Source of the DNA: Longimicrobiales bacterium | GTDB lineage: Bacteria; Gemmatimonadota; Gemmatimonadetes; Longimicrobiales; Gaopeijiaceae | Length of the DNA stretch: 64,000 bases | Direction: 5' to 3' | NCBI GenBank assembly: GCA_963664435.2 | Contig: CAXXKM010000003.1 | Coordinates: 512,001-576,000, forward strand | In this document: positions 1-64,000 of the stretch, in pieces | How the letters are laid out: each line of letters starts with the position of its first letter | Position numbering within the stretch: position 1 is the first letter of the stretch | Translations under genes and position numbers: made by a program | Notes under the pieces: model-generated | Databases searched by the model: none | Told to the model about the DNA's origin: nothing | The model's input: the letters and a program-made list of their open reading frames with translations, nothing else

Positions 1-865
1 CCGAGCCGACCTGGTCGAGGCCGGTGAGGATGAGCGGATCCAGGTAGTGGTTGGGCGGATCGCGGAAGGGCGGCGCGAACATGACCGTGCCCAGCGGGCC
101 GGTCTGGTGGTGGTTGTAGACGATCTGCGGGAACCATTCGCGCGCGATGATGCGGTTGATGTTGGTGCTCTCGGCGAGCGCCGACATGTAGAAGTCGCGG
201 TTGTTGTCGTGGCCCGCGTACTTCTGGTAGAGCACCGGGGCGCCGCCCGTGCTGCGCTCCTCGGGCGTGTCGATGCGCATGTACCAGTTGGCGAGCAGGT
301 CGTGGCCGTCCGGGTTGGCGTGCCCGACGAGCACGACGACGTCGTCCAGTATGCGCATGGTCTCGTCGTCGGTGCGGCTCACCAGCTGGTAGACCAGCTC
401 CATCAGCTGCTGCGCACCGAGCACCTCCGAGGCGTGCAGGCCGCCGTCGATCCAGACCACCGCTCTGCCCTCGGCCGCCATGGCCCGGGCTTCGGCCTCG
501 GAGATCCCTTCCGCGTACGCCATCCGCTCCGCGATCTCCTTGAAGCGGGCCAGATTCCGGTGGTTGGCGGGCGACGTGATGGTCGCCATCAGCTGCTCGC
601 GGCCCTCCTCGGTCTGGCCGATGGATTCGAGGATCATGCGGTCCGACTCCGACGCCAGCAGCTCCCAGTACTCGGTCAGCGCCACGTAGTTGGGGAGGAC
701 GTAGTCGGCCCTGATCTCGTGCCCGAACTGTTCGACGGGGGAGGTGACCCGGGTGGCGGTGGCCATCTCCTCGCAGGCCCACAGGACGGGCACGAGGAGC
801 AGGGAGACGGACGCCAGGCTTGCCCGGCCTCGGGTAAACAGCGGATTCCGCTCGATCATGCGCAT
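1..865 (-). CDS. M14 family zinc carboxypeptidase, secreted (partial, runs off window start)
   Basis: Manual translation of the minus strand: signal-like N-terminus, WIDGGLHASE, NPDG, GHDNNRD, YNHHQ motifs; GAGGA RBS before ATG at 865. Absent from the ORF track because there is no stop in the window. Confidence 0.85.
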   Translation of the reverse strand, partial: MRMIERNPLFTRGRASLASVSLLLVPVLWACEEMATATRVTSPVEQFGHEIRADYVLPNYVALTEYWELLASESDRMILESIGQTEEGREQLMATITSPANHRNLARFKEIAERMAYAEGISEAEARAMAAEGRAVVWIDGGLHASEVLGAQQLMELVYQLVSRTDDETMRILDDVVVLVGHANPDGHDLLANWYMRIDTPEERSTGGAPVLYQKYAGHDNNRDFYMSALAESTNINRIIAREWFPQIVYNHHQTGPLGTVMFAPPFRDPPNHYLDPLILTGLDQVGS

Positions 866-1034
866 GGAAACATCCTCTTCTATGGAAGCGCCAGGGCCAT
901 TCCCGCCCGGCTCATGTGTGATTCTTTGCCACAGTACCTCGGACGGTCAACAAACGGGCCCCGAACCGACGCGCGGGCGCCCGGCAAACACCGCTCGGCA
1001 CCGGTGGCCGGCCCCGACGCGGGAGCAGATGCGA

Positions 1035-2201
1035 TCAGGGCAGCTCCATCTTCCAGAAGGCGATGCCGCCGGCCTGCTGTCCCACCTCGACGTCGCCCAC
1101 GCGCGAGAAATCGGAGAGGTCGAACACGTCCACCTTGCCCGGCTCGGCGCCCACCCCCTCCGAGCTCACGAAGGCGTAGCGGGAGTCGGGAGACACCTCC
1201 ACCCCATGCGTGACCGTGGTGGTGGTGGAGACGCGGGCCAGGCTTTCGCCGGTGCGCAGGTCGAAGAACTCGACGCCCGCACCCTGCTTCAGCGTGGCCA
1301 CCAGCAGCCGGCCGTCGGGCGTGATCGCCAGGTTGTAGGGACCGGTCCCGGACTGCAACACCCGCGTCAGTTCCCAGCTCTGGCGGTCCAGATGCAGGAT
1401 CCGGCTCCCCGCGTTGCAGGCGACGTAGAGGCTGAAGCCGTCGGGCGAGGGCTGCACCCAGGTCGGCGAGCACGGGGATCCGGCCATGGCCCCGGCGCCC
1501 ATTCCGCTCATACCGCCCGCGGCGCCTTCCGCGTCGAGCGGGCCCTCGCGGCCGGGCGCGACCGAAAACCGGCGTGCGACCTCGAACGTGCGGGTGTCGA
1601 TCTCGACCACCTGCTCGTCCATCATGCAGTTGGAGTAGAGGAAGAGCCCGTCCGGGGCCATGCGCGCGCCGTGCGGCATGGTGCAGGTCTCGATCTGCTC
1701 CACTTCGACCAGGTCGGGGGTGTAGACCACCGAGACGGTGGAGGGTACGTGCTCGCCGTGCAGGTTGAAGTTGACGACGAAGGCGTAGAGCCCGTCCGGG
1801 GTGAGGTCGATGGTGGCCGGAAAGTAGCCCAGCAGGATGGGCTCCGCGACGACGGTGTCCACGCCCGCCTCGAACTTCCACAGCTTCCCGTCCGGAAAGC
1901 CGTGTCCGGTGGTCATGTACAGGTGGCCGCCGTCGGGGGAGATGCGCAGCCCGTGGGGCCCCTCGGTTTCGGTGGGGATCTCGCCCACCATGGTGGTCTG
2001 CTCCAGGGTGAGCGTGCCGTCGAAGCGGATGCGGTGGATCAGGTCGGCCGATTCCGCGCCGACGTAGAGCCAGTACACCGCACCCGGGTCGGCCGCACGG
2101 GCCGCCGGGCCACCCTCCGCGGCCGTGCCGCCTCCGGATCCGGAAACGCACCCGGTGCACAGCAGCAGCGCCGCGGCGCCTGCTCGTTGTATCGACCTCA
2201 T
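1035..2201 (-). CDS. YVTN/YncE-like beta-propeller lipoprotein
   Basis: Lipobox-like LLCTGC; repeated PHG..(S/T)PDG..LYV blades. Confidence 0.8.
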   Translation of the reverse strand: MRSIQRAGAAALLLCTGCVSGSGGGTAAEGGPAARAADPGAVYWLYVGAESADLIHRIRFDGTLTLEQTTMVGEIPTETEGPHGLRISPDGGHLYMTTGHGFPDGKLWKFEAGVDTVVAEPILLGYFPATIDLTPDGLYAFVVNFNLHGEHVPSTVSVVYTPDLVEVEQIETCTMPHGARMAPDGLFLYSNCMMDEQVVEIDTRTFEVARRFSVAPGREGPLDAEGAAGGMSGMGAGAMAGSPCSPTWVQPSPDGFSLYVACNAGSRILHLDRQSWELTRVLQSGTGPYNLAITPDGRLLVATLKQGAGVEFFDLRTGESLARVSTTTTVTHGVEVSPDSRYAFVSSEGVGAEPGKVDVFDLSDFSRVGDVEVGQQAGGIAFWKMELP

Positions 2202-4252
2202 CGCTCCCTCCTTCCTGCGGGCCGGCCCTCCCCCAGATTTCGCCTCAGCAGGGCCTCCGGATCCGGGTCCCTGCCCATGAAGGCGCGGAACATCCGGTCC
2301 GGTTCACGGCTGTCGCCCTGCGCCAGGATCGTGTCCATGAAGGCCGCGCCCGTCTCCCGCGAGAGGACGCCTTCCCTGCGGAACCGCCCGAAGGCGTCCG
2401 CCTCCAGCACTTCGGACCACATGTAGCTGTAGTAGGCCGAGGCGTACCCGCCGGCAAACAGATGGCTGAAGGTGGTGAGGATGTGGCTCCTGGCGAAACT
2501 CTCATCCAGGACGAACGGCCTCAGGACTTCTTCGGCGTACGACATCAACTCCTGCCTGCCATCGTACTCGCGATGGAGCCGCAGGTCGAGGGTCGCGAAC
2601 CCCAGCTGCCTCATCTGCGCCTGGCCGCCCATGAAGCGGCGCGCCGCCAGCATGCGCCGGTACAGGTCGTCGGGCAGAGGCTCCCCGGTCTTGTGGTGCC
2701 CGGAGAAGATGGACAGCGCCTCGCGCTCCCAGGTCCAGTTTTCCATGATCTGGGAGGGCACCTCCACCCAGTCCCACGGCACCTGCATCCCCGACCGCGA
2801 GGGCAGCGGCACCCGCGAAGTGCAGTGGTGCAGGAGATGCCCGAACTCGTGAAAGATGGTCTGGACGCTCCGGTGGGTGAGCAGCGCCGGTTTGCCCCGC
2901 ACGGGTGGGGCGAAGTTGCCCGCCATCATGCCGGTGTGGGGAACGAAGTCCCCGTCCGGCCGAGGACCCCCGGTGGTCAGGGTCGCCATCCACGCCCCCT
3001 GGCGCTTTCCGCTGCGCGGGAACCAGTCGGTGTGGAAGGAGCCGAGGCGGACGCCGTCCTCCGCGATCAGGCGATAGGAACGCACATCCTCGTGCCAGAC
3101 GTCCCTGGCCGGCACCTCCTCGACCCGGACGCCGAACACCCGCTCGACAATCTCGAACAGGCCGTCCAGCACCCGGTCGAGGGGAAACCAGGGACGCGTC
3201 AATTCGTCATCGAACTGGAAGCGCTCGCGCCGGAGCGCCTCCGAAACGTACGCCAGGTCCCACGGCTTCAGGGACTCGATCCCCATGCGGGCGGCCTTTT
3301 CCCGAATCGTCGCCAGATCGCGCTCCCAGTACGGAAGGGTGCGCTCCCGCAGGTCGCGGACGAATTCGAACGCGCGGGTCCCGCTGCCCGCCATGGCGTC
3401 GTCCAGGCGATAGTCGGAGAAATCTCCGTAGCCGAGCAGGCCGGCCAGTTCGCGCCTCAGCGCCAGGATGCGCGTGATGGTCGGGCGGTTGTCCAGCTCG
3501 CCGTCCCGGCAGCGTCCCACGTAGGCCTGGTGGAGCTGCCTGCGCAGCTCGCGGTCGCGGGCATACTTGAGGACCGGCTCGAAGGACGGGAAATCCAGCG
3601 TCAGCAGCCAGCCGTCCAGATCCTTCGCCCCGGCCTTGTGGCGGGCCAGCTCGAGGGCCGTGTCGGGGATCCCGTCGAGCCGGGGACGCTCGTCGTCGGT
3701 GACGTGCAGCCGAAAGGCTTCGGTGGCATCGAGGACGTTTTCCGAGAAGCGCCGCTCCAGCCGTGACAGCTCGACCCGGATCTCCTCGACGCGGCCGCGG
3801 CCCTCATCGTCCAGATCGGCCCCCGCGGACCGGAACTGGTGCATCATCCTGTCGAGGTTGCGGCGGCGCAGCGGGTCGAGCGCCGCCGCCTCCGGGGTGG
3901 CGGCGAAGTCCTGTACGGCCGCCCACAGGCCCCGGTGCAGCGGGAGCCGCGACCAGAACGCCGCGATTTCGGGCAGGACCGCGTTGTAGGCGCGTCTCAG
4001 CTCGGGCGTTTCCGCAACCGAGAGCAGAACCGAGACCGGCGCCAGCGCTTCTTCCACCCGCTGAACGATGTCGTCGAGGCGCTGAATGGCCGCGTGGTAG
4101 GTCGCGGGTGACCCGCTGCTCTCGGCGAGGTCGTCGATCTCCGCTTGCGCGCGTTCCAGCACGGCGCGCACGGTCGGCGCCAGCCCCGGCGCGGTGATGC
4201 CCGCGAAGGTGGGTGGCGGGCCGGCCGCCGAGGGCGTGGCGGGGTCGGGCAT
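2198..4252 (-). CDS. prlC: M3 family oligopeptidase A
   Basis: HEFGH zinc motif, VEVPSQIMENW, GYASAYYSYMW; start taken at MPDPAT just after the upstream stop. Confidence 0.9.
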   Translation of the reverse strand: MPDPATPSAAGPPPTFAGITAPGLAPTVRAVLERAQAEIDDLAESSGSPATYHAAIQRLDDIVQRVEEALAPVSVLLSVAETPELRRAYNAVLPEIAAFWSRLPLHRGLWAAVQDFAATPEAAALDPLRRRNLDRMMHQFRSAGADLDDEGRGRVEEIRVELSRLERRFSENVLDATEAFRLHVTDDERPRLDGIPDTALELARHKAGAKDLDGWLLTLDFPSFEPVLKYARDRELRRQLHQAYVGRCRDGELDNRPTITRILALRRELAGLLGYGDFSDYRLDDAMAGSGTRAFEFVRDLRERTLPYWERDLATIREKAARMGIESLKPWDLAYVSEALRRERFQFDDELTRPWFPLDRVLDGLFEIVERVFGVRVEEVPARDVWHEDVRSYRLIAEDGVRLGSFHTDWFPRSGKRQGAWMATLTTGGPRPDGDFVPHTGMMAGNFAPPVRGKPALLTHRSVQTIFHEFGHLLHHCTSRVPLPSRSGMQVPWDWVEVPSQIMENWTWEREALSIFSGHHKTGEPLPDDLYRRMLAARRFMGGQAQMRQLGFATLDLRLHREYDGRQELMSYAEEVLRPFVLDESFARSHILTTFSHLFAGGYASAYYSYMWSEVLEADAFGRFRREGVLSRETGAAFMDTILAQGDSREPDRMFRAFMGRDPDPEALLRRNLGEGRPAGRRER

Positions 4253-4254
4253 GT

Positions 4255-5031
4255 CTAGCCGCCGTCCACGGGGGCATGGGCGGCCGACGACGACCGTGCG
4301 GACACTTCGCCTCCGCCCGGGCCACCCGCTTCGGGCTCGCCGCGGGGAAGGTCGGCCACCTCGATGACGCGCCCCTTCCCGCGCCAGCGTGCCAGGGTGT
4401 CCTCCTCCGCCTCGAGCCCGAGACCCCACATGGCGTCCCGGATCGCGGTGACCCGATGGCCGCGGGCCTGGAGGCCGTCGATCGCCTGGGTCACGCACAC
4501 GTCGCGCGCGACTCCGGCCACGAAGAACTCCACCGGATCGAGCTCGCGCGTGACCAGCTCCACGAAGTGGTCGGCAACCCGATTGCCCTCGAACACGTCG
4601 AAGCGGTCCTTGCGGATGAGCACCGGCCGGGGCCGGCGGCGCCAGCGCGCCAGCAGCGCGTGCACCTCGGTGGGTGTCGCGTGCACCTGCAGCACGAGGC
4701 AATCGGAGGCGGCCAGCGACGGGATGATCTCCGCGCCGAGGCGCTCGGCCGGATCCGTCGACCTGCCCATGCAGTGGGGCGGGTATGTACCCTTGCCCGG
4801 ATCCGGGTTCTTCGCATCGATCTCGGCGTCGTCGTAGCCGTGCCAGTCCGCCGTGTACACCACCAGGGCGGCGTGGGCGTGCATCCAATCGACGGCCTCG
4901 ACCAGCCGGGGCCCGGCCATCGCCGCTCCGGGATCGCGATCGTCGAACAGGTCGCGCACATAGAGTCGCCCGTCCGGCTCCATGAAATCCCGCTGCGCGT
5001 CAACGACCCAGCCGATCCGTGTCATTCCCAT
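4255..5031 (-). CDS. Isochorismatase/nicotinamidase family cysteine hydrolase
   Basis: VDAQRDF, DWH, PPHC, GVARDVCV motifs; next to a nicotinate PRTase. Confidence 0.8.
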   Translation of the reverse strand: MGMTRIGWVVDAQRDFMEPDGRLYVRDLFDDRDPGAAMAGPRLVEAVDWMHAHAALVVYTADWHGYDDAEIDAKNPDPGKGTYPPHCMGRSTDPAERLGAEIIPSLAASDCLVLQVHATPTEVHALLARWRRRPRPVLIRKDRFDVFEGNRVADHFVELVTRELDPVEFFVAGVARDVCVTQAIDGLQARGHRVTAIRDAMWGLGLEAEEDTLARWRGKGRVIEVADLPRGEPEAGGPGGGEVSARSSSAAHAPVDGG

Positions 5032-5034
5032 GAG

Positions 5035-6168
5035 TTACGCCACCCGCTCGAGCGACGGGTTGGGCCGGTATCGCCGTCCCGCCTTGGCGACAGGATCGTC
5101 GCCCACCTTCACGACGTCCGCGGTGAAGTTGACCTGGCCGCGGATGAGGGACGAGCCCACCCCGAAGGCGTCCACCGGAACCTCTGCCTCCCGGAAGCGC
5201 CGGATCCTCGCGCCGTCGAACCCTCCCGAGACGACGATGCGCACATGCCCGAACCCATTCCGGTCGAGAGCGTCCCGGACCTTGTACACGAGCCGGCGGT
5301 TCACGCCGCGCAGATGCAGGTTGCTCGCGCCGTCCGGCTCGATGTCCTCCGCGAGTGACCGGTCGACCATGTCCTCGGCCGTGTCCAGACGGACGGCGTA
5401 CAGCTTCTCGCCGAGCGCGCGCGCCACTTTCAGCGCCGTCCCCACGCAGTCGTTGTCGAAGTCCACCAGCGAAACGACGCGCACCGAGTCGGGCACCCGG
5501 CGGGCGAGCGCGCTGGTGGCGGCGACGGTGTCCCCCGAGTACGCCGCGATCAGCGCGTGCGGCAGGGTCCCTTCTCCCCGTCCTCCCCACCACGCCCCCT
5601 GCGCGTCGGTGGAGACGCCGGCCGCTCCGGCCACATGCGCCGCCCAGCCATCGGCCATCTGCACCGCCCAGTGGTCGTGGCGCGCAGCGAAGTACAGCAC
5701 CGGCAGCGGCCAGGCCGCCTCCACCGCCCAGCGGGTGCCGGTGGCGATCCGGGCGCCCCGCGCGAGCGCGCCCAAGTAGAGGGTCTCGAGATGGGCGTAG
5801 GCCGGGTAGGGGCCACGCACATGCATGACCGACTCGAAGGGGGCCGCCCGGTCGCCGTCGCGCAGCGACCACACCTCGAGGTCCTCCCACCGGTACCCGT
5901 CCGCCAGGCACAGCCTGAGGATCGCCACCGCCTCGTCGGTACCCGCCAGCAACACATCCTGCTTCTGGAAGATCTGCATGGTCACGGAGGGCGCGCGCGC
6001 CTCGGCCTCGAGCACCCGGCGCGTCCAGTTGAAATACTGATCCGTGTAGTGGCCGCTCCGCATCGCGATCACGGGCAGTCCGAAAACCTCGGGAGCCAGC
6101 CGCTCCGCCCTTCGACGCGGCGAAGGGGGGGCTGGGGAATCGGTGGGGACGGGCCGTGTTCGGCTCAT
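5035..6168 (-). CDS. Nicotinate phosphoribosyltransferase (QPRTase/NAPRTase-like)
   Basis: YTDQYF, GTLPHALI, AVRLDT, IVVSGGF, FGVGS motifs. Confidence 0.85.
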   Translation of the reverse strand: MSRTRPVPTDSPAPPSPRRRAERLAPEVFGLPVIAMRSGHYTDQYFNWTRRVLEAEARAPSVTMQIFQKQDVLLAGTDEAVAILRLCLADGYRWEDLEVWSLRDGDRAAPFESVMHVRGPYPAYAHLETLYLGALARGARIATGTRWAVEAAWPLPVLYFAARHDHWAVQMADGWAAHVAGAAGVSTDAQGAWWGGRGEGTLPHALIAAYSGDTVAATSALARRVPDSVRVVSLVDFDNDCVGTALKVARALGEKLYAVRLDTAEDMVDRSLAEDIEPDGASNLHLRGVNRRLVYKVRDALDRNGFGHVRIVVSGGFDGARIRRFREAEVPVDAFGVGSSLIRGQVNFTADVVKVGDDPVAKAGRRYRPNPSLERVA

Positions 6169-6263
6169 TCCTGAATCTCGGGCCGGCGCACGCCAAATGG
6201 AAGGTGGCGCGCGTGGCCCGCGGGGGTTTGCACCCGTACTTCCAAACTGCGATCATCGGTACG

Positions 6264-7508
6264 ATGACGATCCTGATCGCGACTCTGATCGCAACGCTTT
6301 CCGTCTCCGGCCTCTGTTCGATTCTCGAGGCGGTGCTCCTCTCCATCGACACCAGCTACGTCGAGTTGAGGCGCGCCGAGGGTCGACGTTCCGGCCGCCT
6401 CCTGTCCGAGCTCAAGAGCCACATCGACAAGCCGATCGCGGCCATCCTCACGCTGAACACCGTGGCCCATACCGCGGGCGCGGCGTTCGCCGGGTCGCTC
6501 GCCTTCGAACTCTTCGGCAGCGCCTGGGTGGCGGCCTTCTCGGGCGTGTTCACCTTCGCCATCCTGGTCTTTTCAGAGATCATCCCCAAGACGGCCGGGG
6601 CCCGCTTCTGCAATCAGCTCGCCCCGTCGACCGCCTACGTCCTGAAGGGACTGACGGTCGCGATGGCGCCGCTGGTGGTGCCCCTCTCCTGGGTGCAGAA
6701 GCTCATCCAGGGATCCCGCAAGAGCCCCGGGATCAGCCGCGAGGAAATCGAGGTGATGGCGCGGATGGCGTGGACCACCGGAACTCTGGCGGAAGACGAA
6801 TGGCAGGTCGTGTCCAACGTCATGCGCCTGGACGAGGTCCCGGTGGGAGAGGTCATGACGCCGCGCACCGACATCGTGGCGATCGATGCCGGCGCCACGG
6901 TGGAAGAGGCGAAGGAGGTCATGCTCGACCACGGCCACCTCCGGCTCCCGGTGCACACCGGAAGCGTCGACCGCATCGTGGGCGTGCTGGTGGCGCGCGA
7001 CCTGTGGCGGGCGGACCAGGAAGGGGTGACCGACATCCGCGATCTGCCCCGCGCGCCGATTTTCGCCCCCGACTCCCGGCCCGTTCAGGGGCTCATTCCG
7101 GAACTCCGCGACAAGGGCGCCAAGATGGTGATCGTGCTGGACGAGTTCGGCGGCACCGCGGGGCTGGCGACCTTCGAGGACCTCATCGAGGAGATCGTGG
7201 GGGAGATCCGGGACGAGCACGAAGCGCACGAGCCCGCCGAATTCCAGCTCCTGGCCGACGGATGCGTGCGGGTCTGGGGAGGCGTGTCGGTGCGGGAGGC
7301 GAACCAGCGGCTGAAGCTGGATCTGCCCTCCGACCGGTTCGACACCATCGGCGGCTTCGTCTTCGGCAGCCTGCACCGGGTTCCCCGGCCGGGCGACGAA
7401 GTTCCGGTGGATGGCGGCCGGCTGAGGGTTGCGCGAATGCGCGGCCGGCGCGTGGAGTTTGTCGTGTTTCTGCCGGAGAATGTCGCCGTTCGGAAGGACA
7501 CGCCGTGA
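6264..7508 (+). CDS. CNNM/hemolysin family membrane protein (DUF21-CBS-CorC)
   Basis: TM N-terminus, EIIPK, VMTPR, DEFGGTAGLATFEDLIEEIVGEIRDE. Confidence 0.9.
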   Translation: MTILIATLIATLSVSGLCSILEAVLLSIDTSYVELRRAEGRRSGRLLSELKSHIDKPIAAILTLNTVAHTAGAAFAGSLAFELFGSAWVAAFSGVFTFAILVFSEIIPKTAGARFCNQLAPSTAYVLKGLTVAMAPLVVPLSWVQKLIQGSRKSPGISREEIEVMARMAWTTGTLAEDEWQVVSNVMRLDEVPVGEVMTPRTDIVAIDAGATVEEAKEVMLDHGHLRLPVHTGSVDRIVGVLVARDLWRADQEGVTDIRDLPRAPIFAPDSRPVQGLIPELRDKGAKMVIVLDEFGGTAGLATFEDLIEEIVGEIRDEHEAHEPAEFQLLADGCVRVWGGVSVREANQRLKLDLPSDRFDTIGGFVFGSLHRVPRPGDEVPVDGGRLRVARMRGRRVEFVVFLPENVAVRKDTP

Positions 7509-7536
7509 CGACCGGGATTTGCCCCCGGTTCCGAGG

Positions 7537-7565
7537 TTGACAGGCTCAGGAACCGCTGATAACGT
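7537..7565 (+). promoter_or_regulatory. Sigma70-type promoter upstream of the glnA leader
   Basis: TTGACA-17 bp-TAACGT. Confidence 0.65.
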
Positions 7566-7639
7566 CCCTCGTGCTGAACATGGTTGACCCGCTCAGGATC
7601 GCCCCATGAGGGCCGTAGTCGCCGGGCGGAGGTGTCTCC

Positions 7640-7688
7640 GGCCAGGACCCGGACGAAGTGTCTCCGGGAACCTGGCCGCTTCTCTTTT
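7640..7688 (+). terminator. Terminator/attenuator-like hairpin in the glnA leader
   Basis: GGCCAGG..CCCGGA..TCCGGG..CCTGGCC followed by GCTTCTCTTTT. Confidence 0.5.
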
Positions 7689-7811
7689 CAGGGGTCCGCG
7701 CGACAGGCGGTTCTCCCCCCTTTCCCCCTTTCCGCAGACCCTATCTGATTTGACTCCCGGGGCGCGCGGTCCGCGCTCCGGACTCTTTCCCCACCTCAGT
7801 GGAGCGTGAAC

Positions 7812-9227
7812 ATGGACCGGAACGAGTACCTGTACGCAGCGGAAGAATGTCGGGACGAGATGGAGGAGTACATCGATGAGATGGACAGCCGTAACGGGCT
7901 GTCCCTCTCGAGTGTCGACGACGTCATGAAGTACGTGAAGGACCACAACGTCAGCTCGATTCGCCTCTGGTTCTCCGACATCCTGGGTTTCCTCAAGTCC
8001 TTCTCGATCACCCCCAAGGAGCTGGCCGGGGCCTTCGAGGAGGGGATGGGTTTCGACGGCTCTTCCATTCAGGGCTACAAGAGGATCCAGGAGAGCGACA
8101 TGGTCGCGGTCCCGGTGCCGGACACGGCCCAGGCGCTGCCCTTCCGTTCGGGCGGCGGACGGTCGATGCGCATGTTCGCCCAGATCCGCAACCCCGATGG
8201 ATCGGCGTACGACGGCGACCCCCGCAACATCCTGGTCCGCACCCTGGGCCGTCTCGAGGACCACGGGTGCACGAACATGTACGTCGGGCCGGAGGCTGAG
8301 TTCTTCTACTTCAAGCACGAGAAGGGAATCGAGCTCCTCGACGACGCCGGATACTTCGACATCAACCCGGTCGACATCGGAGACGACATCCGTGAGGTGA
8401 CCGTGTGCGCACTCGAAGCGATGGGCATCCCGATCGAGTACCACCACCACGAGGTGGGCCCCTCGCAGCACGAAATCGACATTCGCTACCAGGATGCGCT
8501 GCGGATGGCCGACGGCCTCCAGACCTACAAGTACCTGGTCAAGGAGATCGCGCGCCGCTGCGGGGCGTTTGCGACCTTCATGCCCAAGCCGCTCGCGGGG
8601 GAGAACGGGAGCGGCATGCACACCCACCTGTCGCTCTTCAGCGGAAAGCAGAACGCCTTCTACGACGGCAGCGACGAGCACCATCTGAGCGCGATGGCGA
8701 AGCAGTTCATCGCCGGCGTGCTCAAGCACTCGCGCGAGATGGCGCTGGTCACCAACCCGACCCACAACTCGTATCGGCGCCTGGTGCCCGGCTACGAAGC
8801 GCCCGTCTACATCGCCTGGGCCGAGCGCAACCGGTCGGCGGCCATCCGCATCCCGATGTACAAGCCCGGCAAGGAGGTCGCGACCCGCATCGAGCTGCGC
8901 TTCCCGGACCCGACCTGCAACCCCTACCTGACCTTCGCGGTCATGCTGGCCGCCGGCCTCGAGGGAGTCGAGAACGAGTTGGCGTGCCCGGATCCGGTGA
9001 CCGTGGACATCTACCATCTCAGTGCGAAGTGGCGGGAGCAGATGGGAATCGACGCCCTGCCCCACGACCTCTTCGAAGCCGCCCGCGTCGCCCAGTTCAG
9101 CGACTTCCTGAAGAACGCCCTGGGCGAGGACGTGCACCGCAAGCTGATCGAGACGAAGATGGACGAGGCGGACGTCTTCCGCCTGCACGTCTCGCAGCTC
9201 GACCTGCAGAAGCACCTGGTGCTGTAA
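7812..9227 (+). CDS. glnA: Glutamine synthetase type I
   Basis: FDGSSIQG, HHHEVGPSQHEI, ATFMPKP..GENGSGMHTH, RRLVPGYEAP, RIELRFPDP. Confidence 0.95.
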   Translation: MDRNEYLYAAEECRDEMEEYIDEMDSRNGLSLSSVDDVMKYVKDHNVSSIRLWFSDILGFLKSFSITPKELAGAFEEGMGFDGSSIQGYKRIQESDMVAVPVPDTAQALPFRSGGGRSMRMFAQIRNPDGSAYDGDPRNILVRTLGRLEDHGCTNMYVGPEAEFFYFKHEKGIELLDDAGYFDINPVDIGDDIREVTVCALEAMGIPIEYHHHEVGPSQHEIDIRYQDALRMADGLQTYKYLVKEIARRCGAFATFMPKPLAGENGSGMHTHLSLFSGKQNAFYDGSDEHHLSAMAKQFIAGVLKHSREMALVTNPTHNSYRRLVPGYEAPVYIAWAERNRSAAIRIPMYKPGKEVATRIELRFPDPTCNPYLTFAVMLAAGLEGVENELACPDPVTVDIYHLSAKWREQMGIDALPHDLFEAARVAQFSDFLKNALGEDVHRKLIETKMDEADVFRLHVSQLDLQKHLVL

Positions 9228-9248
9228 GCCGAGCGGACCAAACCCGGG

Positions 9249-9309
9249 GGAAACGACCCCCGGCGGCCGCAGGGTCCCTTCGGACCCTCAGTCGCCGGGG
9301 GTCGTTTCC
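9249..9309. terminator. Long inverted repeat between convergent glnA and lspA
   Basis: 17-bp arms GGAAACGACCCCCGGCG / CGCCGGGGGTCGTTTCC around an inner AGGGTCC-CTTC-GGACCCT hairpin. Confidence 0.6.
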
Positions 9310-9872
9310 GTGGTGCGGGAGGTCTCCTCCGACCGCGCCGGAAGGCCCGGCTCCGCCTCCGCGGAGCCGGGCTCGCCGGCCGCCTCGGCCTCGCGGGCGC
9401 GCTGCTCCTCGCGCCAGAAGGAGATGCCGAGCAGGACGGCGCCGCAGGTGATGGCGGAATCGGCCACGTTGAAGATCGGCCAGTCCATGAAGCCCAGGTC
9501 GATGGGGCCGATGAAGTCCACCACTCCCCGGTCCCAGCGCACCCGGTCCACCAGGTTGCCGAGCGCGCCGCTGAGGATGAGCGAGATCGACACCACCTTC
9601 ACCCGGTCCCCGCTCTCGCTCTGGACGAAGAGGACGGCGAGCAGCGCCATGGCCAGGATGGTCACCGGAATGAAGAACCAGCGCGGATCGTTGCCGATCG
9701 AGATGCCGAAGGCCGCGCCCCGGTTGAAGGCGAGGGTCAGCGGCACGAGGCCGTCGAGGATCTCCATCCGGCGTCCGCCGCCAAGCACGTTCAGTGCCCA
9801 GCGCTTGGTGATGACGTCGAGCAGGAGCACCGCCGGAAGAATGGCGGCGAGGATGCGGAGTTTGCTGTTCAC
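9288..9872 (-). CDS. lspA: Lipoprotein signal peptidase II
   Basis: NRGAAFG, GALGNLVDR, VVDFI, FNVADSAI. Confidence 0.95.
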   Translation of the reverse strand: MNSKLRILAAILPAVLLLDVITKRWALNVLGGGRRMEILDGLVPLTLAFNRGAAFGISIGNDPRWFFIPVTILAMALLAVLFVQSESGDRVKVVSISLILSGALGNLVDRVRWDRGVVDFIGPIDLGFMDWPIFNVADSAITCGAVLLGISFWREEQRAREAEAAGEPGSAEAEPGLPARSEETSRTTETTPGD

Positions 9873-9891
9873 GTTCCTGGGAGGGTCGGGA

Positions 9892-10240
9892 TGGAGGCGG
9901 CGGGAGTCGAACCCGCGTCCGCGAGTGGGTCCGGCGAAGCTTCTACGTGCGTAGTTCGCTGTTGCGCTTCATCGGGTGATCGGTCAGCGACCCGCCGAAT
10001 CCCCGACTAGCCGTCAAGAGTCTCGCCCGCGGCGCGACGGCATCGCCCCGGGCCAGCCCAACTTGTCGACGCCTGCAGGGCCTGCCTTGGGCGGGCGGGC
10101 CAGGAGACGGGCTGTGAGAAAGCTCAGGCAGCCATCGCCATGTGATTGTTGGCAATTGTGTTGATTCCGGGTTTTTGCGAGGCCCGGACCTCGGCACGCT
10201 ACCTCGCGTTCACCAAACACGTCGAAGCCTTTACGCCCCC
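9892..10240 (-). ncRNA. ssrA: tmRNA; tag ANNHMAMAA* at 10153-10124
   Basis: 5' GGGGGCG..TTCGAC; 3' T-arm GGGTTCGACTCCC and acceptor end CGCCTCCA; internal tag ending AA*. Confidence 0.95.
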
Positions 10241-10325
10241 GTACGGTTCGGTGCAGACGGCTCAGGGTCCGTTGCACGTTCTCCTTGCTTGTGGTGGTCG
10301 CCGATTTCGCCCGCGTCCGCCGCGC

Positions 10326-11321
10326 TCAGGCGGCGCTCGCCAGCTCCCGTTCAAGATAGCACTTCAGCACTTCCCGTGTTTCCTCGAGGGTGGTCAGCCC
10401 AAAGAGCCGGGTCCGGAGCCGGCGGCCGTTGGGAAGCCCCTTCGTGTACCAGCCCATGTGCTTGCGGAACTCGATGACCGCCTTCCGGTGATCCCTCTCG
10501 AAGTCCACCGCGTTCTGTGCGTGCTCCAGGCAGATGGCCAGGCGCTCGGCCGGATCCGGAAGCGGGGGCAGGCGCTCGCCGTCGAGCGCGGCCCGGGCCC
10601 CCGCGAACACCCACGGGCTGCCGTGGGAGGCGCGCGCGATCATTACCCCGGCGCACCCGGTCTCCTCGCGCATGCGGAGGGCGTCCTCGCCGGTCTTGAT
10701 GTCGCCGTTCCCCACGACGGGGATGTCCAGCGCGTCGACCAGGGCCGCGATCTCGTGCCAGCGCGCGTGCCCCGAGTACATGTCCGCGCGCGTCCGCGGG
10801 TGTAGGGTGACCACGGCGGCCCCCGCGTCCTGGCAGCGCAGGCCGATGGTGACCGGGTTGCGGGTCTTCTCGTCGAAGCCGCTGCGGATCTTGGCCGTCA
10901 CCGGCAGCGGCGTCGCCTGCGCCACCGCGCGCACGATGCGCTCGACCAGCCCCAGATCGCGCAGACAGCCGGAGCCGCCGTTGCGCTTCACCACCTTCTT
11001 GACCGGGCACCCGAAGTTGATGTCGATGAAGTCGGGGTGGTACACGTCCGTGACCAGCGCCGCCGCCTCCGCCATGCGTTCGGGGCGGGCGCCGAAGATC
11101 TGCACGCCGATGGGCCGCTCCTCCTCCTCGAAACGGAGGTAGGCGCGCGTCCGCTCGTTTCCGTGGCAGATGCCCTCGGCGCTTACGAACTCCGTCACCA
11201 CCACATCCGCGCCGAAGCGCCGGCACAGCCGCCGGAAGGGCGACTCGCTCACGCCCGCCTGGGGGGCCAGGAAGAGAGGAACGCAGCCGCTGGAGGCTTC
11301 GGGAAGGTAGGGGAATCTCAT
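10326..11321 (-). CDS. dusB: tRNA-dihydrouridine synthase B
   Basis: IDINFGCP.KKV, VTLHPRT, GNGDI, RKHMGWY. Confidence 0.9.
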   Translation of the reverse strand: MRFPYLPEASSGCVPLFLAPQAGVSESPFRRLCRRFGADVVVTEFVSAEGICHGNERTRAYLRFEEEERPIGVQIFGARPERMAEAAALVTDVYHPDFIDINFGCPVKKVVKRNGGSGCLRDLGLVERIVRAVAQATPLPVTAKIRSGFDEKTRNPVTIGLRCQDAGAAVVTLHPRTRADMYSGHARWHEIAALVDALDIPVVGNGDIKTGEDALRMREETGCAGVMIARASHGSPWVFAGARAALDGERLPPLPDPAERLAICLEHAQNAVDFERDHRKAVIEFRKHMGWYTKGLPNGRRLRTRLFGLTTLEETREVLKCYLERELASAA

Positions 11322-11520
11322 GGATGAAAGATATCACACTTCGGCCGGGCGATGCGCAAAGCGAGCCTCACGGCGGCCTGCGGAAAGACGATCCCGCGGG
11401 CAGCTTGCGGAAAGGGAAACCGACACAGATAATGACGCATTCGATCCTCGCGGCGAATGCGACAAAAAGAACGGCGAAAGCGACAGAAACAGGGCAGTCC
11501 ACCTCACCATCGGAGACACC

Positions 11521-12933
11521 ATGCACGCTCGTCCACGCAGCACGACCACCCGCGCCCTTCGAACCCGGATCGGTCGCATCGGCGCACTTGCCGGCCTGTG
11601 CGCGGCTGTCCTTCTCCTCTCTCCCGCCCCCGCCCTCGCCCAGGAAGCAGCGGCCGAGGGCACCTTCGTCCTCAACACCTTCTCGTTCCTCATCTGGGGC
11701 GCGCTGGTGATGTGGATGTGCGCCGGCTTCACGATGCTCGAATCCGGAACGGTGCGATCGAAGAACGCGTCGATGATCTGCCTGAAGAACATCGGCATCT
11801 ACGCGATCGCCGGGCTCACCTACTACTTCGTCGGCTACGGCCTCATGTACGTCGACGTGAGCGGCTTCATCGGGTCGATCGACCTGTTCTACGGCCCCTC
11901 GGCCGAGGAGGCCGCGCTGCTGGGAGGGGATGAGAGCGCGCTTGCCGCCGTGGTCGAGAACGGCTACGCGGTCACCTCGGACTGGTTCTTCCAGATGGTC
12001 TTCGTGGCGACCACGGCCTCGATCGTCTCCGGGGCGCTGGCGGAGCGGGTCAACATGTGGGCCTTCTTCGCGTTCACCGCGATCCTGACGGCCTTCATCT
12101 ACCCGGTCATCGGCTCCTGGCACTGGGGTGGCGGCTGGCTCGCCGAGATGGGCTTCCAGGACTTCGCCGGGTCCACCCTCGTGCACTCCACCGGGGGATG
12201 GGCGGCGCTGGCCGGCGCCCTTGTGGTGGGTCCGCGCTGGGGCAGGTTCCGCAAGGACGGCACGGTCAAGGTCATGTCGCCCTCCAACATCCCGGCAGTC
12301 ACCCTGGGGGTGTTCATCCTCTGGCTCGGCTGGTTCGGGTTCAACGGCGGCTCCCAGCTCGCGCTCGACGGCGCGGTCAACGCGCTGGCCATGAGCAACA
12401 TCCTGGTGAACACCAACCTGGCGGCCGCCGCGGGCGTGATTACGGCCCTTGCGGTCTCGCGGCCCATTCTCGGACGCATCGATCTCTTCGCGGGTCTGAA
12501 CGGCGCCCTCGCCGGCCTGGTGGCCATCACCGCCGGTCCCGACATCGTCGACGCCCGCTGGGCGGTGGCGATCGGCGCGGTCGGCGCGATCATCTGCACC
12601 ATGGGTCTCAAGTTCCTGGAGGCGCGGCGGATCGACGACGTGGTCGGGGCGGTCCCCGCGCACCTCTTCGCCGGCATCTGGGGCACGCTCGCCACCTCGA
12701 TCGCGGCGGGCGCCAACCTCGGCGTTCAGCTGATCGGCGTCCTGAGCGTGGGCGCGTTCGTCTTCGCGGTGTCCTTCGTGGTCTGGACGCTTCTCGAGAA
12801 GACCATGGGCGTCCGGGTGTCCCGCACCGTGGAGGAGCTGGGACAGGATGCCGCCGAGCTGGGGCTGGAAGCCTATCCCGAGTTCGTGCTCATGGTGGAT
12901 CCCGACGAGGGTCAGGACTACCGCGATCCATAG
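11521..12933 (+). CDS. amtB: Ammonium transporter
   Basis: FFQMVF, IVSGALAER, DFAGSTLVH, WFGFNGGS, DDVVGAVPAH. Confidence 0.95.
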   Translation: MHARPRSTTTRALRTRIGRIGALAGLCAAVLLLSPAPALAQEAAAEGTFVLNTFSFLIWGALVMWMCAGFTMLESGTVRSKNASMICLKNIGIYAIAGLTYYFVGYGLMYVDVSGFIGSIDLFYGPSAEEAALLGGDESALAAVVENGYAVTSDWFFQMVFVATTASIVSGALAERVNMWAFFAFTAILTAFIYPVIGSWHWGGGWLAEMGFQDFAGSTLVHSTGGWAALAGALVVGPRWGRFRKDGTVKVMSPSNIPAVTLGVFILWLGWFGFNGGSQLALDGAVNALAMSNILVNTNLAAAAGVITALAVSRPILGRIDLFAGLNGALAGLVAITAGPDIVDARWAVAIGAVGAIICTMGLKFLEARRIDDVVGAVPAHLFAGIWGTLATSIAAGANLGVQLIGVLSVGAFVFAVSFVVWTLLEKTMGVRVSRTVEELGQDAAELGLEAYPEFVLMVDPDEGQDYRDP

Positions 12934-12968
12934 CAGCCACGGACTGCCAGCCGGAGGGCCAGAAGACC

Positions 12969-14489
12969 TTGACCGCGTCCTCGCACGCATCCTTCGACCG
13001 CGCCTACCCCGACGAATCCTCACCCGGGGAAGCGGGGTCGGGAGGGTTTGCCCGCTACGAACTTGACGCCCGCTTCTACGACGAGACGTTCCGCGGAGAC
13101 GGAAGCCTCCGCGGCGTCTCGCGGCGGCTGGGCACGGCGCTTTCAAAGGCCGTGCCGGAGGAGCTGGCGCAGCTTCAGGAGGGGGTCGCCCGCCGATTCA
13201 TCCACGAGGGGATCACCTTTACCGTGATCGGCGCGGACAAGGCGTCGGAGCAGATCATCCCGATCGATTGCGTGCCCCGTCTGCTCACGGCCGGGGAATG
13301 GGACCACATCGACCGGGGCCTCAGGCAGCGCCTGACCGCGCTCAACCTCTTCCTCGGGGACATCTACGGCGACGGCAAGTCGCTGCGCGACGGCATCGTG
13401 CCCCCCGACCTGGTGCTCGGGTGTCCCCAGTACCGGGTCGAGATGCGGGGCCTGCAGGTTCCCAACGACATCTACGTCTCCGTGTGCGGTACGGACGTGG
13501 TGCGAACCCACGACGGTTTCGCGGTGCTGGAGGACAATCTGCGGGTTCCCTCCGGCGTGTCGTACATGCTGGCCTGCCGGGCCGCCATGAAGCAGGCGCT
13601 CCCCCGGCTGTACCGGGCGCACAACGTGCGTGAGATCGCGCGGTATCCGGAGCAGCTGTACGCCACCCTGGCATCGCTGGGATCCTGGGCGGGTGCGCCC
13701 CGGGTGGCCGTGCTCACCCCGGGCCGCTACAACTCCGCCTACTACGAGCACGCGTTCCTGGCCGGCGAGATGGGCGCCGAGCTGGTGGAAGGGCGGGACC
13801 TGGTGGTGCATGACGGCATCGTATACGCGCGCACCGTCACCGGGCTGAGGCGGATCGACGTCATCTACCGGCGGGTGGACGACGACTTCCTCGACCCGGT
13901 CACCTTCCGCTCCGATTCGCTTCTCGGGGTCCCCGGGCTCTTTCACGCGTACCGGGCGGGCAACGTGGTGATCGCCAACGCCCCCGGCACCGGCGTCGCG
14001 GACGACAAGGCGGTCTACGCCTACGTGCCGGACCTCATCCGCTATTTCCTCGACGAGGAGCCCATCCTGGCCAACGTCGACACGCACCTCTGCCGCACGC
14101 GCGAGGGGCTCGCGTACACCCTCGACAACCTCGAGGACCTCGTGGTGAAGGAAGTCGGAGGATCGGGCGGATACGGCATGCTGGTCGGCCCGCACTCCAC
14201 CGCCGGCGAGCGCAAGCGGTTCGCGGCGCGCCTGCGCAGCCACCCGGAGAACTTCATTTCCCAGCCTGTGCTCGACCTGTCGCGCGCGACGTGCTTCGTG
14301 GAGGGCAAACTGGAGCCGCGCCACGTGGATGTCCGCCCGTTCGTGCTGCGCGGCCGCTCCGACACCTGGATCGCTCCCGGCGGCCTCTGCCGGGTGGCGC
14401 TCCGGAGGGGCGGACTGGTGGTGAACTCCAGCCAGGGCGGGGGCTGCAAGGATCTCTGGGTATTGCGCGACGGAGGGGCACCGGACTGA
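12969..14489 (+). CDS. Circularly permuted type 2 ATP-grasp protein
   Basis: VLEDNLRVPSGVSY, VIYRRVDDDFLDP, NAPGTGVADDK, VNSSQGGGCKD; TTG start is approximate. Confidence 0.9.
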   Translation: MTASSHASFDRAYPDESSPGEAGSGGFARYELDARFYDETFRGDGSLRGVSRRLGTALSKAVPEELAQLQEGVARRFIHEGITFTVIGADKASEQIIPIDCVPRLLTAGEWDHIDRGLRQRLTALNLFLGDIYGDGKSLRDGIVPPDLVLGCPQYRVEMRGLQVPNDIYVSVCGTDVVRTHDGFAVLEDNLRVPSGVSYMLACRAAMKQALPRLYRAHNVREIARYPEQLYATLASLGSWAGAPRVAVLTPGRYNSAYYEHAFLAGEMGAELVEGRDLVVHDGIVYARTVTGLRRIDVIYRRVDDDFLDPVTFRSDSLLGVPGLFHAYRAGNVVIANAPGTGVADDKAVYAYVPDLIRYFLDEEPILANVDTHLCRTREGLAYTLDNLEDLVVKEVGGSGGYGMLVGPHSTAGERKRFAARLRSHPENFISQPVLDLSRATCFVEGKLEPRHVDVRPFVLRGRSDTWIAPGGLCRVALRRGGLVVNSSQGGGCKDLWVLRDGGAPD

Positions 14490-15466
14490 TGCTCGCACGG
14501 GCGGCCGCGGACTTCTACTGGATGGGGCGCTACTTCGAGCGCACCGAGCACACCGCCCGGCTGCTCCAGTACCAGCTCACGCGCCTCGTGGACACCCCCG
14601 CCGACGAACTGGCGCTGGGCTGGAGGGTGCTCTACCGCGCCCTCGGACAATCGGCGCCCGTCACCCCCACCGTCGCCGACGAAGCCGAGTCCTTCCTGCT
14701 CGCCGATGCCTATACGCTCGCCGCGAGCCTGGTCGAGGAAACCACCAACCCCGACTCCATGATCCGCTGCTGGACCATGGCGCGGGAGAACGCCAAGCAG
14801 CTCAGGCCCTGGCTTCCGGTCCGGGTCTGGACCTGTCTCAACCAGGGCTTCTTCTGGATCCGGGACTGCGATTTCCCCAAGGCCTGGGCGGAGGGGCCGA
14901 CGGCGCTGGCGGGCGAGGCGATCGACCGGCTGCGGATGCTGGCGGGCGTGGTGGACGCCCGCATGCCCCGGGACGACGCCTGGCGCTTCCTGGAGCTCGG
15001 CCGTTTCGTCGAACGTCTGCAGCACCAGGCGGCTCTGCTGGACGCCTGGGACCGGGTCGGCCAGGATCCCGGCGACGCGCGTTCGCTGTCCTGGGCGGGG
15101 CTGCTGCGGGTTTGCGCCGCCTATGAGTTCTACTGCCGCGCGCACTCCATGGTGATCCGCCGGGGCCCCGCGCTGGCGTTCCTGGCCCGCAACCCGGAGT
15201 TGCCCTCGTCGCTGTGCTTCGCGGTGCGTCGCATCGAGGAGCTCCTCGCCGGGATCGATCCGAGGGGCGCGCGCTATCCCCTGGCGGCGCCCCACCGCAT
15301 GGCGTTGCGCCTGTGCGCGGCCGTTGAGACGGACCCGATGGACGAGGGGGATCCCGGAGAGGGTCGAAGTCCCCTCGAGGGCCTGCTGAGAGACAGCCGG
15401 GCGCTGCACGGCATCACCGTGGCGACCTACTTCGACTACCCCGTGGAAACCGGGCTGCCATCGTGA
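14489..15466 (+). CDS. Alpha-E domain protein (DUF403)
   Basis: WMGRYFERTE, ARENA, LGRFVER motifs; start overlaps the upstream stop (TGATG). Confidence 0.9.
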   Translation: MLARAAADFYWMGRYFERTEHTARLLQYQLTRLVDTPADELALGWRVLYRALGQSAPVTPTVADEAESFLLADAYTLAASLVEETTNPDSMIRCWTMARENAKQLRPWLPVRVWTCLNQGFFWIRDCDFPKAWAEGPTALAGEAIDRLRMLAGVVDARMPRDDAWRFLELGRFVERLQHQAALLDAWDRVGQDPGDARSLSWAGLLRVCAAYEFYCRAHSMVIRRGPALAFLARNPELPSSLCFAVRRIEELLAGIDPRGARYPLAAPHRMALRLCAAVETDPMDEGDPGEGRSPLEGLLRDSRALHGITVATYFDYPVETGLPS

Positions 15467-16335
15467 GCGCGCGCTATTCCATCCGGCACGAGCTGGAGTT
15501 CCGCTACGACGCTCCGGTCCGGGGATCGGTCATGACCCTCTTCCTGTCTCCGGTCCGGGATCGACGCCAGCAACTGCACAGTTTCTCGATCGAGACGGAT
15601 CCCGGGGGAGCGACGTTCGAGTTCCGGGGACCCTTCGGCAACCGGGGCCACTACTTCGACCGGCCCGGCACCCATCGGGCGCTCCGCATCGTCGCGCGCT
15701 CCAGCGTGGAGGTCTCTCCGCCCGAGGCGATGCCCGACCACCTGGAGCCCGGTGGCTGGAAGAGGCTCGCCTCCGGCATCCGGACGCCGGGACTGTGGCT
15801 CATGCTCGAGCCCAGCCGCTTCGTGAAGCCGTCATCCACCGCCCTGGGACAATTCACCGCCGCGCACGGCATCGAGAGGGAAGACGATGTCCTGGAGAGC
15901 ATTCGCGGGCTGCTCTCGTGCCTCTACGAGGCGTTCGAGTTTGCGCCCGGCACCACTGCGGCCGACTCCCCCATCGAGCACATCCTGGAGACCGGGCTGG
16001 GCGTGTGTCAGGACTATGCGCACGTCATGATCTCGGTCCTGCGGGGCTGGGGAGTCCCCGCCCGCTACGTCTCGGGATACCTGGCGCCGGACCCCGGCAT
16101 GGCCTCGACCCATGAGAGCCATGCCTGGGTGGAATGCTGGTTGCCCGGGTTGGGGTGGTGTGGTTTCGATCCCGCCAACAACTGCGACTGCGACGAGCGC
16201 CACGTGCGCGCCGCGGTCGGCAGGGACTACGCGGACGTTCCGCCGGTGCGTGGCGTGTTCCGCGGAGCCGCCAACTCCGCCCTCACCACGCGCGTGGAGG
16301 TGGTCCGGGAGGCACACGGCGGGATCGAGCCGTGA
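15463..16335 (+). CDS. Transglutaminase family protein
   Basis: GVCQDYAH, ARYVSGY, SHAWVE, FDPAN, GRDYADVPP. Confidence 0.9.
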   Translation: MSARYSIRHELEFRYDAPVRGSVMTLFLSPVRDRRQQLHSFSIETDPGGATFEFRGPFGNRGHYFDRPGTHRALRIVARSSVEVSPPEAMPDHLEPGGWKRLASGIRTPGLWLMLEPSRFVKPSSTALGQFTAAHGIEREDDVLESIRGLLSCLYEAFEFAPGTTAADSPIEHILETGLGVCQDYAHVMISVLRGWGVPARYVSGYLAPDPGMASTHESHAWVECWLPGLGWCGFDPANNCDCDERHVRAAVGRDYADVPPVRGVFRGAANSALTTRVEVVREAHGGIEP

Positions 16336-16374
16336 GGAATCAACCAGTCGCCTCAACCGCATGGAGGGAACAAG

Positions 16375-17139
16375 ATGTTTCCGACCCGTAAAGCACGCGT
16401 CCTGCTGTCCACGCTCACCCTCGCTCTGTTGCTCTCGCTCGCGGGCCCGGTTCAGGGCCAGTCCGCCTCCATCGGCGCCGATGTCTTCAGCCGCTACGTC
16501 TGGCGCGGTACCGACTTCGGGGAGTCGATGGCCGTGCAGCCCGCGCTGACGCTCGGTTTCGGAGCGCTGGAGGTGGGCGCCTGGGGCTCCTTCTCCGTCT
16601 CCGCCTCCGGCGCCGGCGCCAACGAGAACGACATCTGGGCCACCTATACCGTCACGGCCTCGAACGGCGCCTCGTTCTCGTTCGGGTTTACCGACTACTA
16701 TTTCCCGGGCCCGGGAGCGGAAGGCTTCTTCGTGACCGACGCCCACACGCTCGAGTTGTCCGCTTCCTTCACCGGGCCGGAGAGCTTCCCCATATCGCTC
16801 TACGCCGGAAGGATGTCGCGCAACGACCCCGACAATTCGCTGTATCTGGAGGCCAGCGTCCCCGTGTCGGCCTTCGAGGAGGTCGACCTGAGCCTGACGG
16901 CCGGGATGGTGGCCGGCGAGAGCGACTTCTACGGCACCGAAGGGACGGCGTTCGTGAACCTGGGCATAACCGCCAGCAAGGACCTGGTCATCACCGACGA
17001 TTTTGCGGTGCCGATGAGCGTCTCGTATATCGTCAACGCGAACCGCCTCGAAGACGACGGCCACATGGATCACGAGCACGACCACGGGCCGGATCCCGAC
17101 CGCGCCTTCCTCGTCTTCGGATTCAGTCTGTCGCCGTAG
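16375..17139 (+). CDS. Outer-membrane beta-barrel, TorF-like putative porin
   Basis: Signal peptide, SRYVWRG N-terminal motif, amphipathic C-terminal strand. Confidence 0.7.
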   Translation: MFPTRKARVLLSTLTLALLLSLAGPVQGQSASIGADVFSRYVWRGTDFGESMAVQPALTLGFGALEVGAWGSFSVSASGAGANENDIWATYTVTASNGASFSFGFTDYYFPGPGAEGFFVTDAHTLELSASFTGPESFPISLYAGRMSRNDPDNSLYLEASVPVSAFEEVDLSLTAGMVAGESDFYGTEGTAFVNLGITASKDLVITDDFAVPMSVSYIVNANRLEDDGHMDHEHDHGPDPDRAFLVFGFSLSP

Positions 17140-17197
17140 GCAGGCGGGACCCCGTCCCTCCAGCAGAGAACAAGGAGCCGGACACACCGGGACTCAG

Positions 17198-17926
17198 GTG
17201 GCCAAGCGACATAGTGTAGCGGGCATCGTGCTCGCGGCCGGTTCTTCGACCCGGATGGGTCGGAACAAGCTTCTGTTGAAGGTGGCCGGCGAGACCCTGG
17301 TCCGGCGTGCGGTGCGGGTCTCGGTGGAGGCCGGCCTGGATCCGGTGGTGGTGGTCACGGGGCACGCGCGCGAACGGATCGAGCGGGAGATCGCGGACAT
17401 GGGCTGCACGCCCGTGTTCAACGCCGACCATGGCGCGGGCATCCAGACCTCGGCGGCCTCGGGTGTCGCCGGTGTCGCCGGCGCGTGCGACGCCGCCGTG
17501 GTGATGCTCGCGGACATGCCGTTCGTGACCGCGCGCATGCTGCGCACGCTGGTGGAGCGCTATGCCGGGGACGCGCCGCCGCTGGTGGTGTCCCGGTACG
17601 GGGGCGAGGTAAACGCGCCGCCGATGCTTTACGACCAGGCGCTCTTCGGCGAGGTGACCCGCATGCGCGCGGGGTGCGGGCGGGAAGTGGTGCGCCGCCA
17701 CTACGACCGGGCCGTTCAGGTCGACTGGCCGGCGGCCCGGTTGCGCGACCTCGACCGCCCGGAGGACTACGAGGCCGCGGTCGAGGAGTTCGCCGGCCCC
17801 GGCTCGGATGCGGCGGAGGAGCGCGAGCGCCCCGGAGCGGGCGCGGCGGAGGAGGCGGAGGAGCTCGCCCGCCCGGGAGCGGACGCGGCGGAGGGGGCGG
17901 ACGGCGCCTCCGGTGAGCGGAATTGA
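17198..17926 (+). CDS. Molybdenum cofactor cytidylyltransferase (MocA-like)
   Basis: LAAGSSTRMG.NKLL, LADMP, DLDRPEDY; cox cluster context. Confidence 0.85.
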   Translation: MAKRHSVAGIVLAAGSSTRMGRNKLLLKVAGETLVRRAVRVSVEAGLDPVVVVTGHARERIEREIADMGCTPVFNADHGAGIQTSAASGVAGVAGACDAAVVMLADMPFVTARMLRTLVERYAGDAPPLVVSRYGGEVNAPPMLYDQALFGEVTRMRAGCGREVVRRHYDRAVQVDWPAARLRDLDRPEDYEAAVEEFAGPGSDAAEERERPGAGAAEEAEELARPGADAAEGADGASGERN

Positions 17927-19101
17927 CCGGCGACCTGCTCCGCCTGGCGGCGCGGATGGAGCGCGAGCGGCGGCCGTTCGCGCTGGCCACAGTCGTGCGG
18001 AGCGAGCGCCCCACCTCCGGCAAGCCGGGCAATTCGGCGCTGATCGATCCCGACGGAACCATGCACGGATGGATCGGCGGGAGCTGCACCCGGTCCGAGG
18101 TGATCCGCCATGCGCTGGAGGCGCTCCGCCTGGGAGAACCCCGGCTGCTGGCTTTCGGGGCGGACGAGGAGCGCCCCGCCGACCTGGTCAAGGTATCCAT
18201 GTCCTGCGCGAGCGGAGGAAAGGTGGAAGTGCACATCAACCCCGTGTTGCCGGCACCCGTCCTGGTGGTGGTGGGCGACTCTCCCGTGGCGCTCGCCCTC
18301 CTTGGGCTGGGGCGCGCGATGGGGTACCGCACGGTAGCGGCCGCGTCCTCCGGCGAGGAGGTGGCCGGCCTCGCCGACGAGTGCGCGGAGGACCTCGCCG
18401 CCCGGGTGGGGCTGCTCGCGTCCCGCCCTCCCGGAACCCGGCTGTTCGCGGTCGTGGCCACCATGGGGCGGGAGGATGAGCGGACGCTCGCCCTGCTGGC
18501 GGGCGCCCGGCCCGATTACCTGGGGGTGGTGGCGTCCCCGAGGCGGATGCGGAGCGTGCGCGCGGTGCTCTCGGGTCTCGGGATCGCCGACGACGCGATC
18601 GGTCGCATCCGCGGGCCCGCCGGCCTCGACCTCGGCGCCGAGCAACCGGAGGAGATCGCCGTGAGCATCCTGGCCGAGATCGTCGGCGAGACCCGGCGGG
18701 CGGGTGGGGGTGGGACAGCCGCCGGGGAGGCCGGGGGCGGCGAGCGGGCGGGAGGCGGGCGCGCGGCGGCCGCGCCGGGTCGCGCACCGGAAAACGTTGC
18801 GCGTGGGGGCGCGGTGGGCGGCGACGTGGGCACGGCCGGGACGGGTGTTTCCGGCCGCGCACCAAGAAACGTTGCGCGCACGGACGCGGCGGGCCGTGGT
18901 GGCGCGCCCGGCGGCGGCGACGCTACCTCCGCGGCCGCCTGGGCTACCGACCCCGTGTGCGGGATGACGGTGCCGGTGGCGGGGTCCCCTTCGGCGGTCC
19001 ACGCCGGCCGGACCCTCCACTTCTGCTGCGAGGGCTGCCGCGGCCTCTTCGAGTCGACCCCGGAGGTCTTCGCCTCCAACCCCGCGACGGGTCCGGCGTG
19101 A
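17923..19101 (+). CDS. XdhC/CoxF/CoxI family protein with C-terminal YHS domain
   Basis: GWIGGSC, PAGLDLGA..PEEIAVSILAEI, DPVCGM..HFCCEGC. Confidence 0.85.
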   Translation: MTGDLLRLAARMERERRPFALATVVRSERPTSGKPGNSALIDPDGTMHGWIGGSCTRSEVIRHALEALRLGEPRLLAFGADEERPADLVKVSMSCASGGKVEVHINPVLPAPVLVVVGDSPVALALLGLGRAMGYRTVAAASSGEEVAGLADECAEDLAARVGLLASRPPGTRLFAVVATMGREDERTLALLAGARPDYLGVVASPRRMRSVRAVLSGLGIADDAIGRIRGPAGLDLGAEQPEEIAVSILAEIVGETRRAGGGGTAAGEAGGGERAGGGRAAAAPGRAPENVARGGAVGGDVGTAGTGVSGRAPRNVARTDAAGRGGAPGGGDATSAAAWATDPVCGMTVPVAGSPSAVHAGRTLHFCCEGCRGLFESTPEVFASNPATGPA

Positions 19102-20111
19102 GACCCGAGATCCGGGCGCTGCAGGAGGCGATGCGCCGGGCGGACTACATCGCCGAACCGTCCATCGTCACCGCCGTCCACCTGGCGCGCGCGATGGAAA
19201 AGCCGCTCCTGGTCGAAGGGGACGCGGGGGTCGGCAAGACCGAGATCGCCAAAGTGATGGCCGCGCTCATGCAGACGGAGCTCATCCGGCTCCAGTGTTA
19301 CGAGGGCCTCGACGTCAACACCGCCCTCTACGAGTGGAACTACCAGAAGCAGCTGCTCCGCCTGCGCATCGGAACCGATGAAGCCGCCGGCGACCGCGGC
19401 GGCCGCGGGTCGACCCGCGGCGGGGGCGCGGGAGCGCGCGATGGCGGCCGCGACCCGGGCGCAGCAGGCGTCGCCGCACGCGATGGCGCCGGCGACCCGG
19501 GCGCAACGAACCCCGACGCCCGCGCCGACCACCTCGAAGGCGTCATCTTCGGGCGCCGCTACCTGCTCGAGCGGCCGCTGTTGCGCGCCATCACCCGCGA
19601 GAAGCCTCCCGTGCTGCTCATCGACGAGATCGACCGGGCCGACGAGGGGTTCGAGGCGTTCCTGCTCGAGGTGCTCTCCGACTTCCAGGTGACCATCCCC
19701 GAGCTGGGCACCATCCGCGCGACCCACCGGCCGCTCGTCGTCCTCACCTCCAACCGGAGCCGCGAGATCGGCGACGCCCTCCGGCGGCGCTGCCTCTACC
19801 TCTACATCGAGCACCCGACATTCGCCAAGGAGGTGGAGATCATTCGCGCCAAGGTACGCGGGATATCGGACGCGCTCGCCGCCCAGATCACGCATGTCGT
19901 GCAGGGCCTGCGCGCGCGCCGTCTCATGAAGCCGCCCGGCGTGGCCGAGACGCTCGACTGGGCCCGGGCCCTGGTCACGCTGCACCAGGACCACCTCGAC
20001 GCGGACGTCGTCGCCGAGACACTGGGCTGCCTCGTCAAGGATCAGCACGACATCAGCCTCGTGCACGCGGAGGACATCGAAACGCTGCTCGCGGGCGCGA
20101 GGGCCGGTTGA
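19098..20111 (+). CDS. coxD: CoxD-like MoxR AAA+ ATPase
   Basis: GDAGVGKT, RLQCYEGLD, LLIDEIDRAD, DALRRRC. Confidence 0.85.
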   Translation: MRPEIRALQEAMRRADYIAEPSIVTAVHLARAMEKPLLVEGDAGVGKTEIAKVMAALMQTELIRLQCYEGLDVNTALYEWNYQKQLLRLRIGTDEAAGDRGGRGSTRGGGAGARDGGRDPGAAGVAARDGAGDPGATNPDARADHLEGVIFGRRYLLERPLLRAITREKPPVLLIDEIDRADEGFEAFLLEVLSDFQVTIPELGTIRATHRPLVVLTSNRSREIGDALRRRCLYLYIEHPTFAKEVEIIRAKVRGISDALAAQITHVVQGLRARRLMKPPGVAETLDWARALVTLHQDHLDADVVAETLGCLVKDQHDISLVHAEDIETLLAGARAG

Positions 20112-20148
20112 TGCGCGCGACCGCGCTGGCTTCCCAGGGGCTGCGCTG

Positions 20149-21318
20149 ATGCCTGCCGCGGCCCCGGCTCCGGAGCGAGAACTCATCGCTCACCTGGCCC
20201 GCTTTTCCGGCGAACTCCGCCACGTCGGCGTGCCCGTCGGCCTGCGCGACGAGATCGACGGCGCCGCCGCCCTCCGCTTCATCGACATCGGCGACCCGGA
20301 GGAGGTGCGGCTGGCGCTCCGCAGCGCGCTCAAGATCCCGCGCCGCTGGTGGGCCGAGTTCGACCGCCTCTTCGAGGAGAGCTGGCGCCGCGCCGCCCTC
20401 CCCCGCCACGCCCGCGACCGCAACGTCCCGCGCGCGCCGCGCCGCTGGCGTGGCGACGAGAACGCCGAGGTGCCGCTCGCGCGCATCCGCCGCGAACTGG
20501 ACGAACGGACCGGCAGCGGCGAGGCCGATGCGCCCGACGGCGACGGCGACCTCCCCGGCTACAGCCCGCGCGCGCTCCTGCGCCGGAAGGTCTTCGACGA
20601 GTGCACCCCGGACGACCTCCGCGACATGGAGCGCCTGCTGGAACGGCTCGCGCGCCGCATCGCCACCCGGCCCAGCCGCCGCTTGGTGCCGTCCGGGCGC
20701 GGGCCGGTGGTGGACGTGCGCCGGAGCTTCCGCCGCTCCCTGGCCCACGGCGGCGAACTGGTCGAGCTGGCGCGGCGCGCGCGGGCCGTCGAGCTCCCCA
20801 GCCTGGTCGTCCTCTGCGACACCAGCGGGTCCATGGACGCCTGCTCGCGCTTCCTGCTCGCCTTCGTCTTCGCGCTGCGCAAGGTCACGCGCCGCACCGA
20901 GATCTTCGCCTTCAACACCTCGCTCACGCGCCTCACCCCGTGGCTCAGAACCGGCGACGTGGCCGGCACCCTGGAGCGGCTCGCGCGCAACGTGGAGGAC
21001 TGGTCCGGCGGGACCCGCATCGGCGAGTGCCTGCTCGCGTTCGTCGACCACCACTTGCGCCATACCGTGCGAGGCGATACGACGGTGTTGATCCTGAGCG
21101 ACGGGCTCGACCGCGGCGACACCGGGTCGCTGGAGACGGCGCTGCTGGCCATCCGCAGGCGCGCCCGCCGGATCATCTGGCTGAACCCGCTCATGGGCGA
21201 CCCGCGCTATCGTCCGGAGGCCAGGGGCATGCAGGCGGCGCTGCCGCACGTGGACCGGCTGGTGCCCGCCCACAACCTCGAGGCGCTGGAGGCGCTGCTG
21301 CCGATGATCGAGCGTTAG
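20149..21318 (+). CDS. coxE: CoxE-like vWA domain protein
   Basis: DTSGSM MIDAS, WSGGTRIG, LSDGLDRG, WLNPL. Confidence 0.85.
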   Translation: MPAAAPAPERELIAHLARFSGELRHVGVPVGLRDEIDGAAALRFIDIGDPEEVRLALRSALKIPRRWWAEFDRLFEESWRRAALPRHARDRNVPRAPRRWRGDENAEVPLARIRRELDERTGSGEADAPDGDGDLPGYSPRALLRRKVFDECTPDDLRDMERLLERLARRIATRPSRRLVPSGRGPVVDVRRSFRRSLAHGGELVELARRARAVELPSLVVLCDTSGSMDACSRFLLAFVFALRKVTRRTEIFAFNTSLTRLTPWLRTGDVAGTLERLARNVEDWSGGTRIGECLLAFVDHHLRHTVRGDTTVLILSDGLDRGDTGSLETALLAIRRRARRIIWLNPLMGDPRYRPEARGMQAALPHVDRLVPAHNLEALEALLPMIER

Positions 21319-21454
21319 ACGATGCGCGACGATCCCGGAATCGCCAGACTAGGAAACGCGCGACGGGGCCGGACCGACGCCCGGTTCCCTTCCCCCTCAT
21401 CCTCATCTGAAATAACCGGCAACGCTCGTGATCTCCGCTCACCCGCGCGGGGGC

Positions 21455-21480
21455 TGACACGTTTCAGCTGAAACGTTGCA
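21455..21480 (+). promoter_or_regulatory. Tandem LacI-type operator-like boxes upstream of coxG
   Basis: TGACACGTTTCA and TGAAACGTTGCA; together they contain the perfect palindrome ACGTTTCAGCTGAAACGT (21459-21476). Confidence 0.55.
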
Positions 21481-21504
21481 CAGGAAAACCGGAGAAACAT
21501 CCGC

Positions 21505-21966
21505 ATGAAGATCCAGGACGGATTCACCATCGACGCGCCCGCGGCAGACGTGTGGGCGCTGCTCTCCGACCCCGCCCGGGTCGCGACCCTGCTCCCCGGC
21601 GCGAAGATGGGAGACAGGATCGAAGACAACACCTACTCGGGCGGGATGTTCGTAAAGGTCGGACCCCTCGCGGTGGCATACGACGGGACCGTATCCTTCC
21701 AGCTGGACGAGGCCGAGCGGTCCGTGGAGGTGCGCGCCCGGGGACGGGGCAAGAGGGGCATGGGCACCGCCGACATGACCATGACCAGCCAGGTGGTCGC
21801 ACACGGCGACACCCGCACGGAGGTGACGATCGATTCCGATGTGGTCGTGACCGGAATTCTTGCCCAGATGGGACGCGGCATGATCCAGGTCGTGTCGAAG
21901 AAGATGCTACAGGAGTTTGTGGGAAACCTCACCACAGCACTTGCCCAGCCGGCAGAGGAGGGCTGA
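21505..21966 (+). CDS. coxG: CoxG (SRPBCC family)
   Basis: VW..L.DP.RVA..LPGA, VKVGP, G.LAQMGRG. Confidence 0.85.
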   Translation: MKIQDGFTIDAPAADVWALLSDPARVATLLPGAKMGDRIEDNTYSGGMFVKVGPLAVAYDGTVSFQLDEAERSVEVRARGRGKRGMGTADMTMTSQVVAHGDTRTEVTIDSDVVVTGILAQMGRGMIQVVSKKMLQEFVGNLTTALAQPAEEG

Positions 21967-21969
21967 GAC

Positions 21970-22836
21970 ATGATTCCCCCGCAGTTCGACTATCACGCCC
22001 CCGGCACGCTGGACGAGGCGCTGGGGCTGCTCGGCTCCCTCGACGACCCGAAGGTGATGTCGGGCGGCCAGAGCCTGCTGCCGATGCTGAAGCTGCGCCT
22101 GGCATCGCCGGCGAACATCGTGGACATCGGCCGCATCCCGGGCCTCGACACGCTCGCGGAAGAGGACGGCTTCCTGCGCATCGGCGCGCTGGTCACCGAG
22201 ACCGACCTGGAGCAATCGGAGGTAGTGGCGGAGCGCTATCCCATCCTGCTCGACACCGCGAAGGTGATCGCCGACCCGCTCGTGCGGAACCGCGCCACCA
22301 TCTGCGGCAACGTCGCACACGGCGACCCGGCCAACGACCATCCCGCGACCATGCTGGCGCTCGGCGCCCAGGTGGTGGCCACGGGACCGGACGGCGCGCG
22401 CACCATCGACGTCGGCGAGTTCTTCTTCGGGCTCTTCATGACGGCGCTCGCAGAGGATGAGATCCTGACCGAAATCCGCATCCCGGCGCCCGCGGCCCGC
22501 AGCGGCGGCGCCTACGTCAAGCTCGAACGCAAGGTGGGCGACTACGCGGTCGCCGGCTCGGCGGTGCAGCTCGCGCTGGCCGGGGACGGAACCGTGGCGA
22601 GCGCCGGCATCGGGCTCACCAACCTGGGCATCGCCCCCATCCGCGCGACCGCCGCGGAGGACGCGCTCACGGGCCAGGCCCCCGGCGACGACACGATCGC
22701 CGCCGCCGCCCAGGCCGCCGCCGACGCCACCGAGCCCATCGCCGACCGGCGCGGCTCCGTCGAATACAAGAAGAACATGGCCCGCGTGCTCACCGCCCGT
22801 GCCATCCGCAAGGCGCTCGCGCGCGCAGGAGGATAA
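21970..22836 (+). CDS. coxM: CO dehydrogenase medium (FAD) subunit
   Basis: [27 protein letters not shown]. Confidence 0.92.
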
Positions 22837-22840
22837 AGCG

Positions 22841-23319
<479 letters not shown>

Positions 23320-23320
<1 letters not shown>

Positions 23321-25686
23321 TGGCACCGAAGACTTCCGCAAAGATCTGCGGCATGGGCCACTCCATGAAGCGCAAGGAGGACCCGCGCTTCCTGCAGGGC
23401 AAGGGCAACTACATCGACGACTTCACGCTCCCGGGGATGCTGTGGCTGGACATCGTCCGGAGCCCCATCGCCTACGGCAAGATCAAGAACATCGACTCCT
23501 CGAAGGCGCTCGAGATCCCCGGCGTGCTCGCCGTGCTCACGGGCAAGGACCTGGAGGCGTACAACCTGCACTGGATGCCGACGCTGATGTCGGACACCCA
23601 GATGGTGCTCCCCACGGACACCGTCATGTACCAGGCGCAGGAGGTGGCCGGCGTAATCGCGACCTCGCGCTATGCGGCCGCCGACGGCGTGGCCGCGGTC
23701 GAGGTCGATTACGAGCCCATGAAGCCGGTGATGGACCCGTTCAAGGCGCTCGAGGACGACGCGCCGGTGCTCCGCACCGACAAGGAGGGCAAGACCGACA
23801 ACCACATCTGGCACTGGGAGGCGGGCGACAAGGAGGCCACGGACCGGATCTTCGATGAAGCCGACGTGGTGGTGCGCGAGAAGATGCACGTGCCGCGCAT
23901 CCACGTGGCCTCGATCGAGACCTGCGGCTGCCTCGCCGACTTCAACCCCGTCGAGGGGCACCTGACGGTCTACATGACCACCCAGGCGCCGCACGCCATC
24001 CGCACCGTGCTCGCGCTGGTGGCGGGCCACGTCGGGCTCTCCGAGGAGAAGATCCGCGTGGTGAGCCCCGACATCGGGGGCGGCTTCGGCGGCAAGGTGC
24101 CGGTGTACCCCGGCTACGTGATCGCCATCGCCGCATCGGTGGTGCTGGGCACGCCGGTGAAGTGGATCGAGGACCGGATGGAGAACCTCCAGGCCGACTC
24201 CTTCGCGCGCGACTATCACATGGACGCCGAGTTGGCGGCGGACGCCAGCGGCAAGATCAAGGCGCTCCGCATCAAGACGATCGCGGACCACGGGTACTCC
24301 GATGCCCAGGCGGCGCCGAGCAAGTGGCCGGCGGGCCTCTTCTCGATCTGCACCGGCTCGTACGACCTGGAGCAGGCGTACGCCGAGGTCGACGCGGTCT
24401 ACACCAACAAGCCCCCGGGAGGCGTCGCGTACCGCTGCTCGTTCCGCGTGACCGAGGCCGTGCACTGCATGGAGCGGGTCGTCGACACGCTGGCGCACAA
24501 GATCGGCAAGGATCCGGCGCAGCTGCGCGAGGAGAACTTCATCCCCAAGGAAGCCTTCCCCTACCACTCGCCGCTGGGCTGGGAGTACGACAGCGGCGAC
24601 TACCAGGCCGCGATGGACAAGGCCAGGGACATGATCGGCTACGACGAGCTGCGCGCCGAGCAGGCCGAAAAGCGCGCGCGCGGCGAGCTGATGGGCATCG
24701 GCGTGTGCAGCTTCACCGAGGTGCTGGGCGCCGGCCCGTCGAAGGACTTCGACATCCTGGGCATCAAGATGTTCGATTCGGCCGAGGTGCGCGTGCACCC
24801 GACCGGCAAGGCCATCGCCCGCTTCGGCACCAAGTCGCAGGGCCAAGGCCACGAGACCACCTACGCGCAGATCATCGCCGAGGAGCTGGGCCTTCCGGCC
24901 GCGCACGTGCAGGTGGAGGAGGGCGATACCGACACCGCCCCCTACGGGCTCGGGACGTACGCCAGCCGCTCGACCCCGACCGCGGGCGCCGCGGGCGCGA
25001 TGGCCGCGCGCGCGATCCGCGACAAGGCCACCAAGATCGCCGCGCACCTGCTCGAGGTGAGCGAGGAGGACCTGGACTGGGAGCCCGGCACCTTCTCGGT
25101 GAAGGGCGCGCCCGACAAGTCGGTGTCCATCCAGGACTGCGCCTTCGCCGCCTACACCAACCTGCCCCCGGGGCTGGAGCCCGGCATGGAGGCGACGAAT
25201 TACTATGACCCGCCCAACCTGACGTTCCCGTTCGGGACGTATATCTGCGTGGTGGATATCGACCGGGGGACGGGCGAGGTGAGCGTGCGGCGGTTCGTGG
25301 CGGTGGACGACTGTGGGAACATCATCAACCCGATGATCGTGCAGGGGCAGATCCATGGTGGACTGACCCAGGGCATCGGACCGGCGCTGTACGAGGAGAT
25401 GACGTACGACGAGGACGGGAACAACCAGGCCGGGTCGTTCATGGACTACCTGGTGCCCACCGCGGTGGAGACGCCTGCGTGGGAGACGGGGCATACGGTG
25501 ACGCCGTCGCCGCATCATCCGCTGGGGGCGAAGGGGGTGGGGGAGTCGGCTACGGTGGGGGCTCCGCCGGCGATCGCGAACGCGGTGGTGGATGCGCTGG
25601 CGCACCTGGGGGTGACGCACGTGGAGATTCCGATTCGGCCGGATCGGGTTTGGGAGATACTGAGGGAGAAGGGGGTGGCGGAGTGA
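23320..25686 (+). CDS. coxL: Aerobic CO dehydrogenase large subunit, form I
   Basis: Active-site loop AYRCSFR (24427-24447); M-S-L gene order. Confidence 0.95.
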
Positions 25687-26062
25687 GGGGGGGAACCGCA
25701 AACGGCATCGCGCTAATCGCGAGCACTGGATCCAGTTCACACGCAAGAAGCGATGACCAACAGAGACTGCTGGATGAGGGCCCTCTCTTTTCGAGGGTCT
25801 CCATCGACTCCCCTGTGCCATTCACGAGGCTTTCGACCTCAGCCTTAGCGCTAGCCAGATCGACGCGTTGGTGCACGATGTCAAGATCAGACTCACATGC
25901 TCTTCCCGGACGTCCGGTCAGGTCAACGGTGGCCAACGGATTACCGACCGCCCGCCCGTTCAGCCGCACGACGGTCATGACCCCGAGAGACTGCCTCTCC
26001 GGTCGAAACTCCGATACGTTTGGCAACGCACCAATGTTCGTTCACACAAGGTTCCCCAATCC

Positions 26063-27433
26063 ATGAAGATAACGGACCTCCACATCGAGAATTTTCGGTG
26101 CTTTAGGGAAGCGCATCTCCGAATCGCGCCAATAACCCTTGTGACCGGTCCCAACAGTGCCGGGAAGAGTTCCCTCTTCGCCCCTGTCCTCGCCGCTGCT
26201 CAAACAGACGGCATGCCCGTGATGCTGTCTCCGAACGGCCGGTACATCGACATGGGCGACTACTCCGCAATGGTCCATCGACACCAGCTCGATTCTGTCT
26301 TGAGCATCACTTTCGACCTTGAGTCGGAACCCGGTGGACCAACCAGAATCGCCAGCAGGTTTTCATATGACGCGGCCTCCCGAACTCCTCGTTTGCTGAC
26401 TCTCTCGTATACAAGCAGTTACTACGACTTGTCTGTTCGTCGTAACGGTGACAGCTATGATTTGTCCTATAACATTGCACCCAGCAAGTCGCACGCCCTC
26501 AGAAAGATGCTCGAAGACCCGGCCATGGGTGACTTTTACGATGCGCTAAACACGCTGCTTACATCGGTAAACACAGCCGAAGGCAAGGTCGCTTTCCCTC
26601 GACCAGCTCGCTTGCTAGAGGCAATCAAGAACGATGAGTCTTTGAGCGGCTGCCTTTCGTTCGCCCAACCTCGCGATTTCTTCCAGATCCTTCGCCGTGA
26701 CGACAATTTGGGGTTTCGTGTTGCTTGGGAACTGAACCGAGCCATCGAAACATTTCAACACAAGTTTGCCCACTTGAGTTCCTTTCGACTCGGCCCCGAG
26801 CGAACCTACTATGAAGTCTCCCGAGCCGACCTTCGTGTGGGAAGATATGGCGAGAACTACGTCGAGCAGTTGTCGCAATGGGAGTCGACTAGTTCTCCCG
26901 AGATCGATCAGCTCCGTACGGATCTGGCGGAACTGCGTATCCTATCGGACCTTGAGATTCGTCGCTTGGACGGTGGTCGACTTGAACTGGTGGGTCGGCC
27001 CAAGGAAACGTCTTCTCGCACGAATCTTGCTGACCTCGGATTCGGCACTAGCCAAGTTCTTCCGGTATTGGTGGCCATCAATCAGCTTCCAAACGGCAGC
27101 CTGTTTACGGTCTCTCAACCGGAAACGCATCTTCATCCTGAAGTTCAAGCGCAACTCGCGGACTATTTTGTGCGTCTGACGAAGGAGCGCGGGATCCGCT
27201 TCATTGTGGAAACGCATAGCGAATATTTGATTAACCGGATGCGTCTTCTCGTCGCGGCAGGCACGGTGGCTGAAGAGGATGTGTCTATGGCATACGTGAT
27301 CAATGACGGCGACAAAGCCGAAGTCCGTTCCATTGAACTTCGAGCCGATGGCCAACTCGCGGGAGCTCCGGCCGAGTTCTTCGACACGTACATGATGGAT
27401 GTCATGAAATTGGCGTTGGGGAGCGACAATTGA
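26063..27433 (+). CDS. ABC-type (AAA_15/AAA_21-like) ATPase with DUF3696-like C-terminus
   Basis: IENFRCF, GPNSAGKS, LGFGTSQVLP, QPETHLHP, VETHSEY. Confidence 0.85.
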   Translation: MKITDLHIENFRCFREAHLRIAPITLVTGPNSAGKSSLFAPVLAAAQTDGMPVMLSPNGRYIDMGDYSAMVHRHQLDSVLSITFDLESEPGGPTRIASRFSYDAASRTPRLLTLSYTSSYYDLSVRRNGDSYDLSYNIAPSKSHALRKMLEDPAMGDFYDALNTLLTSVNTAEGKVAFPRPARLLEAIKNDESLSGCLSFAQPRDFFQILRRDDNLGFRVAWELNRAIETFQHKFAHLSSFRLGPERTYYEVSRADLRVGRYGENYVEQLSQWESTSSPEIDQLRTDLAELRILSDLEIRRLDGGRLELVGRPKETSSRTNLADLGFGTSQVLPVLVAINQLPNGSLFTVSQPETHLHPEVQAQLADYFVRLTKERGIRFIVETHSEYLINRMRLLVAAGTVAEEDVSMAYVINDGDKAEVRSIELRADGQLAGAPAEFFDTYMMDVMKLALGSDN

Positions 27434-27436
27434 CCG

Positions 27437-27901
27437 ATGATTCCGGATCTCTTTGTAGACGCTGACCGCAGCAAACACTTTTGTCGGCCTATAGACCCGG
27501 CCTACAGAAAGCTAATCGCGTGGCTGCGGTCCGATGGCTACTTGGTGGTTTGTTCGTCGCTTATCAATGAATACTACAGGGCGGAACAGGCAACGACCGC
27601 ACCTACTGCTCTTCTCATGTTAGTGAGTCATCTGCAGCGCCACGGTCGCTTGAAACAGTTTAGTAAAACAACCCTCGAAGCTTTCCGCATAGGGAAGCAC
27701 ATCGCCAGAAGATTGCTCTCCAATCCGAAAGATCGCGATCATCTGAAAATCGTGTTGCTAAGCGACCGAAAGCTCGGAATCTCGGGTGATGGTAAGTTCC
27801 GTCACGATGTCAACAATTATCCAGGTCATCTTGCGATTGTCCACCCGCACCCATCGCAGGTACCGTATTCCTCGCCGGATGACACGGACCCGAGGGTGTA
27901 G
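27437..27901 (+). CDS. Hypothetical protein, PIN-like pattern
   Basis: FVDAD ... LINEY ... KDRDHL ... ISGD acidic pattern; 3 bp after the ATPase stop. Confidence 0.55.
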   Translation: MIPDLFVDADRSKHFCRPIDPAYRKLIAWLRSDGYLVVCSSLINEYYRAEQATTAPTALLMLVSHLQRHGRLKQFSKTTLEAFRIGKHIARRLLSNPKDRDHLKIVLLSDRKLGISGDGKFRHDVNNYPGHLAIVHPHPSQVPYSSPDDTDPRV

Positions 27902-27926
27902 CCCAAGTTAGGCTGCGGCATCGACG

Positions 27927-28182
27927 TGTTACCGGTCCGGGTTCTCTGGACAGGTGGACGGCCAAAACATCAGGCCGCCTTTCGGCTGAGCTCTTCGCGG
28001 GCGCGGGCCGGGGTCATGTACCCGTGCCGCTGGAGGAGCCAGCCGTTGGCGTAGCGCTCGACGAAGGCCCCGATCACCGCTCGGGCCTCCTCGAGGGTTT
28101 CGAAGTGGTGCAGATGGATGCACTCCTCCTTGAGAGTGCGGATGAAGCGCTCCGCGACGCCGTTGCACTCCGGTTCACCCAC
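27927..28182 (-). pseudogene. IS3-type transposase 3' fragment with its terminal end
   Basis: NGVAERFIRTLKEE..YMTP; element end TGTTACCGG at 27927. Confidence 0.75.
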
Positions 28183-28199
28183 TTAGGCGGGCGTGGAGC

Positions 28200-28420
28200 G
28201 GATGAGATGCAGAAGGATCTGGATGCCTATCTTGAGACCTACAACCGACGGCGTCTGCACCAGAACCGCGGCATGAAGGGGAGGACGCCTTACGTGGTCT
28301 TCAAGGCCGGGATCGCCCGGAAGCGCACACGCAAGTCCTCAAGCCGGCAAGGAGGTGACGAAAGCAGCGTAGGACCTGACCTCGGTGAGGTCGGGTGTCA
28401 GGTGATTACCGTGCGGAGTA
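28200..28420 (+). pseudogene. IS481-like transposase 3' fragment
   Basis: LDAYLETYNRRRLHQNRGMKGRTP; end-like GTGTCAGGTGATTACCGTGCGGAGTAC. Confidence 0.65.
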
Positions 28421-28774
28421 CCCGAGCCGCCAAATGACGGCATGAGATCTACTAAGTTCAACGAGGACTGCATGATCTGCGTTTTTGCCGTTAGGCCGGA
28501 GCGGCTTCTACCGTGCGCGAATTGCGGGAAACTCGCCATCGAATGGCGGGAACCCGCGCACTCGAACTCTATTACCCAGTAGAGTTCTTCGAAACAACCC
28601 TTGCACCTGGTCACTCCCAACAAGCCCGCGGACTGCGCTGGCGCGCAGCGCTGCGCAATATCCTCCCTCGCCCAGGTCACGGCGTGGAGCCCACCAGGCA
28701 GCCTTACAGCCGATATTCGACCCACCGTGGCCGCACGGTGTTGACCGATCGACTTCTCGGTGCGACGATCGCAC

Positions 28775-28838
28775 GCATGCATGGACGATTGCGGCTTCGC
28801 CATGCGTTAACCATTCCACTTATGCGACACTACACTAG
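28775..28838 (-). mobile_element. Isolated IS630 left-end remnant
   Basis: Near copy of 39086-39149 (..CCATGCGTTAACC..CCACTTATGCGACACTACACTAG). Confidence 0.8.
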
Positions 28839-29731
28839 TCCAATACCGTAAACATGCGCTCGCCCCATTCCAGATAATCAGAATTCTGATCCTCTGAGAG
28901 GTAACGCTCTACCATTCTTTTTGTTGATGCCATCAGAAAAGCTCCAAAGCGGGCATACATAAGAGGGTCTTTGTGCGAAGATGGCACATGCCTGATCGGA
29001 AATACCTCTGTTGGATTCGGGAATTTCGCGAACGTCTCCGCCATGGTCGTCGTGCCATGAACTGATGCTGAAAAAATGCGATAGGTTTCATACACATCGG
29101 CATCCGGATTGTATTCGTCGAGCACCTTGTCGAGCAGTTCCTTGACGTTCATGGGCCCGCCGAACAGAGAATACCACGGCGGGCGAGCCTTCGCCGGCCT
29201 AGAGCGGTTGCGACGTACCTGAGCTTCTTCATATCTCGGCTGTATTGACTTCAACGGTGCTTCCGCAAGTTGTTGTTCATACGCCTGCCGAAGTGTTGAG
29301 GCGGTAGTCGGATCGATAAGACCCATGTTTTCGCGTCGTCGCACGCTATCAATGACCTCGCGAGTCGTAACGTAGAGCCACGCCAGCGCCTTTCCACGCT
29401 GGTTTTCGCCATTCAACAAGTACATAAGCCCGGCGTTCGCCTCAAGTGCGCTCCGCATCATCGGCGCGGAAGCGTCTACGCACACATGAGACAACAGAGA
29501 TTCAACGGCATCGGCCAAGACAATGCTGTGGCGGAATAGATGCAGGGCGATGAAATGGGGAAGGGTGTCGGCAGCGTCTAGATCGTCCACGGCGTGGACA
29601 CAACGATCGAATTCGTGAACACTGCGGTTGAGTATCTCGCGGAGCGGCTGACACACGTTAGAAACGTAGGCGGCGTGGTCGACCACTGCACGTTCGCGCT
29701 CAAGTAGGGGATGTTCGGGAGTGGTGAACAT
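28835..29731 (-). CDS. DUF5677-like (Abi/HEPN-related) protein
   Basis: RSALE, WYSL..GP and YRIFSASVH motifs. Confidence 0.65.
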   Translation of the reverse strand: MFTTPEHPLLERERAVVDHAAYVSNVCQPLREILNRSVHEFDRCVHAVDDLDAADTLPHFIALHLFRHSIVLADAVESLLSHVCVDASAPMMRSALEANAGLMYLLNGENQRGKALAWLYVTTREVIDSVRRRENMGLIDPTTASTLRQAYEQQLAEAPLKSIQPRYEEAQVRRNRSRPAKARPPWYSLFGGPMNVKELLDKVLDEYNPDADVYETYRIFSASVHGTTTMAETFAKFPNPTEVFPIRHVPSSHKDPLMYARFGAFLMASTKRMVERYLSEDQNSDYLEWGERMFTVLD

Positions 29732-29789
29732 GAGTGCAGACCTTGTCGAGGGGAGTCACTCTGTCGGACGGCGTCATGCTGGCCGCAAT

Positions 29790-30055
29790 CTCAGCTTCCT
29801 GAGCGGACGGGTCGGCAGCGAGACGCCGATCTTGTGAGGGAGGGTCCGGCGCGACAAACCACCGGCCGAACCCAGGACGATCCGGAAACGCTCCACGCGT
29901 TACTGCGGGGTCGTGCGTACTCGAAACCCATCCCTCAAGCTCCTTGCGGTCCCCAGGTCGCAATCGCATCCTTCCAACCGTCTTAACCTGGCCATGCACG
30001 CAAGATAACGCCGCTTCACGCCATGCGCATGACACCTTAGTGCCGATACAACTAC
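29790..30055 (-). pseudogene. Degenerate IS630 5' fragment
   Basis: RLRPGDRKELEGWV is identical to the start of the intact IS630 transposase, then frameshifted. Confidence 0.8.
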
Positions 30056-30449
30056 GCAGATCGATACCCGGCCTGCCGTGCTTGAATGGAGGGAAAACCG
30101 GGTCGATTCGCGGAACCTTGCGGGACCGTATACGCTGCCCTTCCCCATGGGTAAGGGTGCGACTGTATGAATGAGTCCGTGCCCACCAACCGACGAGACT
30201 GGCCGTGGGAGTTCCGAGACCGTCGAGCCGCGCGGAGGTCGGCGGGGCCAGTTCGCTCAGCCCAGTTGACCACTGCCGCCGTGCTGGTTGACCGGCTGGC
30301 GCATCGTCGAGCTTGAGCAGAGATGTCTGAAGCGGGGCGGGGTCCGGCCAGCGGTTCGCGGCGGCGCTGAGTTTGACGCGAATGCCGGGGAAGCTCGCAG
30401 CCTCGCAGCCTAGACCAGACCCTCCGTTACCCCCCGGACGGTCGGGCGA

Positions 30450-32126
30450 TTATCCGGCATAGGGAATCCGGGATTCCCGTACCGTGACGTTCAATCGTCG
30501 CGCTTCAGGTCCGGTGAATGGGTTATCCCCCACGCATGGACCTAACACTACATCAACCGGATACACATCCCGTCCCAGCTCAATATACTCGCCACGGTTC
30601 GATGCGTCTCTCTTGATTCCCGGGTCTTTAGGCCACACGGTTACGACGATACGAGCTTCTCTCTCATATTCAAACTGCCGAGACTTGAACAGATATCGAA
30701 TCTCCTCCAGGAGAACCTTTACGCAGTTCGACAAGGCCGTCTTTTCTTCGTTCGACGAAACAGCATGCTGGAGCTCGGTTATGTGATACAGCGCTGGTCG
30801 AATCGTATCAACTAATCCTTGGGCATCGGCACCGTCGTATGCGACCTTGTAGAGCCGCGGCGTCAGCGCCTGCCATCGCGGAACATATTTCGTGATGGCA
30901 GGTGCGGCAAAAAGCCCTTCTGCGTGATACACCGATGCGGTTTCATGTGTGTTCGCCGTCTGTGAGAACACCGTACACGGGTACACCAAACACGCACCGG
31001 TTGCTTCGATTCCATCGGTTCTTCCGTATAGTCTCCAGTGTAATAGGTGGTCGTCAGCCGGTGCAGGCTCATTGGATCGGCCTTCGGGTCTGACAACAAA
31101 ACTCCCAATATACGCAGTCGGCAATCCGTGCTCGTCGTCACTGTCGAGAAACCCCTCCGCGATCTCTTCGCCGATTACGCTTCGAAGAATGGAACCTTCA
31201 GATGGATCATTCATTCTGTCGGCCCTGTGAACACGAAAGGGAGACATGTCCAGAACGAGCGCCTGCGAAGTTCCGAGTGACGTGTAATGGACCGCTGCAT
31301 CACGACTGTTGCAACATAGATGCTGTTTCACTTCGAGAACAGCTTGTCGGAGTGCACACAATGCTCGGAAAACCTCGGGTCTCCCTTCAACCTTGGGATA
31401 GCGTTCACAGAAAAAAGCGGCGAACGGGGTTTTGGTACGGCAATAGGCGATCGCGGACCTAGTGTCAGGTAACTTGTACATCTTGTCGAACCATGCCAAT
31501 GCTTCAACTGGGTCCTTCTTGTCGTCCAGGTACACCTCCGCCAGCGCATGGCAAGCGTCGACGTTTTCCTCGTGTGCGTCCAACGCAGCGACATAGGATT
31601 CTATCGCGTCACGTACTTCTCCAGCTTGGCGATGGGCATTCCCCTTCCAGAAGAGCGCATCGGCATTTGGTTGCGATGAGATTGCTGCGGTGAAACAACC
31701 GATGGCCTCTCTGGTCTTTCCCATCGCCAGCAGTGCTCGACCTAGACTGACTCTAACGTGCCAAGCTCCTCCCAAAGCGATGGCCTGACGGTAGTGGAAT
31801 ACACTGTTCTTGTGATCCTTCAACATGCCGTAGACGGTTCCGATTGCGTCGTGAACGTCCGCATGAGGTCTTATCGAGAGGCATCCCTTGAAATAGTCTA
31901 AAGCCCTCCGAGGTTCCGAATCGAAGAGATGAAGAAGGCCCAGCTTGTAGTACGCATCGGCTGCACTGCCACGGGAGATGTGCGGTGAAGCGACGGCGGC
32001 GTTGAGTGAATTCACCGCATTGACCCAGGAAGTGAGACGGCCTACCGTATCGGTTGCCTTGAGGCAGTCCATCCAGCTCGCGATCCCTTGGCGATAATCG
32101 ACCTCGCCACTGCTTGTTGGCGTCAT
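30450..32126 (-). CDS. TPR repeat + DUF2971-like protein
   Basis: N-terminal TPRs; HYTS, MNDPSEG, WRLYG, FKSRQFEYEREAR; ATG overlaps the upstream stop (ATGA). Confidence 0.75.
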   Translation of the reverse strand: MTPTSSGEVDYRQGIASWMDCLKATDTVGRLTSWVNAVNSLNAAVASPHISRGSAADAYYKLGLLHLFDSEPRRALDYFKGCLSIRPHADVHDAIGTVYGMLKDHKNSVFHYRQAIALGGAWHVRVSLGRALLAMGKTREAIGCFTAAISSQPNADALFWKGNAHRQAGEVRDAIESYVAALDAHEENVDACHALAEVYLDDKKDPVEALAWFDKMYKLPDTRSAIAYCRTKTPFAAFFCERYPKVEGRPEVFRALCALRQAVLEVKQHLCCNSRDAAVHYTSLGTSQALVLDMSPFRVHRADRMNDPSEGSILRSVIGEEIAEGFLDSDDEHGLPTAYIGSFVVRPEGRSNEPAPADDHLLHWRLYGRTDGIEATGACLVYPCTVFSQTANTHETASVYHAEGLFAAPAITKYVPRWQALTPRLYKVAYDGADAQGLVDTIRPALYHITELQHAVSSNEEKTALSNCVKVLLEEIRYLFKSRQFEYEREARIVVTVWPKDPGIKRDASNRGEYIELGRDVYPVDVVLGPCVGDNPFTGPEARRLNVTVRESRIPYAG

Positions 32127-32533
32127 ATGTCCCTGCTCGACACCGTCCGGTAAGTGATTGGCCGGCATCCTCCGTTGCTCCACTGCTCCTCTTCCGCGGC
32201 CTTGCAGACTGGGAAGGCGATTACGTCGGCGTTGACCATACCGAAATCCCACGCGCGGTCATGATCCGAGGGGCTATGGGACATCGACAGATCGGGCCTC
32301 GTCTTCGCACGGCTCTCGACGCGAAGTCCGCACAGCTCGCAAACGAGGTCTGGGATACGGACCCGCTTGCGCTTGACATCCTTCCAGAGCTTCGTGTCCA
32401 TCGCGCCGCATTCGAACTCGACGATGCGGTGGCCCAGCCGCTCGAGGTCCTGCGCCACTTGTCGGCTGCCCATCGCGCCGAGGGCTATCTTTCGAAAGAA
32501 ACTGGAATCAGGCTTGAGTGCGAGAGGTGGCAT
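32123..32533 (-). CDS. Short PD-(D/E)xK-like protein, possibly truncated
   Basis: RIPDLVCELCGLRVESRAK motif with CxxC. Confidence 0.5.
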   Translation of the reverse strand: MPPLALKPDSSFFRKIALGAMGSRQVAQDLERLGHRIVEFECGAMDTKLWKDVKRKRVRIPDLVCELCGLRVESRAKTRPDLSMSHSPSDHDRAWDFGMVNADVIAFPVCKAAEEEQWSNGGCRPITYRTVSSRDI

Positions 32534-33212
32534 GATGTGAATCTAACCAAAGGCTCTCGGGCCAGCGAACGAAGGGGAACCCCCGCCAGCCTTCACCGCT
32601 ACAAGACCGATCCTGCGGCCTAGGGACTGCCCAGACTGTTTCCCCGAGGGCTGGTTTGTTGGGCTGGTCCAGGGCCCCTGCGGAGCGTTCACTTGCATCC
32701 CTTCCCCTCCTTCGGGCGCGATTACCGTCGGTCGTCCGAACGGCGCACGCTGCACAGGCGCTGGTGGCACCGGTTGCGAACCCCTGGTTCGGTGGCGCCG
32801 CGGGCTGCAACGGGGCAGCCGCACTCCTCCGGGCTACGGCCGCTTCCGGAGCCGTTCTCGCATCCCCATAAGCCCACGGCTCTCGCGGATCCAACCCTGG
32901 ATTTCGGGCCTCGAGCCCATCGGGATTCGTGACGACGACCGTGTGAACGAACCAGCCAGGACAACTTCCTCGACGCGTGCGAAGTTGCGTTGACGACCTC
33001 ATCCATCAGCCCCACTGCGTCCGCCGGACCACCTTGCACTCCGCCGCATCGGCGAGCGTCACGTGGTCCAGAAGCGCCACGTAATTGACATTCTTGCCCC
33101 TGAGACTCATCACTTCTTTGTCCGTCAGTGTTTCTCCTTCCGCTCCTCGGACTACACCAGCCTGTAGCAAAGCAACTCTGGCCAGTTACGTCTCGTGGCC
33201 AGCTTTGCCATC

Positions 33213-34104
33213 CTATTCTTGGGTATGCGTCCCCTCTCCCTCTTGCTGTAGTTGACGATTGAGTTGTGTCTGCATCATCATCGTAGTGAACCAATAATCG
33301 AGGTAACTGAGAGGTTTGATCTCCGCACGCTGTTCTAAACAATGGTCGATCAAGTTGGTAGCGAACCAGAGAAACGAATACGCCTGCGTCGGCGGTAGAG
33401 CGGGCGCTCCCAACTCTCCAACGGCCATGTAGGTGGAGCCCGTGAACATGGTACCCCTGTCCAACGGCACACTCCTTCGCTCACCGGGAATGACCATACC
33501 CTTTCCGAGCAGGTAGAACATGTTCGGCCAGTATTCGCGCCGGACCTCCTGCATCTCGTCGTTGGCGACTTCCGCTAGCTTCCCAAGTCCCCAATCGGAA
33601 TCGTAGGCGAACACGGCGTAACACAGTTTGGCGCCGGCATCAGCGATCTGGTCTCTCTCTACCGTTGGCCAACCGAACAGCTTCTTGATGCTGATGCAGT
33701 TGATGGCGGCCTCTCGGACAGTAGACCTCGTTAGGTTTGACTTCACTTGAATCGATGCGACACACGACTCGATTGGGTAGTAGTCCTCGTCCGGCAAGAT
33801 CCTACCTGCGACATTCCGATCTACAAACAGGAGATCCTGTTCCTTTGCTGGCAGCCATGTATCGATTGAGGCCGAATCCCTTTACCACGGACACCGTCCG
33901 CGGCAGCATCTGGGCAAACAAATTCTGCAGCGGGTTCTCCCGCGATGAACCCCTATGCAGTGGATGATCTACGCCCGACTTCTGTTCGCCGAGTGCCTCT
34001 AACACTACCAGCGCCTTCTCAAACCACTGGGGCATTTTCGACGCGTCGATACTCATCCCGGGTTGCAGCTTTTGGACCGCCGATTGGAACTCTTCCCTGT
34101 TCAA
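33213..34104 (-). pseudogene. DUF6602-like nuclease, frameshifted at ~33845
   Basis: H..RG..RE..L..LP in one frame; EQDLLFVD..PIES..IQVKS.LT in the next; a single extra A joins them; AAGGAG RBS before TTG. Confidence 0.65.
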
Positions 34105-34259
34105 TTTCAGTCTCCTTTTGGTTTTCGCACACTGCCTCGGCAGAGAGCGTTACCGCGATTCGGTTCCCGGTAAAGCTAATGGAGGCCAAGGGACCGCCGG
34201 GGCTGCGGGCAACCTCGTTTCTGGCAACGGGGCACGCCACAACATCCCACGCGGTGCCG

Positions 34260-34390
34260 GAAGCGGCGCCCCCACACCTGCCGGAGCAGCGTCTCGGTGG
34301 TGATGATCCGTCCTCCGGCTGCCGACAGGTCGCGCCGCAGGTCGAACTTGGTGGTGGTGAGCCGGACCTTGCGGTCGCGACGCTCACGCT
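34260..34390 (-). pseudogene. OmpR-type winged-helix remnant
   Basis: VRLTTTKFDL..LS..GGRIITTETLLRQVWG. Confidence 0.5.
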
Positions 34391-34464
34391 GCACAGGCGT
34401 TGGTGGCCGGTTATGGATCCTCTTTGGGGGATGTTCCCCTCCGGCCTCCAGACCGTAGACGGCC

Positions 34465-35040
34465 TCAGCCGCTGGCGTGTGCGTGTTCTTCAGTGTCATG
34501 CGGCTCGACGCGCTCTCCGGCAACGAAGCATGTTTCCAGATTATCGGGAACCGGTGTGCCGGTGACTTCGGACATGGCCTCCATCAACTCGGGGAAATGG
34601 ACGGTAAGATGACCGGGCTTGTCCAGCATCTGATTCAGCCACTTCATGACCCTTGAGTCCTCGACGAAGACACACCTAGCTCGGTTCAAGAGCCCCGGTA
34701 TCGGACTGTATCGGTCGTGCTGATACCTTGGCGTCAACCAGTGCAGGTTACTCAGCAGATCGAGCATCAGGTCCCGTTTTTCGGCGACCGTGACCCTCTT
34801 TCGTTGCCACCGCACCAGCAAGAACAGGACGATGCCGACGGCGACCCATGAGGCCGACGCGATCCACACCCAACTGCCCATGGTGTCGGTTACTTGCGTG
34901 TACACACGCAGGGCTACCGGCGGGATCCCGACGGCCGTAATCCCCCGCCACGCGGCGCCAGCACCCTTGATGAACGCCCCCATACGCTTCGCGCGGTTGA
35001 GCGCGCTGCTTTCCTCGACCCTGCCCGGTTGCTTGCCCAT
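34465..35040 (-). CDS. Hypothetical membrane protein
   Basis: 191-aa ORF with a hydrophobic segment followed by a soluble domain. Confidence 0.5.
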   Translation of the reverse strand: MGKQPGRVEESSALNRAKRMGAFIKGAGAAWRGITAVGIPPVALRVYTQVTDTMGSWVWIASASWVAVGIVLFLLVRWQRKRVTVAEKRDLMLDLLSNLHWLTPRYQHDRYSPIPGLLNRARCVFVEDSRVMKWLNQMLDKPGHLTVHFPELMEAMSEVTGTPVPDNLETCFVAGERVEPHDTEEHAHASG

Positions 35041-35059
35041 GCCAGTACGTTAACGAGGC

Positions 35060-35650
35060 GGGGCGTGGTCCACGAGGTCCCCCGCCATACCGATCCGGTG
35101 CAAATGCTTCGAGGCGGCACCACCAACGCACGCTGAAGACAGGCGCGTGGGAGAGGTGTGTGCGGGCCGTGGGTCGCCCGTAGTTCGGTCGCAACGGTCC
35201 CACCCAAGTTTGGCCGTGGCCCAGTTGGCCTCCTAGTCGCTCTTTGAGCGGCGCATGAAAGACCCCTGCCGACCCGTCGTTCTCGAATCCCACGTCGGCT
35301 CAGATGACCGCGACATTCTCGGAGCGGCGAAGCATGGCGTCCCGCATCACTGAATGAGCGCCATGCCCACGCGTCTGCGGTGGCGGGCCGTGCGCGTCCT
35401 CGGTCCGACCGCCCAGGGTCCGGTGCACGTCAGATGGGCGGTAGTACGGATCGCCGCCACCGCCCGGGCCGTCAGCGCGGCAGCCTGTTTCGTGGTGCGG
35501 TCTTTCGCAGCCGGGCCGGTGATGCCCAGGACGCGGCACACCCCTTTGTTGTCGGCCGGGTTCGCGTGTCCCGCTTCGCGGTGATGGTAGCGGATGGCTG
35601 CTTGGCCATGACGGAACAACGAAGGTAACAGGCCCTCGGCACACCCCTGC
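35060..35650 (-). pseudogene. Degraded tyrosine recombinase
   Basis: Fragments across frames: HHREAGHANPADN, KQAAALT, VMRDAMLRRSE, ADVGFENDGS. Confidence 0.65.
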
Positions 35651-35912
35651 CTCCCGCCCCGCCACGATGCGAGCGCTGCCCAATGCGACGGGCATGCTCC
35701 TTGCAAGAGGTCTCAGCCAGTCCGGCAGGCCGAACGCCGATTCAGTCCGGTCGGCCGGCCGCGGGTTCCCTAAGGAACGCGGCGAGCCCTGCCGGGTGTG
35801 AATAAAGAGAGCGACTGGACGGGCCCAGTGATTCGACATTGGCCCCAAAGACGCTCTCAGACGGGAGAGGACGCCCGAATGGGCGATGTCCTCAGCGATA
35901 CTCCGGTCCGTA

Positions 35913-35944
35913 TTGCGCACGATAACTGGATTTATCGCGCGCTA
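35913..35944 (+). repeat. lox-like recombination site (left)
   Basis: TTGCGCACGATAA-CTGGAT-TTATCGCGCGCTA; 30/32 identical to the reverse complement of 37111-37142. Confidence 0.85.
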
Positions 35945-35979
35945 CGGCGATGTAATCGCTTCGCTATCACGCGATTACG

Positions 35980-36008
35980 AGCTTATGCGACCGCGGTCTC
36001 CCGCGCAA
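35980..36008 (-). promoter_or_regulatory. Outward-facing sigma70-type promoter inside the invertible segment
   Basis: Minus strand TTGCGC-17 bp-TAAGCT, followed by the hairpin GTAATCGC..GCGATTAC. Confidence 0.55.
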
Positions 36009-36089
36009 TGGTCTGAGAGAGAGGTCCGGGAGCAGCGGTCATGCCGACCGTTGGCCGTATGTTCCTGAACCCCGATGACGAGGCGATCT

Positions 36090-37073
36090 TCAGCGCTGCT
36101 GCCTGGCGGCCAATTGTGCCGCGCCGCTGCGTCGCGCCAGCAATCGCTCGCCGTAGCGTTGGACCATCCGCGCACTCTTCCAGCGCCCGGCCTGCAGGAT
36201 CGCCGGCAACTCGATTCCGCAGGCAATCATGTCTTGGACCGGCCCCACGCGCGTGCTGTGCCCCGCCAAGGCGTCCACAGTGTCGGCGGGAAGCCCGGCA
36301 CGCAGGGCCATTGACTTGTAGATGCGGGGCACCTGACTCGGCGGGAGTTGCTCCCCCACCGAGCCGTCCTTGCGCACCGAACGGAACAACCGCCCCTCAG
36401 CGGTCCCGCTGCGGCCGAGCCATATCTTGACGATCCTCACCGTGTCGCGCGCGAGAAAGAGCATGGCGCCTGCCCCCTCGGGATCCGTCTTGCTCGTTCG
36501 CACGAGCAGCGTTGCGGAACCATCGGCTTCCTCCACGAGGTCGGACACGTCCAGCGACACCAGCTCGGATCGCCGCAAGAGCGTGTCGTAGGCCACGGCT
36601 AGCAGCGCGCGATTCCGGGCGTCGATCAGCCGCTTTCCCGCCGCCTTGATCAGTCGGTTCCGGAGCGGCCAAGTGAGCCCCGTCACCTGAGTTTGTCTGC
36701 GCCCCCGGTTCCGGTACATCCGCTGGAGGGCCAGCTTCACGGCCGTGCTGTCCGCCGGGTTCGGCAGGCGTAGCGTCTTGTGGAGCGTAGCGATGCTGGA
36801 GACGTAGCGGCGCACGGTGGCCGGAGCCCTGCTGCTGCCCATGTCGTCGATGAAGGCGATCAAGGTGTTGGCGCTCGCGGGCACGGCCACCGTGCCGTCC
36901 TGCTCGCACCAGACGAGGAATACCCGCAGGTCGGCCCTCAGCGCCCGTTCCGTGTTGCGGCTGAAGGCGCTGCTAACCGTCTCGAAGAAGCGAGCTAACT
37001 GCTCCGCCACCTCCGCGTCTGATTCTGCACCGGTCAAGGCATCTATATGTGGTGTTGTGTCTGCATCTGGCAT
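36090..37073 (-). CDS. Cre-like tyrosine recombinase
   Basis: LLRRSEL, SKTD, GHSTRVG, AGRW, RY catalytic set; GGAGG RBS. Confidence 0.9.
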   Translation of the reverse strand: MPDADTTPHIDALTGAESDAEVAEQLARFFETVSSAFSRNTERALRADLRVFLVWCEQDGTVAVPASANTLIAFIDDMGSSRAPATVRRYVSSIATLHKTLRLPNPADSTAVKLALQRMYRNRGRRQTQVTGLTWPLRNRLIKAAGKRLIDARNRALLAVAYDTLLRRSELVSLDVSDLVEEADGSATLLVRTSKTDPEGAGAMLFLARDTVRIVKIWLGRSGTAEGRLFRSVRKDGSVGEQLPPSQVPRIYKSMALRAGLPADTVDALAGHSTRVGPVQDMIACGIELPAILQAGRWKSARMVQRYGERLLARRSGAAQLAARQQR

Positions 37074-37110
37074 CAAGTGGCCTCCGGTTCGGTCGCAAGG
37101 ACCGCGCGTC

Positions 37111-37142
37111 TTGCGCGCGATAAATCCAGTTATCGCGCGCAA
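37111..37142 (-). repeat. lox-like recombination site (right, inverted)
   Basis: TTGCGCGCGATAA-ATCCAG-TTATCGCGCGCAA: perfect 13-bp arms, asymmetric 6-bp spacer. Confidence 0.85.
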
Positions 37143-38009
37143 AACTCCCTGCGAAACAGGAGGCGAACTCGAGGATGAACGAGGATGAACATGATTGGTC
37201 AAAGGACTAAGCTGGATGGATTGGCGCGCCTCGCGCGTCCGTGGCAGGCGACACTCGCCCTGACCGTCGCCCTGCTGGCGGGCACCGGGACTGCTGCGGC
37301 ACAGGACACCATGCCCCCGGGGCTGGAGTACGCGAGGATCGACGGGACGACGCTGACACTCCGATTCGATAAGCCGGTGGGGTTAGGGATGCCCAAGCAG
37401 GTCGTGCACGGGTTCACGGTCGCCGGGATCTCGGACAGCGCCAGCGTGCATCCGACTGAGATGAAGTGGAACGCCTGGACGGCCACACTCGAATTCGACA
37501 CGCGCGCGGAACCGGGGCAGACAGTCACGGTGAGCTACGATCCGGACGAGGTCCCCAACTCGCCCCCCACTCCGGAGCACCCGAATGGGCTGCCCGCGGC
37601 CCTGGTCTACACCGACGGCACCTTGGTGCCGAAGTTCTCCGACGCGCCGGTGACCATCCTGGCTCCGAAGCCCGCGACGGACCTCACGTTTTCGAACCAG
37701 TTCGGGTTGACAGTCGATCTGTCCTGGACGCCGCCCGTCCATCCCGAGGGCGTGGTCGCCAAGGTGGTAGTTGACGTGTCGTCAGACTCGCTTTTCTACA
37801 CGATTGGACGTTGGGCAATCCATGCGGACTCGACCTCGATAACAATGATGATACAACACGGATGGGGTTACACTGATTACTTCCGCGTCCGGTACTTAAC
37901 CGACAACTATCATGCGGATTCCGAGGTCGCGACGTGGACGAGTACGCAGGAGGGTCTGAAAGCGCCCACCGGCTTGACGGCGTCGAACGCGACGCAGACA
38001 ACGGTCGAC

Positions 38010-39089
38010 CTAGTGTTGTGCCGCTAAAGCGGTGTTGGCACGGTTGACCTTAGCCAGGATGTCGCGAACGGTGGCGGTCCAGACGAAGGGTTTCGGGGCG
38101 CGGTTCCTGTGGTCGATGTAGGACGTGATCGCGTGGACGAGCTGGCCGACGCTGTGGACGGCGAGGCGTTTGAGCTGGCGCTGCGTGAGTTCGGAGAAGA
38201 AGCGCTCGACGAGATTGAGCCACGAGGACGAGGTGGGCACGAAGTGGAAGTGGACTCGGGGGTGCCGGTCCAGCCAGTCCTTCACTCGGGCATGCTTGTG
38301 GGTGGCGTAGTTGTCGAGGATGAAGTGCAGGTCGAGTTCCGGGTCGCATTGTTTTTCGACGGTGCGCAGGAAGCGGAGGAACTCCTGGTGCCGGTGACGG
38401 GGCAGACACTGGTGGATGACCTCTCCGGTGGCGACGTCCAGCGCCGCGAACAGCGTCGTGGTCCCGTGGCGCTTGTAGTCGTGCGTCATGGTGCCCGCCC
38501 GTCCCTTCTTGAGCGGCAACCCCGGCTGGGTCCGGTCCAGGGCCTGGATCTGGCTCTTCTCGTCGAAGGAGAAGACGATCGCCCGCTCCGGCGGCGCCAC
38601 GTAGAGCCCCACCACGTCGCGGAGCTTCTCGACGAAGCGGGGATCGGTGGAGAGCTTGAAGTAGCGCACCCTGTGGGGCTTCAGTCCGTGGGCGTTCCAG
38701 ATCCGCCCCACCTGGCTGTGATGCAGCCCCATGCCCTCGGCCATCAGGCGGGTGCTCCAGTGCGTCCCCCGCGGCGGTTTCTCCTCGAGCGTGCGGCGCA
38801 CGACCTCGGCCTCGACTTCGGGCGTGATCGTACTTCGCGGCCGACCGGGGCGGGACCGATCCTCAAGTCCCGCGAGCCCCTCTTCGTCGTACCGGTCCAG
38901 CCATCTTTGCACGGTCGGCAGCGAGACGCCGATCTCGCGGGCCAGCGTCCGGCCCGGCAAACCTCCGGCCGAACCCAGTATGATCCGGGCGCGCTCCACG
39001 CGCCGCTGCGGGGTCGTGCGGGCTCGAACCCATCCCTCGAGCTCCTTGCGGTCCCCGGGTCGCAATCGAATCCTTCGCAGAGCAGGCAT
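38010..39089 (-). CDS. IS630 family transposase
   Basis: DEKSQIQALDR, THDYKRHGTT, LDNYATH, SSWLNLVERFF. Confidence 0.95.
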   Translation of the reverse strand: MPALRRIRLRPGDRKELEGWVRARTTPQRRVERARIILGSAGGLPGRTLAREIGVSLPTVQRWLDRYDEEGLAGLEDRSRPGRPRSTITPEVEAEVVRRTLEEKPPRGTHWSTRLMAEGMGLHHSQVGRIWNAHGLKPHRVRYFKLSTDPRFVEKLRDVVGLYVAPPERAIVFSFDEKSQIQALDRTQPGLPLKKGRAGTMTHDYKRHGTTTLFAALDVATGEVIHQCLPRHRHQEFLRFLRTVEKQCDPELDLHFILDNYATHKHARVKDWLDRHPRVHFHFVPTSSSWLNLVERFFSELTQRQLKRLAVHSVGQLVHAITSYIDHRNRAPKPFVWTATVRDILAKVNRANTALAAQH

Positions 39090-39149
39090 GCATGGAAGAT
39101 AGCGGCTTCTCCATGCGTTAACCCTGCCACTTATGCGACACTACACTAG
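38010..39149 (-). mobile_element. IS630 family insertion sequence
   Basis: CTAG at both ends; imperfect IRs TAGTGTTGTGCCGC / TAGTGTAGTGTCGC. Confidence 0.95.
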
Positions 39150-41488
39150 CATGGACGCTACCGGATCAGGCCGTGTGGGTAGCGCAGGCGGCGTCGGTGG
39201 GTGAGGTCTGGAGCGAAGTGCAACAGCAGCAGGCGGATGGGACCTGGAGCAGGGTGGCGAAGCTTGCCGCCGACGCGGTGGCGCACACAGTGACCGGACT
39301 GAGCGCCGGGACGGCCTACAGCTTCCGTGTTTTGCTCGATTCGCGCAATAACTTCGCGGACTCGGAGCCCGTGTCCGTGACCACCTTGGACGACAGGCCA
39401 CCGCTGACGGCGGCGTTCCACGATGTGCCGGCCACGCACGGCGGCAGGCGCGCCGACTTTAGCTTCGAGCTTCGTTTCAGCGAGAACTTCCCAGGGAAGC
39501 TGCCCTACAAGAAGCTCAGAGACGAGGCGCTTAGTGCGACGAACGGCAAAGTGACGCGCGCGCGCCGGGCGGCGCAGAACCAGAACCAGCGCTGGACGAT
39601 CACGGTGCGGCCGCTCTCTTCCGAGGACGTGACCGTGACGCTGGCGGCGACGACCGATTGCTCGGCCGCAGCCGCGATCTGCACGCCGGACGGACGACCG
39701 CTGTCGAACTCCCCCTCGGCGACGATCCAAGGGCCGTCGGCGCCGGAGGCGACCGGCGTGAACGTGTCATCGGACGCCGGCGCCGACAGCACCTATGTCT
39801 TGGGCGATACGATTCGCGTGACGCTGACGTTCAGCCAGCCGGTGGAGGTGACGGGCACGCCGCAGCTGAAGATCGACATGGACCCGGCGCACTGGGGCGA
39901 GAAGTTGGCCAACTACGAGAGCGGCGGAGCGGACGACATGACGTTCGCCCACGTGGTGGTGGAGCCTAATCTTTCAACCCAGGGGATCGCGGTGGTCGCG
40001 AACACGCTTCGGCTCAACGGTGGCACGATCAGGTCCAAGGCGACAGGTGCGGACGCAGACCTGACGCACGCGGGGCTGGGCCACGACCCGAGCCATAAGG
40101 TGGACTGGCGGCAGTCGGCGAGCTCGGGTGACGTGGCCAGCGGCGACGTGGTGGAAGATCCGTCGATTCTCGCGGACGAGGCGCTGGCCGTAGCGGACGG
40201 GTTGAGCCCGGACGAGGCCGCCGCGGCGCTGTTCGGTGAGGGGACGCTCAGCGAGGCCCGGCAGGCCGCGCTCGACCTTCTGGGCAACCGGAATGGCGGT
40301 TACGATCTCGGGGACCTGCTCTCCTGGATCGAGCGCTGCCGAAGAGGTGAAGCCCGGTGCGGAGGAACACCTACCGATTCCAGTCCCACTTCGGGCGCCG
40401 CCCTCATCGGGGCTGCGGCAGCCGGACGGCGGGGGAACTCCAGGCGCCGCGGGCGCTCACGAGTCCGCGGCACGGGTCGCCGGGCGGGCAAGGCCGGATG
40501 GGCGCTCACCGTGCTGCTTGCCGCCGCAATGACCTGGTCGTGCACCGGTGATGCGATGGCGCCAACCGCCCCGGCCGCCACTGTACCGGATCCGGGTTTC
40601 CTGACGGTCGAGTGGAGTGGGCCGGCAGCGAGAGCCGATATCGGCGTCCTGCTGGAGTTGGAGGGTCCCGCAATCGACGCCGTGCGGGCTTCCGGGCTCG
40701 AGCTGTTCGAATCCAGAGCAGAGGAGCGCCATCAGATCGTCGTGGCGGGCGTCCTCCGGCCCGGTCCCGTCATGCAGTTCCATGTGCCGGACCGCAACCA
40801 GTTCGCTCTGTACCGGGTCCGCGTTCTACAGGTCACGGGTGAGGGCTACGGCCTCCGGGACCCAGCGGAGTACCGGGCCGTGGTCGTCACGAACTGACAA
40901 CCCCGACCAAGATGGGTCCCCCGACGCGCCCGACGAGGTCCGAGTGCGTCGGGGGGGCCACGCCCGCAGCGGCCGGGGCGCGCGCAGGTGTCGCGCGTCC
41001 CGGCCGCCTAAGGGTTGCACCAAGCAGCGCCTTCTTGAGGGGCCGGATGACGCCGGGTTGTCCAGTAGAGCCCGCGTCACAGCCAACGCCGGCCTCCCGT
41101 CCCGCCATTCCCGCGCCCGTGACCAACGGCTCGCAGCCGCTGTAGGGCCACCCGCGCGTGGCACATTCCGTCACGCGCGCGGTCGGGACGCACACGGCGT
41201 CCCCCTCCGTGCCTCGCATCGGCAGGCTGACCTAACTCCGTCCACCTCCCGACCATCCCGCCCGGCTTCCCGGACGGCATCCGGTTCCTGCGGAGTTTCG
41301 ATTTCCGTCGCGCCGCACGGCGCGTGTCCCGAACCGGTCGCACCCGGGCCGGACTCCGTCGGCCGAGCCTCGCACGCCACCCCCCGCTCTCGCATCCCCT
41401 CCCGCCTCCCGCGGGCGTGCGCCGCCGCACTGGCGGCGGGCTTCCGGGCGTCCCGGACAACGTCGGATAACTACTTACACCACGGACA

Positions 41489-41506
41489 CTTAGGAGATCT
41501 CCTAAG
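41489..41506. promoter_or_regulatory. Perfect 18-bp palindrome, operator-like, upstream of the ICE transfer operon
   Basis: CTTAGGAGATCTCCTAAG just before TTGACT. Confidence 0.5.
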
Positions 41507-41569
41507 AGTTGACTTCCTGGAAAAGGTCCTTTCAACGTTACGGGCCTTGACACGGCTGGATCGGCTCTC

Positions 41570-42121
41570 ATGCAGACCCTGGAGGAGCAATTCAACGCAC
41601 GGCTGAACGCGTTTCTGGGCAGCACGGGCATGAGTCCGACGACGCTCGGCATGCTGGCGGTGGGCGACCCGAACCTGCTGCGCCAGATCGAGCGGGGGCG
41701 CTCGCCGTCGCTCAGGACGGCGGACCGGATTCTGGCCTTCCTGGCCGCCTACGAGGCGGATCCGGCCGCTGCGATGGCTCGGTACGCCCGGCCTGTCGCG
41801 CCGAGGCCGGCGAGACGGTGGAGGAAGACGAACCGGAGTGGAGCGATGAGTAGAGACCGGAGGACTGCGAGAACGAGGCCGACGATCCGTTTCCTGCGGA
41901 TCTCGGAAGTCGAGGCGCTGACCGGCCTGTCGCGGACGACGATCTACGACTGGTCGGCGGACGGGCGCTTCCCCCGGGCGGTCCGGCTGAGCGGGCGCGC
42001 GGTGCGCTGGATCGAGTCGGAGGTCCTGGAATGGATGGATGAGCGGATCGAGCACGACCGGGTCGGGGACGACGCCCCGGCGCCGACACCACAACTGACT
42101 CCCGAGGAGGAGAGCGAATGA
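41570..42121 (+). CDS. Cro-like HTH fused to an AlpA domain
   Basis: GMSPTTLG..AVGDP..GRSP; RFLRISEV..TGLSRTTIY..GRFP..WIESEV. Confidence 0.8.
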   Translation: MQTLEEQFNARLNAFLGSTGMSPTTLGMLAVGDPNLLRQIERGRSPSLRTADRILAFLAAYEADPAAAMARYARPVAPRPARRWRKTNRSGAMSRDRRTARTRPTIRFLRISEVEALTGLSRTTIYDWSADGRFPRAVRLSGRAVRWIESEVLEWMDERIEHDRVGDDAPAPTPQLTPEEESE

Positions 42122-42405
42122 GAACGTTGTCGAGAACGCTGAAGGTGGCCGCCTGGGCCGCGCTGCTGGCGCTGACGCCGGGTGTGCTCTGGGCGCAGGG
42201 GACGAGCCCATGGGTCGAGGCGGTGGACGAGCTACAGACGCAGTTCACGGGTCCGATCGCGCGCGGGCTGTCGCTGATCGCGATCGTGGTGGGCGGGCTG
42301 ATGTTCGCGTTCGGCGAAGGCGGCAGCAAGCGCACGCTGGCCGGGATCATCTTCGGGATCGGGATGGCCGTCGGTGCCGTGAACTTCCTGGCCTGGCTGT
42401 TCTGA
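42118..42405 (+). CDS. VirB2/TrbC pilin
   Basis: Signal, SPW..L...FTGP, two hydrophobic segments. Confidence 0.85.
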   Translation: MRTLSRTLKVAAWAALLALTPGVLWAQGTSPWVEAVDELQTQFTGPIARGLSLIAIVVGGLMFAFGEGGSKRTLAGIIFGIGMAVGAVNFLAWLF

Positions 42406-42710
42406 TGCGGGGACTGAGGCGCTGGGCGGGCTACGCCGCGCTCAACCGGCCGCTGACCGTTCTAGGCGTCGAGCGGCGGCTGTTCCTGCTGGGCGCGACG
42501 CTCGCGCTCTCGGTGTGGAACGCGACGGCCTCGCTGGTGGCGGGCGGCGTGATCTTCGCCGGCTGCTACGGTGCGGGCTGGCTCGCTGGCCGGAAGGACC
42601 CGGCCATGCTCGCGGTGCTCCGTGCGGCGTCGCGCCACCCGGCGCGGTTCGATCCGGGCAAGTGGGCGGCTGAGCCCTGGCACCTGAAGGTCCGGGGAAC
42701 CGGCGAGTGA
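42405..42710 (+). CDS. VirB3/TrbD-like protein
   Basis: ALNRPLTVLGVER, TM pair, KDP; position before virB4. Confidence 0.8.
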   Translation: MRGLRRWAGYAALNRPLTVLGVERRLFLLGATLALSVWNATASLVAGGVIFAGCYGAGWLAGRKDPAMLAVLRAASRHPARFDPGKWAAEPWHLKVRGTGE

Positions 42711-45163
42711 GGGTCGCCGAGGAGTTTCGGGCGCACGAGGCGGCGGGCTCGCTGGCCGAGGAGCTGCCCTACTGGGGCTGGCTCGACGATGGCCGCACCT
42801 GCCTGGCGCGCTCGGGCGAGTTGATCGCGGCCGGCCGGCTGTTGCCCGCCGCCGTGGACGGGCGCACGCCGGAGCAGGTCGACCGGGTGCTGGGGCTCTG
42901 GCAGCGGCTTCTGTCGGGACTCGACCCGAGCGCGCGCCTCTACTTCTATCTGCTCCGGCGCCCGGCGGCGATGGCCGATCCGGCGGCTGCGAACGTTTCC
43001 GAGATCGCGTCCGTCTCGGGGCGTAAACGCCGTTTGTTCCTGGCCCGGCGGGTGCAGCGGCTGGACGCCTACGTCGTCTGGTCGCTCGGGTCCGCTCTCC
43101 GTCCGGTGGCCAGGCGCACGCGGTCCGGACCGCTGGCCCGGCTCGCCCGGCTGCGCAAGCGACGGAGGAAGGGCGCGCCGACGTACCTCGCCTCCGAGGT
43201 CGAGGCGGCGGCGGACCGGTTCCGCGCGATGGTCGAGGCGGGCCGCTCGCTGGTGGCCGAGCACACGCCAGTCGAGATGCTGGAGGCCGTGGAAGCGTCC
43301 CGGCTGCTGTCGGAACTGATCAACCGCCCGGGCATGGCGTGGGACGGCGCGACGGGCAGCGGCATGAACTGGCGGCTCGCACTGTCGGAGCTGGAGGCCG
43401 AGCGCAGTCACCTGAAGCTGGACGGCGAGCCGGTGATCCTCTACTCGCTGTTGTCACCGCCGGGCCAGGCCCACGCCAACCTGCTCAAGGATCTCTACTG
43501 CCTCGATGCCACGTTGACCGTCTCGCTCGAATGGCGGCCGTGGACGGTCGAGGCGGCCAGGCGCCGGATCCGGGGCGCGCAGCGGCACTACTTCTCGCGG
43601 CGCTACTCGATGATGGCGCACGTGCAGGAGACCGAGGGCACGGCATCGGCGATGGTCGATTCGGCCGCCGCGGTCGAGTCAGACCGGCTGGGCGCCGCGC
43701 TCGTCGAACTCGAAGCCGACGGCGTGGCCTACGGCGACGCGGCGCTCACCGTTGCGCTCCACGGCGAGCTTGAGGATATCGAGCGGCTGGACGGCGACGT
43801 GCGCCGCCTGTTCGCCGCGCACGACGCGAAGGCAGTCCGCGAGGGCTACGGCCAGCTGCCCGTCTGGTTCTCGCGGCTGCCGGCCCAGCCGCGCAAGCGG
43901 CAGGTCAGGACGGCGTTCGTCTCGGCCGGGCTCACCGCTTGCCTCGCGCCCGTGTTCGGGCCGCCGAAGGGTTCGGCCCGGTGCAAGCACCTGGACCGCG
44001 AGTCGCTCGCGGTGCTGGAGACGCCTTGGCGCACGGCGTACCACTACGACCTGTTCCGTGGCGACGTGGGCCACACGCTGATCCTGGGCGCGACGGGCTC
44101 GGGCAAGAGCTTCGCGCTCAACTTCCTGCTGGTCGAGGCGCTCAAGTACGGTCCGCGCGTGCTGATCCTGGACCTGGGCGGCTCCTACCGCTGGCTGACC
44201 CGGTTCCTCGGGGGTTCCTACCTCGAGCTCACGCCCGGCAGCGACGCCGATTCCGGGCTGAGCCTTCAGCCGTTCGCGCTGCCCGCGGGCACGCGCACGT
44301 TCCAGTTCCTGACCGGCTGGGTGCTCCGGCTGCTGAGGCTCGGGGGCTACGAGCCGACGGGCGCGGACACGAGCGAGATCCGCTCTCGGATCGAGGACCT
44401 GTACGCGCTTGGAGCCGAGCGCCGCACGCTGAGCGTGCTGACCGGCTCGCTTCCCGCCGCCATGTGGCCGGCGCTCAGCCGCTGGACCGGCGACGGCGTC
44501 TGGGGCCGGTTCTTCGACAACGCGCCGGTCGGCGGGGCCGACCTCGAGTTCCGCGACTGGCAGGTGATCGACCTGGCGGGCGCGGCGGAGCACGCGGACC
44601 TGTGCGAGGCGGCGCTGGCCTACTTGCTCGAACGGATGCGGCTGGAGATTGAGGACCCCCAGGAAGCCGCGCGGCTCAAGCTGATGGTCGTGGACGAGGC
44701 GTGGCGCTACCTGGCCGACCCGGCCGTGCTCGCCTACCTGGCCGAGGCCGCGAAGACGTGGCGCAAGAAGAACGCCGCGCTCGTGCTCGCCACCCAGTCG
44801 GCCGTGGACATGACCGGGACGTCCGGCGCATCGGCGCTGCTCGAGTCGATCCCGACGAAGCTGTTCCTGGCGAACCCCGAGTTGCCGGACGAAGTCGGCG
44901 TCGTGTTCCGGCTGAACGAGTCGGAGGTCGGGCGGATCCGGGAGCTGACGCCGAAGCGCGAACTGTATCTCCGGCGGCCCGACGAGGCGGCCGTGCTCCG
45001 CCTCGAAGTTGATCCGGAGAGCTACTGGCTCTACACGTCCTCGCCGCTGGACGCAGAGAAACGGGCCGAGGCCGTCAAGAGACACGGACTCGCACGGGCG
45101 CTTGAAGTCCTGGCGAACCCTCTCGCCCAACCCCCTACACCGAAGGAGGAAAGAACACGATGA
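42707..45163 (+). CDS. VirB4/TrbE ATPase
   Basis: GHTLILGATGSGKS, VDEAW, KTWRKKN, LATQS. Confidence 0.92.
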   Translation: MRVAEEFRAHEAAGSLAEELPYWGWLDDGRTCLARSGELIAAGRLLPAAVDGRTPEQVDRVLGLWQRLLSGLDPSARLYFYLLRRPAAMADPAAANVSEIASVSGRKRRLFLARRVQRLDAYVVWSLGSALRPVARRTRSGPLARLARLRKRRRKGAPTYLASEVEAAADRFRAMVEAGRSLVAEHTPVEMLEAVEASRLLSELINRPGMAWDGATGSGMNWRLALSELEAERSHLKLDGEPVILYSLLSPPGQAHANLLKDLYCLDATLTVSLEWRPWTVEAARRRIRGAQRHYFSRRYSMMAHVQETEGTASAMVDSAAAVESDRLGAALVELEADGVAYGDAALTVALHGELEDIERLDGDVRRLFAAHDAKAVREGYGQLPVWFSRLPAQPRKRQVRTAFVSAGLTACLAPVFGPPKGSARCKHLDRESLAVLETPWRTAYHYDLFRGDVGHTLILGATGSGKSFALNFLLVEALKYGPRVLILDLGGSYRWLTRFLGGSYLELTPGSDADSGLSLQPFALPAGTRTFQFLTGWVLRLLRLGGYEPTGADTSEIRSRIEDLYALGAERRTLSVLTGSLPAAMWPALSRWTGDGVWGRFFDNAPVGGADLEFRDWQVIDLAGAAEHADLCEAALAYLLERMRLEIEDPQEAARLKLMVVDEAWRYLADPAVLAYLAEAAKTWRKKNAALVLATQSAVDMTGTSGASALLESIPTKLFLANPELPDEVGVVFRLNESEVGRIRELTPKRELYLRRPDEAAVLRLEVDPESYWLYTSSPLDAEKRAEAVKRHGLARALEVLANPLAQPPTPKEERTR

Positions 45164-45996
45164 GACCCGCAACGATACCTGTCGCACTGACGCTTCTGCT
45201 GGCGGCGTTCCCCGCCGCCGCCCAGGAACACAAGTCGGCCAAGCAGCGCGACGAGGAGGCGACGTTCCTTCGCGTGCCCGCCGCCGAGGCCGGCCAGGAC
45301 CACATTTACTCTGTTCGCGCGCGCGTGAGGCACACGACCGTGATCGTGCTCCCGGCATCCGAGAGGATCCTCGACTTCGTGGCCGGCGACTCGGAGTACT
45401 GGCACCTGACGGGCGCGGCCAACGTCGCCTACCTGAAGCCCCTGGCCGAGGACGCGGCGACCAACATCGCGCTCGTCTGCGAGTCGGGCCGCATCTACTC
45501 GTTCCTCGTCGAGGAGCACGGCGACGAACCGCCGCACCTGATCGTCCGGGTCGAGACAGGCGCGGAGGCCGAGCGCATGTCCAGTGCGGGCGCGCCCGCG
45601 TTCGTCGCGCGGAGCGAGGTCGCCGCCTACCGGGAGATGGCCGCCGAGGCCGCCCAGGCGGCGCGCAGAGCGCAGGCGGCGGCGGACGCAGAGATCGAGG
45701 CGTTCCGCGCCTCCTATCCCACCCGGCTTGCGTTCGAGTACCGGCTGGACCGGGACGCGTCGCGGCGTCCGTTCCTCGTCGAGGCGATGTGGCACGACGG
45801 GCAGTTCACCTATCTGCGCTCGCACGCCCAGGAAGCGCCGGCCCTCTACGAGCTGCGGGACGGCGAGCCGAGCCTGGTCGCGTTCGACTTGGGCGAGGAC
45901 GGGCTCTACGTCGCGCGCCGCGTGCTGGGCGACGGGTGGCTCCAGATCGGGGACGAGCGGCTGCGCTGGCGGTTCGAGCCCGCGGATGCGCGATGA
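45160..45996 (+). CDS. VirB9/TrbG
   Basis: Signal peptide, YLKP, WHDGQFTY, APALY. Confidence 0.85.
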   Translation: MRPATIPVALTLLLAAFPAAAQEHKSAKQRDEEATFLRVPAAEAGQDHIYSVRARVRHTTVIVLPASERILDFVAGDSEYWHLTGAANVAYLKPLAEDAATNIALVCESGRIYSFLVEEHGDEPPHLIVRVETGAEAERMSSAGAPAFVARSEVAAYREMAAEAAQAARRAQAAADAEIEAFRASYPTRLAFEYRLDRDASRRPFLVEAMWHDGQFTYLRSHAQEAPALYELRDGEPSLVAFDLGEDGLYVARRVLGDGWLQIGDERLRWRFEPADAR

Positions 45997-47255
45997 GCCG
46001 CTGGAAGCAGTGGATCAAGGAGCCGAAGGGCGCGCTGCCGGGCGGCATCATCACGAAGGCGGGGATCGCGCTGATCGGCGTGCTCATCGCCGGCATGCTG
46101 TTCTCGTCGTCGCTCACGGGTCCCGAGGAGGACCCGATGGCTCCCGCCCCTTTCGAGGCGCAGGCCGTGGACGACCGGGCGGGCCGCTCGTTCGAAGGAC
46201 GGCTGCGCGCCGAGGCGGAGCGCCAAGTCCTGCGGGCTGCGGCCGACGATGCCCGCGCCGACAGCGAACGCCGCCAGGCCGAGGCCGAGACGGCCGGTGC
46301 CGGTGGCGCGCGTGGAGCCGGAGGCGGCGAGCTCGGAGCGGCAGGCACGGAGGATGAAGCGGTCGGGATGGTCCAGGCCGAGTACGAGCTTCGCGAGGCG
46401 CTGCGGCTCGAAGAGATCGAGCGGCGGACGCGCTCGCTCCGCTCGCTGCCCGTTGCCCGGACCTACAGGGACCCGAACGAAGCGCGGGACCCAACCCGCA
46501 CGTCGGCGGCCGAGCCCGAGGCGCCCGAGGCGGCGCTCGATGCAATGCTCGCGTCCTTCGGACAGTCGGTCGCCGCCTTGGAGGCCGAGATGCAGGCCGG
46601 GATGGCGGCCGAGGGGCTCCTGTCCGGCTCGCCGGAAGCTGCGCCGCAGGGAACTCGCGTCCCCGGCACGGCGGACCCGACCCTCAGTGTCCGGCCGCTG
46701 GACCCGCCGGGCTGGGAGCGGATCCGCGAGGGCTCGTTCCTCGAAGCCGTGTTGCTCACCCAACTCTCGGGCGAGTTCCCCGGACCCGTGCTCGCGATGG
46801 TGTCGGTGCCGCTGTATTCGGCCGACCGCCAGCGGGTCCTCGTTCCACGCGGCGCGCGCGTCGTGGGCACCGCCCGGGCCGTGCAGGACCGCGACCAGAG
46901 CCGCCTGGCGGTCGCGTTCCACCGGCTGCTGATGCCGGACGAAAGCTGGATCGACCTCGAGTTCGCGGGGCTGAACCAGGCGGGCGAGGGCGCGCTCAAG
47001 GACCGGGTGAGCCGCCACTACTTCTCGACGTTCGCGGCCGCGGGCGCCATCGGCGCGCTCAGCGGACTCACGCTGGCCGGAGCCTCACCCTACGGCCTTC
47101 GGGCCGGCGTCGGCCAGGGGCTCGGAGGGAGCGCCACCTCCGTCCTCGACCGGTTCCTGAACCGGATGCCCGAGATCACGATCCGCGCCGGCCACCGGCT
47201 CCGCATCTGGTTCACCGCCGATGCCCTCATTCCCACCCCCGACCCACACCAATGA
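45993..47255 (+). CDS. VirB10/TrbI
   Basis: N-terminal TM; EGSFLEAVL, VPRGARVVG, PEITIRAG. Confidence 0.85.
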   Translation: MSRWKQWIKEPKGALPGGIITKAGIALIGVLIAGMLFSSSLTGPEEDPMAPAPFEAQAVDDRAGRSFEGRLRAEAERQVLRAAADDARADSERRQAEAETAGAGGARGAGGGELGAAGTEDEAVGMVQAEYELREALRLEEIERRTRSLRSLPVARTYRDPNEARDPTRTSAAEPEAPEAALDAMLASFGQSVAALEAEMQAGMAAEGLLSGSPEAAPQGTRVPGTADPTLSVRPLDPPGWERIREGSFLEAVLLTQLSGEFPGPVLAMVSVPLYSADRQRVLVPRGARVVGTARAVQDRDQSRLAVAFHRLLMPDESWIDLEFAGLNQAGEGALKDRVSRHYFSTFAAAGAIGALSGLTLAGASPYGLRAGVGQGLGGSATSVLDRFLNRMPEITIRAGHRLRIWFTADALIPTPDPHQ

Positions 47256-47901
47256 CACGAAAGGACTCTCCCATGCTTCACCGCATCCTCGCCCCCGCCG
47301 TTTTCCTTGCGCTGTTCACCCTTGCGAGCCCCAGGCCCGCGAGCGCCCAGTTTGACTTCGGCAGCTGGGTCCAGCGCGCCACGATCATCGCGAATCAGAT
47401 CAGGCAGATCTCGAACCAGGTCAGCCAGATCCGGTCGATGGCCCGCCAGCTCACCGAGCTCGAGGACCAGCTCGACCACATGGAGCGCGCCGCGCGCGGC
47501 GAGATCGACGCGCTGCTCGCGCCGTTCTCCCGGCTCGCCGCCGAGCCCGTGGGACTGGTGCGCGACGGACTCTCCTGGAGCGCGGACTTCCAGGGCGCGG
47601 CACGACAGACGGTCGATGCCGTTCGGGGCATGGGAACCGGCGGCCGCTCGTTCACCGGACTCTGGCAAAGCGCGAGAAGCACGGCCGACCGGGTGTCGGA
47701 AGCCGATGTCGTCGCGCTGTTCCGCGACTTGCCGCCTGGAGCCGCCACGCGGGCGGCCGAAGACTACCGCCGTGCCCGCGAAGCCGCCGACCGGCAGCGG
47801 GTGCTCGACTACGCGACGCTCGACGCGGCGTCCGCGCTCGCCGAGACCATCGAGAGCGCGCAGGGCTCGTTCGCCGGACTGACCGCGAACGGCAACCTGT
47901 C
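47252..47901 (+). pseudogene. VirB5/TrbJ-like protein, 5' part (split by the IME)
   Basis: Signal peptide, NQI.QI.NQ pattern; host-like coding ends at ANGNLS. Confidence 0.75.
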
Positions 47902-48162
47902 AAGAGAGCACCTAAGTCGTTGTGCCCATTGGACCATTGGCTCGCAGGCTTCTGAGATGCCCCCAGAGTTGCCCCAATCGTGCAGTTGCTTCCAACAACC
48001 CCCGTCAGCACGGCTCGTTGCCCTTCCGGTGCTGGGCGCGTCCGCAGAGCCCGTCACCGAAGCTGGCGAGGGCCAACCGGGTTCTCGTGTTCACCCCGAG
48101 CACTACGGGACCGACGCCCGGATGATTCCGGGATTTACCACTGAGAGAAGGAGGACGGAGCG

Positions 48163-48399
48163 ATGACGAGTGTGATCGAACAGAAGAGGCAGGGGCAAGT
48201 GCGCTTTCTGCGGCTGCCGGAGGTGCTGGCCCGCACGGGCCTGTCGCGGAGCACGGTCTATGTACGGCTGGACGAGGGGCGCTTCCCCCGGCCGGTCTCG
48301 CTGGGCGGGCGCGCTGTCGGCTGGATCGAGTCGGAAGTGGACGAGTGGATCAGGGAGCGGATCGACGAGAGCCGCGTCAGAGACCAGCGGCCAGGTTGA
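48163..48399 (+). CDS. AlpA family excisionase/regulator
   Basis: RFLRLPEVLARTGLSRSTVY..GRFP..GWIESEV. Confidence 0.9.
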   Translation: MTSVIEQKRQGQVRFLRLPEVLARTGLSRSTVYVRLDEGRFPRPVSLGGRAVGWIESEVDEWIRERIDESRVRDQRPG

Positions 48400-48474
48400 T
48401 CGCCGCCGCTCCGTATCCTATCCTCCCCGTTCTCGAACCGTCTAGGCTGTTACCAACCGGAATGGAGACTACTA

Positions 48475-50226
48475 TTGGCCCGATTCACGGACGCGGAACT
48501 CATCCTGAGGGTCGCCGAGCACTGGAAAACGCGATGCCTCCTGGACGGGGAATCGCTCTTCACTCAGCGATCACTCTGGACACGCGAGAACTTCGAGGAA
48601 TTCCGCCAATTGTATGTGGACCGTCCTCTCGTCGGCCAGGAGTCGTTCCTATGGAAGCTGGAGCAACAGCTAGCCCCAGGCTCAAAGAGGATCGCGTGCC
48701 TTTGGGCGGAGATGGACTGGCTATACAGGCTCATCGTGAGCCGTTCCGCACAGGGACCCGAGAAGAAGCGCGACAGCATTCGCCACATCTGGCAGTGGTC
48801 GGGCGAGGATTTCCCAGAGAAACACGACCTACTCAGCGATCGAGTGCTGGGGGGCGGAGTGCTACGTCCGGGCAGGGCATTCTATAGTCTCGCATGGAAG
48901 GAGTACCACTTCTTTGGACTCGCCATGCAGGATTGGTTCTCGCAGAATCTTGGCCGTACCGGGCTGGCGAACGAGCCCTGGGAGTTCGCGTCGTGGCTGG
49001 ATTCTACGGAAGCCGCGGGCAAACGCGCATTCCGGCACGCGCTGCTCTTCCTGCTCTTCCCCGACGAGTTTGAACCGATCGTCTCAAGCAGCGGCAAAGA
49101 GAAGATCGCAAAGAGACTCCCTCTCGGAGAAGCGTTCAAGACTCCTAATCTGGTGGCCGTGGATCGAGCCCTGCTCCAGATCCGGCGACACCTCGAAACC
49201 GAATACCCCGATATTCCGAAGGAGGAGATTCACTTCTACAAGTCTCCGGTCAAGGAACTCTGGGACCCGCCAGAGCCGAAGCCACCCCCACCACCTCCTC
49301 CGCCTCCTCCGCCTCCTGAGGAAAACGGGGATGACTCGAACGGGAAATACGGTATCGCGGACGCCCACCAAGACCTCTTCATTCCCCTTGACGACCTGGA
49401 ACGCCTCCTTGCTTCCATCAAGTTCCGCAAGAATCTCATCCTCCAAGGTCCCCCCGGGACCGGAAAGACCTTCATCGCTAACCGGATCGCCTGGTGCCTC
49501 GCCGGCCGAAGGGATGATGATCCCATCGAGATGATCCAGTTCCACCAGTCCTACGCATACGAGGATTTCGTCGAAGGCTTCAGGCCCAACAACGAGGGGA
49601 GCTTCGATCTGAAGCCGGGCGTCTTCCAGCGCTTCTGCGAACGCGCGCGAGCCAACCAGGAAACCCCTCACGTCTTCATCATCGACGAGATCAACCGCGG
49701 CAACCTCTCCCGGATCTTCGGCGAACTGCTCATGCTGATCGAGCGCGACAAGCGGAGCGAGAAGTACGCCGTCGCAATGACCTATTCGGAGAAGCGGTTC
49801 TACGTGCCCCCAAACGTCTTCATCCTCGGGATGATGAACACCGCCGACCGGTCCCTGGCTCTGGTCGACTACGCGCTTCGCAGACGATTCGCGTTTGAGA
49901 CGCTGGAACCGGCTTACCGAACCGACTACGGCAGGACGGCGTTCACAGAGTATCTCGTCGAAGAAATGGGCGCGGATCCCGAGCTGGTCGTCCGCATCTC
50001 CGAACGGATGGCCGATCTCAACGAGGCGATTCGCCACGACAAGGAACTCGGCCCCGGCTTCGAGATCGGCCACAGCTACTTCGTTCCCGACGACGGTGAC
50101 GAGCCCTCGGAGGAATGGTACATGCGTGTTGTGAACACTCAGATCGTTCCGCTTCTGCGTGAGTACTGGTTCGACGTGCCGGAGCGTGTCGAGAAGGCTG
50201 TGGCGAGTCTTACCGGCAACGCCTGA
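48475..50226 (+). CDS. mcrB: McrB-like AAA+ GTPase
   Basis: GPPGTGKT, QFHQSYAYEDF, IIDEINRGN, MNTADRS, IGHSYF. Confidence 0.9.
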   Translation: MARFTDAELILRVAEHWKTRCLLDGESLFTQRSLWTRENFEEFRQLYVDRPLVGQESFLWKLEQQLAPGSKRIACLWAEMDWLYRLIVSRSAQGPEKKRDSIRHIWQWSGEDFPEKHDLLSDRVLGGGVLRPGRAFYSLAWKEYHFFGLAMQDWFSQNLGRTGLANEPWEFASWLDSTEAAGKRAFRHALLFLLFPDEFEPIVSSSGKEKIAKRLPLGEAFKTPNLVAVDRALLQIRRHLETEYPDIPKEEIHFYKSPVKELWDPPEPKPPPPPPPPPPPPEENGDDSNGKYGIADAHQDLFIPLDDLERLLASIKFRKNLILQGPPGTGKTFIANRIAWCLAGRRDDDPIEMIQFHQSYAYEDFVEGFRPNNEGSFDLKPGVFQRFCERARANQETPHVFIIDEINRGNLSRIFGELLMLIERDKRSEKYAVAMTYSEKRFYVPPNVFILGMMNTADRSLALVDYALRRRFAFETLEPAYRTDYGRTAFTEYLVEEMGADPELVVRISERMADLNEAIRHDKELGPGFEIGHSYFVPDDGDEPSEEWYMRVVNTQIVPLLREYWFDVPERVEKAVASLTGNA

Positions 50227-50229
50227 GCG

Positions 50230-51309
50230 TTGAAGAACATCCCGATCCTCAACGTCTACTACCTCCTCTGCTATGCTTGGGGACGCGTTCAGGAGCGGGA
50301 CACCACACGCCTAGCCTCTCTGGGAGACCTTTCGACGGTCCAGGACCTCCTCGGCAAGGTGCTCGCGCACGGCGTCAATCACCTCTTCCGGCGCGGCATC
50401 GACCGGGGGTACGTGGATCGACGGGAGGATCTCGCTGGAATCCGCGGCAAGCTGGCCGTCAGTGAAACGGCGAAGCGTGCGTTGCGGTTGCACGGCCGGG
50501 CCGCCTGCGACTTCGAGGAGCTATCGGTGGACATCCTGCCGAACCAGATCCTGCGCACGTCGTTACATGGGCTGCGGGACCGGAGGATCAGGCTCGACCG
50601 CACCGTGCGCGGCGAGGTCAACTCCGCGTACCGAAGGCTCGATGGCGTGTCACGGATCCACCTGAAGAGGAACACCTTCGGCCAGGTCCAGTTCGGCGGA
50701 AACCGCCGTCTATACCAATTCCTCCTCTCCGCGTGCAGGCTGCTCTACGAGAGTTCCCTCGTGGACGAGACCACCGGTCGTGCCGTGTTCCGTGACTTCC
50801 GCCGTGACGAGGCCATCATGTGGGCGCTGTTCGAAGAATTCGTCGCGGGATTCTACGAGCGCGAGCAGCGTGTTTACCGGGTGAATCCAAGGGGTGGACG
50901 TCGAATCGAGTGGGCGGACGCCTACGCTGAGGACGACACCAACTGGCGACGAATCCCCGCCATGACTGCCGATGTGGTCCTAGAATCGGCCCAGCGTCGG
51001 ATCATCCTGGACGCGAAGTACTACAAGGACGCGCTGTCGTCCGGACGCGGTTCAGGGATCGGCAAGCTGAAGTCCGAAAACCTGTACCAGCTGCTCGCGT
51101 ATCTGCGGAACCGGCAGGCAACGGGGCCGCAGGGAGCTGGGCACGATGGCATCCTTCTATATCCCCAGGTGGGCAACGAACCGCTTAGGGCAAAGATCCG
51201 CCTCGAAGGCTTCTGGATCCAAGCCCGGACCGTCAACCTCAACCAAAACTGGCGCCGGATTCACAACGAGATGCTGGAGACCATTGGGCTATCGGGTCCC
51301 GAATCATAG
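50230..51309 (+). CDS. mcrC: McrC-like nuclease
   Basis: IPILNVYYLLCYAW, LFEEFV, IILDAKYY, LYQLLAY, GILLYP. Confidence 0.9.
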   Translation: MKNIPILNVYYLLCYAWGRVQERDTTRLASLGDLSTVQDLLGKVLAHGVNHLFRRGIDRGYVDRREDLAGIRGKLAVSETAKRALRLHGRAACDFEELSVDILPNQILRTSLHGLRDRRIRLDRTVRGEVNSAYRRLDGVSRIHLKRNTFGQVQFGGNRRLYQFLLSACRLLYESSLVDETTGRAVFRDFRRDEAIMWALFEEFVAGFYEREQRVYRVNPRGGRRIEWADAYAEDDTNWRRIPAMTADVVLESAQRRIILDAKYYKDALSSGRGSGIGKLKSENLYQLLAYLRNRQATGPQGAGHDGILLYPQVGNEPLRAKIRLEGFWIQARTVNLNQNWRRIHNEMLETIGLSGPES

Positions 51310-51425
51310 CACGCGTATCGGCGAGCGCGGCATGCTACCGCAGTGGGTAGGGTGGTTCAATGCCGCTCGACGTTCGCGCCCAGCGACTCGCCTCCTAGCC
51401 GACTTCCCGAACCGTCACCCCGCAG

Positions 51426-52304
51426 TCACGAGGAGTCCGAAACAGCAAAACGCGCTTCCGATACGATGGTGTCATAGCGCTCGACGAACTCGGCGAACTT
51501 GTCCCGGTCGCGGTTGTACGACCGCAGCCAATTCTCGATCCCCTTAGACAGTACAGTGATCACGAGCCTCGCGACGTGGAGCACCTTCATACCATCGACC
51601 AAGGGTGGAGTATCACGGTCGGGGTGCGTGAACCGCGGCAGGAGCCTGTGTGTTCGCCCCGACCGCACCTTGCGTGAATCGAGGTTGGTCATGTGGATCA
51701 GCGAGTTCCTGAGTTGCCACAGTTCGTCCGGCGTCACCCCAACCTCCCCGAGATTACAGTAGTCATCCAGCCACTTGGTGAAGCAGTTGCCGCGAATCGG
51801 GCCGTACTCGACGTACCCCAAGGTATCGATCGCGGAGAATACCAGCTTCAGGCAGGACACGTACTTTCTGTTGTTCCACAGCAGGTGGATCGCGTCGAAG
51901 TAGTCGTCTTGGATGAGCTGCGGAAAGTCGAAGCCGTTCTCGGTGAAATAGACCTGTAGGTAATCGGGCACCGCGCCGCTGCTCGACACGTCGCGGGTCT
52001 CGTCCACATGAACCTCTCCGTTCACGATGTGTGTGACACAGTAGACGGAGTTCTCATCCACGATGCCCTTGGCGGCGAGCGCCCCCGCGAACGGATTCAG
52101 GCGATCCATGGCTTCGAATTCACGCAGCAGAATCGGCTTCGCCAGATCCTCGCGTCGCGCGCGCCGATGGTCGCGCCGCACCCTCGACTGCAGGAAGTTC
52201 GTCAGTTCCTCGTAGCTCCCAGCCTTCTCGTACACGCGCCAGCCGACGGCGTGGACGTGCTTTCCATCCCCGTACAGGAAGATGTTGACGAGCGATTCCC
52301 TCAC
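51426..52304 (-). CDS. Hypothetical protein with HEPN-like C-terminal domain
   Basis: Helical domain with LRNSLIH (RxxxxH). Confidence 0.55.
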   Translation of the reverse strand: MRESLVNIFLYGDGKHVHAVGWRVYEKAGSYEELTNFLQSRVRRDHRRARREDLAKPILLREFEAMDRLNPFAGALAAKGIVDENSVYCVTHIVNGEVHVDETRDVSSSGAVPDYLQVYFTENGFDFPQLIQDDYFDAIHLLWNNRKYVSCLKLVFSAIDTLGYVEYGPIRGNCFTKWLDDYCNLGEVGVTPDELWQLRNSLIHMTNLDSRKVRSGRTHRLLPRFTHPDRDTPPLVDGMKVLHVARLVITVLSKGIENWLRSYNRDRDKFAEFVERYDTIVSEARFAVSDSS

Positions 52305-52387
52305 TGGTTAGAGCTTCCCTTCTACCGATGGCTGGTTGCTGAGGTCGAATGTTGCTGGCCTCCCGCAAGGTTGCGGGAAAACGGCGG

Positions 52388-53905
52388 TTACAGAAGCTCT
52401 AGCTGGCCCCCCGCGCAGCTGTGTTCGCGCAACAAGACCAGCGCCCTCTCATCGGCACCTAGCTCCTGAGCGACCGCGTGTAGGTCTAGGCGACTGAGTA
52501 GCCCCACCGTGATCGGTCGCTTGGAGTCCCAGAACGTGAAAGCGCACAGCAGCTCCTGGGCAGGCTCAGAACGCAGCAAATCACGTACGCAATCCGCTTC
52601 AGCCTTCGACCCGCAGGGCACGAAGTAGCAGGTGTCGTCCAGAACAATTGGCTTGCCCTCGAAGGACCCGACCGTGCGAAATTCGAGCTTCTTGTAGAAG
52701 CCAGAGATGGCAACGCGCCACGGTGCGAACGTGTAGGGCCCCACGCCGAAAACCGAGAACCGAGCTCGGTTCCGATAGATCGTGCTACCGCGACGGTCGA
52801 GGCGGTCGGCATGCGCGCATAGGTACCTCCAAGTCCGGGGAGCTTCAGACTCGATGCGATTGGTGTCATCCCCAATCGTCGACTGAGTCACCAGCATCCA
52901 TCGCGTCGGTTCGGCCACAGCACCATTCGCCACTTCGGAACTCTTCAGCATCGGAAACAGGAACCGGGGCTCAAGCTGCACCTGCTCTTGGAAGCCATTC
53001 ACGTAGGAGTCCGGGCCGCGTCGGCGCAGTTCCATGACCTTCGAGCAATCGTGCTTCACACCAGAGCGCCACCGGAATCGGTGCGGCCCTGCTAAGTGCT
53101 TCCACCTTTCGTAGAGCTCCAGTTCCGCCACGAGTTCTCCATCCCGGAGCCCGAATCGCGACGACGGCGCGGCAGCCTCAAGGGTATCGTACACGGCACA
53201 CTCGACTTCTCCACGCCGAGGAGAACCCGAGACCATGAACAAGCACGCCTCAACCGATGCTCCAAAATGCTTGTTGGCATCGATACGACGCACCTCCGCA
53301 TTCCTAAGCCGGTGTCCATGGCTCCACGCATGACGCAGGACCCGGCGAACCACCGCAACCTTGCAGAGGATGGCGAGGCTCGCTTCGTGCCCTTCGATCC
53401 AATCCAAGGCGCGCAGGAGCATCCACTCCGAAATGTCGAAGTTGCCCTTGCCCGTAAGGGCGTCGAGCCCGCGGTGACCCCGGAAGTTCGTCTTTTTCGG
53501 GAGATTCGAGCTTCCGAGGCGGCTGAGGTCTGCGCTCGTCACCCACGGTGGATTCCCGAGAACCAGTATTGGTCTCGGGAGCCCTAGGAGTACTTCGTCC
53601 CAATCTGTCCGGAAAAAATCGGCTTGGCGTACCTGAGCATCGGCATCCGGATAGGACCTGCGGAGGAGGTCCTTGGCCCTAGCCACATACTGGGGATTGA
53701 TCTCGAAGCCGAGTAGCCGTCGCGCCGACGGAAACGCCCGAATCGCAGCATCCAGAAAGGTCCCCGTTCCGCATGTTGGCTCAAGGACGCTGGCTGGACG
53801 AAGGCCACGGTCGACCAGAAGGGCACACACGCGGTTCGCCAGTGGCCGCGGCGTCTGAAAGTCGCCGAACTCGGCCTTGATTCTGGGCTTGGTCCTAGAG
53901 CGCAG
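52388..53905 (-). CDS. Type II amino-DNA methyltransferase (NspV-like by recollection)
   Basis: EFGDFQTP, LEPTCGTG, LGNPPW; probable CTG start. Confidence 0.85.
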   Translation of the reverse strand: MRSRTKPRIKAEFGDFQTPRPLANRVCALLVDRGLRPASVLEPTCGTGTFLDAAIRAFPSARRLLGFEINPQYVARAKDLLRRSYPDADAQVRQADFFRTDWDEVLLGLPRPILVLGNPPWVTSADLSRLGSSNLPKKTNFRGHRGLDALTGKGNFDISEWMLLRALDWIEGHEASLAILCKVAVVRRVLRHAWSHGHRLRNAEVRRIDANKHFGASVEACLFMVSGSPRRGEVECAVYDTLEAAAPSSRFGLRDGELVAELELYERWKHLAGPHRFRWRSGVKHDCSKVMELRRRGPDSYVNGFQEQVQLEPRFLFPMLKSSEVANGAVAEPTRWMLVTQSTIGDDTNRIESEAPRTWRYLCAHADRLDRRGSTIYRNRARFSVFGVGPYTFAPWRVAISGFYKKLEFRTVGSFEGKPIVLDDTCYFVPCGSKAEADCVRDLLRSEPAQELLCAFTFWDSKRPITVGLLSRLDLHAVAQELGADERALVLLREHSCAGGQLELL

Positions 53906-53909
53906 GGGA

Positions 53910-54566
53910 TCACCTCACTCGCAAGATGCCGTCAACAGCACCGGCTTCGGTGATCGCGCGACGATACTGCAGCCGCCACTGCAGGGCGTTCGAGATCGTC
54001 AGGTATCCGATGTCGGGAGGATTCGCGAGGACTTCTTCCGCGAGACGGTTCGCCTCGATCTCCTCCACAGGAAGCAACCGCTCCTCGAAGAAGGCGAGGA
54101 GGTCGTCCACGTTGCCGCTGTTCTCGACGATCCGGCGGATACCCGTGGTAGTCTGGAAGTCCGCAGTTCGCTCGGCGGTTACGTAGATCGTGTGAAGAAT
54201 GTTGAGCCGGGCGGTGTGAGTCTCCTCATCATCCGTCTTGTCGTAGACGAAGACGAGCAGCGAGTAGCCGAGGCCATACAGCTTCTGGCGCGCCGACTTG
54301 TAGGGACAGGACGACTGGGGTTGCTTGTGACTCGTGACCTTGAGGTCCACGCCGAGCCCCGGGAGGTCGATTCCTTTCGCCGAACTTCCCTCCTGGTAGA
54401 CGTACCTGCGGTGAAGGTCCTCCTGAAACTTGTGTTCCAGGTAGGTCCCGACGGCCTTGCCGTCCGTTACTCCGAACAACGACGGTTCTCGGTGCTCCGA
54501 TTCCGTCTCAGCGAAGGCGCGGGCTGCTCGGCAGAGCAGATCAATGGTCAGTTCACGTTTGCTCAG
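53910..54566 (-). CDS. Type II restriction endonuclease (NspV-like by recollection)
   Basis: TDGKAVGT, GIDLP..VDLKVTS, QPQSSCP, SNALQWRLQY; probable CTG start after AAGGAG. Confidence 0.75.
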   Translation of the reverse strand: MSKRELTIDLLCRAARAFAETESEHREPSLFGVTDGKAVGTYLEHKFQEDLHRRYVYQEGSSAKGIDLPGLGVDLKVTSHKQPQSSCPYKSARQKLYGLGYSLLVFVYDKTDDEETHTARLNILHTIYVTAERTADFQTTTGIRRIVENSGNVDDLLAFFEERLLPVEEIEANRLAEEVLANPPDIGYLTISNALQWRLQYRRAITEAGAVDGILRVR

Positions 54567-55024
54567 AACAGCTCCTTCGCTCGGGCCTTCGTGGGCGTAG
54601 CGTGTCGGCTTCTGTGGACGAGACAGAACCATGCCCCAAACGATACTGGCTTTGCGCGGCGGACGGAAGCTCATCCGCGGGGGGTTCCGAACCAGCGCGC
54701 TATCTACCGAGGTTGGCGCGAGGTGCTTCCGCCTCGACCAGACGGGGTGGACTGAAGACGCCCAGCGGCATCGGGCGGTACTTGGACTATCCCTGATTGG
54801 CCGCGACCAAACCGGGCAACGGCTAAGCCTCATCGGTGGCCTTCGGAGGGGCGACGGAGGTGCCGCTGGCGGAGGTCGATCCGGGTCCAGGACGACGCTG
54901 GATCCCTTGGGATTCCGGCTCGATTCACGGTGTTGACACCGGCCGAGCGGGGCTTCTCCGTATACGGTATGGAGACTCCGAAGACCCGGAATTGCCGCCG
55001 ATGGGGGCTGGCTCACGCCCTTAA

Positions 55025-55065
55025 GGTGCGTAAGCCAGCATACCCCCGGTATAACCGGGGGGCTG
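55025..55065 (-). other. oriT with ColE1-like nic site
   Basis: Minus strand GTATGCTGG^CTTA (ColE1: GTATACTGG^CTTA) next to the IR CCCCCGGT-ATA-ACCGGGGG, upstream of mobC. Confidence 0.75.
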
Positions 55066-55164
55066 GCGAGGGGCTTTGCCCCTTCGATCCCCAACAGACC
55101 CGCGCTCCGGTGGATTGCGCGGGCGGGGGCGTCGCCGCCCGTCCCCCCGTGGCGGCGCTGCCCG

Positions 55165-55503
55165 ATGGCTAGACGCCGCCCGGTCATCGTCGCCGTCCGC
55201 CTCACGCCGGAGGAGTCCGCCGACTGGCGGGCCAAGGCGGCGGCTGCCGGTGTGCCGCTGTCGGCGCTGCTGCGGCGGGCAATGGCGCGCACCCGGACAT
55301 GGACCGCCCCGGCGGCCGAAATCGAGCGCGAGCGTACCCGGCAGGTCTCCCGCATCGGGAACAACCTCAACCAGATCGCCCGGTGGGCGAATACCCACAA
55401 GGGGGCGGCTGAGGCCGTCGAGATCATCGCCCGGCTGGTCGCCATCGAACGGGCGCTCCGGGCGCTGGATCCGAACGAGAACCCCGAGGCCGATGCTCGT
55501 TAA
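55165..55503 (+). CDS. mobC: MobC/MbeC relaxosome accessory protein
   Basis: RHH N-terminus, RIGNNLNQIAR. Confidence 0.9.
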   Translation: MARRRPVIVAVRLTPEESADWRAKAAAAGVPLSALLRRAMARTRTWTAPAAEIERERTRQVSRIGNNLNQIARWANTHKGAAEAVEIIARLVAIERALRALDPNENPEADAR

Positions 55504-57058
55504 GTTTCTCGCCCGCGGGACCGGCTCGGCAGCGGCGGCGGCCGACTACCTCCTCGGCGAGCGGGACGCTGCCGGGGAGCCGCGCGAAGGCGTCGAGTTG
55601 TTGCGGGGAGATCCCCACCAAGTGGCTGCGATGGCCGACGCGCTGGAGTTCAAGCACAAATACTCCTCGGGCGTGATCGCCTGGGCACCCGACGACCATC
55701 CCACCGACGAGCAGATCAGTGCGGTGCTCGATGAGTTCGAGCGGACGGCTTGGGCAGGACTCGAACGCGATCGCTACGCCTGGGCGGCTGTGCTGCACCG
55801 CGAACGTGGTGGCGGCGCGCACGTCCACGTCCTCGCCGCACGGTGCGACCTCGAGACCGGGCGGAGCCTCAACATCGCGCCGCCCGGATGGGAGAAGACC
55901 TTCGGCCCCCTCCGCGACGCCTTTAACCACGAACACGGCTGGAGTCGGCCTGACGACCCCGCGCGGGCCAGGGTCCAGCAACCCGGCCACCGCGCCTACA
56001 TCGAGGCGGCGCGGCTGAGGACCGGCCTCGCCTTGGAGTCCCAGCCCCGCGACCTGATCCGGGACTACCTGCTCCAGCGTGTGGAGCACGGGACGGTGCA
56101 GAACCGGGCCGATGTTGTCGCGGCGCTGAAGGATGCGGGTCTCGAAGTGCCGCGCGAGGGCAAGGACTACCTGACCGCGCTGGACCCCGAGACCGGGGAC
56201 CGATGGCGGCTGAAAGGAGAACTCTATGGAGAGAACTTCGAGCGCGAGCGATTTGACCGACCGGCTGCGGAAGCGGCTGGAGAGCGAACGCAGGGAGATC
56301 GAGGAGTTGACCGCGAGCGAGCTCGGGCGGCTCGGCGAGAACTCGCGGCGCGTCGCGAGGAACGCGCTGCGTACAATCGAGCGCGATACGGAGGAGGCGA
56401 CCGGGCGGATGCGCGAGTTGCTGGCAAAGGCGTGGCAACGGCCCCTGATCGTCGGCCTGAGCCTTTGGATCGGTTTCTTCGGCGGAAGCTGGGCGACGAT
56501 GCGCTGGTTGGCGGGGAGCATCCAAGCCCGGATCGAGACCCGCGCCGAACTGGGCCGGGACATCGAGGACGCCCGGCGGACGCTGGCTCAACTGGAGGTG
56601 GACACCTGGGGGCTCGTGTTCCACGAGATCAAGGGCGAGCGGTTCGTGGTGGTGCCGGACGGGGTGCTGGCCCGTCCGCCCTGGTGGGTGGACGACCGTC
56701 CGGCGTTGAAGCTGTCGAACGAGTGAAGGAGGTCTATGACCGCGTTAGAGGAGCAGTTGACGAGGGCCTTGCGGAGGTTGTCCGCGCAGTTCGAGACGGC
56801 ACAGCGGCGGCAATCCGGGCAGGTCGAAGCCTTGCGGCGGCGCGTCGAGCGGCAAAGCGGGGAGAACGAAGCCTTGCGGCAGCGCGTCGAGCGGCTGAGC
56901 GCGGAGAACGAAGCCTTGCAGCGGCAAATCGAGCGGCTCGACGTGCTGGCGACACGCTTGGCCGAGTATTCCGGGACATCCGGCGCCGCGAGACCGCGCG
57001 GCCTCCGTATCTGATGCGCCGTCCGGGACCGGATCGGGATCAGGGTCCGAGCCGCTGA
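55493..57058 (+). CDS. MbeA-like MOB_P relaxase
   Basis: MLVKF..RGTG..DYLL, YSSGVI, VLHRE..HVH, SLNIAPPGW. Confidence 0.85.
   Translation: MLVKFLARGTGSAAAAADYLLGERDAAGEPREGVELLRGDPHQVAAMADALEFKHKYSSGVIAWAPDDHPTDEQISAVLDEFERTAWAGLERDRYAWAAVLHRERGGGAHVHVLAARCDLETGRSLNIAPPGWEKTFGPLRDAFNHEHGWSRPDDPARARVQQPGHRAYIEAARLRTGLALESQPRDLIRDYLLQRVEHGTVQNRADVVAALKDAGLEVPREGKDYLTALDPETGDRWRLKGELYGENFERERFDRPAAEAAGERTQGDRGVDRERARAARRELAARREERAAYNRARYGGGDRADARVAGKGVATAPDRRPEPLDRFLRRKLGDDALVGGEHPSPDRDPRRTGPGHRGRPADAGSTGGGHLGARVPRDQGRAVRGGAGRGAGPSALVGGRPSGVEAVERVKEVYDRVRGAVDEGLAEVVRAVRDGTAAAIRAGRSLAAARRAAKRGERSLAAARRAAERGERSLAAANRAARRAGDTLGRVFRDIRRRETARPPYLMRRPGPDRDQGPSR
56226..56726 (+). CDS. MbeB-like protein nested in the relaxase ORF (alternative frame)
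   Basis: AAAGGAG RBS; coiled coil plus TM; ColE1-like position. Confidence 0.65.
   Translation: MERTSSASDLTDRLRKRLESERREIEELTASELGRLGENSRRVARNALRTIERDTEEATGRMRELLAKAWQRPLIVGLSLWIGFFGGSWATMRWLAGSIQARIETRAELGRDIEDARRTLAQLEVDTWGLVFHEIKGERFVVVPDGVLARPPWWVDDRPALKLSNE
56736..57014 (+). CDS. MbeD/MobD-like protein nested in the relaxase ORF
   Basis: AAGGAGG RBS; MTALEEQLTRAL resembles the MbeD N-terminus; coiled coil. Confidence 0.7.
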   Translation: MTALEEQLTRALRRLSAQFETAQRRQSGQVEALRRRVERQSGENEALRQRVERLSAENEALQRQIERLDVLATRLAEYSGTSGAARPRGLRI

Positions 57059-57070
57059 CGGCCTCGGCGG

Positions 57071-57916
57071 CTAATCGCGATTGCCGGACGCCTGGCTCGA
57101 TCCGCCCGTCTGGAAGATTCGCCACACCCGACCGCCCGACGCAGCAACGTGGACTAACAACGCTGCCAAGAAGCTCCCGTATCCCCGCACGCGCACCCAC
57201 CGTGCCTTCCCCCTGCGATTCGCATCCAAGGCCTCGCAATACTCGATATGCAAGTCACTGAGTAGCGGGTCGTAGATTTGCTCGTAGGACTTCTTGGAGA
57301 ACACGAACTCGGCGAAGCCGCGCAGTGACGAACCTACCGGCCGTCGGACTTTGCGGCGACTCGCCAACCGCCCGAGCCAGTTCGTAGCGGTTTGCCCGAC
57401 TTTTCTTAGTCGCCGTCCACGCTGATCGCGCCCCCGCGCCTTTTCTGCGTGAGCGATCACGCGTTCCCCAGCATATCCGACGCGGAGGTCCAGAGCGTCT
57501 ACCCTGATCGCTTGGATGGCTCTATGAAAGGCCAAGCTGGAGGCGTTCCAGGCCTCCAGCGTCCGGCGAGCGTTCTCCTCCGCTCTTCGGATTCCTTCCA
57601 TCATGGGAGAGCAGTCGAGCGCCCTCAGCATCCGGCGAGCGTTCTCCTCCGCTCTTCGGATTCCTTCCATCATGGGAGAGCGGTCGAGCGCCCTCAGCGT
57701 CCGGCGAGCGTCCTCCTCCGCTCTTCGGATTCCTTCCATCATGGGAGAGCAGTCGAGCGCCCTCAGCGTCCGGCGAGCGTTCTCCTCCGCTTTTCGGATT
57801 CCTTCCAGCGGGGGAGAGCAGTCGAGCGCCTTCTGCGCCCGGCGAATGCTCTCCATCGCGGTGCTCGCCGCCTCTATCTGCCGCCGAAGCTCGGAGGGGT
57901 CGTGGAAGCCGTTCAT
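57071..57916 (-). CDS. PadR-coupled hypothetical protein with four 23-aa repeats
   Basis: ATGA overlap with padR; repeats ALDCSPMMEGIRRAEENARRTLR. Confidence 0.7.
   Translation of the reverse strand: MNGFHDPSELRRQIEAASTAMESIRRAQKALDCSPPLEGIRKAEENARRTLRALDCSPMMEGIRRAEEDARRTLRALDRSPMMEGIRRAEENARRMLRALDCSPMMEGIRRAEENARRTLEAWNASSLAFHRAIQAIRVDALDLRVGYAGERVIAHAEKARGRDQRGRRLRKVGQTATNWLGRLASRRKVRRPVGSSLRGFAEFVFSKKSYEQIYDPLLSDLHIEYCEALDANRRGKARWVRVRGYGSFLAALLVHVAASGGRVWRIFQTGGSSQASGNRD
57557..57830. repeat. 4 x 69-bp in-frame tandem repeat
   Basis: Units start at 57557, 57626, 57695, 57764. Confidence 0.9.
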
Positions 57917-58209
57917 GCCGTGCTCCAGGTGAGGGCGGCGACCTCCCGCATCCGCTCCCAAACGGTAAGGATGCGCTTGCCGTGCCCGGTGGCCTGATAG
58001 ACTCTCCGCGCGACTCCGCCCTCGGGTGCGTTCTCCAGGTGGGACTCGACGTAGCCCTTCTCCGCCATCCGGCCCAGGGTGACGTAGACCGTGCCGCGCT
58101 TCAATTCGTCGCTCGCACGGATCATCTCCAGGCCATACATGCTGCCCTGGTTCACAAGGAGGTCGAGGATGACCGCCTCCTTCGTCGACAACCTCGGCAT
58201 ATCTTCCAT
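57913..58209 (-). CDS. PadR family regulator
   Basis: MYGLE, GTVYVTL.RM..KGYV, RRVY..TG.G. Confidence 0.85.
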   Translation of the reverse strand: MEDMPRLSTKEAVILDLLVNQGSMYGLEMIRASDELKRGTVYVTLGRMAEKGYVESHLENAPEGGVARRVYQATGHGKRILTVWERMREVAALTWSTA

Positions 58210-58326
58210 GCACCTATCTTACATGATGTAAGACTTCCCCGCAAGATCCCGAGCGGGATGGAGGGTATCACCCCCCCGACGGACCCGAGTAACTTAGCCG
58301 CCGAAAACACCCGGCTGACGCTACGA

Positions 58327-59547
58327 TTACCGTGAACGGCTCAGGACTCCGGGCTCGATCTTCCCGGCCCGAAGCCGGTCCAGATAGTTGGCCCAAGCCT
58401 GCATCATCACGCGCCGCTCGGGCAGGAACGCCGTCCGGTTGTAGGCCCGACCGTTGGGATCCCTGACGGCGTGGGCCAACTGGTGCTCGATGAAGTCGGG
58501 CCGGAAGCCCAGCACCTCGTCCAGAATCGTGCGCGCCATCGCCCGGAACCCGTGCATCGTCATGCGCTCCTTCGGGATGTCCAACGCCCGGAACGCGCTC
58601 CAGAGCGTGCCACGGCTCATCGGCAGTTCGCGGTAGGGAAACCGCGCGTTCGGGAAGACGTAGCGGTGGTGCCCTGTCATGGGATGGACCTCCCGCAGGA
58701 TCGCGACCGCCTGCCGCGCCAAGGGCACCACATGCGGCCTGCCGGTCTTCGTCACCGTGTAGCGCCACTCGGCCCCCTCGATGTCGATGTCGTCCCACTG
58801 CGCCGTGACCAACTCGCCGAGGCGCACGAACACCAGTGGCGCGAGACGGAGCGCGCACCGAACGGGAAGCGTTCCGGAATAGGTGTCCAACTGCCGGAGC
58901 AACGGACCGACCTCCCTCGGGTCCGTGATCGCCGCGAAGTGCTTCGTCTTGACGGGCGGCAGCGCCCCGCGCAGATCCGCCGACACGTCCCGCTCCGCAC
59001 GTCCCGTCGCCACCGCGTAGCGTAGCACCCGCCCGCAGACCTGGAAGACGGTGTGCGCCTTCCTCAGATGGCCGCGCGCCTCGACGCGGCGAACCACGGC
59101 CAGCAGGTCCGGCGCGGTGATGTCCGCGACCGGACGAGCGCCGAAGTAGGGGAAGGCTTCCCGCTCCAGCTCGCGCTCAAGCCGCCGAACCCAGCCAGTG
59201 GACCAGTTGGGCGAGTGCTTGGTCAGCCATTCGGTCGCCACGGCCTCGAAACTGTTCCTGGCCCCTTGCCGCCGGGACTGCTTTCGGGCCTTCCGGTAGG
59301 CGCTCGGGTCGACGTCCCGTGCCAGCAGCTTGCGGGCCTCGTCCCTGCGCTGCCGCGCGAGCTTCAGCGAGACCTCGGGATAGATCCCCATCGAGATCCG
59401 CTTCTCCTTGCCCGCGAAACGGTACTTGAAGCGCCAAGCCTTGGTGCCGCGCGGGGCGATTTCGAGGTAGAGGCCGCGGCTGTCGTAGAGCTTGCGGGGT
59501 TTCTCGCGAGGCTTGGCCTTGCGGATGGCGGTGGCTGTCAGTGGCAT
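58327..59547 (-). CDS. P4-like tyrosine integrase
   Basis: N-terminal arm-binding domain (GLYL..WRFKY..G.YPEVSL..AR), VRLGE, HGFR, QLAH, AYNR. Confidence 0.95.
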   Translation of the reverse strand: MPLTATAIRKAKPREKPRKLYDSRGLYLEIAPRGTKAWRFKYRFAGKEKRISMGIYPEVSLKLARQRRDEARKLLARDVDPSAYRKARKQSRRQGARNSFEAVATEWLTKHSPNWSTGWVRRLERELEREAFPYFGARPVADITAPDLLAVVRRVEARGHLRKAHTVFQVCGRVLRYAVATGRAERDVSADLRGALPPVKTKHFAAITDPREVGPLLRQLDTYSGTLPVRCALRLAPLVFVRLGELVTAQWDDIDIEGAEWRYTVTKTGRPHVVPLARQAVAILREVHPMTGHHRYVFPNARFPYRELPMSRGTLWSAFRALDIPKERMTMHGFRAMARTILDEVLGFRPDFIEHQLAHAVRDPNGRAYNRTAFLPERRVMMQAWANYLDRLRAGKIEPGVLSRSR

Positions 59548-59720
59548 GTTGGGGCATCCTGTAAGCGCTGCGGAGATATGCCCCCAAAAGATGCCCCAAT
59601 AATCACCGGGATGTCAAGAAGTGAGAGGGAATCGCTCTGGAGGTGGTATGTCTCGTAATTCCTTTGCTCACAACACTTATTGGGACTTCTGAGAACGTCC
59701 CTGAACGTCAATCGACAGAA

Positions 59721-60014
59721 AACGGCAATCTGTCCAACACCGCTCTGCAGCAGGCCGGCGTCGCGGCCGCGCTGAGCCAGGGCCGGATCAACGCGGGCGT
59801 GGCCCAGGTGCTCGCCCAGCAGGCCGCCCGGGAGGCGAGCCGCGCGCAGTTGGCCGAACTCGCGCGGCTCGAACAACTCGCCGCGTGGAGCGAGAGCCGG
59901 GCGCGCGCCAACGCGATGGCGGGCACGCTTCGCGACGCGGCTTCCCGGAACCGGGGCGCGCTCCGCGACGGGCTGCTCTTGCGTGTCCCGTCGTTCTACA
60001 CGGGCGGCAACTAG
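59721..60014 (+). pseudogene. VirB5/TrbJ-like protein, 3' part
   Basis: NGNLSNTALQQAG... continues the 5' part in frame. Confidence 0.75.
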
Positions 60015-60026
60015 GGGGCGTTCGCG

Positions 60027-61004
60027 ATGCAGCAGTCGATCGATCCGAACGTACCCACGCAGATCCCTGACGATCAGCTCCAGGACTTCAAGAGCTTCCT
60101 GGACGTGGTGCTCGACACCGTGGTCGGCGGCGCGGCGCCCGACGTGCACACGCTCGGGCTCCAGCTCTGGGGCGGGCTCGCCGCCGTCATGGTCGCCTGG
60201 ACGGGCCTCAAGATCGCCTTCAGCGGCACGTTCCAGCCCTGGGAGATCGTCAAGCTCGTGATCGGGATCGCCATCCCCCGCACGCTGCTCCACTACTACA
60301 TCGTGCCGATCCCGGGCGTCGGGCTCACGTTCCCGGCCACCATCGCGGCTGGAGGCGCCTGGCTCCAGAACCTGTTCCTGTCCGACGTGGTGTCGGCAGG
60401 CTACACGGAGATGGCGGCGCTCGTGCAGGCGTACTCCGCGCACCTGAGCGCCGCCTGGTCGGGCGGGAACCTGCTCTCGATCGTCACTGCGGGCGTGACC
60501 GTGATCTTCTCCTCGCTGGTCTCGCTCTGCATGGGCGCGTCGCTCGTGGTCTGCCTGCTCGCGCTGTTCTGCATCACCTACGCGCAGGTGATCTGGGCGC
60601 AGGTCGCGATCGCCATCGCGATCCTGCTCGGCCCCGTGTTCATCGCGTTCCTGCTCTTCGAGCCGCTCTCGTTCCTGTTCTGGGGATGGTTCAGGACGCT
60701 GATGGTCTACACGCTCTACGGCGTCGTGGCCGGCGCCGTGCTCCGCGTCTTCATGGGCGTCGGGCTCGGCTACATCACGACCTACGCCGACGCCCTCATG
60801 GGCACCGGCACCGCCGACGCGGGCGAGCTCTGGCTCTGGGCCGTCGTCCTCATGCCGCTCGTCGTCTCGGGCCTCTGGGCCGGGCTCAAGGTCGGCGAAC
60901 TCGCCTCGATGCTGGTCTCCGGCTCCGGCTCCGCCGGGTCCGGGTTCGTCGCGCTCGTCATGCAGGGCGCCAGCAAGGCCGCCGTCCCCGCGAAGCCCGT
61001 CTAA
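60027..61004 (+). CDS. VirB6/TrbL
   Basis: Polytopic membrane protein, LLGPVFIAF..F.GW. Confidence 0.85.
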   Translation: MQQSIDPNVPTQIPDDQLQDFKSFLDVVLDTVVGGAAPDVHTLGLQLWGGLAAVMVAWTGLKIAFSGTFQPWEIVKLVIGIAIPRTLLHYYIVPIPGVGLTFPATIAAGGAWLQNLFLSDVVSAGYTEMAALVQAYSAHLSAAWSGGNLLSIVTAGVTVIFSSLVSLCMGASLVVCLLALFCITYAQVIWAQVAIAIAILLGPVFIAFLLFEPLSFLFWGWFRTLMVYTLYGVVAGAVLRVFMGVGLGYITTYADALMGTGTADAGELWLWAVVLMPLVVSGLWAGLKVGELASMLVSGSGSAGSGFVALVMQGASKAAVPAKPV

Positions 61005-61024
61005 GACATGAGGAGATCCTGGTA

Positions 61025-61693
61025 ATGAAACGAGACAGGAACGCCGGCCGCGAGTACGCCGAGATATGGGGCGAGGTGGTGCAGGCGAACCGGAAGCTGC
61101 GGACGATCCTGATCTTCCTCTCCGCGAGCTGCGTCCTCGGCGTGTTCGTCCTGCTGCGCATCGCGGGCACCGAGCCGCCCAAGCCCATCGTGGTGCGGGT
61201 CGACGAGGTCGGGCGCGCCGAGGCGCTCGCCTACGAGGCCGCCACCGCCCAGGCCGATCCGCTCGATCCCACGACCAAGTACTTCCTGAACCGGTTCGTC
61301 AACGACTTCCACTCGCGCCGCCGCGTGACCGTCCAGGAGTACTGGACCCGGAGCCTCCGGTTCCTGTCGACCGAACTCGCGAACGCCGCGTTCGCCAGCG
61401 ACGGTGACGAGGTCGCGAGCGTGGCGGCCGGCACGGCCGAGACCGAACGCCAGGTCGAGCGGGTCGTGCTCCGCATCCATCCCTCGCCCGAGCCGCTGCA
61501 CGGCGCCACGGCCGACTTCGAGGTCGTGCATCTCGCGGCCGGACAGGAGGTCCTGCGCGAGCGCTGGTCCGTCGCGCTCCGGTTCGAGTTCCTCGACTCG
61601 ATCCCGCCCGAGCTGGTCGTCCACAACCCCATGGGCATCCTCATCACCTACCTCCAGGCCGACCGGGCGCTGGTGACGGGGGAGGAGCGATGA
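61025..61693 (+). CDS. VirB8/TrbF
   Basis: TM then PIVVRVDEVG; C-terminal NPMGI. Confidence 0.85.
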   Translation: MKRDRNAGREYAEIWGEVVQANRKLRTILIFLSASCVLGVFVLLRIAGTEPPKPIVVRVDEVGRAEALAYEAATAQADPLDPTTKYFLNRFVNDFHSRRRVTVQEYWTRSLRFLSTELANAAFASDGDEVASVAAGTAETERQVERVVLRIHPSPEPLHGATADFEVVHLAAGQEVLRERWSVALRFEFLDSIPPELVVHNPMGILITYLQADRALVTGEER

Positions 61694-62622
61694 TCGCGCA
61701 CCTCAAAGGGCGCGAGCAGGCGCTTGAACCGTTCGGCTGGAAGGGACGCGAGGCCGAGTGGATCGCGCTGGTGTGCCTGCACAGCGGCGTGTGCACGCGC
61801 GCCCAGTGGACGCGGTTCATGAACGCGCACCCGGAACAGGTCCGGCGCGGCGTCCACGCGCTGATCGCGGCGCGCGTCGCGAGCGAGGAGACCGAGCCCC
61901 GCATCGCCGGCATGGGCCGGGTCTGCCGGATCTTCTCACGGCCCGTCTACCGGGCGCTCGGCGCGGAGCACATCCGCCACCGCCGCGGCGCATCGACCGA
62001 GGTGCTCCTGCGGCGCCTGCTTTCGCTCGACTACGTGATCGAGCATGCCGACCTGCCTTGGCTGCCGACCGAAACCGAGAAGGTCGCCGCGTTCGAGGCG
62101 CTCGGCATCGAGCGCTCGCTGCTGCCCGTGCGCGTGTACCGGGGAGCCGCCGGGAACACCCGGCGCCACTTCCCCGTCAAGCTGCCCGTCGCGCTCGACT
62201 CGGCGCGCGCCCTGTTCGTCTACGCCGACCCCGGCCACGACACCTCGACGGCGCTCCGCTCGTGGGGCAAGGCGCACCGCGGACTCTGGCGCGCGCTACG
62301 GAGACTTGGCCGGTCGGTCGAGGTCGTCGCTGTCGCCCGCACCGGGCGCGAACTGCAGCGTGCGCGGCGGGTGACGCGCGGATGGGCCGGGTCCACCGGA
62401 CGCGCCGGAACCGAACCCGGGACGGCCGAGGAACTTGCCCGCATCGAGCGGGCGATCCTTCAGGGCGCGGTCCACGTCCTCGAGGAGTTCGGCGGCCTCC
62501 AGGCCGCGCTGAAGCGCAGCGTCGCGCTCGAAAGACAAGCGCGCCGGCGGGGCGGGCGCGGATCGATCGACCGCGGCGTCGCCTGGCGGACCGAGCGCCT
62601 CGCGAGGGTCCGCTACCGATGA
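61690..62622 (+). CDS. ICE-associated hypothetical protein
   Basis: Translationally coupled 310-aa ORF; possible wHTH N-terminus. Confidence 0.65.
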   Translation: MIAHLKGREQALEPFGWKGREAEWIALVCLHSGVCTRAQWTRFMNAHPEQVRRGVHALIAARVASEETEPRIAGMGRVCRIFSRPVYRALGAEHIRHRRGASTEVLLRRLLSLDYVIEHADLPWLPTETEKVAAFEALGIERSLLPVRVYRGAAGNTRRHFPVKLPVALDSARALFVYADPGHDTSTALRSWGKAHRGLWRALRRLGRSVEVVAVARTGRELQRARRVTRGWAGSTGRAGTEPGTAEELARIERAILQGAVHVLEEFGGLQAALKRSVALERQARRRGGRGSIDRGVAWRTERLARVRYR

Positions 62623-62920
62623 GCGGCCAGCGTGCTGTGCCGCACCGCGGCGTGAAAACGACGCGAGGGGTCGTTTCACGATTCGGCCCTCCGGCGATTC
62701 ACGCCGGGCCTTCCGTCCATCCGCTTGCGCGGTGGCGTCTTGCGGCCTCGCGGCCCGCCCGCCCGTTGCCGGACGGGCCGCATCGGCCGTGGCGGGAGCG
62801 ACCCCCCTCGCCGAAGGCTCGGTGCGGCGTAGCGGCGAGTGTGTTTTCACACAACTCGCCCCCACGCCCTCCAGGGGTCGCTCCCGCAGCATCGATCCCT
62901 CCGGGAAGGGTGTTGCACGC

Positions 62921-64000
62921 ATGAGGCCGTGGACGCTCGTCCTCATCGGATTGGCCCTGACGGCGCTCGCCTGGCGCACGTTCGTCGCGCCGTTCCCCGG
63001 TCCGGGCGGCAACCCGTACCTCGACCTGATCGCCCATCACGATCCGGGCCTGCACCGCGCGATCCACCTCTGGTACTTTCTCGCGCCGGGCGTCGCGGTG
63101 CTCCTGGCCGGCAGCATCATGGTCTCGGTCGCGAGGGTCTGGATCCAGCCGCTCACTCGCCGCCGGAACCGCGGCAGGCTTCCGGCCTGGCCCGTCTCGC
63201 CCAAGGACGACGCGCCGTCGCTCGTGGTCGGCGAACTGCACCACCCGACCGTGGCCGCCGAGAGTGACCGGCCCTCCTGGCTCGTCGTCCCCGAGAAGGG
63301 GCTCTACACCGGCCTGCTCGTCGTCGGGGCCGTCGGCACCGGCAAGACCACCGCCTGCATGTACCCGTTCGCTCGGCAGCTGCTCACTTGGCAAGCCGAC
63401 GATCCGGGCCGCCGCGCGGGCGCGCTCGTGCTCGAAGTCAAGGGCGACTTCTGCCACCAGGTGCGCCGCATCCTGGGCGACGCGGGCCGGGAGGACGACT
63501 ACCTGGAGATCGGGCTCGGCGGCTCGTGGCAGTGGAACCCGCTCGACGATCCGTTGCTCGACTCCTACTCGATGGCCTACGGCGTCGCGTCGCTCATCAA
63601 CCAGCTCTTCGGCAAGTCGCGAGAACCGTTCTGGCAGCAGGCATATACGAACCTGGTCCGGTGGATCGTCGAGCTTCACCGGCTCCTGCCGGGGGGATGG
63701 GTCACGCTCAGGGACGTGTACCGCTGCACGGTGGACGCGAAGCTGTTCGCCAGCAAGCTCGGGGAGGCGAAGGCGCAGGCCCTGCGGCTGTGTCCCATGC
63801 GGGCCGTGATCGCCGTCAAGGACCTCAACGCGCACCGGGAGGCCCTCGAGGACTGGGACTGGGACATGGCGCCCGGCGCCAGGACCGTGGCCTGTCGCCT
63901 CGATCCAGAACGCGCAACCCTGCTCGGGAAGCTGAAGGTCGAGTACGCCTCGCAGCCGGAAGGCGGGGGCGCGGGACGCGAGTACGCCGAACAGGTCGAG
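62921..64000 (+). CDS. VirD4/TraD-like coupling protein (partial)
   Basis: Manual translation: two N-terminal TMs, GAVGTGKT, LEVKGDF, WNPL, FWQQA. Confidence 0.85.
   Translation, partial: MRPWTLVLIGLALTALAWRTFVAPFPGPGGNPYLDLIAHHDPGLHRAIHLWYFLAPGVAVLLAGSIMVSVARVWIQPLTRRRNRGRLPAWPVSPKDDAPSLVVGELHHPTVAAESDRPSWLVVPEKGLYTGLLVVGAVGTGKTTACMYPFARQLLTWQADDPGRRAGALVLEVKGDFCHQVRRILGDAGREDDYLEIGLGGSWQWNPLDDPLLDSYSMAYGVASLINQLFGKSREPFWQQAYTNLVRWIVELHRLLPGGWVTLRDVYRCTVDAKLFASKLGEAKAQALRLCPMRAVIAVKDLNAHREALEDWDWDMAPGARTVACRLDPERATLLGKLKVEYASQPEGGGAGREYAEQVE

Follow-up and report, generated by a model that had tools for sequence, protein, structure and literature searches.

The window, that is, the whole stretch of 64,000 nucleotides analyzed here, contains a gene for a Cre-type tyrosine recombinase that is bracketed by two near-palindromic 38-bp sites with the core GCGCGATAA-N6-TTATCGCGC and with the spacers CTGGAT and ATCCAG. 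This module is located upstream of, and divergent from, a gene for a secreted adhesin, which heads a co-directional cluster of type IV secretion (conjugation) genes. The features of the region are as follows, with positions counted from the first letter of the window.

35657..35909, minus strand: conserved segment just outside the downstream site, with two predicted hairpins (minimum free energy -49.2 kcal/mol, z -3.6)
35910..35945, no strand: downstream lox-like site, core 35917-35940 = GCACGATAA-CTGGAT-TTATCGCGC
35946..36089, minus strand: non-coding tail from the recombinase stop codon to the downstream site, with TTGCGC-17-TAAGCT and a degenerate palindrome GTAATCGC-N11-GCGATTAC (35952-35978)
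36090..37073, minus strand: Cre-type tyrosine recombinase gene, intact, 327 aa (Phage_integrase 7e-15; Cre 2e-28; dN/dS 0.07-0.15)
37074..37107, minus strand: recombinase leader carrying a ribosome-binding site (GGAGG), with 97-100% identity between the three copies in the genome
37108..37145, no strand: upstream lox-like site between the divergent recombinase and adhesin genes, 16-nt arms, spacer ATCCAG, core 37115-37138
37185..38013, plus strand: 5' fragment of the adhesin gene, with a signal-peptide-like N-terminus and SWM_repeat, truncated by an insertion sequence
38010..39149, minus strand: IS630-type insertion sequence, DDE_3 transposase at 38010-39089, CTAG at both junctions
39146..40897, plus strand: 3' fragment of the adhesin gene, equivalent to residues 293-875 of the intact paralogue
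40617..47255, plus strand: co-directional genes downstream, in a conjugative-element-like unit, comprising the next five entries
within 40617..47255, plus strand: 329-aa open reading frame without a family match
41570-42121, plus strand: AlpA-type regulator
42707-45163, plus strand: VirB4/TraG-like ATPase
45160-45996, plus strand: CagX/VirB9
ending at 47255, plus strand: TrbI/VirB10

The recombinase and its lox-like sites

The initial annotation had described an intact Cre-like recombinase, and this description was confirmed. The protein belongs to the Phage_integrase (tyrosine) family, not to the serine invertases, and its alignment covers full-length Cre (residues 17-313, 7rhy_A numbering), while the match to XerD reaches merely 6e-4 and the scores of the XerC, XerD, and XerA models (30-40 bits) stay below their cut-offs of 220-371. 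All six positions corresponding to Cre R173, K201, H289, R292, W315, and Y324, which are the catalytic residues listed in PMC10250229, hold identical residues (in the motifs LLRR, SKT, GHSTRVG, and RW...QRY). By its sequence the enzyme is a Cre-type tyrosine recombinase, and its catalytic activity is predicted. Translation probably begins at the ATG at 37073, which follows a GGAGG motif, and the dN/dS values, obtained from the three genomic copies and the related locus L008, indicate that the gene is under purifying selection.

The two sites form a 33-nt inverted repeat with 94% complementarity (35910-35942 versus 37113-37145), and each of them is also palindromic in itself, the right one with 16-nt arms around a 6-nt spacer (37108-37145). 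Arms of 12/13 bp with an 8-bp spacer, in the style of loxP, represent an equally possible reading. A search of the window for the core pattern with up to three mismatches returned exactly two matches in 64 kb, at 35917-35940 (CTGGAT) and 37115-37138 (ATCCAG), and none in 100 shuffles of the same sequence. Together with the repeat search, this result upholds the earlier claim of two lox-like sites with opposite spacer orientation around the recombinase gene. In the whole genome, only six sites are found with up to two mismatches, one pair for each of the three recombinase copies. An integron-like capture platform was rejected, as the window has no additional sites and the genome none but these six; at one related locus, L010, two direct sites enclose one gene. 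Palindromic, two-armed, close to the gene, and with an asymmetric spacer, the sites look like targets of a Cre-type recombinase, and the segment would thus lie between inverted putative recombination sites together with its cognate enzyme. A GATA motif abuts the spacer, as it does in the active Cre-type sites described in PMC10250229.

The cassette occurs in triplicate in the genome, each copy at one end of a conjugative-element-like unit of ~21 kb that contains the adhesin gene, AlpA, type IV secretion genes, and an integrase. Homology between the three copies extends over more than 20 kb of their flanks. Copy C ceases to resemble copies A and B at ~35657, which is probably the end of the element, and the cassette lies ~260 bp from that end of the unit. 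Copy B was annotated with TrbC, VirB4-like, CagX, TrbI, TrbL, VirB8, a TraG/TrwB-type coupling protein, ArdC, and an integrase; in terms of gene content alone, it combines type IV secretion genes, a coupling protein, and an integrase within one bounded unit, like an integrative conjugative element, and relaxase families gave no match in this copy. The P4-type integrase at 58327-59613 was rejected as the integrase of the element, since it is part of an 11.8-kb island inserted in copy A only.

Conservation, spacer co-variation, and orientation

The module, consisting of the gene and both its upstream and downstream sites, recurs in Gemmatimonadota, Acidobacteriota, and Gammaproteobacteria. The scan of metagenome contigs retrieved only six loci, and the viral contig collection held no relative of the module. 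Some of the sequencing runs that best match the window are labelled as sponge metagenome, and none of the 21 runs listed for it is an RNA data set.

The flanking site pairs that the initial annotation had proposed to seek around homologues were found at most loci, with matched spacers. Both sites are present at 30 of the 33 foreign genome loci and in the three own copies, and the spacers are exact reverse complements at 29 of those 30 loci and in all three own copies. The same applies to five of the six metagenome loci, to 20 of 21 loci from within the phylum, and, in another class, to all 25 loci, many of which are re-finds. At least 15 different spacer variants are represented, and some relatives have a spacer one base longer. 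The same behavior is seen within the genome, where copy B holds CGGGAT/ATCCCG and copies A and C hold CTGGAT/ATCCAG, so that the same spacer position has changed in both sites. Because the spacers of a pair stay reverse-complementary through 15 or more variants, both sites of a locus are expected to recombine with each other, that is, by inversion, and the co-variation is strong indirect evidence for this.

On the other hand, a freely reversible Cre-type inversion would yield both orientations in about equal amounts, and no flipped cassette was found among all loci compared, whether from foreign genomes, metagenomes, the own phylum, or another class, which counts against an inversion module. 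Adhesin homologues lie on the upstream side only, without any flipped copy. When 121 flank sequences were cross-compared, 723 upstream-upstream and 769 downstream-downstream matches were obtained versus 23 upstream-downstream ones, all of which correspond to the duplicated flank of L017, to the own flanks of L016, or to one weak match. The further loci from metagenomes and another class are all collinear with the window. Similarly, the contigs of four sequencing runs over 35500-37600 contain no strand-changing joint at the sites, which is weak evidence because contigs drop rare variants; they are fragmentary in this region because of the three paralogous copies, and two 'skips' are the sole joints listed, with no loose ends at the sites. 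Thus, neither the loci nor the four-run contigs, in which a rare flipped fraction would escape notice, hold the two orientations that characterize invertons, nor the reversal of 35945-37110 suggested as a check, and the notion that the cassette is now OFF proved unfounded. Any switch must accordingly be strongly biased.

The neighbors of the upstream site are also conserved. A long open reading frame with a signal-peptide or lipoprotein-type start lies 16-350 nt from this site at most loci, and 21 of the 32 upstream neighbors hold fn3, cadherin-like, Calx-beta, Big, or SWM domains. This link to surface-protein genes is, at the level of sequence, conserved across phyla, and provides the adjacent candidate target gene of the surface-structure type that is expected of invertons (disrupted in the window copy). 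The 11 of 32 upstream neighbors without an adhesin-type domain weigh against a role of the module as an adhesin switch, and the occurrence of a regulator gene on the downstream side in some relatives leaves the adhesin uncertain as the regulated target. Two loci depart from the common arrangement. At L010, two direct lox-like sites of equal spacer enclose a foreign MauG-like gene, an arrangement that resembles the outcome of site-specific insertion at the upstream site. The flanks of L017 are of the downstream type on either side; a reciprocal partner was sought in its genome, which has two cassette copies only, and was not found.

Transcription signals and the adhesin gene

The initial annotation had placed an outward-firing promoter, TTGCGC-17-TAAGCT, in the tail. 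Both minus-strand hexamers are present (TTGCGC at 36008-36003 and TAAGCT at 35985-35980), each matching three of six consensus positions, or 6/12 overall. However, a scan of 35500-37500 with the sigma-70 consensus, which may not be that of this phylum, yielded no promoter-like site on either strand, and copy B, L008, L045, L046, and L048, all with intact adhesin genes, have lost the pair. Moreover, no other part of the cassette is as poorly conserved as the tail (72-74% identity of copy B to copies A and C, versus 97-100% for the leader), and the alignment of the tails of 18 loci revealed no shared promoter-like pair. The proposed promoter is consequently not supported. The aligned tails do share a lone arm and a TTCAG..TTACG block, and an extra lone arm, GTTATCGCGAGCAAAA, lies inside the cassette in most relatives. 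Around the upstream site, visual inspection detected weak hexamers only, none of them convincing.

Outside the downstream site, the hairpin reported at ~35866-35893 is indeed predicted, and it is followed by a second one at ~35805-35858 with a U-rich run after it and a terminator-like site at 35829-35814 of the minus strand. Folding predictions suggest that this second hairpin probably terminates the recombinase transcript. Equivalents of the segment, conserved over 80-280 bp outside the site, are found at many loci, although an alignment of 33 loci contained no universal motif past the site and a short A-run, conservation being restricted to subgroups. Six-frame translation of the tail and of the segment outside the downstream site at 13 loci gave no conserved small open reading frame.

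The adhesin gene starts at 37185, ~40 nt past the right site, and its product has SWM_repeat and weak fn3 matches. The position and domains of this surface gene agree with the initial annotation, which nevertheless missed that the gene is interrupted after ~276 codons by a 1.14-kb IS630-type element, with the rest at 39146-40897; a 40-nt stretch of the element has nine copies in the genome. As the gene is broken, this particular switch would be without an intact target. The argument that little room is left for a promoter of its own counted just the 42 bp past the site and is not supported, since the divergent start codons of the recombinase and the adhesin are separated by 111 bp and a promoter could overlap the site. 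Given the short distance of ~40 nt, the promoter of the adhesin gene must either overlap the site or lie within the cassette.

A candidate inversion module and its alternatives

Surface proteins are well known to be controlled by site-specific inversion switches, and several known recombination systems share features with the module. Cre/loxP from P1, Dre/rox, Vika/vox, and the enzymes of PMC10250229 have in common with it full-length similarity to Cre, the six catalytic residues, and a site adjoining the recombinase gene. However, P1 uses a single loxP for circularization and dimer resolution, whereas two inverted sites with G+C-rich arms enclose the gene here, in a chromosomal conjugative-element-like unit and not in a phage. 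The topology, with the recombinase gene inside the inverted segment and beside a surface-structure gene, is that of Hin/hix of Salmonella, Gin, Cin, and Pin. Those enzymes are serine recombinases that need a Fis-bound enhancer, while a Cre-type tyrosine recombinase is present here and no promoter has been demonstrated inside the segment. FimB/FimE at fimS, RecV from Clostridioides difficile, and the Bacteroides invertons also combine tyrosine recombinases, short inverted repeats, and the control of surface proteins, and FimE exhibits a strong orientation bias. Contrary to the full palindromic core sites that enclose the gene here, these systems have 9-30 bp repeats, a switch of 150-350 bp with the recombinase gene outside it, and a requirement for host factors; both orientations have been observed in them, and none flipped here.

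Flp/FRT from the yeast 2-micron plasmid likewise comprises a tyrosine recombinase and two inverted full sites on one replicon, and the third arm copy of FRT has a counterpart in the extra lone arm of most relatives. Flp serves copy-number amplification, with both isomers about equally frequent and the sites located in 599-bp repeats that halve the plasmid, and it is not known to be linked to a neighboring surface gene as the module is. The Rci shufflon of IncI plasmids (R64) is another tyrosine recombinase system on a conjugative element with a conjugation-related adhesin gene as its target. It rearranges several C-terminal coding segments via many sites, unlike the module, whose two sites, the only ones in the window, lie upstream of the gene, so that no coding segment is exchanged.

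With moderate confidence, the locus is best explained as a self-contained Cre/lox-like inversion module, most likely a strongly biased switch upstream of the adhesin gene. The module is real and probably self-inverting. The recombinase would bind the two identical lox-like core sites on either side of its own gene, which face in opposite directions, and recombination between them would invert the 1.2-kb segment. The orientation of the cassette may thereby control transcription, either of the adhesin and conjugation genes or of the recombinase gene, or of both. In the orientation found throughout, recombinase transcripts would meet the terminator-like hairpins just outside the downstream site, whereas in a flipped orientation they would enter the adhesin gene. 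Of the original idea of a self-inverting phase-variation promoter switch, the inverted sites, the Cre-type enzyme, and the link to a surface gene are retained, and the promoter and the OFF state are not. A tentative and rather improbable extension is a horizontally spread 'flip module' acting as a transient biased switch, in which rare inversion would direct transcription borne by the recombinase gene into the adhesin and type IV secretion operon, and the recombinase, still expressed, would soon flip the segment back.

The module might instead serve the maintenance or integration of a mobile element without switching any gene: after excision of the conjugative element as a circle, the Cre-like enzyme would resolve its multimers, much as P1 plasmid multimers are resolved by Cre, or it would integrate circular DNA at its sites. 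The additional, inverted site would then be tolerated or aid amplification as in Flp, and the proximity to adhesins would merely reflect where such modules reside within these elements. This alternative is not very likely, although it is in keeping with the invariant orientation and with the place of the cassette near the end of a three-copy unit that combines an integrase of its own with ArdC, a coupling protein, and genes for type IV secretion. In L036 and L021, TrbI genes are likewise found on the adhesin side, at a distance of 12-20 kb; the L010 gene between direct sites is what site-specific integration should produce, and the flanks of L017 suggest exchange between copies. Nevertheless, nine of the 11 cassettes listed for the five genomes checked have no TrbI gene within 25 kb, and no third site exists elsewhere in the three elements of the genome. 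A single site would be enough for resolution or integration, yet the pair is kept almost everywhere, and neither process requires the two sites of a cassette to match, yet their spacers co-vary strictly.

The same co-variation speaks against the sites being mainly operators, a less probable proposal in which the recombinase would bind the palindrome to repress itself and the adhesin gene, recombination would be rare or vestigial, and occasional gene conversion would preserve the pair. Cre-type enzymes read the spacer little, and mere binding leaves unexplained both the matching over at least 15 variants and a second full site 1.2 kb away, past the 3' end of the gene. All catalytic residues are also kept in a gene under purifying selection. 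What an operator would explain is the location of the upstream site exactly between start codons 111 bp apart, the constant orientation, and the high conservation (95-100% identity) of the leader and the upstream site, which no other non-coding part reaches. It is very hard to sustain that the cassette is an insertion-sequence-like element, with the sites as terminal inverted repeats and mobility conferred by its own tyrosine recombinase. A one-gene unit bounded by 33-nt inverted repeats, with several copies per genome and a distribution over three phyla, does recall such elements, but instead of a simple terminal repeat, each end bears a full core site with two arms and an asymmetric spacer, and the homology of the copies beyond 20 kb of flank implies that the larger unit, not the cassette, was copied. 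Neither empty sites nor a lone 1.2-kb cassette in unrelated contexts appeared among the loci examined; the flank types are conserved along with the cassette in other genomes, with an adhesin-type gene upstream and 80-280 bp downstream.

Literature searches returned no Cre-type enzyme that is enclosed by its own inverted lox-like pair and conserved in at least three phyla beside giant adhesin genes. If the module inverts, it would represent a portable one-gene switch for surface-adhesin variation in uncultured bacteria, and it might also gate the conjugation machine encoded here. That all assemblies show a single orientation suggests either a mechanism of bias or a function beyond simple ON/OFF switching. 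In the case of transient flips, a small and changing fraction of the cells would display the adhesin or become transfer-competent, and the family would yield more than 12 naturally occurring spacer variants of a single Cre-type system that are incompatible with one another. With its many natural spacer variants, the family may be a source of new pairs of Cre-type recombinases and targets.

The cassette and its recombinase

The cassette of the window (35910-37145) is bounded by a 33-nt inverted repeat, 94% complementary in a repeat search, and both of its ends are near-perfect palindromes. Its parts are as follows:

35910-35945, left-hand (downstream) lox-like site, beyond the recombinase stop codon
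144 nt inside the cassette, non-coding tail
36090-37073, minus strand, recombinase open reading frame (ORF) of 327 codons
34 nt inside the cassette, leader with a GGAGG ribosome-binding site
37108-37145, right-hand (upstream) lox-like site, adjoining the adhesin gene

The right-hand site reads GTCTTGCGCGCGATAA-ATCCAG-TTATCGCGCGCAAAAC, with arms of 16 nt, and the left-hand site holds the spacer CTGGAT and a single arm substitution (GCAC for GCGC). With A and T as the bases flanking the 6-nt spacer, an equally possible, loxP-style reading has 12/13-bp arms and an 8-bp spacer. The pattern GCGCGATAA-N6-TTATCGCGC, allowing for three mismatches at most, has exactly two matches in the 64-kb window and none in 100 shuffles. 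The repeat search, the pattern search and the intact ORF confirm the two inverted sites around an intact Cre-like recombinase gene described in the initial annotation.

The recombinase belongs to the tyrosine recombinase family (Pfam Phage_integrase, 7e-15). Among all solved structures, it is best matched by 17 chains of Cre or its derivatives (E 2e-28 to 2e-26, residues 17-313), followed by XerD at 6e-4. It scores ten-fold under the cut-offs of the NCBIfam Xer models, and together these results justify the label "Cre-like". In the structure-database alignment, each of the six catalytic residues of Cre, as listed in section 14 of PMC10250229, is aligned to an identical residue. In the source genome (three contigs, 4.5 Mb, 68% G+C), the recombinase gene is present in three copies, with protein identities of 95-100% to the window copy, and there are exactly six sites at two mismatches or fewer, one pair per gene. 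The genes are intact in all three copies, designated A (the window copy), B and C, and are under purifying selection (dN/dS 0.07-0.15).

Conservation of the cassette and co-variation of its spacers

When one genome per species was scanned, 33 foreign loci (numbered with the prefix L) were recovered, with protein identities of 58-98%. Their genomes, all assembled from metagenomes, bear the labels Gemmatimonadetes, Acidobacteria (Vicinamibacterales, Terriglobia, Bryobacterales) and Gammaproteobacteria, and several loci per genome are frequent among them. The flanking site pairs, a check suggested by the initial annotation, are present in 30 of the 33, with one site ~44-55 nt 5' of the true start codon and the other 67-330 nt 3' of the stop codon. 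In L037, the second site lies 1.8 kb off because an IS256-type (Mutator family) transposase gene (L037:5104-6441) occupies the cassette tail; L026 stops at a contig end, and a site search of L025 recovered no recognisable site. The added sets are similar: both sites occur in five of six metagenome loci, in 20 of 21 loci of the same phylum (a set of 400 additional genomes), and in all 25 loci, many of them re-finds, of another 400-genome set drawn from the class to which L012's genome belongs. These sets overlap, and related loci are not independent. In L011 and L039, the frame of the recombinase match meets an early stop codon.

The two sites of a cassette vary together. In 29 of 30 foreign loci, the downstream and upstream spacers are reverse complements without a mismatch, the exception being L019, by one base, and the match is also exact in copies A, B and C and in the added loci. 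The six-base spacers comprise CTGGAT, CGGGAT, CTGCCT, CTGGAA, CTGTAG, CTGTAA, CTGGCT, CTGTAT, TTGCAT, TTGCTA, CTGGAG, TGGGAG, TTGTAG, CTGCCG and CTAGAG, and a subgroup with 7-nt spacers (CTGGTAG or TTGGTAG) and GGT(C/T)GATAA arms (L057, L058, L060, L061, L068 and L069) retains the reverse-complement match. Even within the source genome, copy B holds CGGGAT/ATCCCG, in contrast to CTGGAT/ATCCAG in copies A and C; by synonymous divergence, its recombinase gene is nearest to that of copy A. Tyrosine recombinases exchange strands inside the spacer and require matching spacers. Spacers that stay matched across so many variants therefore indicate recombination between the paired sites of a cassette, often enough to keep them compatible, and recombination between inverted sites on one molecule would result in inversion. 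This co-variation is the strongest argument, although an indirect one, for the inversion at the core of the initial annotation. The same spacer-matching premise is relied upon in PMC10250229.

A lone extra outer arm, GTTATCGCGAGCAAAA, is conserved inside the tail of most acidobacterial and gammaproteobacterial loci (L012-L040), e.g., at L012:5028-5043, ~100 nt past the stop codon, and represents a possible accessory binding site. At this place, the tail of the window holds only a degenerate palindrome (35952-35978).

Neighbouring genes and the conjugative-element-like unit

On the upstream side, most loci hold a long ORF that points away from the cassette, starts 16-350 nt from the site and usually encodes a signal-peptide or lipoprotein-type sequence at the N-terminus. 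Adhesin-type beta-sandwich domains (fn3, cadherin-like, Calx-beta, Big, SWM) were found in 21 of the 32 upstream ORFs scanned, other domains (MauG-like, Sel1, TbpB-like, LuxR) in four, and none in the remaining seven. As these proteins are mostly non-homologous at the DNA level, the cassette is tied to a kind of gene rather than to one gene, and its link to adhesin-type genes is general. On the downstream side, the 80-280 bp adjoining the site are conserved within subgroups, up to a break in homology. In the window, this segment holds two predicted hairpins (z -3.6), the second of which precedes a U-rich run and represents the sole terminator-like match of the region. Further out, some relatives in the Gemmatimonadota have a gene of hybrid histidine-kinase and response-regulator type that reads in the direction of the recombinase, exemplified by L036:5169-7502, whose product (GAF-PAS-HisKA-HATPase-REC-Trans_reg_C) is a hybrid sensor kinase with a DNA-binding output; the genes of L056, L065 and L066 resemble it, as matched by their N-terminal translations only. 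On this side, the Terriglobia loci hold a convergent LuxR-type gene.

In the source genome, homology between copies sets in past the downstream site, at 258 bp for copy C and at ~1.5 kb for copies A and B, and on the adhesin side it continues beyond 20 kb, so far past the cassette that the three copies are not independent cassette insertions. The genes of copy B, in order, are the following:

Gene order of copy B, one strand from the adhesin through the integrase
cassette; 859-aa protein with fn3 and SWM_repeat domains; 332-aa ORF; AlpA-type regulator
TrbC/VirB2 pilin; VirB4-like ATPase; CagX/VirB9; TrbI/VirB10; TrbL/VirB6; VirB8
TraG/TrwB-type coupling protein; ArdC; tyrosine integrase

The annotation of copy B has the layout of an integrative conjugative element, although no relaxase family was matched in it. 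The cassette is located at one end of this element, and thus lies directly upstream of an apparent long operon for the adhesin and type IV secretion. The link to conjugation is partial, since TrbI genes lie 12-20 kb off on the adhesin side at L036 and L021, but not at nine other cassettes listed for the five genomes checked.

The window copy itself is damaged. Its adhesin gene, starting at 37185, is interrupted after ~276 codons by an IS630-type element (1,140 bp, 38010-39149, DDE_3 transposase, CTAG at both junctions), and resumes at 39146. A 40-nt stretch of this element occurs nine times in the genome, and identical 1,140-bp copies are found in the region of element copy C. Immediately before the adhesin start codon, copy A holds a 10-bp tandem duplication (37165-37184), absent in copies B and C and in the contigs of all four sequencing runs. 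Only copy A holds an 11.8-kb island (47901-59721) between the TrbI and TrbL genes, with McrBC-type (50227-51309) and P4-type integrase (58327-59613) genes.

Other features of the window were also observed. A stretch of 2,418 bp (59721-62138) is 100% identical in copies A and B, within homology of 92-97%, which suggests recent gene conversion between them. The stretch at 26000-35000, next to the end of the element, is low in G+C (54-63% vs ~68-70%), bears genes for an AAA_15/DUF3696 ATPase (25868-27433), a DUF5677 protein, a TPR protein and a DUF6602 fragment, and has the appearance of a foreign island with defence-like genes. A tmRNA gene (9892-10240, minus strand) encodes the tag peptide ANNHMAMAA.

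Orientation, inversion and the mobile-element alternative

The outward promoter proposed in the tail (TTGCGC-17-TAAGCT) was not borne out. Each hexamer agrees with the consensus at three of six positions, and a sigma-70 scan of 35500-37500 on both strands found nothing. The motif is present in copies A and C, and is removed by a 2-nt deletion and substitutions in copy B, as well as in L008, L045, L046 and L048, all with intact adhesin genes. Moreover, no other segment of the cassette is as poorly conserved as the tail, where copy B shares 72-74% identity with copies A and C, vs 97-100% identity for the leader and 95-97% for the upstream site.

The OFF state assigned to the window copy was a guess, as every locus carries the same orientation: recombinase and adhesin-type gene point away from each other, with the conserved downstream segment 3' of the recombinase. 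All matches to adhesin homologues are upstream, and none downstream. An all-against-all comparison that took in 121 flank sequences gave 723 upstream-to-upstream, 769 downstream-to-downstream and only 23 upstream-to-downstream matches, all of the latter from L017, flanked on either side by downstream-type DNA, from L016, where the two flanks form a 71% inverted repeat, or from one weak match. Five metagenome loci and the 25 loci from the class of L012's genome are collinear, with the same arrangement. A reversed cassette was found neither among the loci nor in the contigs of four runs, which show no strand-changing joints or loose ends at the sites, although such contigs drop minority forms and are broken by paralogues; consensus assemblies could still hide a few per cent of flipped forms.

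Unregulated Cre-type inversion would lead to an equilibrium near 1:1, so that a single orientation implies a biased system. The bias could arise from an orientation-dependent expression of the recombinase, e.g., if the flipped transcript lacked its terminator, or from selection favouring one state. Orientational control of fimE is an analogue of such terminator loss on flipping.

Alternatively, the enzyme might mainly serve a mobile element, in multimer resolution, integration or amplification, and two loci keep this explanation alive. In L010 (2217-3960), a 1.7-kb segment that encodes a MauG-like di-haem peroxidase is enclosed by a degenerate site (2262-2295) and the upstream site, both in direct orientation with the common spacer CTGCCT, and the original adhesin-side junction is kept beside the degenerate site; the arrangement looks as if a circle had been inserted site-specifically at the upstream site. 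Of the adhesin gene beyond the insert, only the last ~50 codons are left. In L017, a large inverted duplication places downstream-type DNA, including a LuxR-type regulator gene, on both sides, and the duplicated flank shares 99% identity with the downstream flank of another cassette of this contig, L018, at a distance of 136 kb, which suggests exchange between cassette copies; the reciprocal product was not found in this genome, where the one other cassette is of the normal type. However, a mobile-element role leaves the required match between the two sites of one cassette unexplained, and the site pair is retained even in loci without conjugation genes nearby.

Among known systems, Cre/loxP resembles the cassette in enzyme and site, and Hin/hix in topology, with the gene within the inverting segment beside a surface gene, although the cassette enzyme, unlike Hin, is of the tyrosine type. 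The fim-type, Bacteroides and Clostridioides invertons have a similar presumed function, but their recombinase genes lie outside far smaller switches. Flp/FRT shares the inverted full-site pair with a third arm, and the Rci shufflon the conjugation context. A search of full-text literature, subscription journals aside, returned no natural Cre-type gene within inverted lox-like sites beside adhesin genes.

Of the self-inverting switch initially proposed, the conserved cassette and its co-varying spacers stand, whereas the promoter, the OFF state and control of the adhesin gene are conjectural, and the adhesin gene of the window copy is broken. The cassette is real and conserved, is very probably recombination-competent and likely inverts.

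Follow-up and report, generated by a model that had tools for sequence, protein, structure and literature searches.

Within the 64,000-nt stretch of Longimicrobiales DNA analysed here (the window), an element of 11,833 bp was found that interrupts, in frame, a conserved gene of an ICE's T4SS. The element carries genes for a P4-like tyrosine integrase, an AlpA protein and a MobC/MobA relaxase module, as well as an McrBC and a type II restriction-modification (RM) system. Positions of all features are summarized in Table 1.

Table 1. Genes and recombination sites of the IME and of the surrounding ICE, in window positions.
Feature	Position	Strand	Remarks
ICE HTH + AlpA-domain gene, head of transfer operon	41570..42121	+	38/67 residues identical to IME AlpA
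ICE virB2, virB3, virB4, virB9, virB10	42118..47255	+	Pfam TrbC, VirB3, CagX, TrbI above cut-off; P-loop ATPase of 818 aa
5' half of VirB5/TrbJ-like gene, codons 1-217	47252..47901	+	likely start 47273
attL core	47888..47901	+	7-bp overlap = 47888-47894
Doubled TGCCCC arm-type site, AlpA-side end	47958..47975	+	
IME AlpA, candidate excisionase/regulator	48163..48399	+	PF05930, 82 bits; 275 nt inside attL, co-oriented with ICE operon
McrB-like AAA ATPase + McrC	48475..51309	+	
292-aa ORF	51426..52304	-	no family above cut-off
Type II methyltransferase + type II restriction endonuclease	52388..54698	-	PADLOC MTase_II 1.5e-141, REase_II 3.5e-99; NF052465 above cut-off
Putative IME oriT hairpin upstream of mobC	55031..55067	.	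conservation; predicted function
ColE1-type mobilisation module: mobC + mob genes	55165..57058	+	
MbeA-like relaxase	55493-57058	+	
mobB-like ORF	56226-56726	+	nested
MbeD/MobD	56736-57014	+	
ORF with 69-nt tandem repeats + PadR regulator	57071..58209	-	
P4-like tyrosine integrase	58327..59547	-	Arm-DNA-bind_3, Phage_int_M, Phage_integrase; open frame, catalytic motifs present
Integrase-side TGCCCC arm-type sites	59551..59597	.	one inverted + one doubled direct pair
attR core	59721..59734	+	
3' half of VirB5/TrbJ-like gene, codons 213-309	59721..60014	+	
ICE virB6 + virB8	60027..61693	+	
Conserved 310-aa ICE ORF	61690..62622	+	no family
oriT-like motif upstream of virD4	62877..62911	+	target of sister integrase group
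ICE virD4 coupling protein, intact	62921..64000	+	runs beyond window; codon 254 near 63683 = target of another sister subclade

The gene content is that of an IME: the element has its own integrase with flanking att sites and its own relaxase, and no VirB4 or mating-pore gene was found among the 13 element ORFs scanned, none of which matched a VirB family. The relaxase matched PF03432 with 29 bits (cut-off 24.6), and MobC likewise scored above its cut-off. On these points the first-pass annotation, which had described a relaxase without a T4SS and a defence cargo (identified here as McrBC and type II RM), was borne out. The mobilisation module resembles mbeC-mbeA-mbeB-mbeD of ColE1 in gene order and nested ORFs, with matches to MbeA (NF047848, 2e-28) and MbeD; it differs in an MbeA score below the cut-off (99.8 vs. 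500 bits), in its three-histidine motif and in being chromosomally integrated. The oriT-like hairpin upstream of mobC is kept across an alignment of 16 sequences (one being a duplicate) and presumably resembles the nic region of ColE1.

The att core AACGGCAAYCTGTC occurs in the window at 47888 and 59721 only (two matches with at most one mismatch allowed); shuffled sequences contained on average 0.06 matches, and none of 100 shuffles reached two. At both ends the core lies in the frame of the interrupted gene, and joining of the flanks results in 309 stop-free codons. An intact 309-aa gene is present in a sibling ICE copy (G000:C3:1162386-1163312), which is identical to the flanks of the interrupted gene over 30 nt to the left and 30 nt to the right of the core, and the empty site is confirmed by three intact alleles elsewhere in the source genome. 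These alleles agree with what had been predicted from the window, namely an in-frame core on both sides, a rejoined product of about 309 aa and reconstitution of the gene by excision. Since the element provides no replacement sequence, the gene is cut when the element is integrated and would be exactly rebuilt on excision.

The conserved NGNLS codons of the VirB5/TrbJ-like gene are used as attB by the P4-like integrase. The true strand-exchange overlap is the 7-bp sequence AACGGCA, because the ends of a secondary-site insertion (L068) have only these 7 bp in common. Both the inverted attP arms and the arm-type repeats at each end that had been noticed at first pass were located: the core-type arms form an inverted repeat matching at 6/9 positions, direct TGCCCC sites lie at +67/+79 and -132/-145 from the overlap, and an inverted TGCCCC site lies at -173. 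In all 12 relatives checked, moreover, the integrase-side TGCCCC pair occupies upstream positions 31-32 and 44-45 relative to the integrase.

The interrupted gene is probably a remote VirB5/TrbJ gene, as suggested by synteny and weak HMM matches. It is located directly before virB6 in an operon containing no other VirB5 candidate. The TrbJ_Ti HMM matched 11 of the 53 members of the protein family (best 2.1e-8) and DUF4141 matched with 1.6e-7, the VirB5 assignment falling under every curated cut-off (18.2 vs. 100.55 bits). Known VirB5/TrbJ proteins (TIGR02780 TrbJ_Ti, PF07996, DUF4141) are alike in their length of approximately 300 aa, all-helical model, apparently signal-peptide-like N-terminus, position directly upstream of virB6 and family-wide weak HMM matches; the protein differs from them in its scores far under the curated cut-offs and in the absence of solved VirB5 structures from its fold-search matches. 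Translation probably begins with the ATG at 47273, which gives 302 aa and an N-terminus that appears signal-peptide-like, with a hydrophobic stretch ending in ASA (judged by eye). For the all-helical model of the intact protein (pLDDT 72.5), a Foldseek search returned nothing at E <= 0.001, and VIA-align of the intact protein retrieved generic helical bundles only (best fold-search Z 8.9). The best hit of a PDB sequence search with the profile had an E-value of 0.2, and the plasmid collection contained no match to the intact protein. In the Atlas, unnamed clusters and one cluster with DUF4141 on 16% of its members (low recognition) were retrieved, and complex prediction with VirB6 scored 0.16 against a mark of 0.32, which speaks neither for nor against the assignment. 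Of the earlier statement that the insertion lies in virB5, the placement in a T4SS gene holds, the VirB5/TrbJ identity being probable. In the model, the insertion point falls in a loop between two long C-terminal helices, the last of which is removed; residues N213, L216, S217 and T219 do not vary among 60 close homologues.

The helper fits an MPF-T ICE, with the VirB set, VirB4, VirB11, VirD4 and an integrase, and is integrated at several sites. Four ICE copies are present in the source genome, three of them with an intact allele of the VirB5/TrbJ-like gene, and one sibling with an intact allele has all core genes open. The search for the ICE relaxase yielded two candidate proteins without any family match; one of these models as a winged helix plus an alpha/beta domain, which presumably resembles MOBC.

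Within the class-wide draw, 14 matches were obtained in 13 of 251 genomes: seven (counting the copy described here) at the virB5 site, two at secondary sites, three at the oriT-like motif and two at a membrane ORF. Where integrases are at least 88% identical, seven of 10 loci adjoin the same codons, at the 3' half of the gene, with differing cargo and relaxases. Judged from these sequences, insertion at the virB5 site is therefore not due to chance, in line with the expectation that homologous integrases recurrently target the NGNLS codons. Complete elements of approximately 8.7, 8.9, 14.3, 14.6, 18.1 and 71 kb reside in diverged host alleles; their relaxases are 63-90% identical and their cargo differs. 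Among 15 truncated members of the protein family (50%-cluster library), seven showed the attL and three the attR junction. Furthermore, a metagenome junction scan gave 43 matches, of which one was genuine, with the attR junction in the VirB5/TrbJ-like gene (L155); its single viral match was due to chance. A viral collection contained three distant integrases (29-53% identical).

Further subclades have their targets at three other loci of this ICE family, namely codon 254 of virD4, the oriT-like motif and a small membrane ORF. Together, the four ICE sites account for 25 of the 35 clade loci, off-target insertions for six, and both end types were observed for each site. In a quick tree, the clade (34 rows) received an SH-aLRT of 100 and the virB5, virD4 and membrane-ORF subclades 99 each; the oriT-like-motif group was not monophyletic. 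The nearest outgroup (L073) adjoins a tRNA-like sequence, as judged by eye. The wider integrase clade belongs to sponge-symbiont Gemmatimonadota, and close relatives are so labelled. Several genera and a Pseudomonadales-labelled MAG contain integrases that are 95-97% identical but accompanied by different cargo in each case, which suggests recent movement.

Based on these results, we consider it fairly likely that the locus represents an ICE-embedded IME whose integrase clade has specialised on one ICE family, with excision coupled to ICE induction and channel dependence being conditional. A site in an ICE gene would guarantee the presence of a helper, or of a helper relic, at little cost to the host cell. 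On induction of the ICE transfer operon, AlpA would be produced from one of two sources: read-through out of virB2-virB10 into alpA, which lies co-oriented just inside attL, or the AlpA-domain gene of the ICE itself. The IME would then excise, the MobA relaxase would nick the IME's own oriT, and the IME would exit via VirD4 and the T4SS of the ICE to enter the same gene of the recipient's ICE. The channel would be strictly excision-dependent only where the sole allele is interrupted, as observed in two of 11 genomes (G014 and G041, both single-contig and 97% complete); in the others, sibling ICEs probably provide the protein in trans.

The alpA gene is positioned 263-282 nt inside attL in eight of 12 ends (for one of them with the start deduced from the alignment). 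Elements of the virD4 subclade are flipped, and read-through would there meet int, not alpA. A translational link between the 5' half and alpA was rejected: the stop overlaps the alpA ATG here, yet this arrangement occurs in one of 12 attL ends and is ascribed to chance. Promoter scans of both element ends found none. Regarding excision products, no attP junction or excised circle was present among 202 loci. Contigs of four sequencing runs contained empty-site joints in X1 and X7, which are accounted for by intact sibling ICEs; the attB junction alone is not specific for excision here, because the intact sibling copy gives the same signal. No circle-type joint was among the 15 joints listed from these contigs, which lose rare forms. 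For comparable IMEs of S. suis, the published tests reportedly gave no excision (PMC7168690). The first-pass claim of a channel that functions only once the IME has excised is not supported in that form: the source genome has three intact alleles, and an intact allele is also present in nine of the 11 genomes carrying the interrupted gene. Strict excision gating is overstated, because an uninterrupted gene persists in these carriers and no circular form was observed.

Streptococcal ICEs harbouring serine-integrase IMEs had already prompted a model in which excision restores conjugation (Coluzzi 2017, PMC5357655). The cited reports describe IME_traG, IME_maff2, IME_SNF2 and Tn6104 in conjugation genes of Tn5252-family ICEs, and IME_oriT inserting in Tn916/ICESt3 (PMC5357655; Guedon 2017, PMC5704250; PMC7168690). 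As described there, these Firmicutes IMEs likewise possess their own relaxase and site-specifically disrupt a conserved ICE transfer gene or oriT; virD4 and oriT are targeted in Firmicutes, virD4 and an oriT-like motif in the Gemmatimonadota clade. They are associated with FATA/FA systems, with serine recombinases of several families as the gene-targeting integrases, whereas in the Gemmatimonadota case a single P4-like tyrosine-integrase clade targets a Gram-negative VirB/VirD4 ICE at four loci, one of which probably encodes a mating-pore subunit. Its helper has a VirB2/3/6/8/9/10 set and is not a Tn5252/Tn1549-type ICE. Repeated tropism of an integrase clade for helper genes was reported for helper-embedded PICIs (HE-PICI; Tommasini, Mageeney, Williams 2023, PMC10111431). 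According to that account, shared features are a P4/PICI-type tyrosine integrase with AlpA, subclades tracking helper-gene target sites (here in the quick tree, which contained no HE-PICI sequences), lack of a replacement sequence, some off-target insertions and a doubled co-oriented attP motif with fixed spacing (81 + 132 bp in HE-PICI, approximately 67-79 + 132-145 bp in the IME) of differing sequence. However, HE-PICI depend on prophages, target late genes, carry a primase and are packaged, whereas the IME has a conjugative helper, targets ICE loci and possesses a relaxase, with no primase match among its ORFs scanned. Moreover, int lies opposite to the target gene in three of the four site groups of the IME clade, unlike in HE-PICI.

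It is doubtful that the element merely hitchhikes in a safe harbour, with conserved multi-copy ICE sequences targeted only for their abundance and harmlessness to the host, stochastic excision without regulatory coupling, and additional movement in cis within the ICE when a sibling gives VirB5. Such an explanation would fit the four ICE copies of the source genome, the up to eight intact alleles of other genomes, the intact alleles of most carriers, the off-target insertions, the uncertain need for the small ORF and the non-conserved translational coupling, but three of the four targets (virB5-like, virD4, oriT-like motif) are expected to be necessary for transfer, alpA is conserved in place and orientation, and neither G014 nor G041 has an intact allele.

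The latter two genomes, together with loss of the last helix in the model and the invariant residues at the insertion point, would speak for strict gating as put forward at first pass, with a channel never functional before IME excision and a parasite always ready first. This is unlikely in view of the intact alleles in the source genome, one of them in an ICE copy with all core genes open, and a VirB5 homologue, pKM101 TraC, is reported to be partly complemented by protein added from outside the cell (bioRxiv 10.1101/2022.07.29.501992). Finally, the insertion might be a dead end that disarms the ICE, now immobile and retained for its restriction cargo or for silencing of a costly ICE. The host ICE copy does have an IS630 inside its Ig/fn3 gene (38010-39149) and a further insert near its integrase, some relatives are decayed or rearranged (L058, L065, L169), and no circle was found. 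Nevertheless, the element retains an intact integrase, intact alpA and mob genes, its arms and both cores, and the 95-97% identical integrases with differing cargo in several genera and the Pseudomonadales-labelled MAG make a dead end very improbable.

The cited reports already contain the gating idea (Coluzzi 2017) and clade tropism for helper genes (helper-embedded PICIs). New in the preferred reading, that of an ICE-embedded IME with conditional channel dependence, are the involvement of tyrosine integrases and of a Gram-negative MPF-T ICE, the targeting of a probable mating-pore gene and the repeated change of target inside a single clade. The layout of IMEs in ICE conjugation genes is thereby extended to Gram-negative VirB systems and to tyrosine integrases, and helper-gene tropism of a P4-like integrase clade to conjugative helpers in addition to phages. 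The 2017 hypothesis of excision upon ICE induction rests on Firmicutes and was published as a proposal, without demonstration in the cited text. Tentatively, the clade may even constitute a conjugative counterpart of helper-embedded phage satellites; it would have left tRNA sites and undergone at least four retargetings, and would sense ICE induction in cis via transcription into alpA, keep the helper inactive until excision and gain channel priority. If so, its targets would comprise a minor pilin gene, the coupling-protein gene, oriT and a small membrane gene, and restriction systems would be spread among sponge symbionts of several phyla. The integrases, being 80-97% identical with four target cores and common arm sites, represent a natural panel useful for retargeting of integrase specificity, and genomes with and without intact sibling alleles provide a contrast for gating versus hitchhiking. 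Split T4SS genes in symbiont genomes do not necessarily represent dead ICEs.

The window spans G000:C3:512001-576000. The 14-bp core flanks the IME on both sides and has no further copy in the window; the insert of 11,833 bp has a GC content of 64%, compared with 71-72% in the flanks. As the first-pass annotation had proposed, both core copies keep the reading frame and excision would rejoin a protein of about 309 amino acids, the flanks summing to 309 codons. The surrounding ICE is present in three further copies in the source genome G000, each with an intact VirB5/TrbJ-like gene, and one of these siblings matches the IME flanks exactly at the insertion site; the empty site is therefore real. 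The strand-exchange overlap, read off a secondary-site relative, comprises 7 bp (AACGGCA), and the core arms of attP match at six of nine positions. Arm-type repeats, likewise noted at both ends at first pass, were found as TGCCCC sites at +67/+79 and -132/-145/-173.

The interrupted gene lies between virB10 and virB6 in an operon of the order virB2-3-4-9-10-X-6-8, followed by virD4 and virB11. The sole family match of the intact allele was a weak one to TrbJ_Ti (E 0.0013). This model matched 11 of 53 aligned family members (best 2.1e-8), PRK13874 TrbJ matched five and VirB5 one of the 53; DUF4141 matched two family members and PF07996 three. Based on synteny and these HMM matches rather than on structure, the gene is quite likely VirB5/TrbJ, as proposed at first pass. 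The predicted structure is all-helical and places the insertion site in a loop between helices 162-212 and 220-297. Few codons of the gene are as conserved as those at the site, and the exact 7-bp overlap is kept in 16 of 26 intact alleles.

The IME encodes AlpA, McrB/McrC, a type II methylase and endonuclease, MobC, an MbeA-like relaxase with nested ORFs, PadR and a P4-like tyrosine integrase. McrB/McrC and the type II enzymes represent the defence cargo claimed earlier, and the assumed lack of a T4SS agrees with the absence of any VirB family match among the IME ORFs. An oriT-like motif occurred nine times in G000 vs. never in three shuffles, namely three times before ICE virD4, while the other six copies lie no more than 3.5 kb from an ICE-type integrase and lack a MobA match in their vicinity; this distribution would fit an oriT. 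One of two conserved ICE proteins lacking any family (see table) is probably the ICE relaxase.

A genome scan retrieved 144 integrase relatives, and 79 loci were kept, 35 of them with an integrase at least 77% identical. Records of these closer loci were nearly all labelled Longimicrobiales, Gemmatimonadota or Ca. Palauibacter, and two of the eight best-matching sequencing runs carried the label sponge metagenome. Target sites of the 35 loci were assigned by reading outward from the integrase: the sequence ran into the 3' half of the VirB5/TrbJ-like gene in seven cases, into virD4 around codon 254 in six, into a membrane ORF of 104 aa close to the ICE integrase in four and into the motif, whose place in the ICE is immediately upstream of virD4, in eight; a further six were off-target within these subclades, and four were unassigned. 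Recurrent use of the same codons by homologous integrases, a check suggested at first pass, was confirmed, with the virB5 site occupied in seven of ten loci at 88% identity or more. A class-wide draw, which overlaps the first locus set and includes non-independent kin, agreed with this: among 251 genomes, 13 contained matches, and of the 14 matches in total 12 lay at these ICE loci. The AlpA-side end was seen in six of eight motif-group loci and once each for virD4 and the membrane ORF, in other genomes. Of the 77 rows in a quick tree (L057, L068 and L098 excluded as too short), 34 formed one clade (SH-aLRT 100); the virB5, virD4 and membrane-ORF subclades each reached 99, and the motif group was scattered. 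Targeting is shown to be specific. Complete virB5-site elements span 8.7 to 71 kb, and the 32 cargo ORFs of five of them included seven PADLOC matches and two LRR proteins. The element of about 71 kb, in genome G333, is a parasite now carrying its own helper.

The earlier claim that full-length VirB5 is made only after IME excision holds in cis: as long as the IME is integrated, the full protein cannot be produced from this ICE copy; at the level of the cell it mostly fails owing to intact sibling alleles. The interruption was found in 11 genomes, with the following numbers of intact alleles: G000, 3; G014, 0; G041, 0; G042, 3; G043, 2; G044, 1; G045, 8; G046, 4; G047 (attL end only), 2; G333, 1; G364, at least 2. 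Strict gating in most carriers is thus unlikely. Moreover, pKM101 TraC can partly rescue a deletion from outside (bioRxiv 10.1101/2022.07.29.501992). No excised junction was detected in assembled contigs of four runs or in 202 loci, which says nothing on activity either way. In eight of 12 ends, alpA has the orientation of the ICE operon and lies 263-282 nt inside attL, and the operon itself opens with an AlpA-domain gene (38 of 67 residues identical to IME AlpA); both features could link IME excision to ICE induction. In line with general background and with the discussion of the helper-embedded PICI (HE-PICI) paper (PMC10111431), IME AlpA is a candidate excisionase. We infer that excision is induced and that the IME gains priority at the channel.

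Besides the elements collected in the table, G000 contains the same mobC-mobA module about nine times and the ICE-type integrase more than 20 times. As the identities of the shared segment in the table show, the ICE copies are mosaics, suggestive of recombination among copies.

Features in the window and in related loci (window coordinates unless prefixed by a locus, L, or genome, G; C, contig)
Feature	Coordinates	Strand	Remark
tmRNA gene	9892-10240	minus	
IS630	38010-39149		interrupts a gene for an 859-aa Ig/fn3-repeat protein in this ICE copy; at least nine near-identical copies in G000
14-bp core	47888 and 59721		
Four 69-nt tandem repeats	57552-57896		in ORF behind PadR gene; ORF homologue in other elements of integrase clade
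Segment shared with C3 sibling ICE	59721-62900		100% identical; left flank mostly nearer C1 copy
Conserved ICE protein without family	61690-62622		homologues replace MobA on virD4- and membrane-ORF-site elements
Conserved ICE protein without family	L006:3203-4105		
Thoeris ThsA (Macro) and ThsB (TIR)	L006:7664-15314		just past window, beyond ICE integrase; followed by type I RM-like ORFs (by inspection); lipase gene inserted before ICE integrase in L006
3.2-kb island in virB9 of sibling ICE	L003:11320-14520 (G000:C1:719318-722520)		other P4-like integrase (31% identical) and Mrr endonuclease; in same sibling, IS630 directly after virB5-like gene
Second alpA fragment with mcrB-mcrC	L172:4117-7128 (G000:C3:1182047-1185151)		88% identical to IME cargo; about 7 kb from intact sibling ICE; probably relic of related IME
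virB5-site element, about 71 kb	L164 and L165 (G333:C2:1257000-1328800)		contains whole nested ICE with intact virB5-like gene
Element with two end types	L065:9830-20480		virD4-type end at integrase, virB5-type end 10 kb off; hybrid or rearranged
ICE with two clade integrases	L050:7663-11200		at motif and in virD4

Coluzzi et al. 2017 (PMC5357655) put forward exactly this model for IMEs that insert into traG, maff2 and snf2 by means of serine integrases and also for tyrosine-integrase IMEs in oriT; Guedon et al. 2017 (PMC5704250) restate it, noting that no traG case had been tested. Two such IMEs in S. suis showed no excision (PMC7168690). Clade-level tropism, AlpA and a doubled attP motif were reported by Tommasini et al. 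2023 (PMC10111431), with prophages as helpers; the text available for that paper contains neither 'conjugat' nor 'relaxase', and a 2026 preprint on genomic-island hitchers, as far as available, cites it in the reference list only. A literature search of main papers in largely open-access journals returned no description of a Gram-negative, tyrosine-integrase or virB5/trbJ case, and nothing describing this ICE family.

In its mode of action the IME resembles the streptococcal IME-in-ICE elements and in its build the helper-embedded satellites, but it belongs to neither family. The feature is genuine, recurs and makes mechanistic sense. In the single symbiont genome G000, ICEs and hitchers form an unusually dense family.
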